DNA of 64,000 nucleotides, taken from assembly GCA_030648715.1 (NCBI GenBank), contig JAUSGZ010000014.1, positions 1,055 to 65,054 on the forward strand. Direction: 5' to 3'. Below, in pieces: positions 1 through 64,000 of this stretch; positions within the stretch are counted from its first letter, which is position 1, and the number at the start of each line of letters is the position of its first letter. The notes under the pieces are model-generated. The model saw nothing but the letters and a program-made list of their open reading frames with translations, made no database searches and was not told the DNA's origin. This DNA is from a bacterium. Its GTDB lineage: Bacteria; Patescibacteriota; Patescibacteriia; Buchananbacterales; GWA2-38-13. The position numbers and the translations under genes were made by a program.

Positions 1-304
1 GCCAGGTGATGCGGTACGTGCTGCCACGAACCCACTGCTCACCGCCATTAGGGAAAGTGACGGTAATCGTCGGCGTCGGGGTAGCGGTTGGCGTCGGAGT
101 CGGCGTGGCCGTCGGCGTCGGTGTAGGTGTAGGTGTAGGTGTAGGTGTCGCCGTGGGCGTTGGGGTAGGTGTGCTATTGGTATTCCCGTTCGAGTTTGCC
201 GCCACGACCGAGCCGGCATACACGAACAGACCGAGCGCCACCGTAAAACAGAAAGCGCTCACCAGGAACGCGGTCACCCGCGAAATCGTCTGAGCCTGTT
301 TCAT
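1..304 (-). CDS. 5'-partial secreted/cell-surface protein with N-terminal signal peptide/TM and a Pro-Thr linker. It runs off the window start.
   Basis: Manual minus-strand translation from ATG (revcomp of 302-304) gives MKQAQTISRVTAFLVSAFCFTVALGLFVYAGSVVAANSNGNTNSTPTPTPTATPTPTPTPTPTPTATPTPT...ITVTFPNGGEQWVRGSTYRITW with no stop before position 1. The PT-linker is encoded by a GTNGGN hexanucleotide repeat. The plus-strand ORF 6..293 (GVGVAV...) is its antisense shadow. Confidence 0.6.
   Translation of the reverse strand, partial: MKQAQTISRVTAFLVSAFCFTVALGLFVYAGSVVAANSNGNTNSTPTPTPTATPTPTPTPTPTPTATPTPTPTATPTPTITVTFPNGGEQWVRGSTYRITW
52..178 (-). repeat. Tandem hexanucleotide (ggYgtN) repeat encoding the Pro-Thr linker of the partial surface protein
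   Basis: Direct reading: ggcgtcggggtagcggttggcgtcggagtcggcgtggccgtcggcgtcggtgtaggtgtaggtgtaggtgtaggtgtcgcc... Confidence 0.7.
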
Positions 305-591
305 AACTATCGAAATCCCGGCCCTCATGAGGCGCGGGGTAAATAAGTAAATTTAGGGCGAAATGTGAATACATATTAATTATATCACGACAAGCCATTA
401 TTGGCAAGAGGATAACATAAATATTTTGCTAAAATAAGACAATTTTATTCTCAAAAATAAAATCGCACCAAATTCAGTACTTATAAATATCAATAGAAAT
501 AGATGCTGGGGTGTGTATAAACCCCAATTACGAAAAGTACATTTTGGGAAACAAAAAATCAGCCGCCTGCCACTGCTGAGTTCTTCGCCAC

Positions 592-663
592 TGCGCCCAC
601 GAGGATTCGAACCTCGATCACCGGCTCCGGAGGCCGGTGCTCTATCCATTGAGCTATAGGCGC
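592..663 (-). tRNA. tRNA-Arg (anticodon CCG)
   Basis: Revcomp folds as a canonical 72-nt cloverleaf: GCGCCTA/TGGGCGC acceptor, GCTC-AATGGATA-GAGC D arm, CCGGC-CTCCGGA-GCCGG anticodon arm (loop C-U-CCG-G-A), CGAGG-TTCGAAT-CCTCG T arm, discriminator A. CCA is not encoded. Confidence 0.85.
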
Positions 664-849
664 AAAGGCAAAGAACCGTGCAAAACAACAATATCAATTT
701 CTCTCACCATAAACCCGGCAACTGGCGGGCAGGTATCCATTGTCCGCCCCAGGCGGATCCGCCTCGGGCGGAAGCTACAAGGGGGCGGGGAAAGGTGTGC
801 CGACAAACCGGTCTGGAAAGGGCGCGATGTTCGGAAAAAAAACGGCGGT

Positions 850-1476
850 TCAACGCTTGGGCAGCGACCCCGGTTTGGTGGAACGCTCTCCCAGTAATTT
901 CAACGCCGCGCGGATGACTGCCTCGCTGGAATCGTCGTCGAGCGGGATTTGCACGAGCGCACGCTGCACGTCTTGAGCGGAGAACCCAAGCGCCTGAAGG
1001 GCTTCGCTGGCTTCGGCATGGCCGCTCCGTGCGCCGTGCGCCGCGCCGGAACCGGCGGCCAGTTCTTCCAGCTTGCCGCGCAATCCGGCAACCAATGTCT
1101 CCGCCAGACGCTGGCTGACCCCGGCGTGCTCCACCAGGTATTCCGGCCGGCCGCCGGCCACGGCCTGGCGTAGCTGCAACGGCGTTACGACTTCCATCAC
1201 ATGGAGCGCCGAACGCGGACCGACGCGCTGCACCGTGATAAGCAGCTCGAACATCTGCAACTCGTCGCGGCTGGAAAAACCAAACAGCTCCTGGGCATCC
1301 TCGCGCACCTCCAGATGCGTGTAGAGCTGCAACTGAGCGCCGACCTTGGCCTGCCGCACAAAGGTGCCAGTCACCTCTACGCGGTAGCCGACCGCGCCCA
1401 CCTCCACGACCAGGTGGTTGCCGCGCTTGAGGGGCGGGTGCACATAGGTGACCGTGCCACGCAGCGTTGCGATCAT
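850..1476 (-). CDS. ruvA: Holliday junction DNA helicase subunit RuvA
   Basis: 208 aa. The N-terminal MIATLRGTV...VEVGAVGYRVEV OB-fold signature, helix-hairpin-helix region and C-terminal domain layout are typical of RuvA. Confidence 0.85.
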   Translation of the reverse strand: MIATLRGTVTYVHPPLKRGNHLVVEVGAVGYRVEVTGTFVRQAKVGAQLQLYTHLEVREDAQELFGFSSRDELQMFELLITVQRVGPRSALHVMEVVTPLQLRQAVAGGRPEYLVEHAGVSQRLAETLVAGLRGKLEELAAGSGAAHGARSGHAEASEALQALGFSAQDVQRALVQIPLDDDSSEAVIRAALKLLGERSTKPGSLPKR

Positions 1477-1647
1477 AGGTGAAAGCGAATGCCGGCAGAA
1501 TGTCGCCGACGTGCCCCAACGTTAGCAAAAGCAAGCCAATTTGGCAACGGGAAATCTTGACAAACGGCGATTTTCCCAGTAGCGTTGGGGGAAGGTTTTT
1601 CGTACCTCGACAATCCACAATCCCACGCCACGAAAGGAGCGTGTTCC

Positions 1648-2787
1648 ATGTTGACCTTTACGGTTGAGCCGCGCAAAGTTTGGGTGCCTTACGGCGGCAA
1701 AAGCGTCCTGACCCACCCCGTCACCCACCTGCCCAAGAGCATCCTGGTCGCCCAAGGTACGGGCGAATTTTTCCTCCAGTACTGGGAGGAAGGAGAACGG
1801 CGCGGCGATAAGAAGCAACGCCGCTGGAGGAAATACCGCGACGTGTGGTCGCTGCACCGCGGGCTGAAGCTCGCCCGCTACGGCACGATCGTCCGCCGCC
1901 TCCCCACGCTGGAAGAGCTGCGCAGTCTGTGCAGCGGCGCCAACATCACGCTGAGCGCGGGCCGCGTCGCCCCCGAGGCGCTCGCCCAGGTCAAAACCGA
2001 CCTGCTGCGCGTGCTGGACACGCTGCGGCAGCCCCGCACCCACGCCCTCAAGGACGTCGTCGTCCAGATCGAGCTGGTCGTGCCGTTGCGCGACGCCAAG
2101 GGACGTCTGAACACCGGGGCGCTGGCCGCGCGGCTCGTGCCGGTCAAAAACCGGCTGTTCGTGGAGCGCGTCTCCGACATCGCCGAGTGGCTCGGCTACT
2201 ACGCCCACTGGGAACAGGACGTCGCGGTCCTGCTGCAATTGGCCGGGGGCTTTCTCCCGACGCTGGAACGAAGCATCGGCAACGCGGTCAGCCGCCTGGC
2301 CGATATTGCCGACGCCCCGGCGGCACTACTGCCCCTCGCGCGCGAACTTCGGCCGCATGCCGATTTCGTGGAGCAGCTGGTGCCATTCGGCGGCTGGACC
2401 AACTGGGCGCGCGCCTGCAGTGCGGACTTCCGCGCCACCATCAACGCATTGTTCGCCAATGACCGCGACGTCGCGCTGGCGGCCCTGCGACGGCTGGCAA
2501 CGGCAATCCGCCTCAAATGGCTGCAGGCCGACATCTCCGACCTGCTGCTGGAAATCCAGATGGACGCCCTGAACGGCGACTTGCAGGTCGACTGCTACCT
2601 GCGACGCCTGGAGGACCTGCTCTCCCGTCTCGCGACGCTCGATGACGCTCACCTGCGCACGCCGGTGGTTCCCACCCTCGCGGAAAAATTCCGCGCTACC
2701 ATCGCCACCCTGGGTTCGAAAGAACCCGACCGTGCCCGCGTGCGCAAGAGCCGCGACCACCTCCGCGTGGCCGTCGCTGCGCTCTGA
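1648..2787 (+). CDS. hypothetical protein (379 aa, soluble, Leu/Arg/Ala-rich, no recognisable motif)
   Basis: Long ORF on plus strand. The ATG at 1648 is preceded by RBS aaaggagcg (1633-1641). It is divergent from ruvA and convergent with the NIF3 gene. No Walker, HExxH or other motif was found. Confidence 0.55.
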   Translation: MLTFTVEPRKVWVPYGGKSVLTHPVTHLPKSILVAQGTGEFFLQYWEEGERRGDKKQRRWRKYRDVWSLHRGLKLARYGTIVRRLPTLEELRSLCSGANITLSAGRVAPEALAQVKTDLLRVLDTLRQPRTHALKDVVVQIELVVPLRDAKGRLNTGALAARLVPVKNRLFVERVSDIAEWLGYYAHWEQDVAVLLQLAGGFLPTLERSIGNAVSRLADIADAPAALLPLARELRPHADFVEQLVPFGGWTNWARACSADFRATINALFANDRDVALAALRRLATAIRLKWLQADISDLLLEIQMDALNGDLQVDCYLRRLEDLLSRLATLDDAHLRTPVVPTLAEKFRATIATLGSKEPDRARVRKSRDHLRVAVAAL

Positions 2788-2904
2788 ACGCCCCATCTGC
2801 TCTTCACCGCCAACGGCAATCGCCCCCACGATTGCCGCTTTTTTTATTTCCCACCTCCATTCATCCCGCCCGCTTGCGGGGCAATGCTTCATTTCTTCTG
2901 TCCA

Positions 2905-2932
2905 AAAAGCACGCCAGTTGGCGTGCTTTTCT
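2905..2932. terminator. bidirectional rho-independent terminator hairpin between convergent genes
   Basis: aaaagcacgcc-agtt-ggcgtgctttt: perfect stem flanked by A-run and T-run. Confidence 0.6.
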
Positions 2933-2947
2933 CTGCGATGGAAAATT

Positions 2948-3940
2948 TTAGCGGCGGCGTTTCGCGGGCTTGCTCGCCTTCGTACGGGTGGCAGCCTTGG
3001 CGCGGCTGACGCGGATGAGCCCGGCGCTGGGAATGATCTCCACGCCGCGGCGTTCCAGCTGGTCCAACATCAGGTTCATGCCGAGGGAATCGGACGACAT
3101 GTGGCCGGCGATGACCACGTTGATGTGGTACTTGGCCGCCTCTTTCTTGCGCTCCTTGTCCATGTGCATGCCGATGATGGTGCCAAACCCGTACTGCGAC
3201 ATCTTCTCGTAGATGCCGACCGCCCCTTCGGTACCGCCGGTGATGTCGGTCAGCACGATCTTGCCCGCCGACGATTCCGGGGTGCCGACCATGATGAACG
3301 GGCCCGACTTGCGCCTAATGGCTTCGCGGTACTCCGGCACGGTTTTGAGTGCGGCAATGATCTCCCCCAGTGTTTCGGGGTTGGCGCGCCGGATGACGCC
3401 ATCCAAAAATTTCGCGGCTTGGTTGTCGGTGCACGTGTGCGTGCACGCAAACCCGATGTCCAGCAACCGGGCGGCATCCACCGTACGGTGGTGGTTGGAC
3501 GCCGACACGCCGTGGGCAACCTCGGTGATGCGCTCGCGCATCAAGGACTCCGCGATGTTGATGGGCATGCCGTAGAGCGCCATCACCTCGGCCTGCAGGT
3601 GCATGACGTCGTGGAGATCGGCCAACCCTTCGCCCGCCGGGTGGTGGGCAATGACCAGGTCGCAGCCCAGTTGTTTGGCAATGATGAGCTCCGACGGGGT
3701 GATATCGATACCCGCGAGCACCTTACGCACGGGACGCCCGTGGTCGAAGAGCACGCGCGAATCCAGATAAGGGTTCACTGTGGCTTCCGGGTCCAGTTCC
3801 CACCGGTCGTTTTCCGGGGTGTGGTCGTACCGCGCCTGGGCGCGGGTGAGCACCTTGTCGACGGACTTTTGGCCGCGCAGGTCAGTCTGCCTGCCCAGCT
3901 GAATGGCCAGCTGGTAGATTTGCTTGATGGTCATTGGCAT
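2948..3940 (-). CDS. Nif3-family dinuclear metal centre protein (YbgI/YqfO-like, GTP cyclohydrolase 1 type 2 homolog)
   Basis: 330 aa. DLVIAHHP motif, metal-binding His/Glu pattern, and a split NIF3 fold with inserted domain. Confidence 0.75.
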   Translation of the reverse strand: MPMTIKQIYQLAIQLGRQTDLRGQKSVDKVLTRAQARYDHTPENDRWELDPEATVNPYLDSRVLFDHGRPVRKVLAGIDITPSELIIAKQLGCDLVIAHHPAGEGLADLHDVMHLQAEVMALYGMPINIAESLMRERITEVAHGVSASNHHRTVDAARLLDIGFACTHTCTDNQAAKFLDGVIRRANPETLGEIIAALKTVPEYREAIRRKSGPFIMVGTPESSAGKIVLTDITGGTEGAVGIYEKMSQYGFGTIIGMHMDKERKKEAAKYHINVVIAGHMSSDSLGMNLMLDQLERRGVEIIPSAGLIRVSRAKAATRTKASKPAKRRR

Positions 3941-3943
3941 AAA

Positions 3944-6913
3944 TTACACTTTGGAGATCCGCAGCAGAATTGCGCGGTCGTTCAGCGTCACCGGCTCTCC
4001 TCCCGTTCCGGTGGTAATCGTGAGGGCATTGGTCTTACGCAGCACCTCGTCGCGGTGCGACGTCAGTACGTCATCGAGTGCGCCGTCGTAGATGACGGCG
4101 ATCCGGTCGGCAACCGTCAGCGCAGCCGCCTTGCGCAGATTGTTGATGCACCGCACTAATTCCCGCGCCAACCCGGCAACCCGCAGCTGGTCGGTCATCG
4201 CGGTGTCCAGCGCCACGGTTGCGCCGGTCCGATACTCTAACACGTTCAATTCTTCTTTGACAATATCCTGCAGTTCCGCCCCGATCGCGGGGCCGGTAAC
4301 GGCGGCCAGCGGCTGGCGCACCTTCAGCCCGGCTGACATCCGCAACGCCAAGCCCTCGGTCACCACGGCCCGAGCTTTGGTCATCGCTTCCAGCGCGACC
4401 GGGTCAACAGACTCCCGCTTCGGCCAGTCTTCCAAATGCACCGAGGCGAGCTTGCCGCCGACTTCCCGGTACACATATTCAGCAAAGAACGGCGTAAACG
4501 GCGCTAAAAGTTTTGCGGTCTGCAGCAGCACATATCCCAGGGTGGCTATCGCCTCGGGGTCGCCGGCTTTGAAACGGTCGCGCGAACGGCGCACATACCA
4601 CGTGGACAGGTCGGTGATGAAGTCGCTCATCGGCCGCGCCGCTTCGATGACCCCGTACTGGGACAGCGCATCGGTGACAGTTCCGTTCAGTTGGGAAAGG
4701 CGAACGAGGATCCACTGGTCCAACACGTGATCCGTTCTCGGGGGAACCACCTGCGCCTTAGGCTTGGGTACATACAGCCGGTAGAACGCCACGACGTTTT
4801 GCAGGATGAGGAATACTTTTTTGACGACCTCGTCGATCTGCTTGAGGTCGAAGTTCTTGGCCTCGCCCGGCTGGTTGATGGTGTAGAGGTACCAACGCAG
4901 CGGGTCGGTGCCGAACTTGTTGATGACATCCCAGGGGTTGACGATGTTGCCCTTGGACTTGGACATCTTGCGGCCGCTGGCGTCGTTGATATGGCCGAGA
5001 CAAATGACATTCTTATAGCTTGGGCCCTTGCCCATGATGGTGGACACGGCCAAGAGCGTATAGAACCACCCGCGCGTCTGGTCAATGGCCTCGCAGATAT
5101 AATCGGCCGGATACTGTGCTCCGAGCTTGTAGCTTGTAGGTGGTAGCTTGTAGGTTTTTTTGGATTTCGTGGTTGATAATTTACCATCGATCAATTCTTC
5201 ATTCTCGAACGGATAATGGTACTGCGCGAACGGCATCGAGCCGGAATCCAGCCACACGTCCATGACTTCCGGCACGCGTCGCATGGTCCCGCCGCACGTT
5301 GCACACGGGAAAGTCACTGCGTCGATGAATGGCCGGTGCAGATCCTTCGGAATTTTCTTGGCCAAATTTTTCAGCTCTGCCACCGACCCCACCACCTGCC
5401 ACGCACCGCAGCCTTGCGGTAATTTTGATTTTTTAATTTTTAATTTTGAATCAATTTTCGAAATTTTAAATTTGAAATTCGAGTTTCCCGTCTGGCAACG
5501 CCAGACGGGCATCGGCGTTCCCCAGTACCGCTCGCGCGAGATCGCCCAGTCTTTGACGCCCGAGAGCCACTCTCCGAACCGCCCCTCCTTAATGTGCGCG
5601 GGCACCCAGGAGATCTGCTCGGCGTTCTTGAGCAGCTCATCTTTCACCTTGGTCATCGCGACGAACCACGAATCCTTGGCGTAGTACAGGAGCGGCGAAT
5701 CGCAGCGCCAGCAGAACGGATAGTCGTGTTCGTAAAGTACGGTCTGCATGAAAGCGCCATTGCGCTTGAGATGGTCGTAGATGAGTTCCTGCGTGTCTTT
5801 GGCCTTCACGTATTTTCCGGCCAAACCGGTAACGCGCGGTAAAAATTTTCCGTCCAGCCCGACGGTATGCTGTTTGGGCAGCCCAACCTGTTCGCCCAGC
5901 CGGTAGTCATCCTCGCCGTACATCACTGCGGTGTGGACAATCCCCGTACCATCGGTTGCCGTCACAAATTCGGCTGGTACGACGGTCCATGCTACGGTCT
6001 TGTCACCGACGTCAACCGCGCCGACAAACAACGGCTGGTAGTGAACACCCACAAGCTGCGTTCCAGGAACGGTTGCCAGTACGCGATGTTCCTGCGCTCC
6101 AAAGACTGCCGGTACCAACGCTTCAGCCAACACATAATGTACACCGCCGACCTCAATACGCACGTACTTTAATTTGGGGTGCACCGCCAGCGCGACGTTG
6201 CCCGGCAGCGTCCACGGGGTCGTGGTCCATGTCAGGATGAAATCGCCCTTCTGCACGAACTGGTTGCCAACGGTGACGCGGCATTTGACGTAGACGGAGT
6301 CTTCCTTGATCTTTCGGTACCCAAGCGCCACTTCATGAGATGACAGGGAAGTGCCACAGCGCGGGCAGTACGGCACTACCTTGTGGCCCTGATACAACAA
6401 CTCGCGCGCGTGCGCCTTCGCAATGACTTTCCACACGCTTTCAATGTAGTCATTCTCATACGTGATGTACGGATGCTTCAGGTCCAGCCAGAACCCGATA
6501 CGCTCGGTCAATTTTTCCCAGTCATCCTTGAACTGCCAGACCAACTCCCGGCACTCCGCGTTGAACTTGGCAATGCCGTACGTTTCAATCTCGGGTTTGG
6601 ACTTCAGGCTCAGCTTTTTTTCCACCTGCAACTCCACCGGCAAGCCGTGAGTGTCCCAGCCGGCCTTTCGTTCCACGTGGTAGCCCTGCATCGTGCGGAA
6701 GCGGACGATGATGTCCTTGAAGACACGTGCCAACACATGGTGCACCCCGGGGGCGGCGTTCGCCGTCGGCGGCCCTTCGTAGAACACAAAATTCCCTTTT
6801 GGCGATTTACGCGCCAAAGTTTTGGAAAAGATTTTTCCCTTCTGCCAGCGGGCAAGGATCATTTCTTCTTCTGCGGGCCAGGAATTTTTTTGCTTTTGTT
6901 CATCCATTGTCAT
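3944..6913 (-). CDS. ileS: isoleucyl-tRNA synthetase
   Basis: 989 aa. HIGH-region P-TANAAPGVHHV, KMSKSKGN, editing CP1 domain motifs, WAISRERYWGTP, DQTRGWFYTLL. It has a eukaryote/archaeal-like (type 2) architecture and contains two AT-rich Lys-rich insertions. Confidence 0.93.
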   Translation of the reverse strand: MTMDEQKQKNSWPAEEEMILARWQKGKIFSKTLARKSPKGNFVFYEGPPTANAAPGVHHVLARVFKDIIVRFRTMQGYHVERKAGWDTHGLPVELQVEKKLSLKSKPEIETYGIAKFNAECRELVWQFKDDWEKLTERIGFWLDLKHPYITYENDYIESVWKVIAKAHARELLYQGHKVVPYCPRCGTSLSSHEVALGYRKIKEDSVYVKCRVTVGNQFVQKGDFILTWTTTPWTLPGNVALAVHPKLKYVRIEVGGVHYVLAEALVPAVFGAQEHRVLATVPGTQLVGVHYQPLFVGAVDVGDKTVAWTVVPAEFVTATDGTGIVHTAVMYGEDDYRLGEQVGLPKQHTVGLDGKFLPRVTGLAGKYVKAKDTQELIYDHLKRNGAFMQTVLYEHDYPFCWRCDSPLLYYAKDSWFVAMTKVKDELLKNAEQISWVPAHIKEGRFGEWLSGVKDWAISRERYWGTPMPVWRCQTGNSNFKFKISKIDSKLKIKKSKLPQGCGAWQVVGSVAELKNLAKKIPKDLHRPFIDAVTFPCATCGGTMRRVPEVMDVWLDSGSMPFAQYHYPFENEELIDGKLSTTKSKKTYKLPPTSYKLGAQYPADYICEAIDQTRGWFYTLLAVSTIMGKGPSYKNVICLGHINDASGRKMSKSKGNIVNPWDVINKFGTDPLRWYLYTINQPGEAKNFDLKQIDEVVKKVFLILQNVVAFYRLYVPKPKAQVVPPRTDHVLDQWILVRLSQLNGTVTDALSQYGVIEAARPMSDFITDLSTWYVRRSRDRFKAGDPEAIATLGYVLLQTAKLLAPFTPFFAEYVYREVGGKLASVHLEDWPKRESVDPVALEAMTKARAVVTEGLALRMSAGLKVRQPLAAVTGPAIGAELQDIVKEELNVLEYRTGATVALDTAMTDQLRVAGLARELVRCINNLRKAAALTVADRIAVIYDGALDDVLTSHRDEVLRKTNALTITTGTGGEPVTLNDRAILLRISKV

Positions 6914-6961
6914 AGGCGTACTATTTGCTTACGTTAGCACCGATTTTGACGCGGCGTCAAC

Positions 6962-6990
6962 CAAAAAACCGCCGTTGGGCGGTTTTCCCG
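6962..6990 (-). terminator. rho-independent terminator downstream of ferredoxin gene
   Basis: aaaaaaccgcc-gttg-ggcggtttt hairpin. On the minus strand it is followed by a T-run. Confidence 0.55.
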
Positions 6991-7005
6991 AGCCCGGAAT
7001 GGCGG

Positions 7006-7221
7006 CTATTTCCCCGGATTTTCTTCGTGCTCTTCCCAGGCGATCGCGGCGACCGGGCACATTTCAATGGCATCGGCGATCTTGTCCTTATACTTTTCGT
7101 AGTCTATGCCGTCCATCACGGTCGCCTTGCCTTCGGCATCCACTTTGAATACCTCGGGACAGACTGACTCGCAAGCGGCGGCCCCGATGCACTTGGCGCG
7201 GTCCACGACGGGCTTTTTCAT
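7006..7221 (-). CDS. monocluster [4Fe-4S]/[3Fe-4S] ferredoxin
   Basis: 71 aa. Cys pattern CIGAAACESVCP ... EMCP (Cx5Cx3CP...CP) is typical of small single-cluster ferredoxins. Confidence 0.8.
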   Translation of the reverse strand: MKKPVVDRAKCIGAAACESVCPEVFKVDAEGKATVMDGIDYEKYKDKIADAIEMCPVAAIAWEEHEENPGK

Positions 7222-7255
7222 AATGTAAATATTGTAGGACGGAACCCTGCCCCGG

Positions 7256-7630
7256 TCAAACGTCGCCGCTGACCCACTGTTTTACCTTTTCCACCAAAGC
7301 CTTGGGGGTCACGCTGGTTTTCACGACGAAATCCTTGGCCCCGAGCTTTAACCCCTTTTCGATCTCTTCTTTCTGGCTCAAATTGGAAAAAATGATGACT
7401 GGAATTTTCTTGGTGTCGGGGTCATTTTTGAGGTGCCGCAACGCTTCGTAGCCATCCACTTTTGGCATCAGAATATCCAGCAGGATCAGATCCACGGGGT
7501 TACCCTTGGCCAATAAGTAGCCGGCGTCGCCGTTGACGGCCGTGAACAGCGAAAACCCCGCCTGCTCCAACGCCAACCGGTACAGCTCCAGCAAACTTGG
7601 CTCGTCCTCAACGATAAGGATCTTCTTCAT
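7256..7630 (-). CDS. stand-alone response-regulator receiver domain protein (CheY-like)
   Basis: 124 aa. MKKILIVEDE...DLILLDILMP(K)VDG...FSNL...KLGA.DFVVK carries the conserved acidic pocket and phospho-acceptor Asp. There is no output domain. Confidence 0.85.
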   Translation of the reverse strand: MKKILIVEDEPSLLELYRLALEQAGFSLFTAVNGDAGYLLAKGNPVDLILLDILMPKVDGYEALRHLKNDPDTKKIPVIIFSNLSQKEEIEKGLKLGAKDFVVKTSVTPKALVEKVKQWVSGDV

Positions 7631-7690
7631 ACTTATTTATAGATGAGTACCTATATACTACGTACACACTTGCTTTGCAGTCAAACTTGA

Positions 7691-8728
7691 CTACGAAAAC
7701 CACTTCAAAAGGCGAATGATGCCCATTTTTGCTGCCTGACGATGTGCCGAGACGTCCTGACGCGAACGTATCTGTTCTCGATGGTCATGATAATATTTAT
7801 ACGCGCGCCAAAGCATTTCCTCGTTCGAGCAGGTTGGCTGCCACTGCAATTCGCGCTTGATCTTTTCAGTATTAAAGGAAAAATCTTCGGCGATCATCCG
7901 ATACTGATACGGACCAAGAGGTGATACGCCAAGGGTATACGCCAGCCGCATCAAAAAAAGCGTCGGCACGCGCGGGAGCGATGTGATCCTCGCTTTCGTT
8001 CCTGCGCGCGAGATGACGGATTGGTACACTTCGCGTAATGATTTCACGCCGTCTGCACCGATATGAAAAGTTGCGGAATGGTGGTACTCCAGTGCCCGTA
8101 GGCAAGCGGCTGCCAAATCCTTGGCGTAGATGAACTGGTACTTATTCTTACCGCCGTCAACCACCCAGACCTTACGGCCCTCGTCAATGAATTCGAATAG
8201 GATCGCCAAAAGCCCAAGCCGTCCCTCATCAATGATGGTTGGGCAGCGAAATGTAATGATGTGAAGATCTCGTTCATACTCGGATAATATTTTTTCTGCT
8301 ACCAGCTTTGACCGACCGTAAATTTCTGCCGGATCCGGAGCATCCTCTTCACGGACCGGCCGGTCAAATGATCTACCCCAGAGGCAATTGGAAGAAATAA
8401 AGATCAACTTGGGCACCCGAAAATCACGGCAGCATTCCGCCACGTTCCTCGTCCCGTCGACATTCGACGTCCACAAAAAATCTCTATCTTTCGCGGCGTG
8501 CGCGAGCACGGCTGCGCAATGGAAAACCGCGGTGTAACCCTCCGGTTGGAATAAACGACGCAGGGAAACGCGGTCGCGGATGTCTCCCTGGATCGGCGTC
8601 AACCGAGGATGCTGCTGCGCATGTGGCACGAGGTCGATGCTATCGCAAGAAAATCCTGATGCCAGGAGATGGTCAATCAAGATCCCGCCGAAAAAACCCG
8701 CTCCTCCAGTTACTAAAATTTTTTTCAT
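7691..8728 (-). CDS. NAD-dependent epimerase/dehydratase (extended SDR)
   Basis: 345 aa. N-terminal Rossmann VTGGAGFFGGIL and the SDR catalytic core. It is the last gene of the operon with two GT-C genes. Confidence 0.8.
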   Translation of the reverse strand: MKKILVTGGAGFFGGILIDHLLASGFSCDSIDLVPHAQQHPRLTPIQGDIRDRVSLRRLFQPEGYTAVFHCAAVLAHAAKDRDFLWTSNVDGTRNVAECCRDFRVPKLIFISSNCLWGRSFDRPVREEDAPDPAEIYGRSKLVAEKILSEYERDLHIITFRCPTIIDEGRLGLLAILFEFIDEGRKVWVVDGGKNKYQFIYAKDLAAACLRALEYHHSATFHIGADGVKSLREVYQSVISRAGTKARITSLPRVPTLFLMRLAYTLGVSPLGPYQYRMIAEDFSFNTEKIKRELQWQPTCSNEEMLWRAYKYYHDHREQIRSRQDVSAHRQAAKMGIIRLLKWFS

Positions 8729-8736
8729 ATACCAAG

Positions 8737-10383
8737 CTAGCGTTTTAACCCGACATCAATGTGGTCCAATGGCTGAAATACGCAGGTATGATACCGCTGC
8801 AGTTCTATCGTACCATACCGCCAATCAGGATGATGCGGGATGACGAACACTTCTCCGACCCGGCAGTATTGGCGCAAGGCGTTGTCCAAAAGACGATCGG
8901 GATCATAATGAACCGCCCCACCGGCGCGGACATACCACACGGTGTCGAAACCGCGCAGTTGCGCGCCAAGATCATGCAGGGATTCTTGGTTGATCCAGTG
9001 CAAACCGACCCGGCGGGCATAAGCAAGGGGAAGATCAATACCCTCGACCGACTCTTTGGGGATGGGAAGACGGACCATTGGGAGTCCCCCGCCGTAGTAG
9101 TAAGAAAGCAACACTGAATCTTCATAGTGAGCGACGATCGCGGTGCCGGGTTGCGGAGGAATTGTCCGCATGACGGAATGTACGACCGGCCAGTAAGCAT
9201 CCTGGTAGTGCAGCTTTGTGGTCAGGACTACGAAAACGTTGGCGCTCATCACGGCAGCAATCAACGCGACGAAAAACCACTGCTGCGCCCAGTGCCGCGT
9301 AAGATGCGAGATACCACGGAATATCAGGAGACAAAAGAACGGCAGCGTGTAGGAAACATATCGACTGACCGGGGCCCGCAAGCTCCAAAGGATGGTGAGG
9401 GGAACAAGAACGATGATCGCCAATGCGGCCGCCCGCAGATCGGTCACCCGCAATCCGATGGCAAGGGTGCGGCGGGAGAAACGGAATTGGAAGAACACCA
9501 GTCCCAGCGCGGTGATGACCAGGGTGATCACGGCGGAGGAGATCCACACGGGTACATCTGCCACATACCAGACGAGCAACTCAAACGGCATCCGCCAAAA
9601 AATGTAAAAATTGATCGGGATATTATCCAGCCAACGCTGAGAGGGCGCCAAATACCAGTGGAGCACTCGATCGTACAGCACCACGAACTGCGGCACATAC
9701 GCCGCAACGATCGCGACCTGACCGGCAACCCAAGGAATGATCGACCCTTCAACACGATGCTGGCGGCGCCAGAGCAACCACACGACATTGTGGGCAAAGA
9801 CAAAAAACCAGAACGGGTAGTGGATATAGGTCCCGACGATCCCGGCCACCACATACCAGCCATACCACGACCAGGACCGAGGGTAACGGAAGATCTGTGA
9901 AAGCAGCCACGTGAGAATAACCCCGGCTGCGACCAACAGAGCGTACATCCGCGTCTCCGTGGCGAAAAAAATCGTCGATTGTGCTATCCAAAAAAGCACG
10001 GTTGCCCGAAAAGCGACCGTGGCGTCGAACAGCTGCCGACCGAAAAAGTACACCAGCAACGCCGCGACAATCGTGGTCAGCAGCGATAATACTCCCGTCG
10101 CGATCTCTCCAACCCCGAAGGCAACGGTCCAGGCCTTGAGCAGAAAGTAATACCCGGGAGGAAACCAATCATTGGCGACAAATGCCAACATCCGAGCCCA
10201 TGGTTGCTGGACGTAATAGACGGTATTGGCCTCATCGAACCAATACGGCGCCGGCAGCTGGGTCAGCATGATCACTCCCGCAACCGCGCACGCCACCCCC
10301 GCGAACCATACCTCTGGACGCCAAAAGCGGAACGCTTTCAAGCGTGACCCTACTGCTTGGCGCAATGTTTGGAGGACTGGCAT
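8737..10383 (-). CDS. GT-C fold glycosyltransferase, ArnT/PMT-like (GT39/GT83 family), polytopic membrane protein
   Basis: 548 aa, about 12 TM helices. The first extracytoplasmic loop contains WFDEANTVYY (DE motif of PMT/ArnT enzymes). It overlaps the upstream gene by 34 nt. Confidence 0.75.
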   Translation of the reverse strand: MPVLQTLRQAVGSRLKAFRFWRPEVWFAGVACAVAGVIMLTQLPAPYWFDEANTVYYVQQPWARMLAFVANDWFPPGYYFLLKAWTVAFGVGEIATGVLSLLTTIVAALLVYFFGRQLFDATVAFRATVLFWIAQSTIFFATETRMYALLVAAGVILTWLLSQIFRYPRSWSWYGWYVVAGIVGTYIHYPFWFFVFAHNVVWLLWRRQHRVEGSIIPWVAGQVAIVAAYVPQFVVLYDRVLHWYLAPSQRWLDNIPINFYIFWRMPFELLVWYVADVPVWISSAVITLVITALGLVFFQFRFSRRTLAIGLRVTDLRAAALAIIVLVPLTILWSLRAPVSRYVSYTLPFFCLLIFRGISHLTRHWAQQWFFVALIAAVMSANVFVVLTTKLHYQDAYWPVVHSVMRTIPPQPGTAIVAHYEDSVLLSYYYGGGLPMVRLPIPKESVEGIDLPLAYARRVGLHWINQESLHDLGAQLRGFDTVWYVRAGGAVHYDPDRLLDNALRQYCRVGEVFVIPHHPDWRYGTIELQRYHTCVFQPLDHIDVGLKR

Positions 10384-11651
10384 AACAGGCTCGAATAGCC
10401 CAGGGAGGGAGAAGATAATGAGAGAAAGATCTGGCGAGGGGATACTTGGCGTACGACGGGAAGTATGCGCCCATCTGTTCCGCGGAATGCGTAGTAGAGG
10501 TTGAGGATGGCCAATACACCTGCCAATAACCCTCCCACCATCCGCAGACGGAGCTGATCCGACATCCTCGATATCGCTACCGCCATCGCGACGATGAACA
10601 TCGGACCAAAAACCACATAGTACTTTGGCACACCGACGTCAAAACCGGCCAACAGGAATATCGGTAGCGCGCCAACAACCAGCAGATAGGAAACCGGAGT
10701 GTTGGGTGGAGTGAACGTAACGGTCAGCCAACGTCGCTCGCGATGAAAGGTAAAGAGCAGTGGAAAGGACGTCAAAATGATGAGGATACCAACGCGTAAG
10801 TTGACACTCCAAGAAGCCGTCCAGGTCGGATAAAGATAGCCGTGCATCACGGAAAAGGGAAACTGCCGGGAAGGTACGGCGGGAGTCGCGGATGATATTC
10901 CTTCGGTAATGAACGCAGGAAGCAGACGAAGGTAATGGACGGCCACTGGCGCCACAACCATAAAAAGCAGGGCCTCAAGACGCCACCAGCGCTGCCATTG
11001 GACGGGCGTGATCCTCCACCGTCGCTGCAAGAGGGAAATGGCGGCAGTTTGGGAGAACAACACTAATAGTAGACTCGGGTTGGTGTAGACACCAAGAGCT
11101 GCCGTTGCCCCATACCACCATAAGGACGACGAACGCCCGATCTGAAAATATTGATACAGCGCAAAATTCGTTGCCGTTACCAGCACAATACCGAGCATAA
11201 GTGGGCTGGTTTCCGTAGAATACTGTATCCCAAGGTAACTCGACCAAAACAAGATGATGGAGAGAAGACCGCAAGCAGCCCCTCCCATGCGCTTCGCGAG
11301 TGCATACATCAGCCCGATGCCAACCAGCGTAATAACCAACGAAAGCCCTGCCGTGGCAAGCGGTGTGCTGCCGAAAAGACGCACCCAAAAACCTAGAAGT
11401 AAGCGATAGACCGGGGACGACTGCGCCGGATCCAAAAAGATGGGGGCGCCGCCGCTCAGCAGGCGAGCGCTCTTGGCCACTATTATCTCTTCGTCGGGCG
11501 TATACGGGAGCGCCGCCTGTCGCCAACGCACAACGATACCGCCGATGACCGCTGCACCCAGGAAAAGCCAAAATAGCGGCCGTTGCCAGTCTCGCCGCGT
11601 TTCCGATAACGGTGTTGCCGGATGTCCGAGGTCGCTCATACAGGTCAACAA
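10350..11651 (-). CDS. GT-C fold glycosyltransferase, ArnT/PMT-like membrane protein
   Basis: 433 aa, polytopic. Loop-1 YTPDEEIIVAKSARL (DE motif) with a hydrophobic core. Confidence 0.7.
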   Translation of the reverse strand: MLTCMSDLGHPATPLSETRRDWQRPLFWLFLGAAVIGGIVVRWRQAALPYTPDEEIIVAKSARLLSGGAPIFLDPAQSSPVYRLLLGFWVRLFGSTPLATAGLSLVITLVGIGLMYALAKRMGGAACGLLSIILFWSSYLGIQYSTETSPLMLGIVLVTATNFALYQYFQIGRSSSLWWYGATAALGVYTNPSLLLVLFSQTAAISLLQRRWRITPVQWQRWWRLEALLFMVVAPVAVHYLRLLPAFITEGISSATPAVPSRQFPFSVMHGYLYPTWTASWSVNLRVGILIILTSFPLLFTFHRERRWLTVTFTPPNTPVSYLLVVGALPIFLLAGFDVGVPKYYVVFGPMFIVAMAVAISRMSDQLRLRMVGGLLAGVLAILNLYYAFRGTDGRILPVVRQVSPRQIFLSLSSPSLGYSSLLCQSSKHCAKQ

Positions 11652-11822
11652 TGTGGCGTCAGCTGCGGCAATTCCTATCGCGTGGACCCACTCCTGCTGC
11701 CAAAATTAACCGCGCGGCATATTGCGGCCAACGATGTTGTCATATATAATTTTTTGGCAGGAATTTTCTTGGCTACGAGCGAGGTACCCGGACCTATGCG
11801 GCAAATGATACAATAAAGTAGC

Positions 11823-13259
11823 ATGGACAAAGCTCCGTATCAAGAAAAGTTACGCGTGCTCATCATCGGCGCAGGACCGGCCGGCTTGACGGCGGCGCTG
11901 GAAGGCGTGCGCCGTGGCTACTCGGTCACCGTATTGGAAGCCAGCGATCAATCGGGCGGACTGGCAAAGACCGTTTTCCACGACGGCTATGGCTTTGATA
12001 TCGGGGGCCACCGCTTTTTCACGAAATTCCCGCAGGTCGAACAGTGGTGGCACGAGGTGCTGCGGGACGACTTCATCACCGTCCGCCGGCAATCGCGCAT
12101 CTACTACCGCGGAAGATTTTTCGACTACCCGTTGCGGCCGCTCAATGCACTTGCCGGTCTGGGTCCAGGGATGAGCCTGCGTCTGGCGGGCAGCTACCTG
12201 TGGGCGCGCCTTCACCCACGTCGCCCAGAAACAACGTTTGAAGATTGGGTATCCAACCGTTTTGGCCGCCTGCTGTTCTCCATTTTTTTCAAAAGCTACA
12301 CGGAAAAAGTCTGGGGTATTCCCTGCAATGAGCTCTCGGCCGATTGGGCTGCGCAACGCATCAAATCACTATCCTTGAGCAAGGCGGTACTGAACGCCAT
12401 CCGACCTCAACGCGGAAGCATTACCACGCTCATCGAAGAATTTCAATACCCGCGGCGCGGCCCGGGCATGCTATGGGAGAGAGTGGTACAACTCGTGGAG
12501 GATGCGGGCGGCCGCGTGCTGCTGCAATCGCCGGTACAGCATCTGGTGGCGTTGCCCGGTCACGGATTCCGCGTAACAGCGATGGTAGACGGGAAGACAC
12601 AAGAACTTTTTGCCGATGCGGTCATCTCGACAATGCCCCTGCCAGACCTGGTAGCGATGCTGGAACCCGCGCCGCCCGCCGATGTGCGCGCCGCCGCCGA
12701 GCGGCTCACCTTTCGTGATTTTCTGAGTGTCTTGCTGGTGCTGAAAACAACCGCGCTCTTCCCCGATAACTGGATCTATATCCATGATCCGTCCATTCGG
12801 GCCAGTCGCGTCCAAAACTACGGGAACTGGAGCGCCGCGATGGTACCCCAACCAGGAACGAGCGGCATCGGCGTCGAATACCACTGCCAGCAAGGCGACC
12901 AACTGTGGACCAAAACCGACGACCAGCTCATTGCGCTAGCGACGGAAGAACTCTCGCGGCTGCGGCTCGCGGAACCGGCACAGGTGCAGCGCGGCTGGGT
13001 CATCCGAGAACCCTACGCGTACCCCCGCTATACCGACGACTACCAACAGCACGTGAAGACCATCGCACGTCATCTCGCAAGCATTCCGAGGCTACAGACC
13101 GTCGGCCGCGCCGGAATGCACAGATATAACAACCAGGATCACTCGATGCTCACGGCGATGCTGGCGATCGACAATCTCAGCGGAGCCCGCCATGACCTCT
13201 GGGCGGTGAACGCCGATGATGAGTACCACGAAATAAAAATATCAAAGCCGCGGCACTAA
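11823..13259 (+). CDS. FAD-dependent oxidoreductase, UDP-galactopyranose mutase-like / amine-oxidase fold
   Basis: 478 aa. GxGxxG VLIIGAGPAGLTAA, GGHRFF, and YTEKVWG (matches the YTEKQWG motif of Glf). It is embedded between GT-C genes. Confidence 0.7.
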   Translation: MDKAPYQEKLRVLIIGAGPAGLTAALEGVRRGYSVTVLEASDQSGGLAKTVFHDGYGFDIGGHRFFTKFPQVEQWWHEVLRDDFITVRRQSRIYYRGRFFDYPLRPLNALAGLGPGMSLRLAGSYLWARLHPRRPETTFEDWVSNRFGRLLFSIFFKSYTEKVWGIPCNELSADWAAQRIKSLSLSKAVLNAIRPQRGSITTLIEEFQYPRRGPGMLWERVVQLVEDAGGRVLLQSPVQHLVALPGHGFRVTAMVDGKTQELFADAVISTMPLPDLVAMLEPAPPADVRAAAERLTFRDFLSVLLVLKTTALFPDNWIYIHDPSIRASRVQNYGNWSAAMVPQPGTSGIGVEYHCQQGDQLWTKTDDQLIALATEELSRLRLAEPAQVQRGWVIREPYAYPRYTDDYQQHVKTIARHLASIPRLQTVGRAGMHRYNNQDHSMLTAMLAIDNLSGARHDLWAVNADDEYHEIKISKPRH

Positions 13260-13273
13260 CATTCGTTCCATTG

Positions 13274-14920
13274 CTAGCTTCCCGCCATCGGCCGGCAGAG
13301 GCCGGCCAGACGGTCGAACCGAAAGAGGAAGATCTTCAACGGCTGCGGCAACGGCACGTACGTCGGCGTCCACCCGTCCGCGATGAGCGCGACGTCCAGA
13401 TCGAATAAGCTGGGAGTGACCGACACCACCCACAGCCGGTCGTACCGTGAAAGATCGGGTGGCAACCGGTAGTCGCGGTACGGAATGTGCGGGTGCGTCA
13501 GCAGGTAGCCTTCTACCGGCGTCTGCCGCGGCGATCCCGACGCGATGGTCAGCTGTCGGGAGCCGATTGTTTCCGGCACGAGGCTGCCGACCGTCTGGCC
13601 GCCGCGGTAGTAATAGTCCAAGAGGATCCGGTAGTTGGGCCAGAATCCCACGATGAGCTCGCGTCCGCCGCGCTCTTGGCCCTCAATAACCCGCGCGACC
13701 GCCGGAAACTGGTGCTGCGGGTCCCACGTAGCGTCATTGGTAAAATACTGCGGACCGTTCATCAGCACGTAGGCGCAAACCGCCACCGCCACGACGGCCA
13801 GGTGCGGAAATCCCAAGCGTACGCGCGCGAACAGCTCCTGCCCGGCCAACGCGATGGCGATGGCAACGGCCGGCAGGACGAACAGCACGTGGCGCTGGTA
13901 GTACCAGGAGTAACGGCCCGACATCGGTGAAACCAGGAACAGCAGCAACGGCGCAACCACCCACATGCCCACCAGCACCAGCCGCTGCCAGCGGTACGCG
14001 GCCGAGGTGTTCCCCTGCCGAACGCGCGCGAACGCCGTAACCGCTGCGAAACCGGCCCCGACGACCAGGAGCAGTAGTGTTGAACCCTGGAGCAGCCGGC
14101 CGAACGCATCGACAGGCCATTTACCCGGGAAAAAGAGAAAATTCATCACAACGTCCAATGGCAGAAAATTTTCCGGCTGCGTCAGCGCCGACAGCGGCGT
14201 CAAGTCGCCGACCGTGCGGTACTGCGCGAAAAGGTTCTTCGCCAGTACGGGCACCCACGGCAGATAGGCAGCCACAATCCCTCCCAATGCCACGGAAAGC
14301 TGCGTTCTCCCTTTTTTAGCGCGCGGGACAAACACCATGGCCGCCAGCACCTGGCTGCCCAGGACAAACCAGTACGCGTAGTGTGTGTACAGCCCGGCAA
14401 CCGCGAGTATGGTAAAACCGGTTATGGCCGCCCGCGAACCGGTTGTTTGCCACCGCGAGAGCGCAAACCACCCGCCGATCGCTATCGCAGTCAGCAGCAT
14501 GTACGGGCGCGCCTCGCGGGAAAACTCCACGAAGAACGGCGAGAGCGCCATCGCCATTGCTGCGACCGACGCCGTTTTGCGATCGAACCACTCCCGAGCT
14601 AACCCGTACAGCAGCCCGACGGACAGCAGCGCGAACAGCAGAGAGAAACCGCGCAGCGCGAACGCCGAGTCGCCCACTGCGCGGACCCACCCCGCCATCA
14701 TGAGGTAATAGAGCGGGGGGTGGTTCTCGTACTGCGCCAGGTACGCGGTCATCTCCACGGGATTTTCCGAATGCCGGTACACGCTCCAGCTCAACACCTC
14801 GTCGAACCACAATGGTTCGCTGCGCAGGTGCGGCAGCCCCAACAAAAAAGTAACCGCGAGCGCGGCAATCAGTCCCATCGGCAATTTCTTAGTCATGGGA
14901 AAACGCAACAACTTGAGCAT
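13274..14920 (-). CDS. GT-C fold glycosyltransferase, ArnT/PMT-like membrane protein
   Basis: 548 aa, polytopic. Loop-1 LWFDEVLSWSVY (DE motif). It is a third paralog of the same family. Confidence 0.75.
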   Translation of the reverse strand: MLKLLRFPMTKKLPMGLIAALAVTFLLGLPHLRSEPLWFDEVLSWSVYRHSENPVEMTAYLAQYENHPPLYYLMMAGWVRAVGDSAFALRGFSLLFALLSVGLLYGLAREWFDRKTASVAAMAMALSPFFVEFSREARPYMLLTAIAIGGWFALSRWQTTGSRAAITGFTILAVAGLYTHYAYWFVLGSQVLAAMVFVPRAKKGRTQLSVALGGIVAAYLPWVPVLAKNLFAQYRTVGDLTPLSALTQPENFLPLDVVMNFLFFPGKWPVDAFGRLLQGSTLLLLVVGAGFAAVTAFARVRQGNTSAAYRWQRLVLVGMWVVAPLLLFLVSPMSGRYSWYYQRHVLFVLPAVAIAIALAGQELFARVRLGFPHLAVVAVAVCAYVLMNGPQYFTNDATWDPQHQFPAVARVIEGQERGGRELIVGFWPNYRILLDYYYRGGQTVGSLVPETIGSRQLTIASGSPRQTPVEGYLLTHPHIPYRDYRLPPDLSRYDRLWVVSVTPSLFDLDVALIADGWTPTYVPLPQPLKIFLFRFDRLAGLCRPMAGS

Positions 14921-15038
14921 TCAAGCACCGCGAACCGATGTGCAAACTGCCGTGTCATGATGCCGTAGAAGCTTCGCCAATATTTCCGATTCCACATATT
15001 ACCGACTACCTACTACCCCACTACTTACTATTCTCACA

Positions 15039-16778
15039 CTACATCGCGTCCGGCGCGGGGATGCCCAAAAGCGACAGCCCGCGGGCCATCACGGTCTTAA
15101 CTGCGAAAACGAGCTGCAGCCGGCTCGACAGCGTCGCGCCCTTGCTCTGCAGCACGGGGACATCCTGATAGAACGACGAGAACGTCTGCGCCAGCTCATA
15201 GAGGTAGGCCGACACAACGCTGGGGTCGTACACGGTCGCGGCACGCTGCACGGCGTGGGGAAAACGCGCCAGCGTTACGAGCAGCGCCTGCTCGAGCGGT
15301 TCCGTGAACGTCGGTTTCGTCTTCCGGGTTTTCCCGGCTTTCTCCAACAGGCTACAGCATCGCGCGTGCACATACTGCAGATACGGTCCGGTCCTGCCGG
15401 CGAACGCTAAGGATTTTTCCGGGTCGAACATCATCGTGGTTGTCGCATTGACCGACAGGATGTAGTACTTCAACGCCGCCAAGGCAATGGCGTGCGCCCG
15501 CTCCCTCACCGCGACGGCAGGCAATTTTTGGTGTCGCGCCCGCACTTCCTCGACCGCCAATTCGTCCAACAGGGAGAGGAGATCATCGGCGCCAGCGCCA
15601 GCCGGGATGCCTTGGCGCGATTTGATCTTGCCCGTCGGCAGCCGCATCATCCCGTACGATAAATGGTGCATCGGGTACGTCTGCCCCAGCTCCTGCATGA
15701 TGGCAAACAGCTGGCGGAACGCCAAATCCTGCTCCGCGCCAACGACGTAGATGGACAAGGCTGGGTCGTGCTTCCCTTTGAGCTGCGCCAGGTACAGGTC
15801 CTGCGTGATATACAGGCTGGTGCCGTCTGACCGCAGCAAAATTTTCTCCGGCAGCCCCTCGTCCTCCAACGGCGCATAGATGTAACCTTCGCTGTGGCGG
15901 CGGAACACCCCGCGCGCCAGCCCGTCCTCCACGACTTCCTTGCCGTGCCGGTAGATCTCGCTTTCAAAGTATCGCACCGCCGGATGGTCCACGCCCATCC
16001 GCTGCAATGTTTCCGTGAATCCATCCATCGTCCAATCAATGAGTTGACGCCAAATTCGCCGCACCTCGGGGTCGCCCGCCTCCCACTGGCGCAAACATTC
16101 CTGCGCCTCCTGTTCCAACTCGGGATGGGCTTCCACCTCTTGTCCGAAGCGCACGTAAAACTGGCCGACGAAATGGTCGGGCTTCATCCCCGCCGTTTCC
16201 GGCGTCGCGCCATTCCCCCAGCGGCGATAGGCGACCGTCGCCTTGCACAGCGCAATGCCGCGGTCGTTGTAGATCGAATTTTCCACCACCGTGAACCCGA
16301 GGGCGGAAAGCAAGCGCGACAGACTCCACCCCAGGCAGACGTTGCGCACGTGGCCCACCGTCATTGGCTTATTGGTGTTGGGCGAGAAATATTCCACCAG
16401 GATCGTTTTCCCTTTTCCAATATTCGCCGAGCCATACGCCGCTCCTTCTTTGACGATCTGGGGAAGCGTCAGCGCGGCGTAGGCGTCAGGCTGAACGAAA
16501 AAATTCACGTAGGGCCCTGCGGCCTGCGCGCGAGCGATCAGCGTCGCGGTTTTCGGCATCACTGCGGCCGCGATACGCCCTGCCACAACGGCAGGCGGTT
16601 CTCCCAAGGCTTTCCCCAGCGTAAAACAGGGCACCGTGAAGTGGCCCAGCGCCGGTTCCGGCGGGTAATCAACGGTGACCGTCGAAGTTTTCCCGACGAC
16701 GGCGCGCACAAAGTCAGTGATCTGTTCGCGGGCAGCCTGCTCCGCGCGGCTGAAATTTTTGTCCTCGATGATCGTCAT
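15039..16778 (-). CDS. argS: arginyl-tRNA synthetase
   Basis: 579 aa. N-terminal Arg-tRNA add-on domain, class I core with NTNKPMTVGHVRN (HIGH-like), and DALR anticodon-binding C-terminus. Confidence 0.92.
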   Translation of the reverse strand: MTIIEDKNFSRAEQAAREQITDFVRAVVGKTSTVTVDYPPEPALGHFTVPCFTLGKALGEPPAVVAGRIAAAVMPKTATLIARAQAAGPYVNFFVQPDAYAALTLPQIVKEGAAYGSANIGKGKTILVEYFSPNTNKPMTVGHVRNVCLGWSLSRLLSALGFTVVENSIYNDRGIALCKATVAYRRWGNGATPETAGMKPDHFVGQFYVRFGQEVEAHPELEQEAQECLRQWEAGDPEVRRIWRQLIDWTMDGFTETLQRMGVDHPAVRYFESEIYRHGKEVVEDGLARGVFRRHSEGYIYAPLEDEGLPEKILLRSDGTSLYITQDLYLAQLKGKHDPALSIYVVGAEQDLAFRQLFAIMQELGQTYPMHHLSYGMMRLPTGKIKSRQGIPAGAGADDLLSLLDELAVEEVRARHQKLPAVAVRERAHAIALAALKYYILSVNATTTMMFDPEKSLAFAGRTGPYLQYVHARCCSLLEKAGKTRKTKPTFTEPLEQALLVTLARFPHAVQRAATVYDPSVVSAYLYELAQTFSSFYQDVPVLQSKGATLSSRLQLVFAVKTVMARGLSLLGIPAPDAM

Positions 16779-16931
16779 ACGCCTGTCTTCTATTCTACCA
16801 GATTTCGCGCGCCAACAGGTCTTTTTTCCTTGACAAAATCAAAAAAATATGCTACCAATATATGCCTTTTGTTCATTCCGCGTGCTATTTCACAACCTTA
16901 CCCAACCTCGTTCCGAATTGAAAGGAGAACG

Positions 16932-17675
16932 ATGCGTTACCGACGATGGATGTTCTTCCCCTGGCAGACATGGGGAATGGTGGCGGCAATTTTTTTCGCC
17001 GCGGGAATCGCCTGGTGGAGCCTCAAGGGCATCCCCGACTACGACCCCAGCCGGCCATGGCAGTTCGCGCGCCTGGTCGCGAGCGGCGAGTACGCCTGGC
17101 AGGAGGAAGGAGATCTCCTCGTGTTCCATGGTGCGGTGCCGGCCATTCGCCAGGCGGCCCTGGATTCTCCCGCACCCGCCGTGCAACTCGAGCTGCGCAA
17201 GCTGCTCATCGCGCTGGACCCGGATGACGATACCCCTCGGATCTTTCAGGATGGCTCCGTCCCGCACGTCCTCAAATCCCTCCCCTGGGGCTTCAACCAC
17301 TGGCTCATCCACAACGGCCACTTGTGCGCCCGCCAGGGGACGGTCCGCGACGTAGTTATGGAATTGATGGAGCTTCCGGAACACGAAGCCCTGGCCGCGT
17401 GGCGCGACTATGTCGTACTGACCGTCATGACCGAGCTCCTCTACGACCAGCGATCGCGGTTCGGTCAGTTCAGTTTCTCGCCCCAGGACGTGGCGCACAC
17501 CACCGCCGAACTGCTGCGGGATGTCTACCGGCCGCTGCGCGCGGCCGCGAAGATCGAAGGCCGGGTGTGGCGCCTGCCCTCCATCCTGGGACCGCTTACC
17601 GAGCTTGAGCAGAAGCTCGCCGAACTGGGCGACCATTCCGAAACTCTGGAATGGTATCAACTGTTCCAGTTCTAG
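16932..17675 (+). CDS. hypothetical protein with one N-terminal TM helix (247 aa)
   Basis: ATG at 16932 preceded by RBS aaaggagaa. The upstream part of the long +ORF (15894..) is antisense to argS and was discarded. No recognisable motif. Confidence 0.55.
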   Translation: MRYRRWMFFPWQTWGMVAAIFFAAGIAWWSLKGIPDYDPSRPWQFARLVASGEYAWQEEGDLLVFHGAVPAIRQAALDSPAPAVQLELRKLLIALDPDDDTPRIFQDGSVPHVLKSLPWGFNHWLIHNGHLCARQGTVRDVVMELMELPEHEALAAWRDYVVLTVMTELLYDQRSRFGQFSFSPQDVAHTTAELLRDVYRPLRAAAKIEGRVWRLPSILGPLTELEQKLAELGDHSETLEWYQLFQF

Positions 17676-17711
17676 GCCGGGCCCCCGGTAGTTCGACCGA
17701 CTGTTCTTTCG

Positions 17712-17742
17712 CAGAGCGACCATCAGGCCGCTCTGTTTTATT
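17712..17742. terminator. bidirectional terminator hairpin
   Basis: cagagcg-accatcaggc-cgctctg followed by ttttatt. It sits between a convergent gene pair. Confidence 0.5.
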
Positions 17743-19312
17743 AACGCAGCTCGCAGCGGCGCGGGCTGTTCGCGGCAATGACCTGTTCGATGGTCACCGT
17801 CTTTTCAACCCCGCTGATGATATTCCCTTGAGCCCCGGGAACCGTCGGTTCCAGATAGGTGAACGGCCGCACCGCCTGCCGCGGCAAAAGTCCCATCAGG
17901 TACAGATCGAGATCGCTGTACGGCCGGCGAATGAGATTGACGTCCTCGGCCAGCTTGGAAAGGAATTTTCCGTCGCCCAGCGGCCGCCAGCCGGAACCGC
18001 CGAGCGGCGAGATGAACCCTGCGTAGTAACTCCAGTGAATGCCATCATCGCGGAGCAGCGCCACGGAGTCCTGATCGTCGGCGGTACGGAACTTCACTCG
18101 TGCTCCCCATTGGTGTCCCAATTCATGCAGTAGAAAGTTGTCCAGCCGCAGCGCATCGCTTTCTTCCGTCAAGGTGAACCGCCCCAGGTCGCCCATGACG
18201 ATAATGCCCTTCAGCTTGCCGCGGCTGCCGAACAGGTCGGCGGCATTCTGCAGCGGCAGCGAGAGCCCGGTTATCCCATTCGTGACCAACGTTTCGTGCC
18301 CTTCGTGGTTGGGTTTTTCCTCTTGGACGGCGAAGTTGGTGAAGAGAATGAGGAAATCGTACGCATCGGGATGCTGGTCGTAGAAACGCAACGCCGTTTC
18401 TTCCGTCAGGACGCGTCCGCCCTGCGGCGTGGCTCGGGAGAGTAACCCGTCGTCGGTGAGAACGACCGGGTCGGCGATTTCCGCAGCCCCCAGCTGTTGA
18501 GTCGCCCAAGCGTACGCTTCCGGCAAACGGGCGTGCACGGCGGCCAATGACTCGCGGTACGATGCCGCCAGCTCGCCGCGCGCCACCAAAATGGGTGCGA
18601 TGGTAATGGTCGTTCCGCCGCAATCCTGCGTGGACCACTCGCGCGGCGCCAATGGGTCGGCAATCCTTGTGTCCGCGCCAAAGATCTGGCGTGCCCGAGT
18701 GGGCAAGGTGCGCGCGCCAGTGACCACATCCTCCTTGCGGTACCCGTTGGCAAAAACCGCCGCCCAGTCCGCGAACGGCTGCAATAAATTTCCCTGTTTC
18801 CAATAGTATGTCCCTTGCCCGCGCACCTGATAGACGATGGAACTGGGCAATTGGTAGGTACGGTCCAGCGGCTCTCCAACCGCATAGTTTTCAAAAAATA
18901 CTTCCGGCAGGTCGACGACCCGCTGCTGCCAGCGCGACCCGAATATCGCGGCCGCCACTTCCGCGGAGGAGATCGGACGCAGCACGCCGCCCTGCTCGAC
19001 CGCGTACACCGTCGGGGCGCTGGGCACTTTCAACAACGCGGTGCCCGGCTTCATGGTCAGGTTGCGCCCCAGCGGGTAGCCCGCAAGGGTGAGCGCGGCG
19101 ACCGTCTGGACCGCGGAGAAATCATCCCCGTACCAGCTGCGATAGGTGGGCGCGTTGGGGAACGCATGGCGCACGCCCTGCGTATCCAAAAAATACACGG
19201 CGGAATTTCCGACCGCCTTGATGAGCGTACCCGCGGCGGCCGCCGGCAGAACGGGAACAACATGAACCACGACGAGGGCCACCGCTGTGCTCCACAGCGC
19301 GATTTTTTTCAT
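17741..19312 (-). CDS. secreted zinc-metalloprotease-like protein (HExxH)
   Basis: About 523 aa from MKKIALWSTAVALVVVHVVPVLPAAAAG (signal peptide; ATG at 19312). Contains HELGHQWGARV, an HExxH zinc-binding motif. The longer ORF start at 19441 lacks an RBS and signal peptide. Confidence 0.65.
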   Translation of the reverse strand: MKKIALWSTAVALVVVHVVPVLPAAAAGTLIKAVGNSAVYFLDTQGVRHAFPNAPTYRSWYGDDFSAVQTVAALTLAGYPLGRNLTMKPGTALLKVPSAPTVYAVEQGGVLRPISSAEVAAAIFGSRWQQRVVDLPEVFFENYAVGEPLDRTYQLPSSIVYQVRGQGTYYWKQGNLLQPFADWAAVFANGYRKEDVVTGARTLPTRARQIFGADTRIADPLAPREWSTQDCGGTTITIAPILVARGELAASYRESLAAVHARLPEAYAWATQQLGAAEIADPVVLTDDGLLSRATPQGGRVLTEETALRFYDQHPDAYDFLILFTNFAVQEEKPNHEGHETLVTNGITGLSLPLQNAADLFGSRGKLKGIIVMGDLGRFTLTEESDALRLDNFLLHELGHQWGARVKFRTADDQDSVALLRDDGIHWSYYAGFISPLGGSGWRPLGDGKFLSKLAEDVNLIRRPYSDLDLYLMGLLPRQAVRPFTYLEPTVPGAQGNIISGVEKTVTIEQVIAANSPRRCELR

Positions 19313-19455
19313 AATACCCCCTAGTATAGCAAGCGATGTGATGGGAGCAAACACAGCTGCGGCGTTGACAGACCGGCGCGGCGGGTCTACCATTCGCCCG
19401 CGCGACTGGAACGTTTCCAGCCCCTTCACAACCCACCCCAACCGGAGGACTTTCC

Positions 19456-20535
19456 ATGGATCAGGCCGGATGGATCACCCGCCTGCAAGAACGCGAAGTG
19501 CTGTGGCGGCACGATGGCAAAACCGCGCGGCCGCACGCCGAGCTCACGTCGGGTCGGCACTCCGACGCCTTCTTCAACTGCAGCCGCATCATCCAAGATC
19601 CCGCGCTCCTCGCGGAGGTCTGCCGCGACATCGCGGCGCGCACCGACGGCCAACAGCGGCCCGATCGGATCTTTGGCACCGCCTACGGCAGCATCCCGCT
19701 CGCCCTGGAACTGGCGACCGCTTTCACCTGCCGCTTCGGCTTCACCGAACGCGAGGTGGGGGGCCCGCTGACGTTGAAGCGCTTTGATATCAAAGCCGGC
19801 GAACGCGTACTGGTCATCACCGGCTGCCACACGATGGAAAACCTCGCCACGATCGCCGAGACCGTCGGCCTGGTGGAAGCGCGCGGCGCGCGGGTACTGC
19901 CGAAGGTCGGCGCGCTGGTGTCCCGCGATGGAGGCACGGTCGCTGCCGGACGTCCGGTATTCGCGATGGACCTCGCCGTCAAATTCTGGGCGGAACGTTT
20001 CTACGACCTGCTCAAGTACGGCGCTGCGCAGGCCGCCATCGACAACCCCGGGATGTTGGAAAACATCGCCCGCGACCTGGTGTGCAATCTCCGGCTCGCC
20101 CCCGAGGAACAGCCTGCCTGGGTGGTTGCGACCGGCATCGATGCCATCGCATTCAGCTACATCCTCGCCAAACACCTCGGGTGTAACGCGGGGTTTGCCG
20201 AGCGCGAGATGCGCAAGGACGCGCCCCTGGCGCTGTGGCAGTTCCCCGCGCCGAACGGGTTGAAAGTGCTGGCGGCCGACGACGTCATCACCACCGGCGG
20301 CTCCACGCTGCAAACCATCGCAGCCCTCCGAGCTGCCGGCGCAACGGCGCTGCCCTACTGCTGCGCCATTGCCAACCGCTCAGGCAAGCCGTTGCTGCAC
20401 GATCGCCCGATCTTCTCGCTGCTGGACCTCTCCTGCAGCGACTGGGCTCCCGAGGACTGCCCGCTCTGCCGCCAAGGCTCCACCGCCATCCGCCCCAAAG
20501 GCCGCTGGCACGAACTGACGCAGCCGGTTTCATAG
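19456..20535 (+). CDS. tandem type-I phosphoribosyltransferase-domain protein (orotate-PRTase-like)
   Basis: 359 aa. N-terminal TSGRHSDAFFNC matches the OPRTase GEF.L.SG..S.YYFN hood. The first PRPP loop is degenerate (VLVITGCHTMENLATIAETV). The second is intact (VLAADDVITTGGSTLQTIAALRAAGA). Confidence 0.7.
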   Translation: MDQAGWITRLQEREVLWRHDGKTARPHAELTSGRHSDAFFNCSRIIQDPALLAEVCRDIAARTDGQQRPDRIFGTAYGSIPLALELATAFTCRFGFTEREVGGPLTLKRFDIKAGERVLVITGCHTMENLATIAETVGLVEARGARVLPKVGALVSRDGGTVAAGRPVFAMDLAVKFWAERFYDLLKYGAAQAAIDNPGMLENIARDLVCNLRLAPEEQPAWVVATGIDAIAFSYILAKHLGCNAGFAEREMRKDAPLALWQFPAPNGLKVLAADDVITTGGSTLQTIAALRAAGATALPYCCAIANRSGKPLLHDRPIFSLLDLSCSDWAPEDCPLCRQGSTAIRPKGRWHELTQPVS

Positions 20536-20581
20536 CCGACGCAAAAAGATCGGCGCTCCTTCCGCCGACACCGCCCTTTCG

Positions 20582-20610
20582 CCCCGCCGACACGACGGGG
20601 CCTTTTTTAT
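20582..20610 (+). terminator. rho-independent terminator
   Basis: ccccgccgacacgacggggcc followed by ttttttat. Confidence 0.55.
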
Positions 20611-21602
20611 ACCCGGAAGTGCGCCCGGTACCACGCGACGAATTTCTGCAGCCCGTCGGCAAATTTGGTCGTCGGTTCCCATCCCAAAAGGCGCTTGGCC
20701 TTGGCAACATCGGCAAAAGTTTTCGGCACGTCGCCAGGCTGCATCGGCAGCATCCTGGTGTTTGCCTTCACCCCCAGCGCGGCTTCCAAAGTTGCGACGA
20801 ATTCGCCGAGTCGTATCGGCTGGTGATTACCGAGGTTGATGAGCTCGTACCCCTGGGGCCGATCGATGGCGGTCACCACGCCCCGGACGATATCATCAAC
20901 AAAGGTAAAGTCGCGCTCCATATTCCCATGGTTGTAGAGGTCGACGGTCGCGCCGGAGAGCATCTTTTGCGTGAAACTGAAGTACGCCATGTCGGGCCGG
21001 CCCCACGGTCCGTAGACGGTGAAGAACCGCAACCCCGTGCAGGGGGTCGCGTGCAGCCGGTGATAGTTAAGCGCGAGCAGTTCCACGGTTCGCTTGGTGG
21101 CCGCATACAACGAGACGGGCTGCTCCACGCGGTCATCCTCGCTGAAAGGAACCTTGTCATTATCGCCGTACACCGACGAGGAAGAAGCGAAGATGAACGG
21201 TGGATTGCCATGCCGGCGGGAAATCTCCAACAGCGTGAGTGTACCCAGCACGTTGGACTCCACATACACGCGCGGGTTCTCCAGGGAGTAACGTACTCCG
21301 GCTTGCGCTGCCAGATGAGCTATCTTGTCGAACGCATGGTCGCGGAAGATCTTTTCCATCGCCGAGCGGTCGGTCAGGTCGGCGCGCACCACGGTCGGCG
21401 AGAATTCTGCAAGCAAATGCTGCACCCGCGCCTCCTTGAGCGCCGGGTCATAGTAGGGATTGAAATTATCTACGACAACGACTTGGTCGCCGCGCGAAAG
21501 CAACGCTCGCGCCACATGCGCCCCAATGAAGCCAGCACCGCCCGTAACCAGGATCGTTTGCGGCTTGCCCGGCAGTCCAATGGTCGAGCGTGTCTTACTC
21601 AC
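20607..21602 (-). CDS. NAD-dependent epimerase, UDP-glucuronate 4-epimerase-like
   Basis: 331 aa. ILVTGGAGFIGAHV Rossmann, DNFNPYYDPALK signature (typical of the UDP-GlcA 4-epimerase / WbpP-like subgroup), and YAATK catalytic YxxxK. Confidence 0.8.
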   Translation of the reverse strand: MSKTRSTIGLPGKPQTILVTGGAGFIGAHVARALLSRGDQVVVVDNFNPYYDPALKEARVQHLLAEFSPTVVRADLTDRSAMEKIFRDHAFDKIAHLAAQAGVRYSLENPRVYVESNVLGTLTLLEISRRHGNPPFIFASSSSVYGDNDKVPFSEDDRVEQPVSLYAATKRTVELLALNYHRLHATPCTGLRFFTVYGPWGRPDMAYFSFTQKMLSGATVDLYNHGNMERDFTFVDDIVRGVVTAIDRPQGYELINLGNHQPIRLGEFVATLEAALGVKANTRMLPMQPGDVPKTFADVAKAKRLLGWEPTTKFADGLQKFVAWYRAHFRV

Positions 21603-21736
21603 ATGACTAGGTTAAAATTTTCTGCCTCGGCCTGCATCAATTCCACCAATCCGTTGCACTACCGGGCATATTCGTAGAATAGATATGTAGCACAGCCGGA
21701 CACTTTTGGCTAGGTTGACTGTACGACAAAAGAATA

Positions 21737-22594
21737 ATGCGCTACCGTACCAGTATGGAGCCCTCACCAACTACCACTCCGCAAATCACGAACGTCACGA
21801 AGGAAACTTCAACCTATATCAAAAACCACCTCGGCGGGTGGCGCTGGGTTGCTTTGGCTGCCACGATTGCCTGGTCCGGCGCGACGGTATGGTTTGGGAT
21901 CCAAAACCATTGGGACGATGACGGAATTGGCATCCTCGCGTTTCTGCCGTGGATCGCCATTATCATCTACGTCGGAATAGTCCAGGGGAAAATTCGTGAA
22001 CAGTTCTGGCAACAGTTCGCGGTCCGGCTGGGTTTTGCCTACGAAAAGAGCGGCGACCCGGCGCAGGAACGCGCGACCCGTTTCCAGCAGGGCCACAGCA
22101 AAAAAATGAGCCACGTGGTCAGCGGCGAGCTCAACGGCCGACCGCTGCGGCTGTTCAGCTACCAGTACACCGTCGGCAGCGGGAAAAACAGCCACACCTA
22201 CTACTATACCGTCATGGAATTCAAGGTCGCCGGCCGCTTCCCCCACCTCTACCTGGACAGCCGCAGCAACTGGGAAGGCGCCGGCAAGGGGGTGAGGATC
22301 CCGCTCCCCGCGGAATTTGAAAAAGAATTCCGGCTGCTGGCCCCGAAAGAGTACGAAATCGAGGCGCTGCAAATTTTCACGCCGGATGTGCTCGCGTACT
22401 TGCTGGACACGAAACTCCAGTACGACGCGGAACTGGTCGACCAGGAACTCCTCCTGTTCATCGGCGGCCTCGCCGACACCCTGGAAAAACTGGAGCAAGA
22501 TTTTGCCATTGCCATCAACCTCCTCAACCGCCTCGCGCCCGTGCTGGACAAAATGCGGTTCACGGAGATCAAGTACCATTCCCCGGCGTTGTAG
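21737..22594 (+). CDS. hypothetical membrane-anchored protein (2 N-terminal TM helices + soluble domain)
   Basis: 285 aa ORF followed by a strong terminator. No recognisable motif. The start could be the internal Met (MEPSPTT). Confidence 0.5.
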   Translation: MRYRTSMEPSPTTTPQITNVTKETSTYIKNHLGGWRWVALAATIAWSGATVWFGIQNHWDDDGIGILAFLPWIAIIIYVGIVQGKIREQFWQQFAVRLGFAYEKSGDPAQERATRFQQGHSKKMSHVVSGELNGRPLRLFSYQYTVGSGKNSHTYYYTVMEFKVAGRFPHLYLDSRSNWEGAGKGVRIPLPAEFEKEFRLLAPKEYEIEALQIFTPDVLAYLLDTKLQYDAELVDQELLLFIGGLADTLEKLEQDFAIAINLLNRLAPVLDKMRFTEIKYHSPAL

Positions 22595-22602
22595 GGGAAT
22601 GA

Positions 22603-22634
22603 AAAACGCCCCGAGACTGCGGGGCGTTTTTTTA
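22603..22634. terminator. bidirectional rho-independent terminator
   Basis: aaaaacgccccg-agac-tgcggggcgttttttt. Confidence 0.65.
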
Positions 22635-22638
22635 TTAT

Positions 22639-24930
22639 CTACCGTTTCGCTTCTTCCGCCAGCTGTTCGGGAGTTTTTATCTTGAGCGTGCGCTCCTTGG
22701 GCTGCTGCGGACGGACCTTTGGGCCAGCCAAGGGGATGGAGAACGAGAACACGCTGCCTTTGCCTTCGCCTTTGGACTCGGCGCCGATCATTCCCTCATG
22801 GATATCCACGATTTTTTTTGCGACGTACAGGCCCAGGCCCGTGCCCTCGGTGTGCACCAGCGCCGACCCGCGCCCGCGGGAGAATTTCTGGAAGAGGTGG
22901 GCGATAGTTTCCTTACTCATCCCCATACCGCTGTCCTGGACCGAGAACGTCAGGTACCCGGCCGGCTGTGCCGACAGCACAACATGGATGCTCCCCTTTT
23001 CGGTGTACTTCACGGCGTTATCTATGAAATTGATCATCACCTCGTGCAGTTTGTCTTTATCAACCACGGGTTTGGGCAGCGGTTTCGCCGGCTTTTCCAG
23101 CACGAGCGTTAGCTTTTTCTTCTCCGCCTGCGGCTTAAGGCTCTCCACGACGCCGGCGGCCATTTCATAACAGTCGGTCGGTTCCCACGTGTAAACCTGG
23201 CGGCCTGATTCAATGCGCGAAATGTTGAGCAGATCTTCCACCAAACCAATGAGCCGCTCGTTGGCTTCATAGACTTTGTCCAGCTGCTTGTGGATGAGCG
23301 GCGGGACCCTGCCGAAGGCCTGCTCGTTGATCATGGAGATAAACCCCTTGATGATGGTGAGCGGCGTACGCAGCTGGTGGCTGGCGATGGATATGAACTC
23401 GGACTTAGTGGCATCCAACCGCCGCAATTCGGCGTTCGCCGCCCGTAATTCCTGCGTGGCCTTGCGGACCTCATCTTTCAAAACTTCCGCGAAGTGCTTT
23501 TGCTCTTCATAGAGCAAGGCGTTCTCAATGGAGACTGCCAACTGCCCCGAGACGATCTTGAGCACCCGCAAGTCCTGGCTATTGTACGGCTCGCCTGATT
23601 TCTTGTTGCCGATGACAACCACCCCGATGAGCTTATCCTGTAAGCGGAGAGGGACGATGACTGCCAGATCCTGCTCGTGCATCGCCAGCATCAATTCAGG
23701 TTTAACGAACAGCTGGAGATTTTCTCCGTTCTCGTACTCGGTCTTGCGTTCTTCAATGACGAAAATGCCGGGCGTGCGCTTGAACTGTTCGAACATCACC
23801 CGCTCGTTGCCGCGCGCCAGCGCTTCGGCAACTCCTGGCGGGAACCCCTCCTGGTGAGCGATGTACAGTTTGCTTTTTTTATTGATGAGCGCCACGCCGA
23901 GCTTGTCCGCATGGAACGCTTCCGTCAAGGTGTGCGAAATGGACTGCAGGAGGTGGGCGAAATCCAGAGTGGACGATGTAATATGGTTGACCCGCGCGAT
24001 GAGCACATCCGGGTCGTAGGATTTTTTGTACAGGAAAGTATTGGTCGCGCGCTCAATGATGTCCCGCAGCGGTTTGTAAAAGACCGTCACCAACACCGCC
24101 AGAATGACGCCGGACAAAATGTTGGACTGCAGCCCCGCTAATTCTGCAAAGAGATAGGTAAAGAGCGCTGAAATGATCGAGAAAATACCGGTGATGATGA
24201 AAACGATGGCGCCGAAGGCAATGGTCCTAAAGATAATTACCCGAATATCCATGAATCGGTATTTCGCTATAGCGTAAGCCGTGAAGGAAACAAAAAATAT
24301 AGAACTTGCTGAATCGAGTGGGATAAACTCATTAATACCGAAAAGCGGAAGAATAACACTTACGGAGGTGGCTATAGTAGCGTAAATACTCAAGCCAATA
24401 AGTACATAGAGAATCTGTTTCCGCCGAACTCCACTAGATTGGTAAAATTTACTAAAGAGATAAAATAAACTGAAAAATAAAATTGAAATAATATATAAAC
24501 CGTAAATTGGAAAAAGTAATCCGTATCGCGCGTCGCCACCGCCGAAGGTGATGTTCTCTGCACCGACCAAAATAAGGTTTGAAAACTGTGCCAACAGTGC
24601 AAAAAAAGAACCGCAGAGATAAAGAATCCCGGTCAATTGTCGGCTGAATCGTCCGGTAGCAAAGTACAGAATCCATGCCACACACGCGGAAACAAGAAAA
24701 ACAGCGGTAGCATAACCGTTACGCAATAAAGCTAAACTAGGAAAAACGCCCGTTAAGAAATTATTAATCACCCAGTACCCAGAAATGAGTGCGAAAATAA
24801 AAAATAATTTTGCTGACAATATTTTCCGTTTCGAATATAAAACGATGAAAGCCAGAGCAACGTTCAAAACGCCAACCAAAAGCAAGAAATAAACCATATC
24901 TAGATCTAATGGACTTCTTTCCGGAGGCAA
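22639..24930 (-). CDS. sensor histidine kinase: N-terminal ~9-10 TM sensor domain, GAF domain, HisKA, HATPase_c
   Basis: 763 aa. H-box SHQLRTPLTIIKGF, N/G1/G2 boxes (NAVKYT, DSGMGM, GTGLGLYVAKK), GAF-like region, and a long polytopic N-terminus. The N-terminal ~260 codons (24150-24930) are conspicuously AT-rich while the kinase core is GC-rich. Confidence 0.85.
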   Translation of the reverse strand: MPPERSPLDLDMVYFLLLVGVLNVALAFIVLYSKRKILSAKLFFIFALISGYWVINNFLTGVFPSLALLRNGYATAVFLVSACVAWILYFATGRFSRQLTGILYLCGSFFALLAQFSNLILVGAENITFGGGDARYGLLFPIYGLYIISILFFSLFYLFSKFYQSSGVRRKQILYVLIGLSIYATIATSVSVILPLFGINEFIPLDSASSIFFVSFTAYAIAKYRFMDIRVIIFRTIAFGAIVFIITGIFSIISALFTYLFAELAGLQSNILSGVILAVLVTVFYKPLRDIIERATNTFLYKKSYDPDVLIARVNHITSSTLDFAHLLQSISHTLTEAFHADKLGVALINKKSKLYIAHQEGFPPGVAEALARGNERVMFEQFKRTPGIFVIEERKTEYENGENLQLFVKPELMLAMHEQDLAVIVPLRLQDKLIGVVVIGNKKSGEPYNSQDLRVLKIVSGQLAVSIENALLYEEQKHFAEVLKDEVRKATQELRAANAELRRLDATKSEFISIASHQLRTPLTIIKGFISMINEQAFGRVPPLIHKQLDKVYEANERLIGLVEDLLNISRIESGRQVYTWEPTDCYEMAAGVVESLKPQAEKKKLTLVLEKPAKPLPKPVVDKDKLHEVMINFIDNAVKYTEKGSIHVVLSAQPAGYLTFSVQDSGMGMSKETIAHLFQKFSRGRGSALVHTEGTGLGLYVAKKIVDIHEGMIGAESKGEGKGSVFSFSIPLAGPKVRPQQPKERTLKIKTPEQLAEEAKR

Positions 24931-25928
24931 TAGTTGATATTAAACCACGCAACGGTTCTATCCATCGCCTTCTCAAAACTTAAAAAACCATTATCGAGAT
25001 GCTGTTTCATTGAGCTGGAATCAACCTCTAGGCTGGACGTTACCATTGAAAGGCTCGACCGAGTAATCATTGGTCTTGTCTTTATGCCTAACAATCGGTG
25101 ATAATTCTCAAACAATAAGGAGGCGACATAGCCTAAGACGTACGGAATATTCACGACGACGGCTTTTGCATTACAGGCTGGTTTAAAAAATGTCACGAAC
25201 TGTCGCCACGTAATCTTAGCATCGTCGCAGAGATTCATTTTGGTGCCGCTGGGTAATCCATCGATGCGATCTAAAACATTCCTGACGAAAAAGGCAAAAT
25301 TCTCAACGTACAATAACGGTATATATGTATCCTTCTTACCAGGCAGTAAAAGAAAACCTTGCTTTAGGTTGTGGATAATTTCTGGAATCAAGGTTTTATC
25401 ACCTGGACCGAACAGCCACGCTGGCCGAAGAATAACAACCTTAAAATATTCACGACTATCAACGGCGGCTAACTCGCCAAGAAGTTTCGTTTTTTGGTAG
25501 GGATGGCCCGAAGAAGTGTAAGGAGTAGTTTCGGAAAGTACCGTGTGTTTCCCGTGCTTATAGTCCAAAACATCAATGGTACTTATGTAGAGGAAATTTT
25601 TAATCGCAGCTAGACGCGATGCCTCCAGTAACCGACGCGTCCCATTAACGTTAACCTCATAAAAAATTTCCTTGGGACCCCAATCAGATACGACAGCCGC
25701 TGAATGGATAACATGCTCTATCTCATTTTTCTCTAAAAGGTCAAACAGGGCTTCTGCACTGCTCAAATCACCTTGTAACAGGGTAATCCTCGGATTATTG
25801 ACGAATAATTGAGTGTGTACACTAATTTTTCTTACCAAGGCGTATACTTGGTAACCATGCAAAGCCAACACTTTGCATATAGAGCGCCCCGCAAACCCAT
25901 TCGCTCCGGTTACTAAAACTTTTGCCAC
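24906..25928 (-). CDS. NAD(P)-dependent epimerase/dehydratase-family reductase (extended SDR)
   Basis: 340 aa. VLVTGANGFAGRSI Rossmann, YQKTK (YxxxK). It lies in a lower-GC region and is co-directional with the AOS gene and the histidine kinase (25-bp overlap with the kinase start). Confidence 0.75.
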   Translation of the reverse strand: MAKVLVTGANGFAGRSICKVLALHGYQVYALVRKISVHTQLFVNNPRITLLQGDLSSAEALFDLLEKNEIEHVIHSAAVVSDWGPKEIFYEVNVNGTRRLLEASRLAAIKNFLYISTIDVLDYKHGKHTVLSETTPYTSSGHPYQKTKLLGELAAVDSREYFKVVILRPAWLFGPGDKTLIPEIIHNLKQGFLLLPGKKDTYIPLLYVENFAFFVRNVLDRIDGLPSGTKMNLCDDAKITWRQFVTFFKPACNAKAVVVNIPYVLGYVASLLFENYHRLLGIKTRPMITRSSLSMVTSSLEVDSSSMKQHLDNGFLSFEKAMDRTVAWFNINYCLRKEVH

Positions 25929-25939
25929 GTAGGTGTTCG

Positions 25940-27160
25940 TTACGACCCTTGCCTTTTTTCTAATTTTTCAAGTAGCTTATCAATATGCTGCTTCGTATGG
26001 CTTGCTGTCAGGGTCAAACGTAGCCGTTCGTAGCCGACCTCGACTGCGGGTCGCCGAATGGCCGGAGCCAAAATCCCCGCCTTATATAGCGCATCGGAAA
26101 GTTCAATTACTTTTTTCTCGGAGCGTACCATTAGCGGAACGATCGCTGTCTCGCCGGGTATGGTCTCCAGACCTAAGCGCTGCAGCCCTTGACGCAGGTG
26201 GGTAGCATTCTCTTTCAGTTGTTTTCGGAGACCATGCCCATCGCGGATGATCTCTAGAGTCTTGAGCAGCCCAGCAACAAAGGCCGGCGGTATTGGGTCT
26301 GAAAAAATATAGCCGCGTCCGGTCACGCGAATGTAATCCGCCAAATCTTTTGAAATGGCGGCGACGTAGCCGCCAATACTCCCCCATGCCTTCGTGAAAC
26401 TCGCCATTACCAAATCTACTTTCCCTGCGACACCAAGGTGAGCGGCGGTACCCTCGCCGTTCGGTCCTAATACACCGGCACCATGGGCGTCGTCTACGTA
26501 TAACACTGCGTCATACTCCTGGCTTAAATCGACCAATCGAGGAAGATCAGCAAAGTCGCCATCCATGCTAAAAACGCCGTCGGTAACGATCGCCTTGCGA
26601 ACTATTTTACGACGGCGCAGCTCTCGTTCGAGTCCGTCGTAGTCGCGGTGTTTATAGATCACTCGTTCTGCATACGACAGGCGCACTGCATCAACGATAC
26701 TGGCATGGTTCAGCTGGTCACTGAAAATGGCACCCGGTTTGTCTTTCTTGATCAATGGAAAATATGGGAAAGGGTCTGCCAAATACCGTATGACACTTGT
26801 ATTCGCGAGAAAGCCAGAGGAGAAGGTCACCGAATCCTTAACCTGCAAGAAATTCGCCAGTTCCCTCTCAAATTGCTGTTGAACGTCCAATGAACCCGAC
26901 AGTAGCCGAGTGCTCCCGGAGCCAACGCCGTAGCGTTCAACCGCTTGCTGAACTGCAAGTTTAATTTCAGGATTATTTGCCAACCCCAAATAGTTATTGG
27001 AACAGAAGGAGAGATATTTCTTACCCCCAATGATAATTTCCGGAGCGGTCGAGGGGCCGGAAATTTCTGGTATGCGAGGGTATAAATTGTTTTCGCGGAG
27101 GTGACGAACGACTTCTGAAAAATACCCAAGTTTGCCATCCTGCATACCTTCATCCGACAT
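25940..27160 (-). CDS. PLP-dependent alpha-oxoamine synthase family acyltransferase (BioF / Kbl / serine palmitoyltransferase / CqsA-like)
   Basis: 406 aa. VDDAHGAGVLG and the PLP-lysine motif SFTKAWGSIGGY are diagnostic of the AOS family. Subfamily cannot be assigned from sequence alone. Confidence 0.8.
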   Translation of the reverse strand: MSDEGMQDGKLGYFSEVVRHLRENNLYPRIPEISGPSTAPEIIIGGKKYLSFCSNNYLGLANNPEIKLAVQQAVERYGVGSGSTRLLSGSLDVQQQFERELANFLQVKDSVTFSSGFLANTSVIRYLADPFPYFPLIKKDKPGAIFSDQLNHASIVDAVRLSYAERVIYKHRDYDGLERELRRRKIVRKAIVTDGVFSMDGDFADLPRLVDLSQEYDAVLYVDDAHGAGVLGPNGEGTAAHLGVAGKVDLVMASFTKAWGSIGGYVAAISKDLADYIRVTGRGYIFSDPIPPAFVAGLLKTLEIIRDGHGLRKQLKENATHLRQGLQRLGLETIPGETAIVPLMVRSEKKVIELSDALYKAGILAPAIRRPAVEVGYERLRLTLTASHTKQHIDKLLEKLEKRQGS

Positions 27161-27331
27161 TATTACGAGTTATCAACCACACAACATTATACCGCTTTTG
27201 GCAAGGGAAAACAAAAAAACCGGCGTGGGTCGGGTATCTACGCGGAGTAAAAAAATGAACGGATAACTCTAATTGCGGCTACCAGCTATTTCTAGTATAG
27301 TTATATTATCCCGACAAGAACTCAGGATTGT

Positions 27332-27901
27332 ATGACACAGGAAAAGCCGAACCCAAGCTCCGCACCAGGAGTCGTACTGCGCACAGCCATTCTCCTATTT
27401 ATCTATGGCATCGCTGGTCTTATCTACCTTTTTTGGGTTATCCAAGGAAGCTACGGGGCGATTTTCCTCGCCATTGACGGCTTGGTTTTTATCTTGGTGA
27501 TATTGACGGGTTCAATATGGACAATTATGGCTGGACTTTCATTAATTTCTAGAAAAAAACTTCCTACCAACAATTTAGGATGGGTGGCTACCCTCACAAT
27601 ATTGCCAGCATCTTTTGCAGCATACGATATCGCAAGCTATTATGGTATGCCAATTATTGGGGCATGGGCGGCACTTATTGGAGGTTTAATAATTTTTTAT
27701 AAAAAACTTTCAAAAGATATTAGATTGGTTATGATTTTAATCGCAGTACCTACGGGCATTCTGGCATACGATATTTTGAGACATAGCAGCAAAACACAAA
27801 TCATTGGCGACCTTACCACTTCAGGATTGTTTATTTTTGTAATCATCCTCTACCATCACCTACAAGCTTCTATCAAAGTCCTTAAACGACAGCAAGAGTA
27901 G
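27332..27901 (+). CDS. hypothetical small polytopic membrane protein (5-6 TM), AT-rich
   Basis: 189 aa ORF on plus strand, hydrophobic throughout, terminator directly downstream. Confidence 0.5.
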   Translation: MTQEKPNPSSAPGVVLRTAILLFIYGIAGLIYLFWVIQGSYGAIFLAIDGLVFILVILTGSIWTIMAGLSLISRKKLPTNNLGWVATLTILPASFAAYDIASYYGMPIIGAWAALIGGLIIFYKKLSKDIRLVMILIAVPTGILAYDILRHSSKTQIIGDLTTSGLFIFVIILYHHLQASIKVLKRQQE

Positions 27902-27915
27902 TAAATTTTGGGGGC

Positions 27916-27951
27916 AAAAAAATCCCGACAATGTTACACTGTCGGGATTTT
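27916..27951. terminator. bidirectional rho-independent terminator
   Basis: aaaaaaatcccgacaatgttacactgtcgggatttt. Confidence 0.65.
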
Positions 27952-27977
27952 GGTTCACGAAAGAGCTTACCTCCCTT

Positions 27978-30752
27978 CTAGTACTCAAGGCAGTAGAGAT
28001 CGTCCAGAGTCGAGTCGGAACCAGGTGTGAACGGCCCAGGGGCCGGGGGGTCAGTGGTACCAAGAAAAAGCCAACCGAGCGTGAAAATGGGGTCGGAGAT
28101 ATCTAAGTCACCAGAGTCATTGGCGTCCGCGGCGTCAGCACAGTCCACTCGGCCACCACCGGTAAAGAGGTAGCCAAGAGTGTTGACGGAATCAGAGATA
28201 TCAACTGCGCCGTCAGTATTGGAGTCTCCGCGACGGAACGAAATCCCGCCGGTGACTACGACCATCACTTCATCCATACCGACGTTGCCGGCGGGGTCGC
28301 GAACGATGAGAGTAATGGAGAATTGGCCTGACGGCAGGTCAACTGTTGGTTGAACCCCGGCGGCGAGCAACCCATCCTCAAGCATCCACCAATACTGCAG
28401 CGGCGCATCACCGTCAGGGTCGGTTGTTGCCGTGCCATCCAACGCAACGGCGCCGAAGCCATCAATGTCTGCGGACACCTCCTGGTCCGGTCCGGCATTG
28501 ACAATCGGCGACTGATTGCCGTTCCACTGGTCTTGCCAGAAGGTTAAGTTACGCAGATAGACGGTCGAGCCGGGCAGGAGCGATTGAAGCTCAAACTGGA
28601 ACGTCACCATCTGACCGTGCAGACGACGAATGTCGCGGAGCCCAGAGTTCAGGTAACCCTGACCTAAGGTAAGGTCCGAAAGTACCTGTAACACAGGATG
28701 GAAGGCATCGGTGGTGGTAACTGAACACTCAAATGTTGCGGGAACTTCCGCTTCGGTGAAGCTGTATTCGAAACTCACATAGTCCCAGGTTGATTGGACT
28801 ACGAGCGGGATGGAGTAACGAGCGAAGACCCCTTCCTGTACCTGTTGACCGCCACCGCGTCCACCACCTAACGGAAGGTTAAGGAGGTACTCACCGATAT
28901 CGGTTATACTACCGCAGTTGTTGCCCAGACTGCACTCGAGATTACCGAGGTCGAGACCGACCGTGGTTGTCGGAAACGAGACGAACGGCTCTTGACACTC
29001 TTGGTAGTTGTCAAACCCAAATACACCGCTATCGTCACCGGCCAACCTTCGACACAGTGAAAGTTCCGAGAACTGCAGCGTACCAGTGGCCTCACACATA
29101 CTTGACAGAGGTCGATTCCGATCTGGATGTGCAAGGTCAGTTACCAATATCGAAGCGCCAAAACCAACAGTACCAAAGAGTACCTCGGCAAAACACCATG
29201 GTTCCTGCCTAAGCAATGGATCGCGCCCTATGAGAGTGGTATTAAGATACCAATCAACCCGATGGCTGACCCCAGGAACATTGACCCACAGATTGGCAAA
29301 GTGAGTGCTTAGATTGGTGAGCCCGTGATAGGAATCTACATACGTCCCCACTCTCCGGAGCGCTGGTACCTCCTCATTGAGCAATCCGCTGCCAACCCAG
29401 TCCGGCGTATCCAATTGTGTCACTTGGGCTGGTGGGAACACATTCGGCACAGTTACGCCTTGAGCCAAATTGATGGCCGCAGTCGTGACAATCCGCGACC
29501 CGAGACTATGACCGATGAAATGCACCGGTCCTGTATAGCCGTCGGGCAATAGCACCCGAAGACTGCTCGCAAGGCGCTGTGCCTGTGGCTCGATACCAGT
29601 TACTAGCGGCTCTAACTGACTTGCCTCGGTAATCCAATCCCAGGCAAGAATGTTAACCCCACCAGGTACCCGGGAAGAAATTTGGTGAGCCATCTGCAGC
29701 ATCCAACTGTTGAGCTGGTCGCCGCCAAAAATCGGCGGGTCCCATCCGTGCACAATCACGGCGGTGCCATATCTCGGATCGAAGTGGGGATCACACGGGA
29801 AAAAGCCGGTCCAAGATCCTTTTTCTTGCGGAGTCGTGCCGGGGACATAGATTTGCATCTGCGTAAAGCTACCGGGCGTTGCCCGAATGCAAATCTCGGA
29901 TGTTGGCAGGGAAACCCCCACGGAGTTGATGGCTCGTACCCGGTAGCAGATATCTCTGGCTTCCGGTAGTGGAACATCTGCTACCTGTATGGTAGATGAG
30001 CTAAAGGGTATTTCCGGTGGTAATGTCAACCACTCGGAGCAGTATCCGACTCTCCTTTCGATACGGTAACGGTCTACCCACAAAAGACTCGGATGCCATT
30101 CCAGTATTGCAATGCCGCTACCCTCGGGGTGCTGAACGGTAAAGCCACCCGGAGCGTCGGGTAGTTGAGGCGTACCTGACACCGAAACGCGGACCTTCGC
30201 GAGTGCCCAACTCTCATCATCAAGCGCTTGCAACCCACCGGCAAGAAAATTGATGATCATGCCTGAATCGACATGTGGGGAGCTAAAACGTAGCTCGTAC
30301 TGTGAGTAGGCATGATTGGCATGCAGAAGGGCACCAGTTCCCGCAGGATGGTCACCGCCCGGGTACTCATCAGGATACGCCTGTCGATTGCCGGCACTCC
30401 CGGTCGTACTGAACGTCGTGCGGAGCAGCTTTCGCACGTCTCCGACATTGATCTCCCACACGTCCGGACCGGGCACGCCGTTTCCATCCCAGGTGCGCAA
30501 CAGCCACAGATCGAACTCGATGGTGACTTCACCATGCGATGGAAGCTGCTCCAGCGACAGACTGACAGTCTGGTTTCCAAACGAGCCAAGAATTGGCTCA
30601 TCAGTTGGGGAGGAGCGTATTGCCCCCGACGACCACTCGCGGCCGACGCCGCTTTCGAAGTTGGTCGAGTAGACCACCTGCTCCTGCGCGATGACAGAGA
30701 GTGAAGGAATTGCAGCGAACGCTGCCACAAACAACATCTGCATCCAGAACAT
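27978..30752 (-). CDS. large secreted multidomain protein: signal peptide, beta-rich/FN3-like region, alpha/beta-hydrolase (lipase, GHSLG) domain, PKD-like region, C-terminal dockerin-like repeats
   Basis: 924 aa. N-terminal MFWMQMLFVAAFAAIPSLSVIAQ signal peptide, VHFIGHSLGSRIV (GxSxG nucleophile elbow), C-terminal DSNTDGAVDISD / DANDSGDLDISD (type I dockerin-like Ca-binding repeat pair). Confidence 0.7.
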   Translation of the reverse strand: MFWMQMLFVAAFAAIPSLSVIAQEQVVYSTNFESGVGREWSSGAIRSSPTDEPILGSFGNQTVSLSLEQLPSHGEVTIEFDLWLLRTWDGNGVPGPDVWEINVGDVRKLLRTTFSTTGSAGNRQAYPDEYPGGDHPAGTGALLHANHAYSQYELRFSSPHVDSGMIINFLAGGLQALDDESWALAKVRVSVSGTPQLPDAPGGFTVQHPEGSGIAILEWHPSLLWVDRYRIERRVGYCSEWLTLPPEIPFSSSTIQVADVPLPEARDICYRVRAINSVGVSLPTSEICIRATPGSFTQMQIYVPGTTPQEKGSWTGFFPCDPHFDPRYGTAVIVHGWDPPIFGGDQLNSWMLQMAHQISSRVPGGVNILAWDWITEASQLEPLVTGIEPQAQRLASSLRVLLPDGYTGPVHFIGHSLGSRIVTTAAINLAQGVTVPNVFPPAQVTQLDTPDWVGSGLLNEEVPALRRVGTYVDSYHGLTNLSTHFANLWVNVPGVSHRVDWYLNTTLIGRDPLLRQEPWCFAEVLFGTVGFGASILVTDLAHPDRNRPLSSMCEATGTLQFSELSLCRRLAGDDSGVFGFDNYQECQEPFVSFPTTTVGLDLGNLECSLGNNCGSITDIGEYLLNLPLGGGRGGGQQVQEGVFARYSIPLVVQSTWDYVSFEYSFTEAEVPATFECSVTTTDAFHPVLQVLSDLTLGQGYLNSGLRDIRRLHGQMVTFQFELQSLLPGSTVYLRNLTFWQDQWNGNQSPIVNAGPDQEVSADIDGFGAVALDGTATTDPDGDAPLQYWWMLEDGLLAAGVQPTVDLPSGQFSITLIVRDPAGNVGMDEVMVVVTGGISFRRGDSNTDGAVDISDSVNTLGYLFTGGGRVDCADAADANDSGDLDISDPIFTLGWLFLGTTDPPAPGPFTPGSDSTLDDLYCLEY

Positions 30753-30919
30753 CGGAGTACCTTTCTTCCGCGCGAAGCGGAAATCTGCGAACCGAAAAGG
30801 GCATTTTCGGTTCTTGCTTGTTGTGTTGTCAACGAGCCATCAATAATTGACTGCACAAGCGTTCACCCGCGCAGCCAATCAGGAAATATAGGTAATACGG
30901 ACGGAAACGTCAAGCCGTG

Positions 30920-31240
30920 GCGCCCCTCACCCAACCCTCTCCCGCGAGGGGAGAGGACAAAAACATTGACGCATAACCACCCTAACCCTTTCCCCTCCTA
31001 CGCCAAGGCTTCGGCGAGCAGGCCACTAGGGGAGAGGGGAAATTAGAATTGTTCATCGGTTCTTCTCTACCTCTCATCTCATCCCCCTCACCTGTCCTTT
31101 CGGACATCCTTCCTGCCCCGCGACTGCGGGGTCCCTCAAGGGAGAGGCAAGTTAGGAAGGATTTATCTCCACCCTCACCCGAGCCCTCTCCCCTCCTACG
31201 CCAAGGCTTCGGCGGGCAGGCCACTAGGGGAGAGGGAAAT
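30920..31240. repeat. cluster of GC-rich palindromic (REP-like) elements, including two near-identical ~50-bp copies
   Basis: cccctcctacgccaaggcttcggcg[a/g]gcaggccactaggggagaggg occurs at ~30993-31042 and ~31189-31237. A shorter hairpin ccctctcccgcgaggggagagg sits at ~30935-30956, and ccccgcgactgcgggg at ~31116-31132. The stems are ccctctcccc/ggggagaggg. Confidence 0.7.
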
Positions 31241-31244
31241 AAGA

Positions 31245-33038
31245 TTACCGATCGTAAAGGGAAACAATCTCCTTGGCGTAGTGGCGTTCGATGACCGAAC
31301 GGCGGAGTTTCTGGGTGGGCGTGACTTCGTCGCGCTCGGCCAAAAATTCATCGGGCAAGAGCGCGAAGCGACGTACCTGCTCAAAATCGGGCCGGTCGGC
31401 AAGCGCTTTGGTGATGCGTTCTTGGTAGAGCGCGCGCACGCCCTTGTGGTTCAGCAGTTCTTTTCTATCTGCCGGCCAGCCTTGCGTCTGCGCTTCTTGC
31501 AGCAACGCGGGCCACACCGGCACCACCAAGGCAACAACATACGGCTTCCCGTGGGCAACAGCCATAGACTGCGCGATGAGCGAGTCGTTGTTCATCGCGT
31601 TCTCCAACACTGCCGGCCAGATATTTTTTCCTCCCGCCGTTACTAGCATTTCTTTTCGGCGACCGATAATAAACAGGAACCCGTCCGGGTCAATAAATCC
31701 CAGATCGCCGGTGTGCAGCCAACCGTCGGCGTCAATGAGCTCACGCGTTGCCCCTTCGTCTTGCCAATAGCCGGCGCAGATGTTTTCCCCGCGCGCCAGA
31801 ACTTCCTTGTCGTGCGAGATTCTCACCTGCACGCCGGAAAGGGGAATGCCGACGCTGCCGAACTTCCGTTTCGCTGGGCTATTGACCGTGATGACCGGTG
31901 AAGTTTCGGTCAGGCCATAGCCCTCATAAATTTGCACCCCCACGCGGTCAAAGAATTTCGCCAATGGGGGATGCAGCGCCGCCCCGCCGGAAATGGATAG
32001 CCGCAACCGCCCGCCCAGCGCGCGCAGGACCTTCGCAAACACGAGACGGCTGGCGAGTTGGTGCTGCCAGGTGCCGTGGCGTTGGCGCAACGCCCAGGTG
32101 AACAGCCGTTTCCGCCAGGCAAGGCCGGCGTTCGCCTTGGCCCAGACGGCATCGTGGAATTTTTCAAACACGCGCGGCACCGCAATGAGAATGGTGGGAT
32201 GCACCTCCAATAAATTTTCCTTCAGGGTGGAGGGATTTTCGGCAAAGGCGATCGTTGCGCCATGCGTCAGCGGCATCAGGTACCCGGCCATGTGCTCCAA
32301 TACGTGGGACAGCGGCAGGAACGACAGAAAAAGGTCTGTCGGGTAGACCGGGATAGCCAACATGGATGCTGTTACATTGGAAAGAAAATTTTTGTGGGTC
32401 AGGACCACTCCGTGCGGCAAGCCGGTGGTGCCCGATGTATAGACGATGCTGGCCGCATCATCGGACTGGCGGGGCGTTGGCGCTGACAACGGAGCCGCGG
32501 AAATAATATCATCCCAGCGGTGGCAGGCAACGGCAGCGAGCTGTGGCACGACGGCATTCGCCACCACCAGGTGCCGCACCGTAGGCAATCCCCGTAGCGC
32601 TTCCACAGTTTTTTTCAGCAACCCCTCCCCTGCCGCCACCACGATGCTGGCGCCGGAATGTTCCAGCACGTAGCGGATGAGCGCCGAACTGAAGGTCGTG
32701 TGCACCGGTACCGTTACCCCGCCGGCAAACATCGTCGCCAGGTCCGCAACAACCCACGCCGAACCATTCGGGGCGACGACGGCCACGCGGTCGCCCGGCT
32801 GCAAGCCGAGTTGGCGCAAGCCCGCCGCGCACCGCCGCACCTGGTCGGCGAGCTGGGCGTAGGTGATGCCGTAGTACTGGCCGCCTCGTTTTTCCCGCAA
32901 CGCCACATGGTCGCCATGGAGTTTGGCGACCTCAAGAACGGTTGACGGGATAGTTATTGACATGAGACTGAAGAAAATTGGTGGGTAGGTAGTACGGGTC
33001 ATTGCGAGGAGTCCCGCCAACTCGGGACGACGCGGCAA
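31245..33038 (-). CDS. long-chain fatty-acid--CoA ligase (AMP-binding / ANL superfamily)
   Basis: 597 aa. AMP-binding motif IVYTSGTTGLPHGVVLTHKNF, YGLTE, and TGDLG...DRKKE-like C-terminal motifs. Confidence 0.85.
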   Translation of the reverse strand: MPRRPELAGLLAMTRTTYPPIFFSLMSITIPSTVLEVAKLHGDHVALREKRGGQYYGITYAQLADQVRRCAAGLRQLGLQPGDRVAVVAPNGSAWVVADLATMFAGGVTVPVHTTFSSALIRYVLEHSGASIVVAAGEGLLKKTVEALRGLPTVRHLVVANAVVPQLAAVACHRWDDIISAAPLSAPTPRQSDDAASIVYTSGTTGLPHGVVLTHKNFLSNVTASMLAIPVYPTDLFLSFLPLSHVLEHMAGYLMPLTHGATIAFAENPSTLKENLLEVHPTILIAVPRVFEKFHDAVWAKANAGLAWRKRLFTWALRQRHGTWQHQLASRLVFAKVLRALGGRLRLSISGGAALHPPLAKFFDRVGVQIYEGYGLTETSPVITVNSPAKRKFGSVGIPLSGVQVRISHDKEVLARGENICAGYWQDEGATRELIDADGWLHTGDLGFIDPDGFLFIIGRRKEMLVTAGGKNIWPAVLENAMNNDSLIAQSMAVAHGKPYVVALVVPVWPALLQEAQTQGWPADRKELLNHKGVRALYQERITKALADRPDFEQVRRFALLPDEFLAERDEVTPTQKLRRSVIERHYAKEIVSLYDR

Positions 33039-33165
33039 TCCGACCTCGCAACCGCGGGGTCGCCCTCTGCGGAGGCGCAGGGTCTCCGTGTAGTTCGGGG
33101 GATCCCTCGACCCGGCTCGGGATGACCGCGGCGGTCAGATTGCTTCGCTGCGCTCGCAATGACGA
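32997..33165. repeat. ~165-bp structured palindromic intergenic element with terminal inverted repeats gtcattgcgag / ctcgcaatgac
   Basis: Terminal inverted repeats at 32999-33009 and 33153-33163. Internal hairpins gtcccgccaactcgggac and cgcggcaatc...gattgc. The plus-frame translation contains the ...LRCARNDE... string characteristic of this kind of repeat. Confidence 0.6.
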
Positions 33166-33264
33166 AAGTTATTTTACAGTCTCAACAGAGGGAATAAGAT
33201 TGCCGCCCAACCCTGCTCGCCGTCGAAGCGGCGGCAAGCAAGGTTCGGCGGCATTCCCCCACCG

Positions 33265-34122
33265 CTACGCTGCCTCTTTCTCCAGCTCCTGAATGAACTC
33301 GTCGACCTTACGGAAAATTTCCTCGCGGCGGTCCGAATCCGGCAAATTGTGGTAGCGGCCGTTCAACCAGTACATCTTTTTGTGGTTGGACCCCAGGTGC
33401 TGGTGGATGTACGGGGCACTCTTAGGATGCACCACCGGATCCTGGTCGGCCTGGATCATCAAGGTCGGCGTCGTGATCCCCTCCAGCGTAGGAATAGTGC
33501 GCGTACGGATGAAGCGCAAAAACTCGCGCAGGCAGCGGATGGGAATGACCGGGTAGCTCACCTGGTCGGACAGGTCAATGTAGTCCACCTTGTACTCGCG
33601 ACCGGATTTTCTGTGGTAGCTCATGAACCAGGCGTAGGTGTAGGTACGCAGCAGAATGAACCAGTGGCCGCGCAGCTTGATGGGGGTACCGAGCGAGACA
33701 ATTCCCGACACCAGGTCCGGATACCGGTGAGCCAGCCAGAATGCAAGGTTGCCGCCGAACGAATTCCCCACGACGATCACTCGCTTCACATAGCGGCGCA
33801 GGTGGTGCAACGCCTCCTCTGCGGATCTCGCCCAATCCTCGCCGGTCGTTTTGGACATCTCCTTTGGCGACGTCCCGTGGCCCGCGATGAGCGGCGAGTA
33901 GACCGTGAAGCCCCGGTCCACCAAAAATTTGCTTAATTCACGGAACTGGTGCGGCGTGCTGGTGAAACCATGCAGCAGCAGCAGGCCGACCTCGGACCCC
34001 TTATCTATAAAAAGAGGCTCGCCGCCTTTCATAAAAGGGAGGGAGCCTGAAATGCTCGCCGAGGCAACGGTTACCGCGTCAGCAAGCGTCGGACCGAATT
34101 TTGTGGGTATCGCATTAGCCAT
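33265..34122 (-). CDS. alpha/beta-hydrolase fold esterase/lipase
   Basis: 285 aa. HGFTSTP (oxyanion HG), nucleophile elbow GNSFGG, C-terminal acid/His region. Confidence 0.75.
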   Translation of the reverse strand: MANAIPTKFGPTLADAVTVASASISGSLPFMKGGEPLFIDKGSEVGLLLLHGFTSTPHQFRELSKFLVDRGFTVYSPLIAGHGTSPKEMSKTTGEDWARSAEEALHHLRRYVKRVIVVGNSFGGNLAFWLAHRYPDLVSGIVSLGTPIKLRGHWFILLRTYTYAWFMSYHRKSGREYKVDYIDLSDQVSYPVIPIRCLREFLRFIRTRTIPTLEGITTPTLMIQADQDPVVHPKSAPYIHQHLGSNHKKMYWLNGRYHNLPDSDRREEIFRKVDEFIQELEKEAA

Positions 34123-34428
34123 ACCGACTACCCAAACGTTTTGTAACTATATTTTTTTATTTGGTCTTTGCTTTCTTTTGGGGTACCGGGGTCAACAACA
34201 AACGTATGAAATACTACGATATCATACCACGGCTGTCAACCCACAATTAGTGAATAAGCTGTTCATAAGAAGTACAAATTTTGTGGACATCCGAACTTAC
34301 CATTTGCTACGGTGGAAGTAAAGCCATACTATTGAAGCTCGCGGGAATTCACTGGTGGAAAAATAAATATAGGAGGTATAGGCACATATACATCCCTTTT
34401 TACTACGCATGGTCCGACCACCTTCCTC

Positions 34429-34500
34429 CTCCCTGTAGCTCAACGGATAGAGCAGCGCCGTCCTAAGGCGATGATGGGGGTTCAATTCCCTCCAGGGAGA
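34429..34500 (+). tRNA. tRNA-Arg (anticodon CCT), unusual C1-G72 and G27.A43
   Basis: CTCCCTG acceptor / CAGGGAG-A, D arm GCTC-AACGGATA-GAGC, anticodon arm GCGCC-GTCCTAA-GGCGA, T arm GGGGG-TTCAATT-CCCTC. 72 nt with no encoded CCA. An AT-rich region lies immediately upstream. Confidence 0.65.
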
Positions 34501-34566
34501 ATGAAGGCGATCGGCGCATCGGCGCCAAAGCCTGCAGCCGTGTACTTGATTGGCATATCTGCTAGG

Positions 34567-35316
34567 ATGGATGCAGTAAACCATTCTATGGCTGCCGCAA
34601 AGACTTCGCAAAAACTACCGGTGCCCGATGCCACGGCTTCGGAGTTCATCACCGTGATGGCGCACCAGCTCCGCACGCCGCTCTCGGCGGTCAAGTGGGT
34701 CATGAATATGCTGCTTGCCGGCGATGTCGGTGAACTGACTCCGGAACAAAAAAGTTTGCTGCTCAAGGGCTACCAGAGCAACGAACGCATGATCAGCCTG
34801 GTCAACGACATGCTCAACGTCGCGCTGATCGAAGCCGGGCGTTTGCGTTTCCGCGCGACACCCCGCTCATTTGAGGATTTAGTGAATGAAGTGATGCTGG
34901 ATTTTTTTGGCCCTATTCAGCGTAAAAAGATCCGGTTCGCTTTGAACGTAACACCCCCCGCTCTGCCCAAAGTTTCCCTGGATCCGGACCGCATGAAGAC
35001 GGTACTGCACAACCTGCTCGAGAATGCGGTACAATACACGCCGGTGAACGGCTCCATTACCGTAGGATTGGAAAAAGACGGTGAGAAAATATCGGTCACG
35101 ATCCAAGACAGCGGGATCGGCATCCCCAAGCAGCAGCAGAAAAAGATATTTTCCCGGTTTTTCCGCGGCGATAATGCCGTGCGCATGGAAACCGACGGCT
35201 CCGGCCTTGGGCTGTACGTCGTGCGCCGGATCATCGAGCAGCATGGGGGTCGCGTCTGGTTTGAAAGCGAGGAAGGAAAAGGAAGCGCCTTTCACTTTAC
35301 TCTTCCCGTGGCCTAG
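34567..35316 (+). CDS. cytoplasmic sensor-less histidine kinase (HisKA + HATPase_c only)
   Basis: About 249 aa from MDAVNHS. H-box AHQLRTPLSAVKW, N-box NLLENAVQYT, G-boxes DSGIGI / GSGLGLYVV. No TM or sensor domain. The ORF-track start at 34471 overlaps the tRNA, so the internal ATG at 34567 was chosen. Confidence 0.75.
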   Translation: MDAVNHSMAAAKTSQKLPVPDATASEFITVMAHQLRTPLSAVKWVMNMLLAGDVGELTPEQKSLLLKGYQSNERMISLVNDMLNVALIEAGRLRFRATPRSFEDLVNEVMLDFFGPIQRKKIRFALNVTPPALPKVSLDPDRMKTVLHNLLENAVQYTPVNGSITVGLEKDGEKISVTIQDSGIGIPKQQQKKIFSRFFRGDNAVRMETDGSGLGLYVVRRIIEQHGGRVWFESEEGKGSAFHFTLPVA

Positions 35317-35330
35317 CCTATCACGAGCGT

Positions 35331-36116
35331 ATGCCCAAGCAACCGCCAACGGACAAAATCTCGGTCCTCATCATCGAAGACGACAAGGTGCTGGGGGAAA
35401 TTCTGCTTCGTAAGCTGAAAACCGAGGGATTTGAGGCCTCACTAGAACGCGATGGCGAAGCCGGATTAACAGCCATTCGCGCCAAATTACCGACGCTCGT
35501 GCTTTTGGATATCGGGCTACCAAAACTGGACGGCTACCAAGTGCTGGAGGCAATGGCAAAGGATGGGCTGACCAAAAATGTTGCCGTCATCATCATTTCC
35601 AACTCGGGCCAGCCGGTGGAACTGGACCGCGCAATGTCCCTTGGGGCTCGTGATTACCTGGTAAAAACCGAATTTTCGCCTGACGAAGTGATGGCGAAAG
35701 TTCGGCGTCAATTGGCACCGGCTGCCGAGCGGACCGCAAAGAAGAAGAAAGGCAAAAAGGTTCTGATGGTGGAGGATGACAAATTCCTGCGCGACTTGGC
35801 AGTGAAAAAGATCACCCTTGCCGGATACCAAGTGGTTACGGCCTCAGACGGTAATGAAGCCATAGCCGTTGCCGCGAAAGAAACCCCCGATATCATCCTA
35901 CTGGACATCATTTTACCAGGCGTTGATGGCTTTGAAATTCTCCGTACGTTGAAGTCGGACGGCAAGCTCAAAAAAATACCGGTCGTTATGCTTTCTAACC
36001 TTGGGCAGGAAACTGACATTGAACGCGGCCTTGGGTTAGGTGCCATCGACTACCTCGTGAAAGCTCACTTTACTTTGGAAGATATTATTGAAAAAATTGA
36101 ACGCTACATTGGATAA
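35331..36116 (+). CDS. double receiver-domain response regulator (REC-REC, no output domain)
   Basis: 261 aa. Two CheY-like halves (VLIIEDD...LLDIGLPKLDG...KTEF and VLMVEDD...LLDIILPGVDG...KAHF) joined by a Lys-rich linker. Confidence 0.85.
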   Translation: MPKQPPTDKISVLIIEDDKVLGEILLRKLKTEGFEASLERDGEAGLTAIRAKLPTLVLLDIGLPKLDGYQVLEAMAKDGLTKNVAVIIISNSGQPVELDRAMSLGARDYLVKTEFSPDEVMAKVRRQLAPAAERTAKKKKGKKVLMVEDDKFLRDLAVKKITLAGYQVVTASDGNEAIAVAAKETPDIILLDIILPGVDGFEILRTLKSDGKLKKIPVVMLSNLGQETDIERGLGLGAIDYLVKAHFTLEDIIEKIERYIG

Positions 36117-36126
36117 GTGTACAAAT

Positions 36127-36166
36127 CAGTACTAAAAAATGGCTTAACAAAGCCATTTTTTAGTAC
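36127..36166 (+). terminator. rho-independent terminator (18-bp perfect stem)
   Basis: agtactaaaaaatggctt-aaca-aagccattttttagtact. Confidence 0.6.
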
Positions 36167-36267
36167 ATAACTATTCTGCACGTTAAGTATTTTCTTATGA
36201 GGATTCATTGCCAATAACGAACAGTTATGCTAGAGTCTCTCTACGCTGAAATATTTTCATGATCTGT

Positions 36268-36341
36268 GGGCCTGTAGTACAGTGGTAATACGCCGCATTC
36301 GCATTGCGGAGGCGGGGGTTCGATTCCCCCCAGGTCCACCA
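36268..36341 (+). tRNA. tRNA-Ala (anticodon CGC), CCA encoded
   Basis: GGGCCTG acceptor with G3.U70 (Ala identity), anticodon arm CCGCA-TTCGCAT-TGCGG, T arm GGGGG-TTCGATT-CCCCC, 3' CAGGTCC-A-CCA. Followed by the terminator hairpin aatcccgtacgcgggatttttt (36341-36367). Confidence 0.85.
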
Positions 36342-36441
36342 AAAAATCCCGTACGCGGGATTTTTTGGTGCTCAGGGCACCACAAACCTTGGCAGACGTG
36401 CGTGGCGCTAAACCTATTTTTGCATCGCATGCTAGGATACT

Positions 36442-38103
36442 ATGAGTACTGTTCCCATGCACTACCAATTTCTGCCGAAATCTACCCCCAGGAATAAAAA
36501 GGAAATTATTTTCCGATTATATTTGTATCCGCTGACAGCCATTCTATCGCTGCTGCTTTTGTTTTTTTCCAATCCGAACCGCCTTGCTCATGACCAGATC
36601 GACCACAAATTGTTTTTCATGATATATGACCAGCCAAGCTTGTTTGCTGATGATTACCTCTGGGGTAGTGAACGTCGAAATCTGGTAGACAACCGCTATT
36701 CTTTCACGATAATCAAAAAAATAGGGCAATTCACAGGTAGCGATGAAGTAGCTCGATGGTTACTCGTTCCGTTCGCTTTCTTTTTCTTTACGATCGGTAT
36801 GTTTGAGTTTACGAGGATGATAACCAAGGAATATTTCTTTAGTTACCTTGTCGCAGTGCTTTCAAACATTCATATCCCTCATGTTTTTTCTGCAGAATGG
36901 GGTCTACCTGGACCATCGGAAATTGACCCATGGGTTTTTTATCAATCACTGACACCACTCATCTTGGCTATTTTTTATAAAGGTCTGGTTTCCGGAAAAG
37001 ATTGGATGATAGTGGTGAGCTTTGCAATCGCAGGTTTACTGGGAAACCTTCACATTATTTCAGCTTTTTACCTCATCGGAATACTATTTATTAGCTATAT
37101 AGTTTCACGTGGAACTAATAGTAAATATATATTAAAATCGTTAATTTACGCTGTATTAAGTGGAATATTATCATTACCATACGTTTTGCGACATTATTTA
37201 GATAAAATACCACACCCAGTTTCATTTAATTCATCGAACGCTGAGGCATGGGACGCGATCAACGTAATTGCCGGCCATACAACACTGAACGGCCGTATTG
37301 CCAATCTCAATGCCTGGGTAATAGGCGAGTGGTACTTATTTTGGCCTTTCGTGGCTGCACTGGTGGCACTTCTGCTCATCGTGCGACGCTGGCGCCTTAT
37401 TGGCATTTCACCGTTCACCAAGTTTGCTGTACGTTTCATTCTCGCGACCGTTCTCTTCAATACCGCCTTTTCCGCATTGCAAATTTTCCGGCTGTACGTT
37501 CTTCACCAACTGCCGTTCTGGAACGAGCCCCGCGGCATGCAGCTGATCTATTTCGTTTTCTTTCCGGCCCTGGGATTACTTGGGACAGTACTCTGGCAAC
37601 GGACGCGAGTTTGGTGGAACTTCGAACGGCAACTTATCGTACTTGCGATCGCTATATTGACTGTCAGTATCGGAGTTCGCGTTAATCTGCCGCTGCTGGC
37701 CGACCGGTACCGGGACCACATTACCCCACGTTACAGTTTTAATACCTGCGATGCGCAACTTTACTTCGCGTTCAACCATGCGTCACTACCGCCAGGTCCG
37801 GTATTGATCGACCCAGGCTATTGGAGCGCGTTTCGCATCTGCACCGGACGCTCGGTAGTCGTGCAAAACCGCGACAAAGCGTTCGCTTATTCGCAAGGCG
37901 CAGATACCATGATGGAATGGTACCGTCGCTTCAGAGAGGCGAACACGGGATTTGCATCCGGGGGGGAGGGTCTGCTGCAAACGGCAAAAAAATATGGGTC
38001 ACGAGTTATCGTTAGCCGAAATTGCGTGCCACTGCCGACGGATGTGGACATTCGGCGCACCAGCGTCGGCAACGAGGGTTGCATTGACGCCCTTCCTGAC
38101 TGA
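36442..38103 (+). CDS. hypothetical large polytopic membrane protein (~14 TM), AT-rich; possible glycan polymerase/GT-C-like
   Basis: 553 aa ORF with low GC relative to neighbours. Hydrophobic segments throughout. No diagnostic motif. Confidence 0.5.
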   Translation: MSTVPMHYQFLPKSTPRNKKEIIFRLYLYPLTAILSLLLLFFSNPNRLAHDQIDHKLFFMIYDQPSLFADDYLWGSERRNLVDNRYSFTIIKKIGQFTGSDEVARWLLVPFAFFFFTIGMFEFTRMITKEYFFSYLVAVLSNIHIPHVFSAEWGLPGPSEIDPWVFYQSLTPLILAIFYKGLVSGKDWMIVVSFAIAGLLGNLHIISAFYLIGILFISYIVSRGTNSKYILKSLIYAVLSGILSLPYVLRHYLDKIPHPVSFNSSNAEAWDAINVIAGHTTLNGRIANLNAWVIGEWYLFWPFVAALVALLLIVRRWRLIGISPFTKFAVRFILATVLFNTAFSALQIFRLYVLHQLPFWNEPRGMQLIYFVFFPALGLLGTVLWQRTRVWWNFERQLIVLAIAILTVSIGVRVNLPLLADRYRDHITPRYSFNTCDAQLYFAFNHASLPPGPVLIDPGYWSAFRICTGRSVVVQNRDKAFAYSQGADTMMEWYRRFREANTGFASGGEGLLQTAKKYGSRVIVSRNCVPLPTDVDIRRTSVGNEGCIDALPD

Positions 38104-38327
38104 ATAATATTTCGTTTTGTAAAGGGTTAAGCAGCGCTCCATTCGCTCAACATGGAAATATCTGTTCAGGCTGGCTGAATGAATCAAAAGTCAAGGGTGA
38201 ACAACAATGGGGTGCAGTACAATTCAAGTGTTTTTATGTTGCCGGCTGCTAAAACATTTTTTTAAGACGGGTAAATAATTTGTCGCGGACATTATTCCAG
38301 AGAGTTTAAACGGAATTTAAAAATAAG

Positions 38328-38356
38328 AAAAAAATGGCCCAAAGAGGCCATTTTTT
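38328..38356. terminator. bidirectional rho-independent terminator
   Basis: aaaaaaatggccc-aaag-aggccatttttt. Confidence 0.6.
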
Positions 38357-38371
38357 GTCGACTAAAAAAAA

Positions 38372-39259
38372 TTACTTTTGTGCGAACAAAACCAGATTTC
38401 CGGCGTACATTTTCAACCTCACATCAAGACCGGGCCTTTGGAGGAGTCGCAGCAGGAATAGTTTCATCTTTTTCGGTAACGGAAATAACCGCACCCAGTA
38501 AGAAAGATTATGAATGTTGAATGCGCTGTTCACTTCGCGCACGGTGAATCCGTGCTTTTCAAACAGCGCCCGCATCGTCCGCTTATCGTAGAGGTAGGTA
38601 TGTTCGATATCGATGATCGGGCTGGCGCGGCCTAAAAGTTTTGCCGACCAGGCGCCGACGTTGTGGTTAAAGAACAACGCCACTCCGTTTTTTTTCAACA
38701 GCCCGCGGCAGGATGCCAGCACCGCGTTGGGGTCCGGCAAATGGTCCAGGGTCTGGAAGCAGCAGATGACGTCAAAGTACTCATTGGGGAACAGCCCCGG
38801 GCGGATAACGTCGACCAGGATGTGCGGACGAAGTTCCGGGGGCGCTTTTTCTACCGATTTTTCCCCCGGCTCGACCCCATAGACTTCCGCGTAACCCTGC
38901 CGCTGCGCCTCGTCGAGAAAGAAACCGTTGCCGCAGCCGATCTCGAGCAGGCGTTCCTTCTCCGCATGGTAGCGCGCCACCTGCTGCAGGTAATGGCCGT
39001 ACGTGCGCACCAGGTTCTCGACCTGCGCATCGTAACTGACAAAGCTTTTGCGATACCACGCGTTGATCTTTTCCACTTCCAGGATCGGATTGGAGTAGAT
39101 CAGGCCGCAGCGGTTGCAACGCACGATACGGTAATGGATACGGTCGGGCAGTCGGCGCGCCGAAAATATCTTCTCGTCGAGAAGCTGCACGTCGAAATTC
39201 TCTTGATAGACGACCGCGAAGTCGCTGCGCTCACACAGCGCACAATTTTGCTGTACCAT
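38372..39259 (-). CDS. class I SAM-dependent methyltransferase with N-terminal zinc-ribbon
   Basis: 295 aa. CALCER...CNRCG (Cx2C...Cx2C), motif I LLEIGCGNGFF, and an acidic motif II. Confidence 0.75.
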   Translation of the reverse strand: MVQQNCALCERSDFAVVYQENFDVQLLDEKIFSARRLPDRIHYRIVRCNRCGLIYSNPILEVEKINAWYRKSFVSYDAQVENLVRTYGHYLQQVARYHAEKERLLEIGCGNGFFLDEAQRQGYAEVYGVEPGEKSVEKAPPELRPHILVDVIRPGLFPNEYFDVICCFQTLDHLPDPNAVLASCRGLLKKNGVALFFNHNVGAWSAKLLGRASPIIDIEHTYLYDKRTMRALFEKHGFTVREVNSAFNIHNLSYWVRLFPLPKKMKLFLLRLLQRPGLDVRLKMYAGNLVLFAQK

Positions 39260-39304
39260 GAATCCTTGAGTATGCTACTATTGACCCTGTATTTTGGCGC
39301 AGCT

Positions 39305-40090
39305 ATGGACCAAATCCAGCTCCACGAAAACTTGCGGCGCACGATGATCCGCATCGCGCACGCCAGTAAATCGGGCCATACCCACATCGGATCGTGCTTG
39401 TCGTGCATCGACATCGTAGCACAAACGATACTATTTGAAATGCGGCGAAACGACAAATTCATCCTCTCGAAAGGCCATGCTTCGCTGGCGCTGTATGTTG
39501 TGTTGCGCGAAAAAAAGCGGATCACCGACGAAATGCTGGACAGCTATTTTTGCGACGGCGGGCATTTCGGCATCCATCCGCCGTCATCACTCCCTGACGA
39601 CATCCCATTGCCGACCGGCAGCCTCGGACACGGGCTGTCATTCGGCTGCGGCGTCGCCAAAGGATTCCTCTACCGGCGAAAAAAGCCGCTGCCGCGCGTA
39701 TTCGTCCTGCTCTCTGATGGTGAATGCAATGAAGGCGCCGTCTGGGAGGCGGCAATGTTTGCCAGCCACCACCAACTGAACAATTTGGTCGCCCTGATCG
39801 ACCGCAACGGCTGGCAGGCCTTCGGCCGGACGAAAGAAGTGTTAGGCGACGCGGCGGCCCCGGACAAATGGCGGGCGTTCGGATTCAATACCTACCGCGT
39901 GAACGGCCACCGAATTTCCGACCTGCAGGCGGTATTCAAAAATATCCGCGTTAACCGCAACGGCAAACCGCACGCAGTCATCTGCGATACCGTGCGGGGC
40001 AAGGGCATTAAAACTCTACACGACCAGCTGCACTCCAATTATACGACCGTGGATACCGCCATGCTGCTGCAGGCGACGGGTTCCCACTAG
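39305..40090 (+). CDS. transketolase, N-terminal (TPP-binding) subunit of a split transketolase
   Basis: About 261 aa from MDQIQLHE. GH(T/A)HIGSCLS, LSKGHASLALY, SLGHGL, LLSDGECNEGAVWEA (TPP-binding GDG-like). The upstream part of the long +ORF is antisense to the methyltransferase and was discarded. Confidence 0.8.
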   Translation: MDQIQLHENLRRTMIRIAHASKSGHTHIGSCLSCIDIVAQTILFEMRRNDKFILSKGHASLALYVVLREKKRITDEMLDSYFCDGGHFGIHPPSSLPDDIPLPTGSLGHGLSFGCGVAKGFLYRRKKPLPRVFVLLSDGECNEGAVWEAAMFASHHQLNNLVALIDRNGWQAFGRTKEVLGDAAAPDKWRAFGFNTYRVNGHRISDLQAVFKNIRVNRNGKPHAVICDTVRGKGIKTLHDQLHSNYTTVDTAMLLQATGSH

Positions 40091-40091
40091 T

Positions 40092-40997
40092 ATGCGGGTT
40101 GCTTTCGCCAAATCTTTTTTGACGGTCGCCGCCAGAGATCCGCGCGTGATCTTTTTGACCGGCGACCTCGGATTCAACGCGTTCGAGCCGCTACAGCGCC
40201 GGCTGAAGAACCGCTTCATCAACGCCGGGGTCGCCGAACACAACATGGTGACCGCGGCGGCGGGCTTGGCCTATACGGGGTTGCAACCATGGGTGTACAG
40301 TATCGCGCCGTTCGTCACGATCAAGGTGGTGGAAGAGATCCGCAACGACATCTGCCTGCAAGGCGCCAACGTGAAGATCGTCGGGCTGGGCGGCGGCTAT
40401 GACTATGGCCTGGCCGGGCCGACGCACCACGCGCTTCAGGACGTAGCCGCGATCCTGTCATTGCCCAACATCAAGGTCTACGCGCCAGGGTTCGCGCAGG
40501 ATGTGGCGGTCATTGTCGGAAAAATGCACCGGGAGAAAACGCCGGCGTACCTGCGGCTGACGAAGGGCCAGCCCACGGACCTGCGGCTGCCGCCCTATGC
40601 ACCGAGCCGCCGTATTGCGAAAGGCGCCAAGATGACGGTCGTCGCCCTGGGCTCCATCGCGAGACCGATTTGCGAGCTGGTCGCGCAAAAGGCCGTGCCG
40701 GCGGGGACCATTGACCTGTGGGTGGTCTCCGAACTGCCGCAAGAACTTCCGCCACAGCTGTTCCGATCCATCCGCCAGACCAAAACCCTGGCCGTCGTGG
40801 AGGAACACGTAAAAACCGGCGGTTTGGGGCAGTGGATCGCCCACACGCTCATTGAGCGCGGCATCCCGGTTTCCCGCTTCATCCATCTGTATGCCAAGGG
40901 GTATGCCACGAAACGCTACGGCAGCCACGAGTTCTATCTGCGACAGACCGGACTGGACAAGGGAAGCATTGCGCGGACGCTCCGCCGCTCCCTGTAA
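40092..40997 (+). CDS. transketolase, C-terminal (pyrimidine-binding) subunit
   Basis: 301 aa. FINAGVAEHNMVTAAAGLA, IAPFVT, GPTHHALQDVA are typical of the transketolase central/C-terminal domain. The start is 1 nt after the N-subunit stop. Confidence 0.8.
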   Translation: MRVAFAKSFLTVAARDPRVIFLTGDLGFNAFEPLQRRLKNRFINAGVAEHNMVTAAAGLAYTGLQPWVYSIAPFVTIKVVEEIRNDICLQGANVKIVGLGGGYDYGLAGPTHHALQDVAAILSLPNIKVYAPGFAQDVAVIVGKMHREKTPAYLRLTKGQPTDLRLPPYAPSRRIAKGAKMTVVALGSIARPICELVAQKAVPAGTIDLWVVSELPQELPPQLFRSIRQTKTLAVVEEHVKTGGLGQWIAHTLIERGIPVSRFIHLYAKGYATKRYGSHEFYLRQTGLDKGSIARTLRRSL

Positions 40998-41032
40998 ACC
41001 GTCAATTTCTGACGACCCTGGCGCGCCACATC

Positions 41033-41971
41033 TTGAAACTGCGCGGTCCCATCGCTGTTTTCGGCGCCGGCGGTTTTGTCGGGGTTAATTTGCTGCAAAC
41101 GCTGCGGGAACAACGTTCGGACGTCATCGGTTATTCCCAAGCGCCCGCCAGATCCTGGCGGCTCCGCCAGGCCAAGATCCCAACGACCTGCCTGGAAAAA
41201 ATTGACCTGCTGCAGCCCGCGCAGCTTGCCCGTACGTTGGCGCGTCACCGGCCCCAGACGGTCTTCAACCTCGCGGCCTACGGCGCCTACGCCAAACAAA
41301 AGGATATCGCCAAGATCCACGCCACGAATTTTCTCTCCACGGTCAACTGCCTGGAGCTCCTGAAACGGCGCGGATTTGCAGCTTACCTCCACGCCGGTTC
41401 CCAATCGGAGTATGGGCTCAATGCCGCCGGACCGCGCGAGGACGCCGAGCTGGTCCCCAACAGCCACTACGCCGTCTCCAAGACCGCCGCCTACTACCTA
41501 ATGAAATACTACGGGAAGGTGGAACGATTGCCGGTCGCCCATGTCCGCCTCTACTCGGTGTACGGCCCGTGGGAAGAACCCGACCGGTTGATCCCCACCC
41601 TCATCCGCGCGGCGAAACAAAAAAAGTTGCCGCAGTTCGTCGCGGCCGACATTTCCCGCGACTTCGTGTACGTCGACGACGCCGTGGCGGCCCTTATCGC
41701 GGTGGCGGCCACCCTGCAGCGGAAAAACTACGGGGAGGCCTTCAATATTGCGACCGGTACGAAGACCACGATGCGCGAGCTGGCGGCCCTGACCAAGGAG
41801 CTGTTTTCCATCCCGCAGCGGCCGGCGTTCGGCACCATGCGCAACCGCGGCTGGGACGTCCGTGATTGGTACGGGAACCCGGCCAAGCTGCAGCGCACCA
41901 CCGGCTGGAAGGCGGCAACGACGCTCGCCCAGGGCCTGAAGCGCTGCTACGACCATGCAGGACGCGCCTGA
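41033..41971 (+). CDS. NAD-dependent epimerase/dehydratase (extended SDR)
   Basis: 312 aa. VFGAGGFVGVNL, YAVSKTAAY (YxxxK). Confidence 0.75.
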   Translation: MKLRGPIAVFGAGGFVGVNLLQTLREQRSDVIGYSQAPARSWRLRQAKIPTTCLEKIDLLQPAQLARTLARHRPQTVFNLAAYGAYAKQKDIAKIHATNFLSTVNCLELLKRRGFAAYLHAGSQSEYGLNAAGPREDAELVPNSHYAVSKTAAYYLMKYYGKVERLPVAHVRLYSVYGPWEEPDRLIPTLIRAAKQKKLPQFVAADISRDFVYVDDAVAALIAVAATLQRKNYGEAFNIATGTKTTMRELAALTKELFSIPQRPAFGTMRNRGWDVRDWYGNPAKLQRTTGWKAATTLAQGLKRCYDHAGRA

Positions 41972-42665
41972 ATTTTCCATTGTCTTTCCGGTCCTCAACC
42001 AGGAAGACCACATTGAACGCGTCATCCGCGCCTACCATGCGGCGCTGCAAGACGCCAATTTTTCGTTTGAATTGATCCCCGTGGTCAACGGAACCACCGA
42101 CCGCAGCTACGCCATCTGCCAGCAGCTGGAGCGGACACTCCCGGAAATACGCGCGTTCCGGCTGCAGGGAGCCGGGTACGGGCTGGGCATTCTCCACGGG
42201 CTGGCGCAGGCAAGAGGGAAGTACCTCGGCTACCTCAACTGCGCCCGTATCACGGCGGAAGACCTCGTGATGTGCTTGCGGCAATTCCAGACCAACCCGG
42301 CGGCTATCGTACATGGAGTGCGCGTCCAGCGGAGCGCGGTGCAGCGTACGATCCTGTCGGTCGGCTACAGCACGCTCTGCCGGCTCATTTTCCGGCTCAA
42401 GACCTCGGACGTGAATGGCAACCCCAACTTTTTCTCGCGCCTGTGGTACGAGAAGTTCCACCTGCGCAGCACCGACAGCATGATCGACGTGGAGTTGCAG
42501 GACAACGTGGGCAAGGCCGACGCGCCGCTCATCGAAGTCCCCATCCACAGCTACCGGCGGCACGGCGGCATCTCCACGACGACATTCTGGACCACGTTCC
42601 GGCTGCTGAAAGAGGGAATCCACTACTGGTGGAGAACAAGGATCCTAAAAAACGACCAACGGTAA
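41955..42665 (+). CDS. family 2 glycosyltransferase (GT-A)
   Basis: 236 aa. FSIVFPVLNQEDHI is a GT2 N-terminal signature. Overlaps the epimerase stop, suggesting translational coupling. Confidence 0.75.
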   Translation: MQDAPEFSIVFPVLNQEDHIERVIRAYHAALQDANFSFELIPVVNGTTDRSYAICQQLERTLPEIRAFRLQGAGYGLGILHGLAQARGKYLGYLNCARITAEDLVMCLRQFQTNPAAIVHGVRVQRSAVQRTILSVGYSTLCRLIFRLKTSDVNGNPNFFSRLWYEKFHLRSTDSMIDVELQDNVGKADAPLIEVPIHSYRRHGGISTTTFWTTFRLLKEGIHYWWRTRILKNDQR

Positions 42666-42694
42666 AAAAACCGCCCGCTCGGGCGGTTTTTTTA
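42664..42694 (+). terminator. rho-independent terminator
   Basis: aaaaaaaccgcccg-ctc-gggcggttttttt. Confidence 0.7.
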
Positions 42695-42777
42695 CCGACC
42701 CCCGTTGACAAATCCAGCCGTCGTTGCCATACTTGCTACGGCGTTTCCCAACCGCGGTTCTTTTACGGAGGTACAGA

Positions 42778-43004
42778 TGGCCTACGAACATTTGAACGAT
42801 GAACAACTGCGACAGCGGATCAAGGAGCTCGAAGCGCAAGGCTTCACCGGCTTGAACAACGCCGAACTCCACCTGCTGAATATCGCGCAGACGTCCCGCA
42901 TGTCTGACGCGGATCTGCTGGCGAAAATCCGCGAACGCCGCGCTCAGGGCAAACCAACCGGCAAGCTCGAAGCCGCCGCCCGCCAACGCGGGCTTTCCAT
43001 CTAG
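42778..43004 (+). CDS. small hypothetical helical protein (75 aa)
   Basis: MAYEHLNDEQLRQRIKELEAQGF... RBS ggagg 8 nt upstream. Bracketed by two terminators. A longer alternative start at 42705 lacks an RBS. Confidence 0.5.
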
Positions 43005-43024
43005 CACACTCGCACGCACCCCCA

Positions 43025-43057
43025 GAGGCTGGCACACCCAGCCTCGCATTTTTTTAT
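43025..43057. terminator. bidirectional rho-independent terminator
   Basis: gaggctgg-cacac-ccagcctc followed by gcattttttta. Confidence 0.6.
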
Positions 43058-45120
43058 TCCTCGAGCTGCGCGGAGATCAGCCGATAAATATCCAGCGTCT
43101 CCAGCTGCTCAGACAATACGTACGCGGACGGCAGCATCGTGCGGAAAAGATTCAATTCGTTGGCCCGCTGCCGCTGGAAATCATCGAAGGCGTCGCGGCC
43201 GTTGCCGACCAGCACGGCTTCGGGCTGCAGGCGAGTAACGGCGTCCGCCAGCACCCGCAGGTCGGCGGGCGTGTAGAGGTTGAAACTGTAATACACCGGC
43301 AGCGCGTTCACTTTACCCGCATAGTAAAGGAGTTTGCTGTCGTTGATGTGCACGAGCGCCACCCGCGATCCCGCAAACTCGCGAGCGATGATTTCCGCAT
43401 CACGGACCAGCACGTCTTCGTTGGCGGGGACGCGGCGGAAACTGGCGGCGACCGCGGCGTAGTCACGGTTGCCGAATTCTACCGGCAGCTTGACCAGGAT
43501 GAGCCCGAGGAAGAACGCCGCGACCGCGTATGCACCGGCAGCCGCCAGACGGCGGGACGACCCCGCCAGTTGGGGAAGGTAACGGTCGACCAGGACGGCA
43601 ATGACCACCACCCACGGCCAGGCGACAAAATACAGTTGCTGCCAGGTAGATTCGCCAATGTAGTACACCATCGAGAGCGCACCGTAGGCGGCAATAAAAA
43701 GCAGCGGCCCATCCAAGGGCATGCCGCTCAACAGTCTACGCGCCTGTGCGACCAGCACGGCAAGATAGGTGAGCACGAGCACCTGGAAAAGTCCGAACAT
43801 CGGCAGCGGGGACACGAAGTATCCCTGGGTCACCTGCCGGAGCTCACGCAGGTAGTGCAACCAATCCGGCGCAGCACCCACGGTAACGATGTTGGCCAGC
43901 GTGATCATCCCGAATACCGCCGCCGCGAACGCAAGGTAGATACCCCCCAGCCGCCGGACTCGCGAAAGCAGCGGCGCGGAACTGGAAGCTGCGAGGGAAA
44001 TCAGCACGGCGCCGCCCACCGCCAGCCCGGTATCCAAATTCCAAAAAAGCGCCAATGCCGCCCAGGCCAGCGCCAAGCGCGCCGACGCCCAGCGACCGTG
44101 CCGGGCAAACGACTGCACGCACCACCACGCCGGCACCACCAGCCAGAACCGGAACGGGGTCATGGCGGGGAAGAGGTACGCGCTGCGCGTCGGGCTGGTC
44201 TGGAACAACAACAGAAGCGCAAACACCGCCAGCGTCGTTACCGCGGCCAGTACGGACGACGTCAGCGACCGCCGCAGCACGGCAAATAGGCCGGCCAAGA
44301 ACCCAAAAAATACGACCGCCAGCAGCAGCGAGAACGCCGGATACGCGAAAGGCAGCACCCAGCGGAATATGGCGGAGATCGCGTAGTGGTTCAGCACCCC
44401 GTACAAACTGGACGTCTCATACAGCAGCGCCTTGCCATGCAGCTGGTCGTTGACCGGCGCCAAAAAATAGTTGTAGTGATGGTAGTCGACGGGGAAATTC
44501 GGATGCCACACGAGCAACGCGAGCAAGGGTAGCAGCAGCCACCACCCGCGCGCGAAGGCCCGGTCCACGAATGGCGGAACACGCACGGGCAGCGGGCGAC
44601 GGGAAAACGCGTACGCGGCGGCAAAAACGACCGCGGCCACGCCGACCAGGGCAACGGACGAAAACAGCCGTTTCGTGGTTAGCAGCCACAGCGCGCGGCC
44701 AAGCCCACGCGCCTGCACGTAGCCCAGCGCCGTTGAAAAAAATCCTGCCAATTTTCCGACCGGCGCAACGGGGGCAAGTGTGAAAACGACGAGCACCGCG
44801 CCAGCCACGACGACCCACCGCCGCGCCGAGCGGGGCACCGCGGCCGCGCAACGCTCCAACACCCATTTGCCCGCGAAGGCCAAGATGGGGATGACCAGGT
44901 ACCCGGCCAAGTAGAGCGGGATCTCATACGGCTCGGGATGCAAAAAACCCGGCCCGAAACTGGCAAACAGCGTCGGGGGCCGGTGGAATCCCCGGTACAG
45001 GTAATCCTGCAGCAGCCGCGCGCCCGCGAAGTAACCGACAACGGCCGCCGCCAGCCCCCAAAAAAAATACGCTCCGCGACCGCGGTTGAGCGCTAACAGC
45101 CATGACGTACGGGGCACCAT
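43054..45120 (-). CDS. large polytopic membrane protein of unknown family (paralog A; N-terminal ~12 TM + ~250-aa C-terminal soluble domain). Possible GT-C-type glycosyltransferase/polymerase.
   Basis: 688 aa. Shares collinear similarity with the 49994..52063 product, e.g. HPEPYEIPLYLAGYL / LPEPWEMPLFLAGYL, LWLLTTKRL, LYETS..YG.LN.YA. Confidence 0.65.
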   Translation of the reverse strand: MVPRTSWLLALNRGRGAYFFWGLAAAVVGYFAGARLLQDYLYRGFHRPPTLFASFGPGFLHPEPYEIPLYLAGYLVIPILAFAGKWVLERCAAAVPRSARRWVVVAGAVLVVFTLAPVAPVGKLAGFFSTALGYVQARGLGRALWLLTTKRLFSSVALVGVAAVVFAAAYAFSRRPLPVRVPPFVDRAFARGWWLLLPLLALLVWHPNFPVDYHHYNYFLAPVNDQLHGKALLYETSSLYGVLNHYAISAIFRWVLPFAYPAFSLLLAVVFFGFLAGLFAVLRRSLTSSVLAAVTTLAVFALLLLFQTSPTRSAYLFPAMTPFRFWLVVPAWWCVQSFARHGRWASARLALAWAALALFWNLDTGLAVGGAVLISLAASSSAPLLSRVRRLGGIYLAFAAAVFGMITLANIVTVGAAPDWLHYLRELRQVTQGYFVSPLPMFGLFQVLVLTYLAVLVAQARRLLSGMPLDGPLLFIAAYGALSMVYYIGESTWQQLYFVAWPWVVVIAVLVDRYLPQLAGSSRRLAAAGAYAVAAFFLGLILVKLPVEFGNRDYAAVAASFRRVPANEDVLVRDAEIIAREFAGSRVALVHINDSKLLYYAGKVNALPVYYSFNLYTPADLRVLADAVTRLQPEAVLVGNGRDAFDDFQRQRANELNLFRTMLPSAYVLSEQLETLDIYRLISAQLEE

Positions 45121-45486
45121 AATTGACAGGGGAATCCTTCACCACTATACTAGGGATTCTGTTCTCTCAAAAGAGCGGATGACCGCGTCGGGCAATTTCG
45201 GAAAAGGGGACGCTTTCCCCTGCCAGCGCCTACCAAGCAGCAAGGGTTCTCTCCTTGCGACCGCCCCAACGTCCGGCAGACGTGCCTACGCCCGTCAATG
45301 TTTTGCACGGCGGGCGAAAGCGCATCGGAGTATGCAGAGGCAAACGCCGGTTTCCTTACCGGCGCTGACGAAGAGGTGCGCTGCAGTGACGCGCGCGGTA
45401 CCTACCCGTATTCCGAGGGTCAGTCTTGGCCGTTCTCCGCTCTTTCTTTGCCGCGCCCGTTGGGATTCTTCCCGACGGGCGTTTTT

Positions 45487-46728
45487 TCATGCCGCGTAAT
45501 GGCGTTCCAATTTCTCCAGCCAGCGGGGAGCACTGAATTCCGCGACTGCGCGCGCATGGCCCGCAGCACCCATGCGCGCGGCCAGCGCGGGATCGGAAAA
45601 CAAACGGACGATACGGTCAGCCAGCGCGTTGGCATCGTATGGATTGACGATGAACCCGGTCTGGCCGTCAATCACAGCCTCGCGGCTGCCGCCGAAACAC
45701 GTCGCGATCACCGGCTTGCCGGCAGCCATGGCTTCCAAATTCACCGAGGGGAACGAATCAAAACACACCGAAGGTACGACGACCGCCGCGCACGCAGAAT
45801 AGGCGGTCACCATATCCTGGGACGAGAGCTGGCCGGCAAACCGGACGCGGTCGGAAACCCCGTACTGCTGCGGCAGCCGCTGGTAGCTGCCGGCCCCGCC
45901 CTCGGCACTGCCCGCGATCAGCAGCGCGGCATCAGGAACCGTTTGGGCGGCGGCCGCGAGCGCGGCCAAGATCTGGTTGATGCCCTTGGCGCCCGAGATC
46001 CGCCCCGGGAACAGCAGCACGCGGCGGCCGGCAAGATCGAAACGGCGGAGCAGCTCCTCGGTCACGGCCGGCGGCCGCGGCGTCCATGGGGTAAGGTCAA
46101 TGCCATTATGCACGACCGCGACGTTGGTAATGCCGTTATCGGCCAGCGCGTCGGCCAATGCTTGAGAGACAGCCAGTACCTTGGTGATGCCGTTGAGGCG
46201 GCGGCGGATGACGGCGTTGCGGAATGGATTGAAACGTTTTTTCGCCGTGCGCAGATTCACGAGCCACGACGTCCGATACTTCGGCCGGAGCGGGCAATCT
46301 CTGCGCGCGGGATCAATGAAATGGGTCAGTTTGGCGTAGGCAAAACTCTGCACGTCGTGGGTGGTCAGAAAAACTTTCGGCGCAGACCGCCGCGCTGCCT
46401 CCAGACAGCGATAGGAAAGCGCCTGGTAGATATTGTGCGCATGGACAATGTCCGGCTTGAGCCGATGCAAAGCGGCGGCTACCGGCCGCACGGCGGCCGG
46501 ATGGTGCAGCCCCAAGTACGCACCCCAGCGGGGGTGAAATGGAGTTGCCACCACGTTGACGGCGACCCCGTCGACGGGCTGCCCGCTTGCCGTCAGCACG
46601 GTGACCTGATGGCCACGGCGAGAAAGACCGATGGCGTGCTGGTAGCACACGCCCAGCGCCCCGCCGAGCGCGGGGGCGAATTGGTCGGCCAAGATCACCA
46701 CCCGCATACCCGGTAGTACAATGGGCAA
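45487..46728 (-). CDS. family 4 glycosyltransferase (GT-B, group 1)
   Basis: 413 aa. C-terminal DSFPSVNLEAMAAGKPVIAT (EX7E-type GT4 motif). Confidence 0.8.
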   Translation of the reverse strand: MPIVLPGMRVVILADQFAPALGGALGVCYQHAIGLSRRGHQVTVLTASGQPVDGVAVNVVATPFHPRWGAYLGLHHPAAVRPVAAALHRLKPDIVHAHNIYQALSYRCLEAARRSAPKVFLTTHDVQSFAYAKLTHFIDPARRDCPLRPKYRTSWLVNLRTAKKRFNPFRNAVIRRRLNGITKVLAVSQALADALADNGITNVAVVHNGIDLTPWTPRPPAVTEELLRRFDLAGRRVLLFPGRISGAKGINQILAALAAAAQTVPDAALLIAGSAEGGAGSYQRLPQQYGVSDRVRFAGQLSSQDMVTAYSACAAVVVPSVCFDSFPSVNLEAMAAGKPVIATCFGGSREAVIDGQTGFIVNPYDANALADRIVRLFSDPALAARMGAAGHARAVAEFSAPRWLEKLERHYAA

Positions 46729-46816
46729 ATAAATCGTGCCCGCCTTATACCATAATAATTACAAGACCCATCTTCTGGCTTCCTCATAAATCCATTGTAC
46801 TATCGGGCATACCCTG

Positions 46817-48547
46817 TTACGCGGTTTTTTCCACCACCAAATTACCCAGCACCAGCACATCCAGTTCGCTCTGCAGGTACGCGCTGATGGCCTCTTCGGG
46901 CGTGCACACGATCGGCTCCTCATGCATGTTGAAGCTGGTGTTCACGAGACTCGGCAGGCCGGTCAGCTGCTCATAGTGTTTCAAGACATCGTAGTACACC
47001 GCATTGATCTCGCGGCTGACCAGCTGTGGCCGGCAGGTTCCGTCCACGTGCACGGCCGCGGGCATTTTGTCGCGCATGAACTTCGTCGCCGGCAAGGCAA
47101 TGGTCATGAAAGTGGCCGCAGCTCTGCAGCGATCGGTCAATTCATAGCAGTCGGCAGCTTTCTCCATTAGGGTGACCGGCGCGAACGGCATAAACTCGCT
47201 GCGCTTGAGCCGCTTGTTCAGCCAATCGTTCACCTCGGGGTCGGTCGCCGGATACAGAATGGAACGGTTGCCCAGTGCGCGCGGCCCGTACTCCATCGCG
47301 CCCTGGAAAAAACCAACGACCTTGTTCTCGGCCAGGCGCGCGGCGGTCCAGGCAGCCACGTCGCCCTCGCGCCGGAAGGAAAGCCGAGCTGCCGTCAGCG
47401 CGGCCGTACAGCGCCGCTCATCGAACGCCGGGCCGAGGTACACGTGCGGAATTGCCTGCGGAGTCAACGGGTGCTTTTGTGCCAGGGCTCCCAACGCCGC
47501 CCCTAAGGCCTGACCCACGTCGCCCATACCGGGATGCACGAACACTTCCTTGAGCGGCAGCTGCCGCAGGAACTCCAGATTCAGCTTGACGTTGGCAACC
47601 ACGCCGCCCGACAGGGCCAACCGCTCGAACGGCATTTGCTTTTGCCACGCGGAAAGCACGCTGACGCAGACGTCCTCCAGCCGGCGCTGGAACGCCGCCG
47701 CGATATCCTCGCGGGTGTGGCCGGAAAACACCACCGGCAGTTTTTTCCCGCGCGCAAAGTACTCCTCATGCAGCACGAACAGCTCCGGGCTGACTTTCAT
47801 CGTGGTGCCCTCGGCCCACAACAACCGGTTCACCACGGGAGCGAGTTTCGTGGGATCGCCGAATGCCGCCAGCCCCGTGATCTTGCCGCCGTGCTTCTTG
47901 GGATGGAACCCCAGGATCCGCGTCACCACCTCGTAGTAACGGCCCGGGCTGTGCGGCAAGGGTACCGTACCGACTTTCTGCAGCCGACCGTTCGCACCGC
48001 GCCAGAACGAGCACGTATTGGTAAAACTGGAACCCTCGATGATGGCGACGAAACAATCCGTAAAACCGGAAGTGAAATACGCGGTGGCGGCGTGCGCTTC
48101 GTCATGGTCGACGAACGTGACCTCGCCGGCGAATCCCTGCTGGCGCAACTCGTCAATCAGCTGCTGTGTCGCCTTGCCCACGCGCCACGTCTCCAGTATG
48201 GCTGCCAAACCGGTTTGGCGCAGCAGCCTCCCGCGGTCGCGGCTCTTGAGCGTATAGAAGGAGTGTAGGTAGCGGCCGCGCGTGAACGTGACCCGCTGCG
48301 CCTGCTGGATAAAGTTGTACCAGTACTTGCGCGGCCCCGGCCGCAGGCCGGAGAACGCGACCACATCCAACTCGCGCGGCGCGACGCCCGCGACCGCGAA
48401 CACCGCGGCCATGGACTGGCGGGGCGGCGCACCATCCATCTTTGTACGGGAAAAACGCTCTTCGTTGGCCGCCGCCAACACGCGGCCGTCCTCCACGATA
48501 GCGGCACCGCTGTCGTGCGTATCCAAATGAATGCCAAGGATTTTCAT
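46817..48547 (-). CDS. carbamoyltransferase (NodU/CmcH family)
   Basis: 576 aa. MKILGIHLDTHDSGAAIV N-terminal Kae1/ASKHA-like carbamoyltransferase domain plus a C-terminal YrdC-like carbamoyltransferase domain. Confidence 0.8.
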   Translation of the reverse strand: MKILGIHLDTHDSGAAIVEDGRVLAAANEERFSRTKMDGAPPRQSMAAVFAVAGVAPRELDVVAFSGLRPGPRKYWYNFIQQAQRVTFTRGRYLHSFYTLKSRDRGRLLRQTGLAAILETWRVGKATQQLIDELRQQGFAGEVTFVDHDEAHAATAYFTSGFTDCFVAIIEGSSFTNTCSFWRGANGRLQKVGTVPLPHSPGRYYEVVTRILGFHPKKHGGKITGLAAFGDPTKLAPVVNRLLWAEGTTMKVSPELFVLHEEYFARGKKLPVVFSGHTREDIAAAFQRRLEDVCVSVLSAWQKQMPFERLALSGGVVANVKLNLEFLRQLPLKEVFVHPGMGDVGQALGAALGALAQKHPLTPQAIPHVYLGPAFDERRCTAALTAARLSFRREGDVAAWTAARLAENKVVGFFQGAMEYGPRALGNRSILYPATDPEVNDWLNKRLKRSEFMPFAPVTLMEKAADCYELTDRCRAAATFMTIALPATKFMRDKMPAAVHVDGTCRPQLVSREINAVYYDVLKHYEQLTGLPSLVNTSFNMHEEPIVCTPEEAISAYLQSELDVLVLGNLVVEKTA

Positions 48548-48560
48548 ATCGCAATGTTGG

Positions 48561-49943
48561 TTACGCCGGAACGGCGGGGAACGGCGGCGCTACCAGCCGC
48601 CTCCGCAGCCACCAAAAATAGGCAAAACCCAAAAAGTTGGGGACGAACGTGAACAGCAGCGTCGCAATGACCAGCCCGCGGATGGCCGACGCGTTGATGA
48701 GATACCACGACAGCGGCAGGAGCGTCAGGAGCGTGAAGACCTGGATGGCAACATTCACCCGCATCCGGTTGAGGGTACGAAACATCGCCGCCAGCCCGAC
48801 ACCCCCGGCGACCAGGAGCGGATAAGGGGAGAGCGCCATGATGAACGGCAGCGCCGGCCCGTAGGCGGGGAACAGCGCGTTGATGAACACGGGTGCCAGC
48901 AGGATCGCCGGCAGCAAGACCACCAGTTCCATCAGGAGGGTCAAACCGGTGATCTGGTAGAACCGTTTGAACAGCTTACTGTTACCGGCCACCTCGGTCT
49001 TGGGGAACTGGTCGTTGAGCAGGCGCGCAATGGGATCAGCAAAGACCAGCGGCAGCCCGACGTAGGTGAACGCGACCTTGAAGAACCCCAGCCCGGAGGT
49101 CGTCGGCAGCACCGCGCCCAGCATCAGCAGCGGCACGGTCTGGTTGACCTTCAAAATATTCTTGCTGATGGCGATCAAAAAACCGAAACGGAAATAATAG
49201 GATATCTTTGGCCACGGCACCCGGGTCCGCCACAGGTCGGAAAGCCCGACCGCGGTACCGGCGCGCACATAGCGGCGGTAGATGAACGCCGCGGCGATGC
49301 TGGCCCCTACCATCAGGAGGAACTGACCGCCAATGATGGCCATCACCCCGCCGCCCAATAACACCCAGGCGACGGTCACCACGGCGCCGATGATCTTGCT
49401 GCCCGTCTCCAGCACGGCCAGCGGGATGAGCTCGCGACGGATCTGCTGCAAGGTCGTCACCAGGGGAACGAAGAAGGTCAGCGCGAACGTGAGCACGCCC
49501 AAGGCCGCGTACCAGCCCACCATCGGGTCATGGTACCAGCGCTCCCCCAGGAACGGTGCTGCCAGCATCCCCGCCACGCCCGCCGTCGCGCCGATCGCCA
49601 CCGTTGTTTTCAAAAAATAGGCGAGCACGTCCCGCGCTTCCGCACGGTCGCTTCTTGCCTCGGCGCGCGCCAGCAGGTTCACGATGGCATGGCCCATGCC
49701 GAATTCCTGAAAGACATTGAGGAATGCCGCCAAGGTCGTTGCCAGCGTATACAGGCCGTAATCTTCCGGGCCCAGCAGGTTGGCAAACAGGATGCCCGTC
49801 AGGATGCCAACACCTTTGCTGATGATGCCGGCCGCCTGCAGGATTGCCGAATGCCGCGCGAACGGATGTTTCAGCGCGAACCGCAGCCGTTGATGCGTTT
49901 GGGCGAACACAAAAGCGAGGGATAGATGACCAAACCCCCGCAC
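48561..49943 (-). CDS. polysaccharide/oligosaccharide flippase (MOP superfamily, Wzx-like)
   Basis: 460 aa, about 12-14 TM, with a periodic hydrophobic pattern and spacing typical of Wzx/MurJ-like transporters. Confidence 0.6.
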   Translation of the reverse strand: MRGFGHLSLAFVFAQTHQRLRFALKHPFARHSAILQAAGIISKGVGILTGILFANLLGPEDYGLYTLATTLAAFLNVFQEFGMGHAIVNLLARAEARSDRAEARDVLAYFLKTTVAIGATAGVAGMLAAPFLGERWYHDPMVGWYAALGVLTFALTFFVPLVTTLQQIRRELIPLAVLETGSKIIGAVVTVAWVLLGGGVMAIIGGQFLLMVGASIAAAFIYRRYVRAGTAVGLSDLWRTRVPWPKISYYFRFGFLIAISKNILKVNQTVPLLMLGAVLPTTSGLGFFKVAFTYVGLPLVFADPIARLLNDQFPKTEVAGNSKLFKRFYQITGLTLLMELVVLLPAILLAPVFINALFPAYGPALPFIMALSPYPLLVAGGVGLAAMFRTLNRMRVNVAIQVFTLLTLLPLSWYLINASAIRGLVIATLLFTFVPNFLGFAYFWWLRRRLVAPPFPAVPA

Positions 49944-49993
49944 CGCGAAGGAGGGGGCGCTCTAGCTACTGTAGCGTGCCGCAAACGCCAGGG

Positions 49994-52063
49994 TCAATCC
50001 CGCCCAGGAGCGCGAACAGGCCGGTAGATCTGCAACGTTGCCCACGATTCCGCCGGCGCATACTGGCCGTCGATCGCCGCCATGAAGTACGGCCGATAGG
50101 GAAAATCCTCATTGCCGATGAGTAGGTACTCGGGGCGCTCGCGGCGCACCTGGTCGGTCAGCCGCTGCAGGTTCCAGTCGAACACCACGTCCAGCTGGTC
50201 GTAAATGGGAAACCAGTTGGTGCGGCGCGACAGCAGGAGCAGCTGGCCGTCATTGGCGTGCACCAGCGGCGGCCGGCTGCCGGGCAGGAACTCGGCTGCG
50301 ATGCGCTCCGCATCCGCCAGCAGTTCGGGGGTGTCGGCGCTCGCTTGAGGACGCAACCGCTGGGTAATGTCCCGGTAGTTGCGCGTGCTGAAAAGCACGG
50401 GCAGCTTCGCAGCAACGATCAGCGCGACAAAGGCCGCGAGCGCAACGAAGGCCCGTGCCGCGAGGGGCTCATGCGGCCCGCGGGTATAGGCGGCAAACAG
50501 GTACAGGTCGGAAACCAGGTACAGCAGCACGAACACCAGCGGCGTGCTGATCGGGTACAGGTAGCTCCAGGCTGAATTGCCGACATAGTAGGTGACCGAT
50601 AGCGCGCCGTAGGTCAAAAGGAAAAGGAATGTTGCATCGACCTTCCGCCCGACCGCCCAACGCCGCAGCACCAGCACCCCCGCCGCCAGGTAGGTCAGCA
50701 CATACCATTCGAACATCCCGACCGCCGGCATGGGCAATTTGCTGATGCCCGTCCGGTAGACGGCCATGGCATCGCGGTAGAGGGAGAAGTTCGGCCACGC
50801 CCCGTAGTACCAGAAGTTGCCGACCGCCACCGCGGAAAAACCCAGCGCCAAATACGCCGCCTGCCGCAGGCCGGTCGCCAGCAGCCGCCGCAGCAGCACC
50901 TTCGGGCTCAGACTGGAAAGTTGAATTGCCGCCGCGGCCACCACCGTTGCCGCCGCGATGGCCAAACCGGAATCCAGGTTCCACACGGCCGCCACCGCCG
51001 CGAGCTGCAACGGCAAGTCGCGACGCCACCAGGGAAGCTGCGGCCGGCGGCTGACAAACAATACCGCCGCCGCGACCAGTACGTACCAGCCCTGGCGATA
51101 CGGCGTCGTGCCCGGGTAGTGCACCGAGGAAAGGAACGGCCCGGCCTGCAGGAGGAAATAGGTACCAACGGCGGTCGCCGTGCCAAGCAGCGCCAACAAC
51201 CGCGAATGCAGCCAGCGCTTCAACAGCGCATAACTGAAGGCGAAAAAGAAAAAATAACTGACCGACAGGACCAGGGAAAGTGCTTGGTAGCTGAGCGGTA
51301 CGATTTTGAACAGCGCGACCAGCGCGTAGGTATTCAAGATCCCGTATTGGTTGGTAGTTTCATAGAGGAACGGTTTGCCGGCGAGCACGTCGTTGACCGT
51401 ACCGATGACGTGGTTGGCGTGACGTTGCTCATACGGAAATGACGGATCAAAAATGATGACGGCCAGCAGCACCAGCAGCCACGGCTCCAACCTGGCAATC
51501 CACCGCGGGTCGGCGTGCCGCTTCAGCCAATGAAAACTCGCCTGCCGCCAGCGCCAGGATAAGAAGAGGAACACCGCCACGCTCACGCCCAGCGCCAGCC
51601 GCACGGCGTACAGCCGTTTCGTGGTCAAGAGCCACAAAGCATGCCACACGCCGACGCGCTCCAGGTAGCCGGCGACGAACGCCGCGCGCTCGGAGATCAG
51701 GGGCGAAAATCGCCACCCCAGAGCAACGGCCAGCACGGCCACTGCTGCGAGCATTCCCAGCCGGAGCCGGACGCTCGGCCGCGGCCAGCGCCGCACCCGC
51801 GTGAAGGCCGACGAGATCGGATAGTACAACACCAAGGCGATCAACGGGATCGCCAGGTAACCCGCCAAAAATAACGGCATCTCCCAAGGCTCGGGCAAAA
51901 CCTCGAATGTGGAGAGCTTGTGCGCGACCGCCCACCGGTCCACGGGCAGCACGCGGTCCTGCAAGAAGCGGGAAGCGGCAAAATACCCCAAGGTCGTTGC
52001 AGCCAACGCCGCAAGCGCCGGCGGCCAGCGAAACGTTCCAAGAAATGCGCGGGCATTGAACAT
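49994..52063 (-). CDS. large polytopic membrane protein of unknown family (paralog B)
   Basis: 689 aa. Collinear with 43054..45120 (see above). Confidence 0.65.
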   Translation of the reverse strand: MFNARAFLGTFRWPPALAALAATTLGYFAASRFLQDRVLPVDRWAVAHKLSTFEVLPEPWEMPLFLAGYLAIPLIALVLYYPISSAFTRVRRWPRPSVRLRLGMLAAVAVLAVALGWRFSPLISERAAFVAGYLERVGVWHALWLLTTKRLYAVRLALGVSVAVFLFLSWRWRQASFHWLKRHADPRWIARLEPWLLVLLAVIIFDPSFPYEQRHANHVIGTVNDVLAGKPFLYETTNQYGILNTYALVALFKIVPLSYQALSLVLSVSYFFFFAFSYALLKRWLHSRLLALLGTATAVGTYFLLQAGPFLSSVHYPGTTPYRQGWYVLVAAAVLFVSRRPQLPWWRRDLPLQLAAVAAVWNLDSGLAIAAATVVAAAAIQLSSLSPKVLLRRLLATGLRQAAYLALGFSAVAVGNFWYYGAWPNFSLYRDAMAVYRTGISKLPMPAVGMFEWYVLTYLAAGVLVLRRWAVGRKVDATFLFLLTYGALSVTYYVGNSAWSYLYPISTPLVFVLLYLVSDLYLFAAYTRGPHEPLAARAFVALAAFVALIVAAKLPVLFSTRNYRDITQRLRPQASADTPELLADAERIAAEFLPGSRPPLVHANDGQLLLLSRRTNWFPIYDQLDVVFDWNLQRLTDQVRRERPEYLLIGNEDFPYRPYFMAAIDGQYAPAESWATLQIYRPVRAPGRD

Positions 52064-52069
52064 ACGCGG

Positions 52070-54448
52070 CTACTGCTGGGTGAAGATATCGCGCCAGGCG
52101 CGATCCAAGGAATATGTGAATTCAAGCTGATGGTCGCCCTGCGGCACCCGAACGGCCTGCAACAGATAGTTGGCAGGATAGTGCGCCGTCGGAAGGCCGT
52201 CCAGCGCCGCCGTCCAGCCCGGCAGGTTGGCGTAGCCGAAGATGAACCACGCATCCGCAGCGGCGCGCACCGCGAACCGGTACCGCGCGGTTGACGCTTC
52301 CAGCACCTGCACCGTACCCGTCGCCGAGGATACCGGGCAGTCCGCGCATTCGAGGAGCACGGCGTTCTGCAACTGCGGCTGGTGGTTTAAAAATGCCTGC
52401 CAGGCATCCGCGTCATTGGCAACGGCGGTGGCCTGCACCGCAGGAGCAAAATAGGAGCGCGGCTGCACGGTCGTTAACCGGTAGACGTAGAGCGGCAGCT
52501 GGCGGGTGGTTACATCCAAAGTTGCGACGAGCGTCAGGTCGGGGTGCGGCAGCGGGTAGAGGCTCACGATGGTACCGACGTTGAATGCGGCCAGCACGGG
52601 CAATCGTTCTAAAAATTTCGCGCGCTTTTCTTCAAAACTGATATCCAGCGTGGCCAGCTGCTCGCCGGCCGTGCCGCGGCTGGAGCCCAGGTACGACAGG
52701 ACGCGGGCGCTGCGGCGGTCCATGATGTTGTCGTAGTAGTCCAGGCCGTCGCTGCCATCCAGGAGCTGAAGGTTGGCAGAACCCAATGCGCGATGGAGCG
52801 AGATGTTATCGTCCGGCGCGTAACCAAAAGGGACATCAAGCTGCTGATACACAGAGGAACCGGGGAGAAAAGAAAAAAAGCGTTCGCCGGGCGGCACTGA
52901 CCAGCCCGGTGCAATACGCAGCACGCGCGCGTCGGCGGTCGGCAGCGCCGAGAACGCCAACGGCGCGAGGTTCCCCGCGGTCAACGCCAACGCGAAAACC
53001 GCGAATGCTCCGACCGCTATCCTGCCGTTGGCGACACTACGCAGCAGCCATCCGGCAACCGCCAAAGATGCGATCGCGAGTGCAGTGGGAAAAGACCAGA
53101 CCGTGACGCCGCCGGCCACCTGGCGCAGCAGCTCATCAAGCACCTGGTGATAGTGGGAGATCGGCAGCCCCGTAGTGCGCGCGTACCAAAAGCGGTCAAA
53201 CAGCGCGAATGCCGCCGAACGCAGCGGCGCCGCCGCGACCAGCCAGATGGCAGACAGCCCAACCAGTACCGCGACGACGCGCGCCGTCCAGTGGCTGACG
53301 CGCCGCGCCGTGATCCGCCACGCCTCATCCTTGCCGGCGACAATGACATCCAGACCCGCGGCGGCCACAAACGCAGCCGCGACATTCCCAACATACATCC
53401 AGCGCGCCGACGCGCGGAATAAGGAGAATACGGGCAGCCGGTTCACGAGCCACGCGAGGGGCGAACCCGACCAGGCCAGGAGCAGGCTCCCCAACAACCC
53501 CCACCAGGCGACGCGTACTCGCCAGTCGCGCAGCCGCAATCCCAAAATTGCCAGCAAGAACGGCAACGCTCCCATGTACAAGAAACCGGGGGTGGAGGTC
53601 AGCCGCGGCAGCGCAACGCGCGGCAGCAGCCAGCTGGAAAGATCCAGCAACCGCAGCCCGCCCTCGCCGCTCGCACCTGAATTCAGCCGCGCCGAAAGCC
53701 GCGCGAAAGCCAAGGTGGGCAGCAGCAGCGGCAGCGCCATGACGGCCGCGGCCGAAAACAGCGCGACTGTTCCCGCGAGCGTCTGCCAGCGTTGCGCCCG
53801 CCAGGAAAGTGCTGCGGCGAACGCGAACACCGCGGTGCCGTACACCAACGGCCACTGCAGGTGGCCGACGTGCAGGCTGTGTGCAAAGATCAGCGCGCCG
53901 CCGGCAACCATTGCCCACCATCGCGCCTGCCGCACCGACGAGCAGTGCAGGTGCCACACGCACAGCAAGAGCGCGGGGAACGTCCAATAGGTCACGCTGA
54001 CGGTGATATTGCCGGCAAACCCGAGCAGCGCGGGAGACAACGGAACAACCAGCGCTGGCAGTGCCGCCGCCGGACGGCCGAACCCGAGCGCGCGCGCCAA
54101 TCCGTAGGTGCACAGCGCCGTCAGCACAAAGCTCGCCCCCGTCAGCCAGGCGTAGACGGTAATGACGTCGAACGTCGAAAACAGCCACTGCTGCAAGGGC
54201 GAACGCAAGCCGCCGAGGGTGCTGGCCGCGGTCGGGAACCCGGCCAGGACGTGCGGGTTGAAATCCACGGACTGGCCCGCGCGCAGTACGCGCTGCAGCC
54301 AGGTCAGGATGGGATAGAATTGCAGCACCGCGTCGCCGTCCGCGAACACCCGTCCGAAGAACAACACCGGGGAAAAAACGGCGACCACGACAGCCAACGG
54401 GAACGCCAGCCACCCCAAGGAACGCACTCGGGCAACAGCACCCATAAG
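52070..54448 (-). CDS. YfhO-like large polytopic membrane protein (putative glycosyltransferase acting with the GtrB-like GT2)
   Basis: About 792 aa from MGAVARVRSLGWLAFPLAVV (the ORF-track start at 54562 would overlap the upstream gene by 107 nt). Many TM helices throughout. FYP-containing N-terminal region. Confidence 0.6.
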   Translation of the reverse strand, partial: LMGAVARVRSLGWLAFPLAVVVAVFSPVLFFGRVFADGDAVLQFYPILTWLQRVLRAGQSVDFNPHVLAGFPTAASTLGGLRSPLQQWLFSTFDVITVYAWLTGASFVLTALCTYGLARALGFGRPAAALPALVVPLSPALLGFAGNITVSVTYWTFPALLLCVWHLHCSSVRQARWWAMVAGGALIFAHSLHVGHLQWPLVYGTAVFAFAAALSWRAQRWQTLAGTVALFSAAAVMALPLLLPTLAFARLSARLNSGASGEGGLRLLDLSSWLLPRVALPRLTSTPGFLYMGALPFLLAILGLRLRDWRVRVAWWGLLGSLLLAWSGSPLAWLVNRLPVFSLFRASARWMYVGNVAAAFVAAAGLDVIVAGKDEAWRITARRVSHWTARVVAVLVGLSAIWLVAAAPLRSAAFALFDRFWYARTTGLPISHYHQVLDELLRQVAGGVTVWSFPTALAIASLAVAGWLLRSVANGRIAVGAFAVFALALTAGNLAPLAFSALPTADARVLRIAPGWSVPPGERFFSFLPGSSVYQQLDVPFGYAPDDNISLHRALGSANLQLLDGSDGLDYYDNIMDRRSARVLSYLGSSRGTAGEQLATLDISFEEKRAKFLERLPVLAAFNVGTIVSLYPLPHPDLTLVATLDVTTRQLPLYVYRLTTVQPRSYFAPAVQATAVANDADAWQAFLNHQPQLQNAVLLECADCPVSSATGTVQVLEASTARYRFAVRAAADAWFIFGYANLPGWTAALDGLPTAHYPANYLLQAVRVPQGDHQLEFTYSLDRAWRDIFTQQ

Positions 54449-54455
54449 GCTAATA

Positions 54456-55223
54456 TTAGCGTTGCGGAGGGGGCGGCACCCGGCGGCGGAAACGGTAGTA
54501 GAGCAGATTGCGCAAAAATTCCCAGATCGCCGACGGCGGCACGAACGACGCCCGCCGCTCATTCTTATAAAAAATGGTGGAAACCTCTCCGACCTTCAAT
54601 TTCAGCCGCAAGGCCTCGAGCATGATCTCCGCATCCGTGAACCAGTCGTTGGATAACAGCTGCATCGCCTGGTAGGCGCGGCGCGTCATCACCTTGGGTT
54701 TGGAATTGATGTCGCGGAAACTGGCGGACGGAGGGAACAGCACGCGGAAGAGCAGGTTGTACAATCGGGAAATAGTGGCGCGGTACCGACCATCATGCCG
54801 CTGGGCACGGAAAGTTTTGACCAGGTCGTAGCCGCCCACCTGCAGCACCTGATAGACCTTGACGATATCGCTGGACGGCATCTGGCCGTCGCCGTCAATG
54901 ACCGCGAGATGCCGTCCCGTCGCCGCCTCCAGGCCGGCGCGCATGTCCCAACCCATCATGCCTTCTTTGACGCGGGCGACCACTTTGATGCGAGGGTTGG
55001 CGGCCGCCAGCTCCTGTACGATCTGGGGCGTGCGGTCGGGACTTTCGGCATGGAAATTGGCGACCAGCACCAATTCGTAGTCAAGGTTTGCCTCTTTTAA
55101 TTCGCGGGTCAGCTGCGCCACAAATTCGCGCGCCAATTCTTCGGCGCGGTAGCACAGCACCACAACCGACAGCTCCGGCCCGGCGGAGGGCGTGACCAGC
55201 GTTGTGTGGCGGGCAAGCTCCAT
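54456..55223 (-). CDS. GtrB/DPM1-like family 2 glycosyltransferase (polyprenyl-phosphate sugar synthase-like)
   Basis: About 255 aa from MELARHTT. LSVVVLCYRAEE, DGDGQMP (DxD), C-terminal amphipathic/TM helix. The ORF-track start at 55259 overlaps the SDR gene. Confidence 0.75.
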   Translation of the reverse strand: MELARHTTLVTPSAGPELSVVVLCYRAEELAREFVAQLTRELKEANLDYELVLVANFHAESPDRTPQIVQELAAANPRIKVVARVKEGMMGWDMRAGLEAATGRHLAVIDGDGQMPSSDIVKVYQVLQVGGYDLVKTFRAQRHDGRYRATISRLYNLLFRVLFPPSASFRDINSKPKVMTRRAYQAMQLLSNDWFTDAEIMLEALRLKLKVGEVSTIFYKNERRASFVPPSAIWEFLRNLLYYRFRRRVPPPPQR

Positions 55224-55227
55224 AGTG

Positions 55228-55974
55228 CTAACGGCGGAACGGCCGCGTGATGGCGTCAAACACGGGATCCGGCAGCCAGGCCGTTACCCGCAGCGCGCAA
55301 GAAACCAGCCACGGGTAGGTTACGACCGTACGGCCGGAATCCATCGTCCGCACGATCGCGGCAGCCGCCTGCTGGGCGGTGCGCAAATGCGGCGCGAACC
55401 GTACGCGCCGCCGTTCAGCCCCCGCAAAGCCCTCGGTCGCGATCGGGCCGAACTGGATGACCTTGAAACGGACGCTGCTGTTACGGTACCGCAAGGCCAG
55501 CGACCGGAATGCCATGGTCAGCGCCGCTTTGCTGGCCGCGTAGCCGACGCCCAACGGATCGGGCCGCCGGGCAAAGAGGGAAGAAACGGCGACAAACTGC
55601 CCGCCGCGCTGCTGCACTTGGGGGAGCAGCCGGCCAACCAGCGCCAGCGTGCCGGAAACGTTGACCGCCAGGACCTTGGCGGCCACCGCCGCGTCGAATT
55701 CTTTGTCGCTGTCGTGCGGATAAATGCCGGCGTTGAGTACCACCGCGTCCGGCACAAACTCAACCGAGGCCAGGGCGCGCGCCACGATGTCCGCCGCCCC
55801 CGGCGAAGCCAGGTCCGCGGCAACGAATGAAAAATTCTTCCCAAGTTGAGCTTGCACTTCCGCCAGCGCCGTAACGCTGCGGCTCACGCCAAACACCCGA
55901 TCGCCCCGCGCGGTCAGTAGTCCGACCAAGGCCCGCCCGATGCCCGATGTTGCCCCGGTAACGACGATCTGCAT
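55228..55974 (-). CDS. classical short-chain dehydrogenase/reductase
   Basis: 248 aa. VVTGATSGIGRAL, NAG, YAASK (YxxxK). Confidence 0.8.
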   Translation of the reverse strand: MQIVVTGATSGIGRALVGLLTARGDRVFGVSRSVTALAEVQAQLGKNFSFVAADLASPGAADIVARALASVEFVPDAVVLNAGIYPHDSDKEFDAAVAAKVLAVNVSGTLALVGRLLPQVQQRGGQFVAVSSLFARRPDPLGVGYAASKAALTMAFRSLALRYRNSSVRFKVIQFGPIATEGFAGAERRRVRFAPHLRTAQQAAAAIVRTMDSGRTVVTYPWLVSCALRVTAWLPDPVFDAITRPFRR

Positions 55975-56142
55975 ATAATAATCACCGCCATCCTATCACG
56001 GAAAAACCGCAAAAACAAGGCGTAATTCGCGGATTTTTTCCCGGCTGGCGGCACCGTAATAAATATTTTTTCTCGAAAGTAGACAGGTACTGCGGTCTTG
56101 AGTATACTGCACAGGTACGATCCGTAACTTTATCGCAACGCT

Positions 56143-56457
56143 ATGGCTCTTCGTGAAATCGGCGACCAAAATTTCGAAACGGAAGTTCTCAAAGCCCCCG
56201 GCGTGGTGCTGGTGGATTTTTGGGCGCCGTGGTGCGCACCGTGCCGCGTGCAGCATCCCATCCTGGAAGAGCTCGCCGGGGAGATGAAAAACGTGACTTT
56301 CGCGTCGATCAACGTCGACGAACACCCAACGGTCGGCGGCCGCTACCAGATCATGAGCATTCCGACGCTCATCGCATTCAAGGGCGGCGCCCCCGTCGCC
56401 CAATTCATCGGTTTGCAGAGCAAGGAAGCGTTACGCGCCAAACTTGGCGGCCTCTAA
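56143..56457 (+). CDS. trxA: thioredoxin
   Basis: 104 aa. VLVDFWAPWCAPCR active site (CAPC variant of WCGPC), cis-Pro IPTL. Confidence 0.85.
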   Translation: MALREIGDQNFETEVLKAPGVVLVDFWAPWCAPCRVQHPILEELAGEMKNVTFASINVDEHPTVGGRYQIMSIPTLIAFKGGAPVAQFIGLQSKEALRAKLGGL

Positions 56458-56575
56458 TTTCACCCCTCTGCCCGGTAGGACAACGGTCCGGGCCAAAGAC
56501 AAGTAACAATCAGCGCAAATTCTCTCTTCAGAGGGTAATCGGGTTCCTAAACATTCATCCGTTGTTCCACTGGGT

Positions 56576-57505
56576 ATGGCGGGGAAAACTTACGACGTCA
56601 TCATCATCGGCGCAGGCGCCGCGGGGTTGACTGCGGCCATCTACACCATGCGCAAGCAGCTGCGGACGGTTGTGGTCAGCCCGGAAACGGGCGGGGCAAC
56701 GGCGCTGTCCAACTGGGTGGAGAACTACCCGGGTGCGAAAGCGATGCCCGGATTGGAGCTGATGGAACAGTTCAAGGCGCAAGTTACCGCGCTGGGAACC
56801 CCGCTGGTGGCGACGAAAGTGAAGGGCATTACGCCGGGCGTAACCTTCCGCGTCGCCCTGGAGAACGGCGAGACCATTTCCGGCCGCGCGCTCATCATCA
56901 CCGCCGGCAAGGTCCCGCGGCGGCTCAACGTGCCCGGCGAGGATAAATTCTTCGGTCGCGGGGTATCCACCTGCGCCACCTGCGACGGTCCGCTGTTCAA
57001 GGGCAAACCCATCGCCATCGTCGGCGGCGGGAACGCGGCCGTCGAAGCGGCGCTGGAACTGGCCGAGATCGCCAAGCCCGTCTACCTCATTCACCGGCGC
57101 GACACCTTCCGCGCCGATGAGATCACGGTCGCTAAGCTGAAAACCAGCGCAGTTCAGCTCGTGCTGGGAAGCGAGGTGACGGCCGTGCACGGCGACCGGT
57201 TCCTGAACGGCCTGACCGTACGCGACCAGGCCGGTACCATCCGCGAGCTGTCGGTCAACGGACTGTTCCTGGAGATCGGTTCAGATACCGACCCGGTGCT
57301 AGTTGCCCCGTTCGCGAAGAACGACGCCAATGAGATCCTGGTCGACGCGCGGCAACGCACCAACATCCCGGGAGCGTTCGCGGCGGGCGACGTCACGGAT
57401 GTCGCCTACAAACAGACGGTCATTTCGGCTGGCGACGGAGCGCAGGCGGCACTGGAAGCCCACCGGTTCCTGACCGTGCCGGGCTACCATTGGCCAAAAC
57501 AGTAA
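56576..57505 (+). CDS. trxB: thioredoxin-disulfide reductase
   Basis: 309 aa. YDVIIIGAGAAG FAD site, CATCDGP redox-active disulfide, GGGNAAVE NADPH site. Confidence 0.9.
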   Translation: MAGKTYDVIIIGAGAAGLTAAIYTMRKQLRTVVVSPETGGATALSNWVENYPGAKAMPGLELMEQFKAQVTALGTPLVATKVKGITPGVTFRVALENGETISGRALIITAGKVPRRLNVPGEDKFFGRGVSTCATCDGPLFKGKPIAIVGGGNAAVEAALELAEIAKPVYLIHRRDTFRADEITVAKLKTSAVQLVLGSEVTAVHGDRFLNGLTVRDQAGTIRELSVNGLFLEIGSDTDPVLVAPFAKNDANEILVDARQRTNIPGAFAAGDVTDVAYKQTVISAGDGAQAALEAHRFLTVPGYHWPKQ

Positions 57506-57898
57506 GTGAACGAAAGCAGCGCAAAAACCCCCGTCGTCGGGGGTTTTCTTTCACCGCGCCAACCTACTGCAGTGACCGCAGGAGCATTTCCTGCGTTTCT
57601 GCCGGCAGGGGCAGGGTGTCTCGCTCTCCCGCCGCTCGCGGCGCCAGGCTGCGGTCGGATTGCGGCCGCACCGTCGGCAGGGATTTCGTTTTGGAACTCG
57701 GTGACGTCAGGGAAGCGATCATATCTATAGTCACAACGGTAGCGGTCCACGGCATCTCCGTCAATAATAAAAATGGCTAAATTTAGCTAAAAATTGACTA
57801 TCCACCGATATTTTTGCTGTATTCCGCACTTACGTTGCACGTTTCCCACAACCTTTCAAAGTGTTATACCGAGACTATCCCCACCTTATCCCAGTCGA

Positions 57899-58525
57899 AT
57901 GATCCGCCCCAATTTCTCGAACGAAAAAGAAATGTTTGCCGCCGGCATCAAGGTCGTCGCAGGATTGGATGAGGTCGGCCGGGGCGCCTGGGCCGGACCG
58001 CTGATCGCCGGCGCGGTGGCGTTAACCCCCGAGCTGCTCCGCGCAGGCAAACGGATCGCGCGGCTGGTGCGCGATTCCAAAACGCTGAGCGAACGCCAGC
58101 GGGAGCGCGCGTATGAGCAGCTGACCGCCGCGCTGCCGTGGGCGGTCGGCACAGCGTCCGCCGGAGAGATCGACGCCTTCGGGGTTACTGCCGCCAACCA
58201 GCAGGCGCTCACCCGCGCCGCCGCCGCGCTGCCCGCGCGCGCCGATTTCCTCCTGGTGGACGGCCGCGGATTTTCCTTTCCTACGCCGTATCGGCAGGTC
58301 GTGGATGGCGATGCGCGGATATTCTCCGTCGCGGCCGCGTCCATCATCGCCAAGGTGACCCGCGACCGCTTGATGGCGATGCTTCACCGCCGCTACCCCG
58401 GCTATGGATTTGATCGCCACCGCGGGTACGGCACCCCCGAACACCAGGCGGCGCTGGGTCGCCTGGGTTGCTGTCCCCTGCACCGCCGTTCCTACCGGCC
58501 GATCGCGGCACTCGCGTCGGCGTAA
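57899..58525 (+). CDS. rnhB: ribonuclease HII
   Basis: About 208 aa from MIRPNF. GLDEVGRGAWAGPL catalytic DE motif, DSK, and D...IIAK C-terminal residues. Confidence 0.85.
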   Translation: MIRPNFSNEKEMFAAGIKVVAGLDEVGRGAWAGPLIAGAVALTPELLRAGKRIARLVRDSKTLSERQRERAYEQLTAALPWAVGTASAGEIDAFGVTAANQQALTRAAAALPARADFLLVDGRGFSFPTPYRQVVDGDARIFSVAAASIIAKVTRDRLMAMLHRRYPGYGFDRHRGYGTPEHQAALGRLGCCPLHRRSYRPIAALASA

Positions 58526-58579
58526 CAGTACCCTTCGGCACGGCCGCGAGAACTGCTACACTATGAGTGTACAAAACCT

Positions 58580-59131
58580 ATGACCTACGTTGCCGCTAGT
58601 AATACGATGATCAACGTCGCGGATGTCATCTCCCGGCTGAACCTGCGCGAAGGGATGCGCGTCGCGGATCTCGGCTGCGGCGGGCACGGGCTCTTCACCC
58701 TGCACGTGGCGAAACTGGTCGGCCCCCGCGGGCTGGTCTATGCCGTCGACATCCTTAAATCCACGCTCGCCGAGCTGGCCAAAAAAGCCCGCCTGGACGG
58801 CGCGAGCAACGTCAAACCGATCTGGTCCAACCTGGAAGTCGCCGGCGCCACACCCATTCCGGATGAAAGCGTGGACGCCGCGCTCGTGGTCAACGTCCTG
58901 TTCCAGTCTACCGACCGCGCCGCCTTGCTGCGCGAAGCCCGGCGCGTCATGAAACCCGGCGCGCGGATTGCCCTCGTGGACTGGCAGCCGGGGGCCTCGC
59001 CGTTCGGCCCGCCCGCAACGGCGCGCCTGACGCCGAAAGCCGCCGCCACGCACGCCCAGGCCGCCGGGTTCAAACTACTGGAAGCGTTCGCCGCCGGCAA
59101 ATACCACTACGGCCTGATATTGACGCGGTAG
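58580..59131 (+). CDS. class I SAM-dependent methyltransferase
   Basis: 183 aa. Motif I VADLGCGGHGLF, acidic motif II AVDI, motif III/post-I region. Confidence 0.7.
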   Translation: MTYVAASNTMINVADVISRLNLREGMRVADLGCGGHGLFTLHVAKLVGPRGLVYAVDILKSTLAELAKKARLDGASNVKPIWSNLEVAGATPIPDESVDAALVVNVLFQSTDRAALLREARRVMKPGARIALVDWQPGASPFGPPATARLTPKAAATHAQAAGFKLLEAFAAGKYHYGLILTR

Positions 59132-59158
59132 CGCGAACACGGGTACGATAGGACATCT

Positions 59159-59563
59159 ATGAACCAGATCTCCTACTATCTTAATTTCGACTACCTCCTG
59201 AACCTGCGACCCAACCCGCTCGGACCGGCCGGGCGCGTGCTGCTGCCGCTCGTGGTCGCTGCCTGCCTGGCGGCGGCTAGTATCCTACAGCGCCGCGCCG
59301 CGGCATCCGCCGACCCGATCCTACGCGCCGGGCTGCAGCGTCTCCGCACGCCGTTGCTGACCATGGGCATCATCGGCGCCCTGTTCACGGTCGTCGCGTG
59401 GCTGGGCGTGCCGATCCTGTCCATCCGCGTGGTGCTGCCCGCCTGGGTCCTGGTCACCGCGTGGTGGCTCCTGACCGTCTCCCGCAAAGAGTGGGGAAGC
59501 CTCCCACAGCGCCGTGCCGCGCGTGAGCAGCGCCTGCTGAAGGAAAAATACCTGCCCAAATGA
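59159..59563 (+). CDS. hypothetical membrane protein (3 TM)
   Basis: 134 aa ORF with a terminator downstream. Confidence 0.45.
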   Translation: MNQISYYLNFDYLLNLRPNPLGPAGRVLLPLVVAACLAAASILQRRAAASADPILRAGLQRLRTPLLTMGIIGALFTVVAWLGVPILSIRVVLPAWVLVTAWWLLTVSRKEWGSLPQRRAAREQRLLKEKYLPK

Positions 59564-59593
59564 AAAACCGCGGCCTCAAGGCCGTGGTTTTTC
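59564..59593 (+). terminator. rho-independent terminator
   Basis: aaaaaccgcggcc-tcaa-ggccgtggttttt. Confidence 0.65.
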
Positions 59594-59665
59594 ATCCCGA
59601 GCGGAGTCCCGCGGCCGCGGGACGGTGTCGAGGGATCCCCATTTTACGCTTTACACTTTCATGAG

Positions 59666-60031
59666 ATGGGCCTTATCGGCAATTTCCTCGGCCAGCGCGG
59701 GGAACGGCTAGCCGAAAAATTCTTACGCCGCAAAGGCTACCGAACGGTAGCCCGTAATTTTCGCACCCGCGAGGGCGAATTGGACCTGGTCTGCCGCGAC
59801 GGCGACTGCCTCGTCTTCGTTGAGGTGAAAACGCGCACCACCGGCGGCCTGGGCTTTCCGGAAGACGCCGTGACTGCGGACAAACAGCGCAAGCTGATCT
59901 CTGCGGTCAACGCCTACCTGGCGCGGCTGCGACAACCGCCCGCCAGCTTCCGCATCGATGTGGTCAGCATTATCACGGCCGCCCAAAGGCAGCCGCAGAT
60001 CATCCACCTGGAGAATATCACCGGCTCATGA
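59666..60031 (+). CDS. yraN: YraN-family (UPF0102) putative endonuclease
   Basis: 121 aa. GERLAEKFLRRKGYRTVARNFRTREGELDLVCRDGDCLVFVEVKTR matches the conserved YraN core. Confidence 0.8.
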   Translation: MGLIGNFLGQRGERLAEKFLRRKGYRTVARNFRTREGELDLVCRDGDCLVFVEVKTRTTGGLGFPEDAVTADKQRKLISAVNAYLARLRQPPASFRIDVVSIITAAQRQPQIIHLENITGS

Positions 60032-60156
60032 CGGCAGCTCCCGATCAACGGCGCTCGCGGCAGCACCGGGGGACGGCTTCTTGACAGCTGCCGCGGGATT
60101 CGAGTAGACTGTACACAAGGTAGCCTTACGGCTACTTAAAATTTTGCCTTTTAATC

Positions 60157-61479
60157 TTGGCACCTATGCGTATGGATGTGGAGCAGCGCTCCGCGATCGC
60201 CGCGGCGATCAAACAGATCTGCGAGGAGAAGAATATCTCCTACGACGCCGTCATTGAGACCATTGAGTCGGCGCTCGGCGCGGCCTATCGAAAGGACTAC
60301 GGCAACCGGATGCAGAACATCAAGGTCAAGTTCGACGTGGAAACCGGCAAAATGACGGTCCATGACGTCAAAACGGTCGTTGAGGACCTGCCGCCGGAAC
60401 TACAGGAGGCCGCCCAGGCGGCGGCGGCCGAAGGCGTCCCGCTGCCCGCGACCCCGCCAGTACCGTCTGCCGACGGCACCGTTCCCGCCGGAGACGGCGC
60501 CGACAAGCCGCGCTTCAACCCCAAAACCGAGATCCAGCTCTCCGATGCCAAAAAGATCAAGGATGACAGCAATGTCGGCGAAGAACTGGTGCAGGAACTG
60601 CCGACCCCCGGCGCGTTCGGCCGCATGGCCGCGCAGACCGCCAAGCAGGTCATTACCCAGAAGATCCGCGAAGCGGAACGCGAAATGGTCTACAACGAGC
60701 TGAAGGGACGCGAAGGCTCCATCGTCGTCGGTACCGTCCAGCGCCGCGAAGGGCGCATGGTGCTGATCGATCTGGGCCGCGTGGCCGCGCTGCTGCCGCC
60801 CGAAGAGCAGATCGAACGCGAACCGTACATCCCCGGCGAACGCATCAAAGTCTACATAATCTCCGTGACCAAGGGGACCCGCGGACCGGAGATCGTCGTC
60901 TCGCGCTCGCACGCGCAGATCGTGGACACCCTCTTCCACACCGAGATCCCGGAGATCGCCAACGGGACGGTACAGATCAAGGGCATCGCCCGCGAAGCCG
61001 GTTCGCGCACCAAGGTCGCCGTCTGGACCGAGGACGAGAACATCGACCCGATCGGCTCCTGCATCGGGCAGCGCGGCGCGCGCGTCCAAACCATCATCGC
61101 CGAACTACGCGGCGAAAAGATCGACATCATCCAGTACAACGCCAACCCCAACGAATTTTTGGCCAACGCCCTGTCGCCAGCCAAGGTCACCAGCATCCAG
61201 GTGAACGGAGAGGCGCGCACGGCCGTCGTCACCGTGCCGGAGGACCAATTAAGCCTGGCCATCGGCCGCGGGGGACAGAACGTGCGCCTGGCGGCCAAAC
61301 TCACCGGCTACAAGATCGATATCATCTCGTCGGGCAAACTGGCGGAAGGCGGCACCGTCGCGCCCGAAGCGTCGGCCACGCCCGAGGGTACCGTCGCCGA
61401 AGCTGCGGCGGAAACTCCGACGGCCGTTCCAGCGGAACAGGAAACAAAGCCGGAAGAACCGGCCGCCCCCACAGTGTAA
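60157..61479 (+). CDS. nusA: transcription termination/antitermination factor NusA
   Basis: 440 aa. NTD, S1 (GSIVVGTVQRRE), KH1/KH2 (GSCIGQRGARVQ, AIGRGGQNVRLA). Has a Pro/Ala-rich insertion after the NTD and an acidic low-complexity C-terminal tail. Confidence 0.88.
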   Translation: MAPMRMDVEQRSAIAAAIKQICEEKNISYDAVIETIESALGAAYRKDYGNRMQNIKVKFDVETGKMTVHDVKTVVEDLPPELQEAAQAAAAEGVPLPATPPVPSADGTVPAGDGADKPRFNPKTEIQLSDAKKIKDDSNVGEELVQELPTPGAFGRMAAQTAKQVITQKIREAEREMVYNELKGREGSIVVGTVQRREGRMVLIDLGRVAALLPPEEQIEREPYIPGERIKVYIISVTKGTRGPEIVVSRSHAQIVDTLFHTEIPEIANGTVQIKGIAREAGSRTKVAVWTEDENIDPIGSCIGQRGARVQTIIAELRGEKIDIIQYNANPNEFLANALSPAKVTSIQVNGEARTAVVTVPEDQLSLAIGRGGQNVRLAAKLTGYKIDIISSGKLAEGGTVAPEASATPEGTVAEAAAETPTAVPAEQETKPEEPAAPTV

Positions 61480-61489
61480 TTTTTGAAGT

Positions 61490-63562
61490 TTGACTTTTCA
61501 TCCTATGTTGATCCTCGTGTTCATGGTCGGCCTCGCCGGGGTGGCAGTGGCCTACGTACTCTCCCGCCAAGTCCTCAAGGCGGATACCGGCACCGCGGAA
61601 ATGCAGTCGGTCGCCCTCGCCATCAAGCAAGGCGCGGGCGCGTACCTGAAACGGCAGAACACCACCATTGCCATCATCATCGGCATCCTGGCGCTGGTCA
61701 TCTACGTGCTGTACGGCGCGCGCGGCGAAATGGGGATCGGCCTGAAGACCGTCGGGGCGTTCGTCGCCGGCGCGGTCCTGTCGGCGCTCTCGGGATACTT
61801 CGGCATGGCCATCGCGGTGCGGGCCAACCTCCGCACGGCGGCGGGCGCCAAGGTCAGCGTTAACCGCGCGCTGCAACTGGCGCTGCGCGGCGGCGCCGTC
61901 GCCGGATTTTTGGTCGTGTCGCTGTCGCTGCTGGGCGTCGCCGGCCTGTTCTACCTGTTCGGCGGCCTGCAAAACCCGACCGTTGTTCCGATGCAGCTGG
62001 TCGGCTTTGGCTTTGGCGCCAGCTTGGTCGCGCTGTTCGCGCAACTCGGCGGCGGCATCTACACCAAAGCCGCCGACGTCGGCGCGGACTTGGTCGGCAA
62101 AGTTGAGGCCGGAATTCCGGAAGACGACCTGCGCAACCCGGCCGTCGTCGCAGACCTGGTCGGTGACAACGTCGGCGACTGCGCGGGCCGCGGCGCCGAC
62201 CTCTTTGAGAGCAGCGTCGCCGAGAGCCTGGGCGCCATGATCATCGGCATTGCGATGTACGAGGTCTTCGGGCTGGGCGGCATCATCTTCGCGCTGGTGG
62301 CCCACGCGCTGGGCTTGGTGGCTTCAATGATCGGCGTGTTCACCGTCAAGGTCAAAGGCGACGAGGACCCGATGAAGTCGCTCAACCGCGGCTTTTTGGT
62401 CACTGCGGCGCTGGCGTTCGTCGGCTTTGCCGCCGCCGCGCGCCTGCTGCTCTACACGGACACCGCCCCGAAGGCGTGGCTGCTGTTCGCCGCCTGCGGG
62501 TTGCTGGGGCTGCTCACCTCGCTGGCGTTCCTGTTCATCACCCAGTACTACACCAGCCACCGCTACCGCCCGGTCAAATCCATCGTGGAAGCGTCGCGAA
62601 CGGGTGCTGCCACCAACATCATCACCGGTTTTGCCGTCGCCCTGGAAAATACCTTCGCCCCGGTCATCGTGGTCGGCGTCGCGCTCCTGACCTCCCACTG
62701 GCTGGGCGGCCTCACCGGATTGGACGGCGGTGGACTGTTTGGCACCGCTCTCGCGACGATGGGAATGCTGTCCACGGTCGGCTACGTGCTGGCGATGGAC
62801 ACCTTTGGCCCCATCACGGACAACGCCGGCGGCATCGTGGAAATGTCCAACGCTTCCGAAGATGTGCGTAACACGACCGACAAGCTCGACGCCGTAGGAA
62901 ACACCACCAAAGCGCTGACCAAAGGCTACGCGGTCGGGTCGGCGGCATTGGCGGCGTTCCTGTTGTTCTCGGCGTACCTGGAAGCCGCCGGGCTGGAGTC
63001 CATCGACCTGGCCAAGCCCGTGGTGTTCGTCGGAGCGCTGATGGGCGGAATGCTGGTCTTCCTGTTCGCGTCGCTCGCCATCCGCGCGGTCGGCAAAGGT
63101 GCGTACTACATCATCAACGACGTGCGCGACCAGTTCAAAGAAAATCCCGGCATCATGGCCGGGACCAGCAAGCCCAACTACGCCCGTTGCGTGGACATTG
63201 CCACCAAAGGCGCCCTCAAGCAGATGGTCCTGCCCGGCATCGTCGCCGTCGCCGTCCCGACGCTGGTGGGCGTGCTGCTGGGGCCGGAAGCCGTCGGCGG
63301 CACCCTGATGGTCGGCACCATCGCCGGCGTCCTGCTGGCGCTGGTCCTCAACAACGGGGGCGGCGCGTGGGACAACGCCAAGAAGTACGTGGAAACCGGC
63401 GTCTACGGCGGCAAGGGTTCCGACGTCCACAATGCAACCGTCGTTGGCGACACCGTCGGCGATCCCTTCAAGGACACCGCCGGACCCAGCTTGCACGTGC
63501 TCATCAAACTGTTGTCCACGCTGACGCTGGTGCTATTGCCCCTGTTCACGTTGTTCCGCTGA
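61490..63562 (+). CDS. hppA: membrane-bound proton/sodium-translocating pyrophosphatase
   Basis: 690 aa, about 16 TM. GGGIYTKAADVGADLVGKVE, DNVGDCAGRGADLFES, DTVGDPFKDTAGPS signature motifs. Confidence 0.9.
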   Translation: MTFHPMLILVFMVGLAGVAVAYVLSRQVLKADTGTAEMQSVALAIKQGAGAYLKRQNTTIAIIIGILALVIYVLYGARGEMGIGLKTVGAFVAGAVLSALSGYFGMAIAVRANLRTAAGAKVSVNRALQLALRGGAVAGFLVVSLSLLGVAGLFYLFGGLQNPTVVPMQLVGFGFGASLVALFAQLGGGIYTKAADVGADLVGKVEAGIPEDDLRNPAVVADLVGDNVGDCAGRGADLFESSVAESLGAMIIGIAMYEVFGLGGIIFALVAHALGLVASMIGVFTVKVKGDEDPMKSLNRGFLVTAALAFVGFAAAARLLLYTDTAPKAWLLFAACGLLGLLTSLAFLFITQYYTSHRYRPVKSIVEASRTGAATNIITGFAVALENTFAPVIVVGVALLTSHWLGGLTGLDGGGLFGTALATMGMLSTVGYVLAMDTFGPITDNAGGIVEMSNASEDVRNTTDKLDAVGNTTKALTKGYAVGSAALAAFLLFSAYLEAAGLESIDLAKPVVFVGALMGGMLVFLFASLAIRAVGKGAYYIINDVRDQFKENPGIMAGTSKPNYARCVDIATKGALKQMVLPGIVAVAVPTLVGVLLGPEAVGGTLMVGTIAGVLLALVLNNGGGAWDNAKKYVETGVYGGKGSDVHNATVVGDTVGDPFKDTAGPSLHVLIKLLSTLTLVLLPLFTLFR

Positions 63563-63566
63563 TCCC

Positions 63567-64000
63567 ATGGACGTCGCTGCAAAAAAACTGCCGCGCGGAC
63601 AGGCGGAGCTGACCGTCACGCTGACCGCGGACGAATATGTACCCTTCCTCCACCGCGCCGCAGCCGAAGTTTCCGCGCACCTGACCATCCCCGGGTTCCG
63701 TCCGGGCAAAGCCCCGTATGAGGTGGTGACAGAAAAGATCGGCGAGGCCAAGCTGTGGGAAGAGGCCTTAGAAACTGCGGTCAAACGCACCTACCCGCAA
63801 GCGCTCGAGCAAGCCAAATTGGAACCCGTCGGCTCGCCGCAGATCGGCATCACCAAGCTCGCGCCCGGCAACCCGGTCGTCTACCGCGCCACCGTCAACC
63901 TGCTGCCCGAGGTGCAGTTGAGCGACCTTTCGCGCATCAAGGTGGAACGCCGTGCGCCAACGGTCGCGGATGCCGATGTGGCAAAGACCCTGGAAGACCT
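63567..64000 (+). CDS. tig: trigger factor, 3'-truncated by window end
   Basis: MDVAAKKLPRGQAELTVTLTADEY...GFRPGKAP is a canonical ribosome-binding N-domain signature (GFRxGxxP). Confidence 0.85.
   Translation, partial: MDVAAKKLPRGQAELTVTLTADEYVPFLHRAAAEVSAHLTIPGFRPGKAPYEVVTEKIGEAKLWEEALETAVKRTYPQALEQAKLEPVGSPQIGITKLAPGNPVVYRATVNLLPEVQLSDLSRIKVERRAPTVADADVAKTLED

Follow-up and report, generated by a model that had tools for sequence, protein, structure and literature searches.

What do the two large membrane proteins, here called A and B, do in a 64,000-nucleotide stretch of a Patescibacteriota contig (JAUSGZ010000014.1; hereafter the window), where they flank genes for a glycosyltransferase, a carbamoyltransferase and a flippase? 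Patescibacteria (CPR) are uncultured episymbionts with reduced genomes, whose surface glycans probably mediate host attachment, and to our knowledge almost nothing is known about the synthesis of these glycans. A search of the literature on GT-C enzymes in Patescibacteria/CPR yielded nothing relevant. A sequence-only reading of the window had described A and B as collinear paralogs of about 688 residues belonging to an unrecognised family, and had suggested that they represent a new extracytoplasmic glycosyltransferase, polymerase or ligase.

A and B are ancient paralogs from a new sequence family

Both open reading frames were found as described (Table 1). In a BLASTP comparison with composition-adjusted scoring, A and B align over 686 residues with 35% identity and 50% positives (E = 3e-78), and an NJ tree places B in the B clade. 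The shared blocks that had been quoted (PEPxE...LAGYL, LWLLTTKRL, VND.L.GK..LYET and R.ERP/QPE..L[IV]GN) are all present in both proteins and are kept in 13 further homologs. Judged from their sequences, A and B are real, ancient paralogs. The identities of the three genes lying between them were also borne out by Pfam and NCBIfam.

Neither protein matches Pfam at E ≤ 0.1 or NCBIfam at E ≤ 1. Sixty diverse members of the family gave no GT-C family in Pfam at E ≤ 0.01, and A, B and 58 other members matched neither PF13231, PF02366, PF09594 nor any other Pfam family. The known GT-C families (PMT, PMT_2, YfhO, STT3, GT87, Glyco_transf_22, Alg6_Alg8, ArnT and others) produced no profile match near the curated threshold. 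When narrow and wide family profiles were searched against all PDB sequences (E ≤ 10), only noise was recovered (cytochrome oxidase subunit 2, designed proteins), with no GT-C or other glycosyltransferase, and hhalign detected no relationship between the family profiles and a 553-aa DUF6798 membrane protein. At 50% identity the superfamily falls into about 1,760 clusters, whose members are bacterial and come from Patescibacteria and other groups. With the narrow alignment, a search for related loci retrieved nothing beyond Patescibacteria and two MAGs labelled as Gammaproteobacteria; searching for homologs a second time, with the wide profile, brought in few further sequences and no names that were informative. 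The A/B family is a new sequence family with a known fold.

Table 1. Features of the A/B locus. Coordinates are those of the window.
Feature	Coordinates	Strand	Evidence and remarks
Split transketolase	38663..40997	plus	N-terminal ThDP half ORF 38663-40090, Pyr/C half 40092-40997; Pfam and NCBIfam transketolase
NDP-sugar epimerase/4,6-dehydratase	41033..41971	plus	Epimerase E=3e-44; best NCBIfam dTDP-glucose 4,6-dehydratase
GT2a, second small GT2	41955..42665	plus	Glycos_transf_2 E=1e-11; convergent with A
Paralog A	43054..45120	minus	688 aa, A-type member of unnamed GT-C_A family
A residues 555-688, extracytoplasmic alpha/beta C-terminal domain	43057..43458	minus	AF2 strands/helices; conserved D574, R586, D594, N605
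A residues 181-550, GT-C_A transmembrane module	43471..44580	minus	Read as 7 conserved + 4 variable TM helices
A residues 205-259, GT-C first extracytoplasmic loop	44344..44508	minus	Helices 213-227 and 242-254 (AF2 secondary structure)
A D225 codon, proposed catalytic base	44446..44448	minus	Conservation and first-loop helix position
A residues 1-180, N-terminal four-TM add-on	44581..45120	minus	PEPxE (62-66), LWLLxTKRL (144-152); outside GT-C module
GT4 (GT-B fold) cytoplasmic glycosyltransferase	45487..46728	minus	Pfam Glycos_transf_1 E=9e-36
NodU/CmcH-type O-carbamoyltransferase	46817..48547	minus	Carbam_trans_N E=4e-43, Carbam_trans_C E=6e-59; best NCBIfam NodU
MOP-superfamily (Wzx-like) flippase	48561..49943	minus	Polysacc_synt E=6e-21; NCBIfam MOP flippase model
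Paralog B	49994..52063	minus	689 aa, B-type member
YfhO-like 830-aa membrane protein, putative GT-C	52070..54562	minus	Directly upstream of B; weak YfhO E=0.0099, below curated cutoff
GT2b, small soluble GT2	54456..55259	minus	Glycos_transf_2 E=1e-16; best NCBIfam PgfS, ArnC, AglJ, all below cutoffs
Short-chain dehydrogenase upstream of GT2b	55228..55974	minus	adh_short E=2e-32

Predicted fold and domain architecture

The predicted structures of A and B clearly adopt the fold of GT-C membrane-embedded sugar transferases. They superpose on solved GT-C_A enzymes, which are polytopic proteins combining a conserved 7-TM module with a variable module (the class of Alexander & Locher, as cited in PMC10920833 and PMC13503287). 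In order, the module runs from one TM helix through an outward loop that contains two short helices to six further conserved TM helices, and closes with four variable ones. A model without residues 1-180 obtained an equally good score, which assigns the GT-C module to residues ~183-550, followed by an external C-terminal domain of ~135 aa. The PEPxE loop is part of a lineage-specific N-terminal four-helix add-on. PEPxE (E63/E66) was considered as a GT-C catalytic motif and was ruled out by this truncation test, by the conservation census given below and by its loss in a divergent 725-aa paralog from locus L004.

The soluble C-terminal domain proposed earlier does exist, but it is smaller than the ~250 aa first suggested, since a further four TM helices take up residues 440-550. 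The R.ERP/QPE..VGN block, which had been placed at the very end of the domain, in fact occupies residues ~630-640 and is followed by about 50 more residues. A topology count puts the C-terminal domain of A outside the cell, and in distant members CBM96 or Laminin_G_3 domains are appended after it.

Conserved residues and candidate active site

The first loop of A carries the sequence HPNFP..HH..VND..GK..YET..YG, and no other block of the superfamily is as strongly conserved. Among 144 diverse representatives, Y240 and G241 are present in all, G229 in 141, and K230 is conserved as K/R in 138. Residue 225, in the first helix of this loop, is D/E in 133 of the 144; in the C-terminal domain, 111 of 120 aligned sequences have D/E at the position of D594. 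R324 and D363 are, like K230, conserved across the family, whose motif set can be written ND..GK..YG / P..R / WN.[DE]. B keeps D225, K230, Y240/G241, R323, D364 and D605, and even the 725-aa paralog of L004 keeps D225, K230, R324 and D363. The first-loop catalytic acidic residues of the reference enzymes ALG3 and ALG12 are D71 and E35, respectively. In GT-C_A enzymes, the catalytic base (Asp/Glu) is located in the first helix of a two-helix first outer loop (PMC13503287). Conservation and this analogy suggest that D225 is the likely catalytic base of A.

Gene neighbourhood in the window and in related loci

A typical related locus contains one A-type and one B-type copy, single copies being found in L001, L018-L021 and L023. 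L004/L011 derives from a MAG of the Saccharibacteria, a group that has become genetically tractable. The genes that recur in the vicinity encode small GT2s, flippases of the GtrA or MOP type, YfhO-like GT-Cs and, strikingly, a split transketolase. GT2b, a candidate polyprenyl-phosphate sugar synthase from its sequence, shares 74-81% identity with the corresponding proteins of L001, L004 and L010, and the short-chain dehydrogenase is syntenic in L001, L004, L010, L013 and L017. The orthologs of the YfhO-like protein in L004 and L016 likewise show weak YfhO matches. A GT4 gene is located immediately upstream of the A-type gene or of the gene pair in seven independent lineages (window/L007, L001, L009, L012, L015, L016 and L017); in L012, L015 and L016 the B-type copy separates the A-type gene from the GT4. 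L016 additionally encodes a Bac_transf phosphoglycosyltransferase. The split transketolase and family members occur together in window/L007, L001, L004, L015, L019, L020, L021 and L023, and a search for literature on transketolase-containing polysaccharide clusters returned nothing relevant. In the window, the true start of the transketolase ThDP half is probably near 39320. A 134-aa ORF at 42645-43049 was examined as a GtrA-like gene and rejected, as it has no TM helices and no hits and its sequence looks antisense/intergenic. Three PMT_2-type GT-C genes, readily matched by Pfam, are located about 30 kb away in the window.

Discussion

Our analyses lead us to favour, with reasonable confidence, the view that A and B are anciently diverged A- and B-type GT-C_A glycosyltransferases that depend on polyprenyl-phosphate sugars and act outside the cytoplasm. 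From the predicted fold and by analogy with characterised enzymes, their most likely role is to attach sugars to a surface glycan outside the Parcubacteria cell. Our analysis establishes the paralogy, the fold, the conserved residues and the gene surroundings, from which activity, donor type, acceptor and the catalytic roles of the named residues are inferred. A lipid-linked donor is suggested by the context: GT2s resembling PgfS, ArnC and AglJ, GtrA or MOP flippases, and a C-terminal domain predicted to be outside. One of the neighbouring small GT2s would load the polyprenyl-phosphate carrier in the cytoplasm, and flipping would be the task of the MOP flippase, or of GtrA in other lineages. 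By analogy with all GT-C_A enzymes, A and B would then catalyse, at the outer face, an inverting transfer of the sugar from polyprenyl phosphate to a surface glycan or glycoconjugate, with a hydroxyl as the acceptor group. The general base would be D225 in the first loop helix, and phosphate binding would fall to K230 and R324. Pmt1-Pmt2 and EmbA-EmbB work as heterodimers. Since A-type and B-type copies are kept together in most loci, the two proteins probably either form a heterodimer of this kind or each catalyse a step or linkage of their own on one polymer.

The family differs from known GT-C_A enzymes in several respects. ALG3, ALG9 and ALG12 (GT58, GT22), which are eukaryotic Dol-P-Man-dependent ER-lumenal mannosyltransferases, show only 9-12% identity in structural alignment and no detectable profile similarity, whereas the A/B family is bacterial and has an extra N-terminal four-TM module. 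ArnT (GT83), PMT/PMT_2 (GT39), PimE (GT87) and AftA/AftB/Emb (GT53, GT85, GT89) are GT-C_A enzymes of bacteria and fungi that use polyprenyl-P-sugars; the motif set of the A/B family is a different one, and its members give no Pfam match. The loci resemble the three-component YfhO/CsbB/GtcA and GtrA/GtrB/Gtr* systems and the GT136 system (PMC11127046), in which a GT2 loads polyprenyl phosphate, a GtrA or MOP/MATE protein acts as small flippase and a GT-C decorates a surface polymer from the outside. An SDR or epimerase adjoins the GT2 in both cases; in contrast, a split transketolase is a recurrent partner of the A/B family and no feature of those systems. GT136 (the C. youngae ORF12 family) is described as having 11 TM, a catalytic Asp at residue 31 by TM1 and a beta-rich C-terminal CBM, and as closest in sequence to ArnT (PMC11127046). 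Unlike GT136 so described, the A/B proteins have a GT-C module that starts at residue ~183 behind the four-TM add-on, and an alpha/beta C-terminal domain. As for YfhO itself, A and B have no PF09586 match, and an hhalign comparison with the YfhO-like neighbour returned a probability of 0.3%.

A and B might instead be oligosaccharyltransferase-, ligase- or polymerase-like, moving a flipped, GT4-built Und-PP-oligosaccharide (in L016 also involving a Bac_transf initiating enzyme) en bloc to protein, lipid, peptidoglycan or a growing chain. Several observations are consistent with this: the MOP/Wzx flippase and GT4 between A and B, the GT4 directly preceding family genes in seven lineages, the Bac_transf enzyme of L016, OSTs (AglB, STT3, PglB) among the structural matches, and a window operon containing no Wzy or WaaL homolog. 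Wzy/WaaL/SEDS enzymes (GT-C_B; GT119-GT135) are likewise polytopic membrane enzymes in Wzx-containing loci. A and B do not show the combination of a WWDYG motif in the C-terminal domain with closest structural similarity to OSTs that marks the OST class (STT3/PglB/AglB, GT66), and for the GT-C_B class neither a Wzy_C or SEDS profile match nor a fold match was obtained. The earlier proposal is partly supported, and we regard en bloc transfer as rather unlikely.

That A, B or both are inactive GT-C-fold scaffolds or binders of lipid-linked glycans, for instance in a complex where the other paralog or the YfhO-like enzyme does the catalysis, has a precedent in PIG-U/GAB1, non-catalytic GT-C-fold proteins of the GPI transamidase. 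We judge this improbable: A, B and the 725-aa paralog all keep D225, K230, R324 and D363, these residues are conserved across the ~1,760 clusters as expected for an active site, and many loci are single-copy. The window is GC-rich (~62-64% here) with many long spurious antisense ORFs, so that spurious ORFs or shared hydrophobic composition could have produced an artefactual similarity. This explanation has virtually no chance of being correct, being already refuted by the composition-adjusted alignment, by the 13 close homologs and the clusters of relatives, and by the invariance of short polar motifs; the structure predictions are confident as well.

If A and B are indeed GT-C_A glycosyltransferases, at least three different GT-C enzymes (YfhO-like, A and B) would serve extracytoplasmic glycosylation in one Parcubacteria operon. 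Both fold and general mechanism being well known, the finding adds to an established enzyme class and overturns nothing. Annotation pipelines leave the family as 'hypothetical protein'; a name, resting on the motif set and the candidate catalytic Asp, would make ~1,760 clusters testable. The recurrent operon link to the split transketolase points to an undescribed lipid-linked sugar pathway. More speculatively, the family could be the dedicated extracytoplasmic transferase of a distinct pathway, in which an unusual sugar (C2-extended or branched, methylated) would be made by the split transketolase, a methyltransferase and SDRs, loaded on polyprenyl phosphate by the small GT2 and placed on the surface by the GT-C; in Patescibacteria the enzyme would then have gained the PEPxE/KR four-helix module and would act as an obligate A-/B-type pair.

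Two paralogous membrane proteins and their gene neighbourhood

The two polytopic membrane proteins A and B, delimited by the sequence-only reading, were both recovered as open reading frames at exactly the coordinates that it had proposed. As it had also described, they are collinear: BLASTP with composition-adjusted scoring aligned them end to end (35% identity and 50% positives over 686 columns, E=3e-78). A and B are thus true paralogs, and an artefact is excluded. The GT4, carbamoyltransferase and flippase genes reported between them are indeed present.

Features of the A/B region and of protein A (residue numbering of A)
Feature	Position	Strand	Remarks
Split transketolase	38663-40997	+	separate genes for ThDP-binding N half and Pyr/C half
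Paralog A, 688 aa	43054-45120	minus	ORF call
GT4 glycosyltransferase	45487-46728		between A and B
NodU/CmcH-type carbamoyltransferase	46817-48547		between A and B
MOP/Wzx-type flippase	48561-49943		between A and B
Paralog B, 689 aa	49994-52063	minus	ORF call
830-aa YfhO-like membrane protein, small GT2, short-chain dehydrogenase			directly upstream of B
Operon: split transketolase, NDP-sugar dehydratase/epimerase, second small GT2			convergent with A
TM helix opening GT-C module	residues 183-204		predicted helices
Outward loop with two short helices (213-227, 242-254)	residues 205-259		predicted helices
Six more TM helices	up to residue 414		predicted helices
Loop: short helix and low-confidence segment	residues 415-443		predicted
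Four further TM helices	residues 444-550		predicted helices
C-terminal alpha/beta domain	residues 555-688		predicted
D225			D/E in 133/144
G229			141/144
K230			K/R in 138/144
Y240, G241			144/144
R324			138/144
D363			D/E in 141/144
P418			139/144
W420			135/144
Y486			138/144
D594	C-terminal domain		D/E in 111/120 aligned

Related loci from Parcubacteria, Doudnabacteria, Saccharibacteria and metagenomes mostly hold two or three genes of the family, arranged in tandem or convergently; the multi-copy loci are L004/L011 (a Saccharibacteria MAG) and L010, with three each, and L008, L012, L015 and L016. In a neighbour-joining tree, the family genes of related loci fall into an A-type and a B-type clade, and every multi-copy locus contains at least one gene of each type; the duplication is thus ancient and both copies have been maintained. 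This speaks for a division of labour, in which the two types either serve different linkages or steps or form one heteromeric enzyme in the manner of Pmt1-Pmt2 and EmbA-EmbB. A very distant locus (L022) again carries three tandem family members, adjoining an LCP-family ligase and a UDP-glucose dehydrogenase.

The gene order conserved in Patescibacteria is SDR, GT2b, YfhO-like, [B-type], MOP flippase, [methyltransferase], [carbamoyltransferase], GT4, [B-type], A-type. GT2b, the small GT2 near B, is unusually conserved, with 74-81% identity between loci versus 35-50% for the GT-Cs. It has no TM helix, and its best NCBIfam relatives, PgfS, ArnC and AglJ, score far below curated cutoffs; these are all polyprenyl-phosphate sugar synthases. 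Distant superfamily members (18-25% identity) adjoin GtrA in L018 and L020. Close relatives were also found in two MAGs labelled 'uncultured Gammaproteobacteria' (L013 and L014), the L013 copy being 53% identical to B, with the order SDR, YfhO-like, family gene as in Patescibacteria. This points either to mis-binned MAGs or to lateral transfer.

A large sequence family

Neither A nor B matched a Pfam family at E<=0.1 or an NCBIfam family at E<=1, and the family was thus rightly described as unrecognised. When all PDB chain sequences were compared with profiles of 15 close and of 60 diverse homologs, no glycosyltransferase was matched by either. None of the 60 diverse members had a Pfam family over the core; their accessory domains were CBM96, Laminin_G_3 and Disaggr_repeat (one each) and Biotin_lipoyl (three). 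A word-indexed search of 5.8 billion proteins returned only 15 relatives, none with a name and all from Parcubacteria or Patescibacteria where a source was given, the best being 93% identical ('Parcubacteria group bacterium Gr01-1014_31'). When 1.84 billion cluster representatives were searched exhaustively with a profile, 1,763 matched at E<=1e-3, 981 at <=1e-10 and 140 at <=1e-30, which shows that the superfamily is far larger than these 15 relatives. One distant relative from outside the window, a 1330-aa Rhodoferax sp. protein (P0190), combines a family-matching region with a PF09594 domain, which we take to be GT87 (PimE-type GT-C). If so, two different GT-C modules would be naturally fused in this protein.

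Predicted fold and putative active site

Structural neighbours of the fold include PIG-U, ALG6, PimE, Pmt2, AftA, ArnT, AftB, AglB, STT3B, ALG9, PglB, AftD and DPY19. From residue 183 on, the predicted layout of A fits the published description of GT-C_A enzymes, a structural class of membrane-embedded glycosyltransferases. These have a conserved module of seven TM helices and, after it, a variable one; the first luminal loop of the former contains two helices, the first of which bears the catalytic base, and the latter in ALG9 and ALG12 consists of four TM helices and a C-terminal domain on the luminal side (PMC13503287). Judged by charge distribution and number of helices, the N-terminus is cytoplasmic and the C-terminal domain lies outside the cell; the carbohydrate-binding modules attached to distant members agree with this. 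The C-terminal domain spans about 135 residues, not the ~250 aa first suggested, and the R.ERP/QPE..VGN block does not form the protein end as had been thought.

Conservation was counted in 144 representatives of at least 550 aa aligned to the family HMM, and all residues listed in the table are kept in B. Within the GT-C module, D225 lies in the first loop, on its first helix, where GT-C_A enzymes have their general base, and by analogy would be spatially equivalent to ALG3 D71. K230 and R324 may bind phosphate. The PEPxE motif highlighted earlier is present, but it is confined to the approximately 50 of 144 sequences where the N-terminal add-on can be aligned, and the third paralog of the Saccharibacteria MAG has PQPYV instead.

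Recurrent link with a split transketolase

The transketolase, epimerase and GT2 set convergent with A also occurs in L001, L004 and L015. In L019, L020, L021 and L023, distant superfamily members lie in compact operons that also encode a split transketolase (N half and Pyr/C half), a GT2, a methyltransferase and an SDR; the gene order varies slightly, and in L023 stop and start codons overlap. The association, in the window and all of these loci, persists at ~20% identity between GT-Cs. Such recurrence suggests that ketol transfer serves to tailor a lipid-linked or NDP-linked sugar; the literature searched yielded no account of a pathway of this kind.

A 553-aa polytopic membrane protein with a weak C-terminal DUF6798 match (36442-38103, +) is encoded in a low-GC patch (GC 0.45 vs ~0.62 around), just downstream of tRNA-Ala (36268-36341). 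It adjoins the split transketolase in L001, L007 (a Parcubacteria MAG) and L015 at 44-76% identity, and its sequence is unrelated to those of A and B. This protein may act in the same pathway as a further membrane enzyme, so far uncharacterised.

Proposed function

A and B are probably inverting GT-C_A glycosyltransferases. On the outer side of the membrane they would use a polyprenyl-phosphate sugar as donor, and D225 as base, to decorate or lengthen a surface glycan; the transketolase would provide an additional sugar-tailoring step. Their gene context resembles the three-component extracytoplasmic glycosylation systems GtrA/GtrB/Gtr*, CsbB/GtcA/YfhO and GT136, the last with a MATE-type flippase and an auxiliary epimerase (PMC11127046), and differs from them by the transketolase step.

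Among the functions initially envisaged, a new extracytoplasmic glycosyltransferase, polymerase or ligase, the glycosyltransferase is thus the one we favour. An OST-, ligase- or polymerase-like enzyme using a Wzx-flipped Und-PP-oligosaccharide would fit the Wzx and GT4 context, but is unlikely in view of the structural-neighbour ranking, the absence of a WWDYG-type motif, and the occurrence of distant members in GtrA/GT2 operons. That A and B are non-catalytic GT-C-fold subunits like PIG-U is very unlikely, because the putative active-site residues are retained in every paralog.

The GT-C fold, the membrane topology and the logic of the system are all well known, and new GT-C families are still being described, such as GT136 in 2024. 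What is new is a sizeable sequence family unseen by Pfam, NCBIfam and PDB sequence searches, the four-helix N-terminal add-on of its Patescibacteria branch, the stable A-type/B-type pairing and the recurrent split transketolase link. Annotation and the study of CPR surface biology stand to gain from this, although it would not surprise a glycobiologist.

Other features of the window

Three PMT_2 (GT39/ArnT-like) GT-C genes lie ~30 kb from A and B, all on the minus strand (8737-10383, 10350-11651 and 13274-14920). Counting the YfhO-like protein, A and B as well, this 64-kb stretch of a reduced CPR genome encodes at least six putative GT-C enzymes. Neither Pfam nor NCBIfam matches any of three consecutive ORFs at 16890-20313 (-; 277, 566 and 295 aa). 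A second low-GC stretch (24001-28000, 0.42-0.47 vs ~0.6), which holds an SDR epimerase (24906-25928) and a class I/II aminotransferase (25940-27160), may be horizontally acquired.

Gene A and GT4 are separated by a 366-bp intergenic insert (45121-45486) without counterpart in other lineages, where the gap between GT4 and the family gene is ~20-35 bp; the region is 94% identical in L007. No Rfam family and no convincing small ORF were found in it. On its + strand, a near-consensus promoter-like site (TTGACA-17-TATACT, 45123-45151) is followed ~300 nt downstream by a strong terminator-like hairpin (45453-45482, 13-bp stem then T6). The insert folds better than shuffled sequences (z=-3.1 on the + strand, -2.45 on the - strand) and may encode an undescribed ~300-nt structured RNA.
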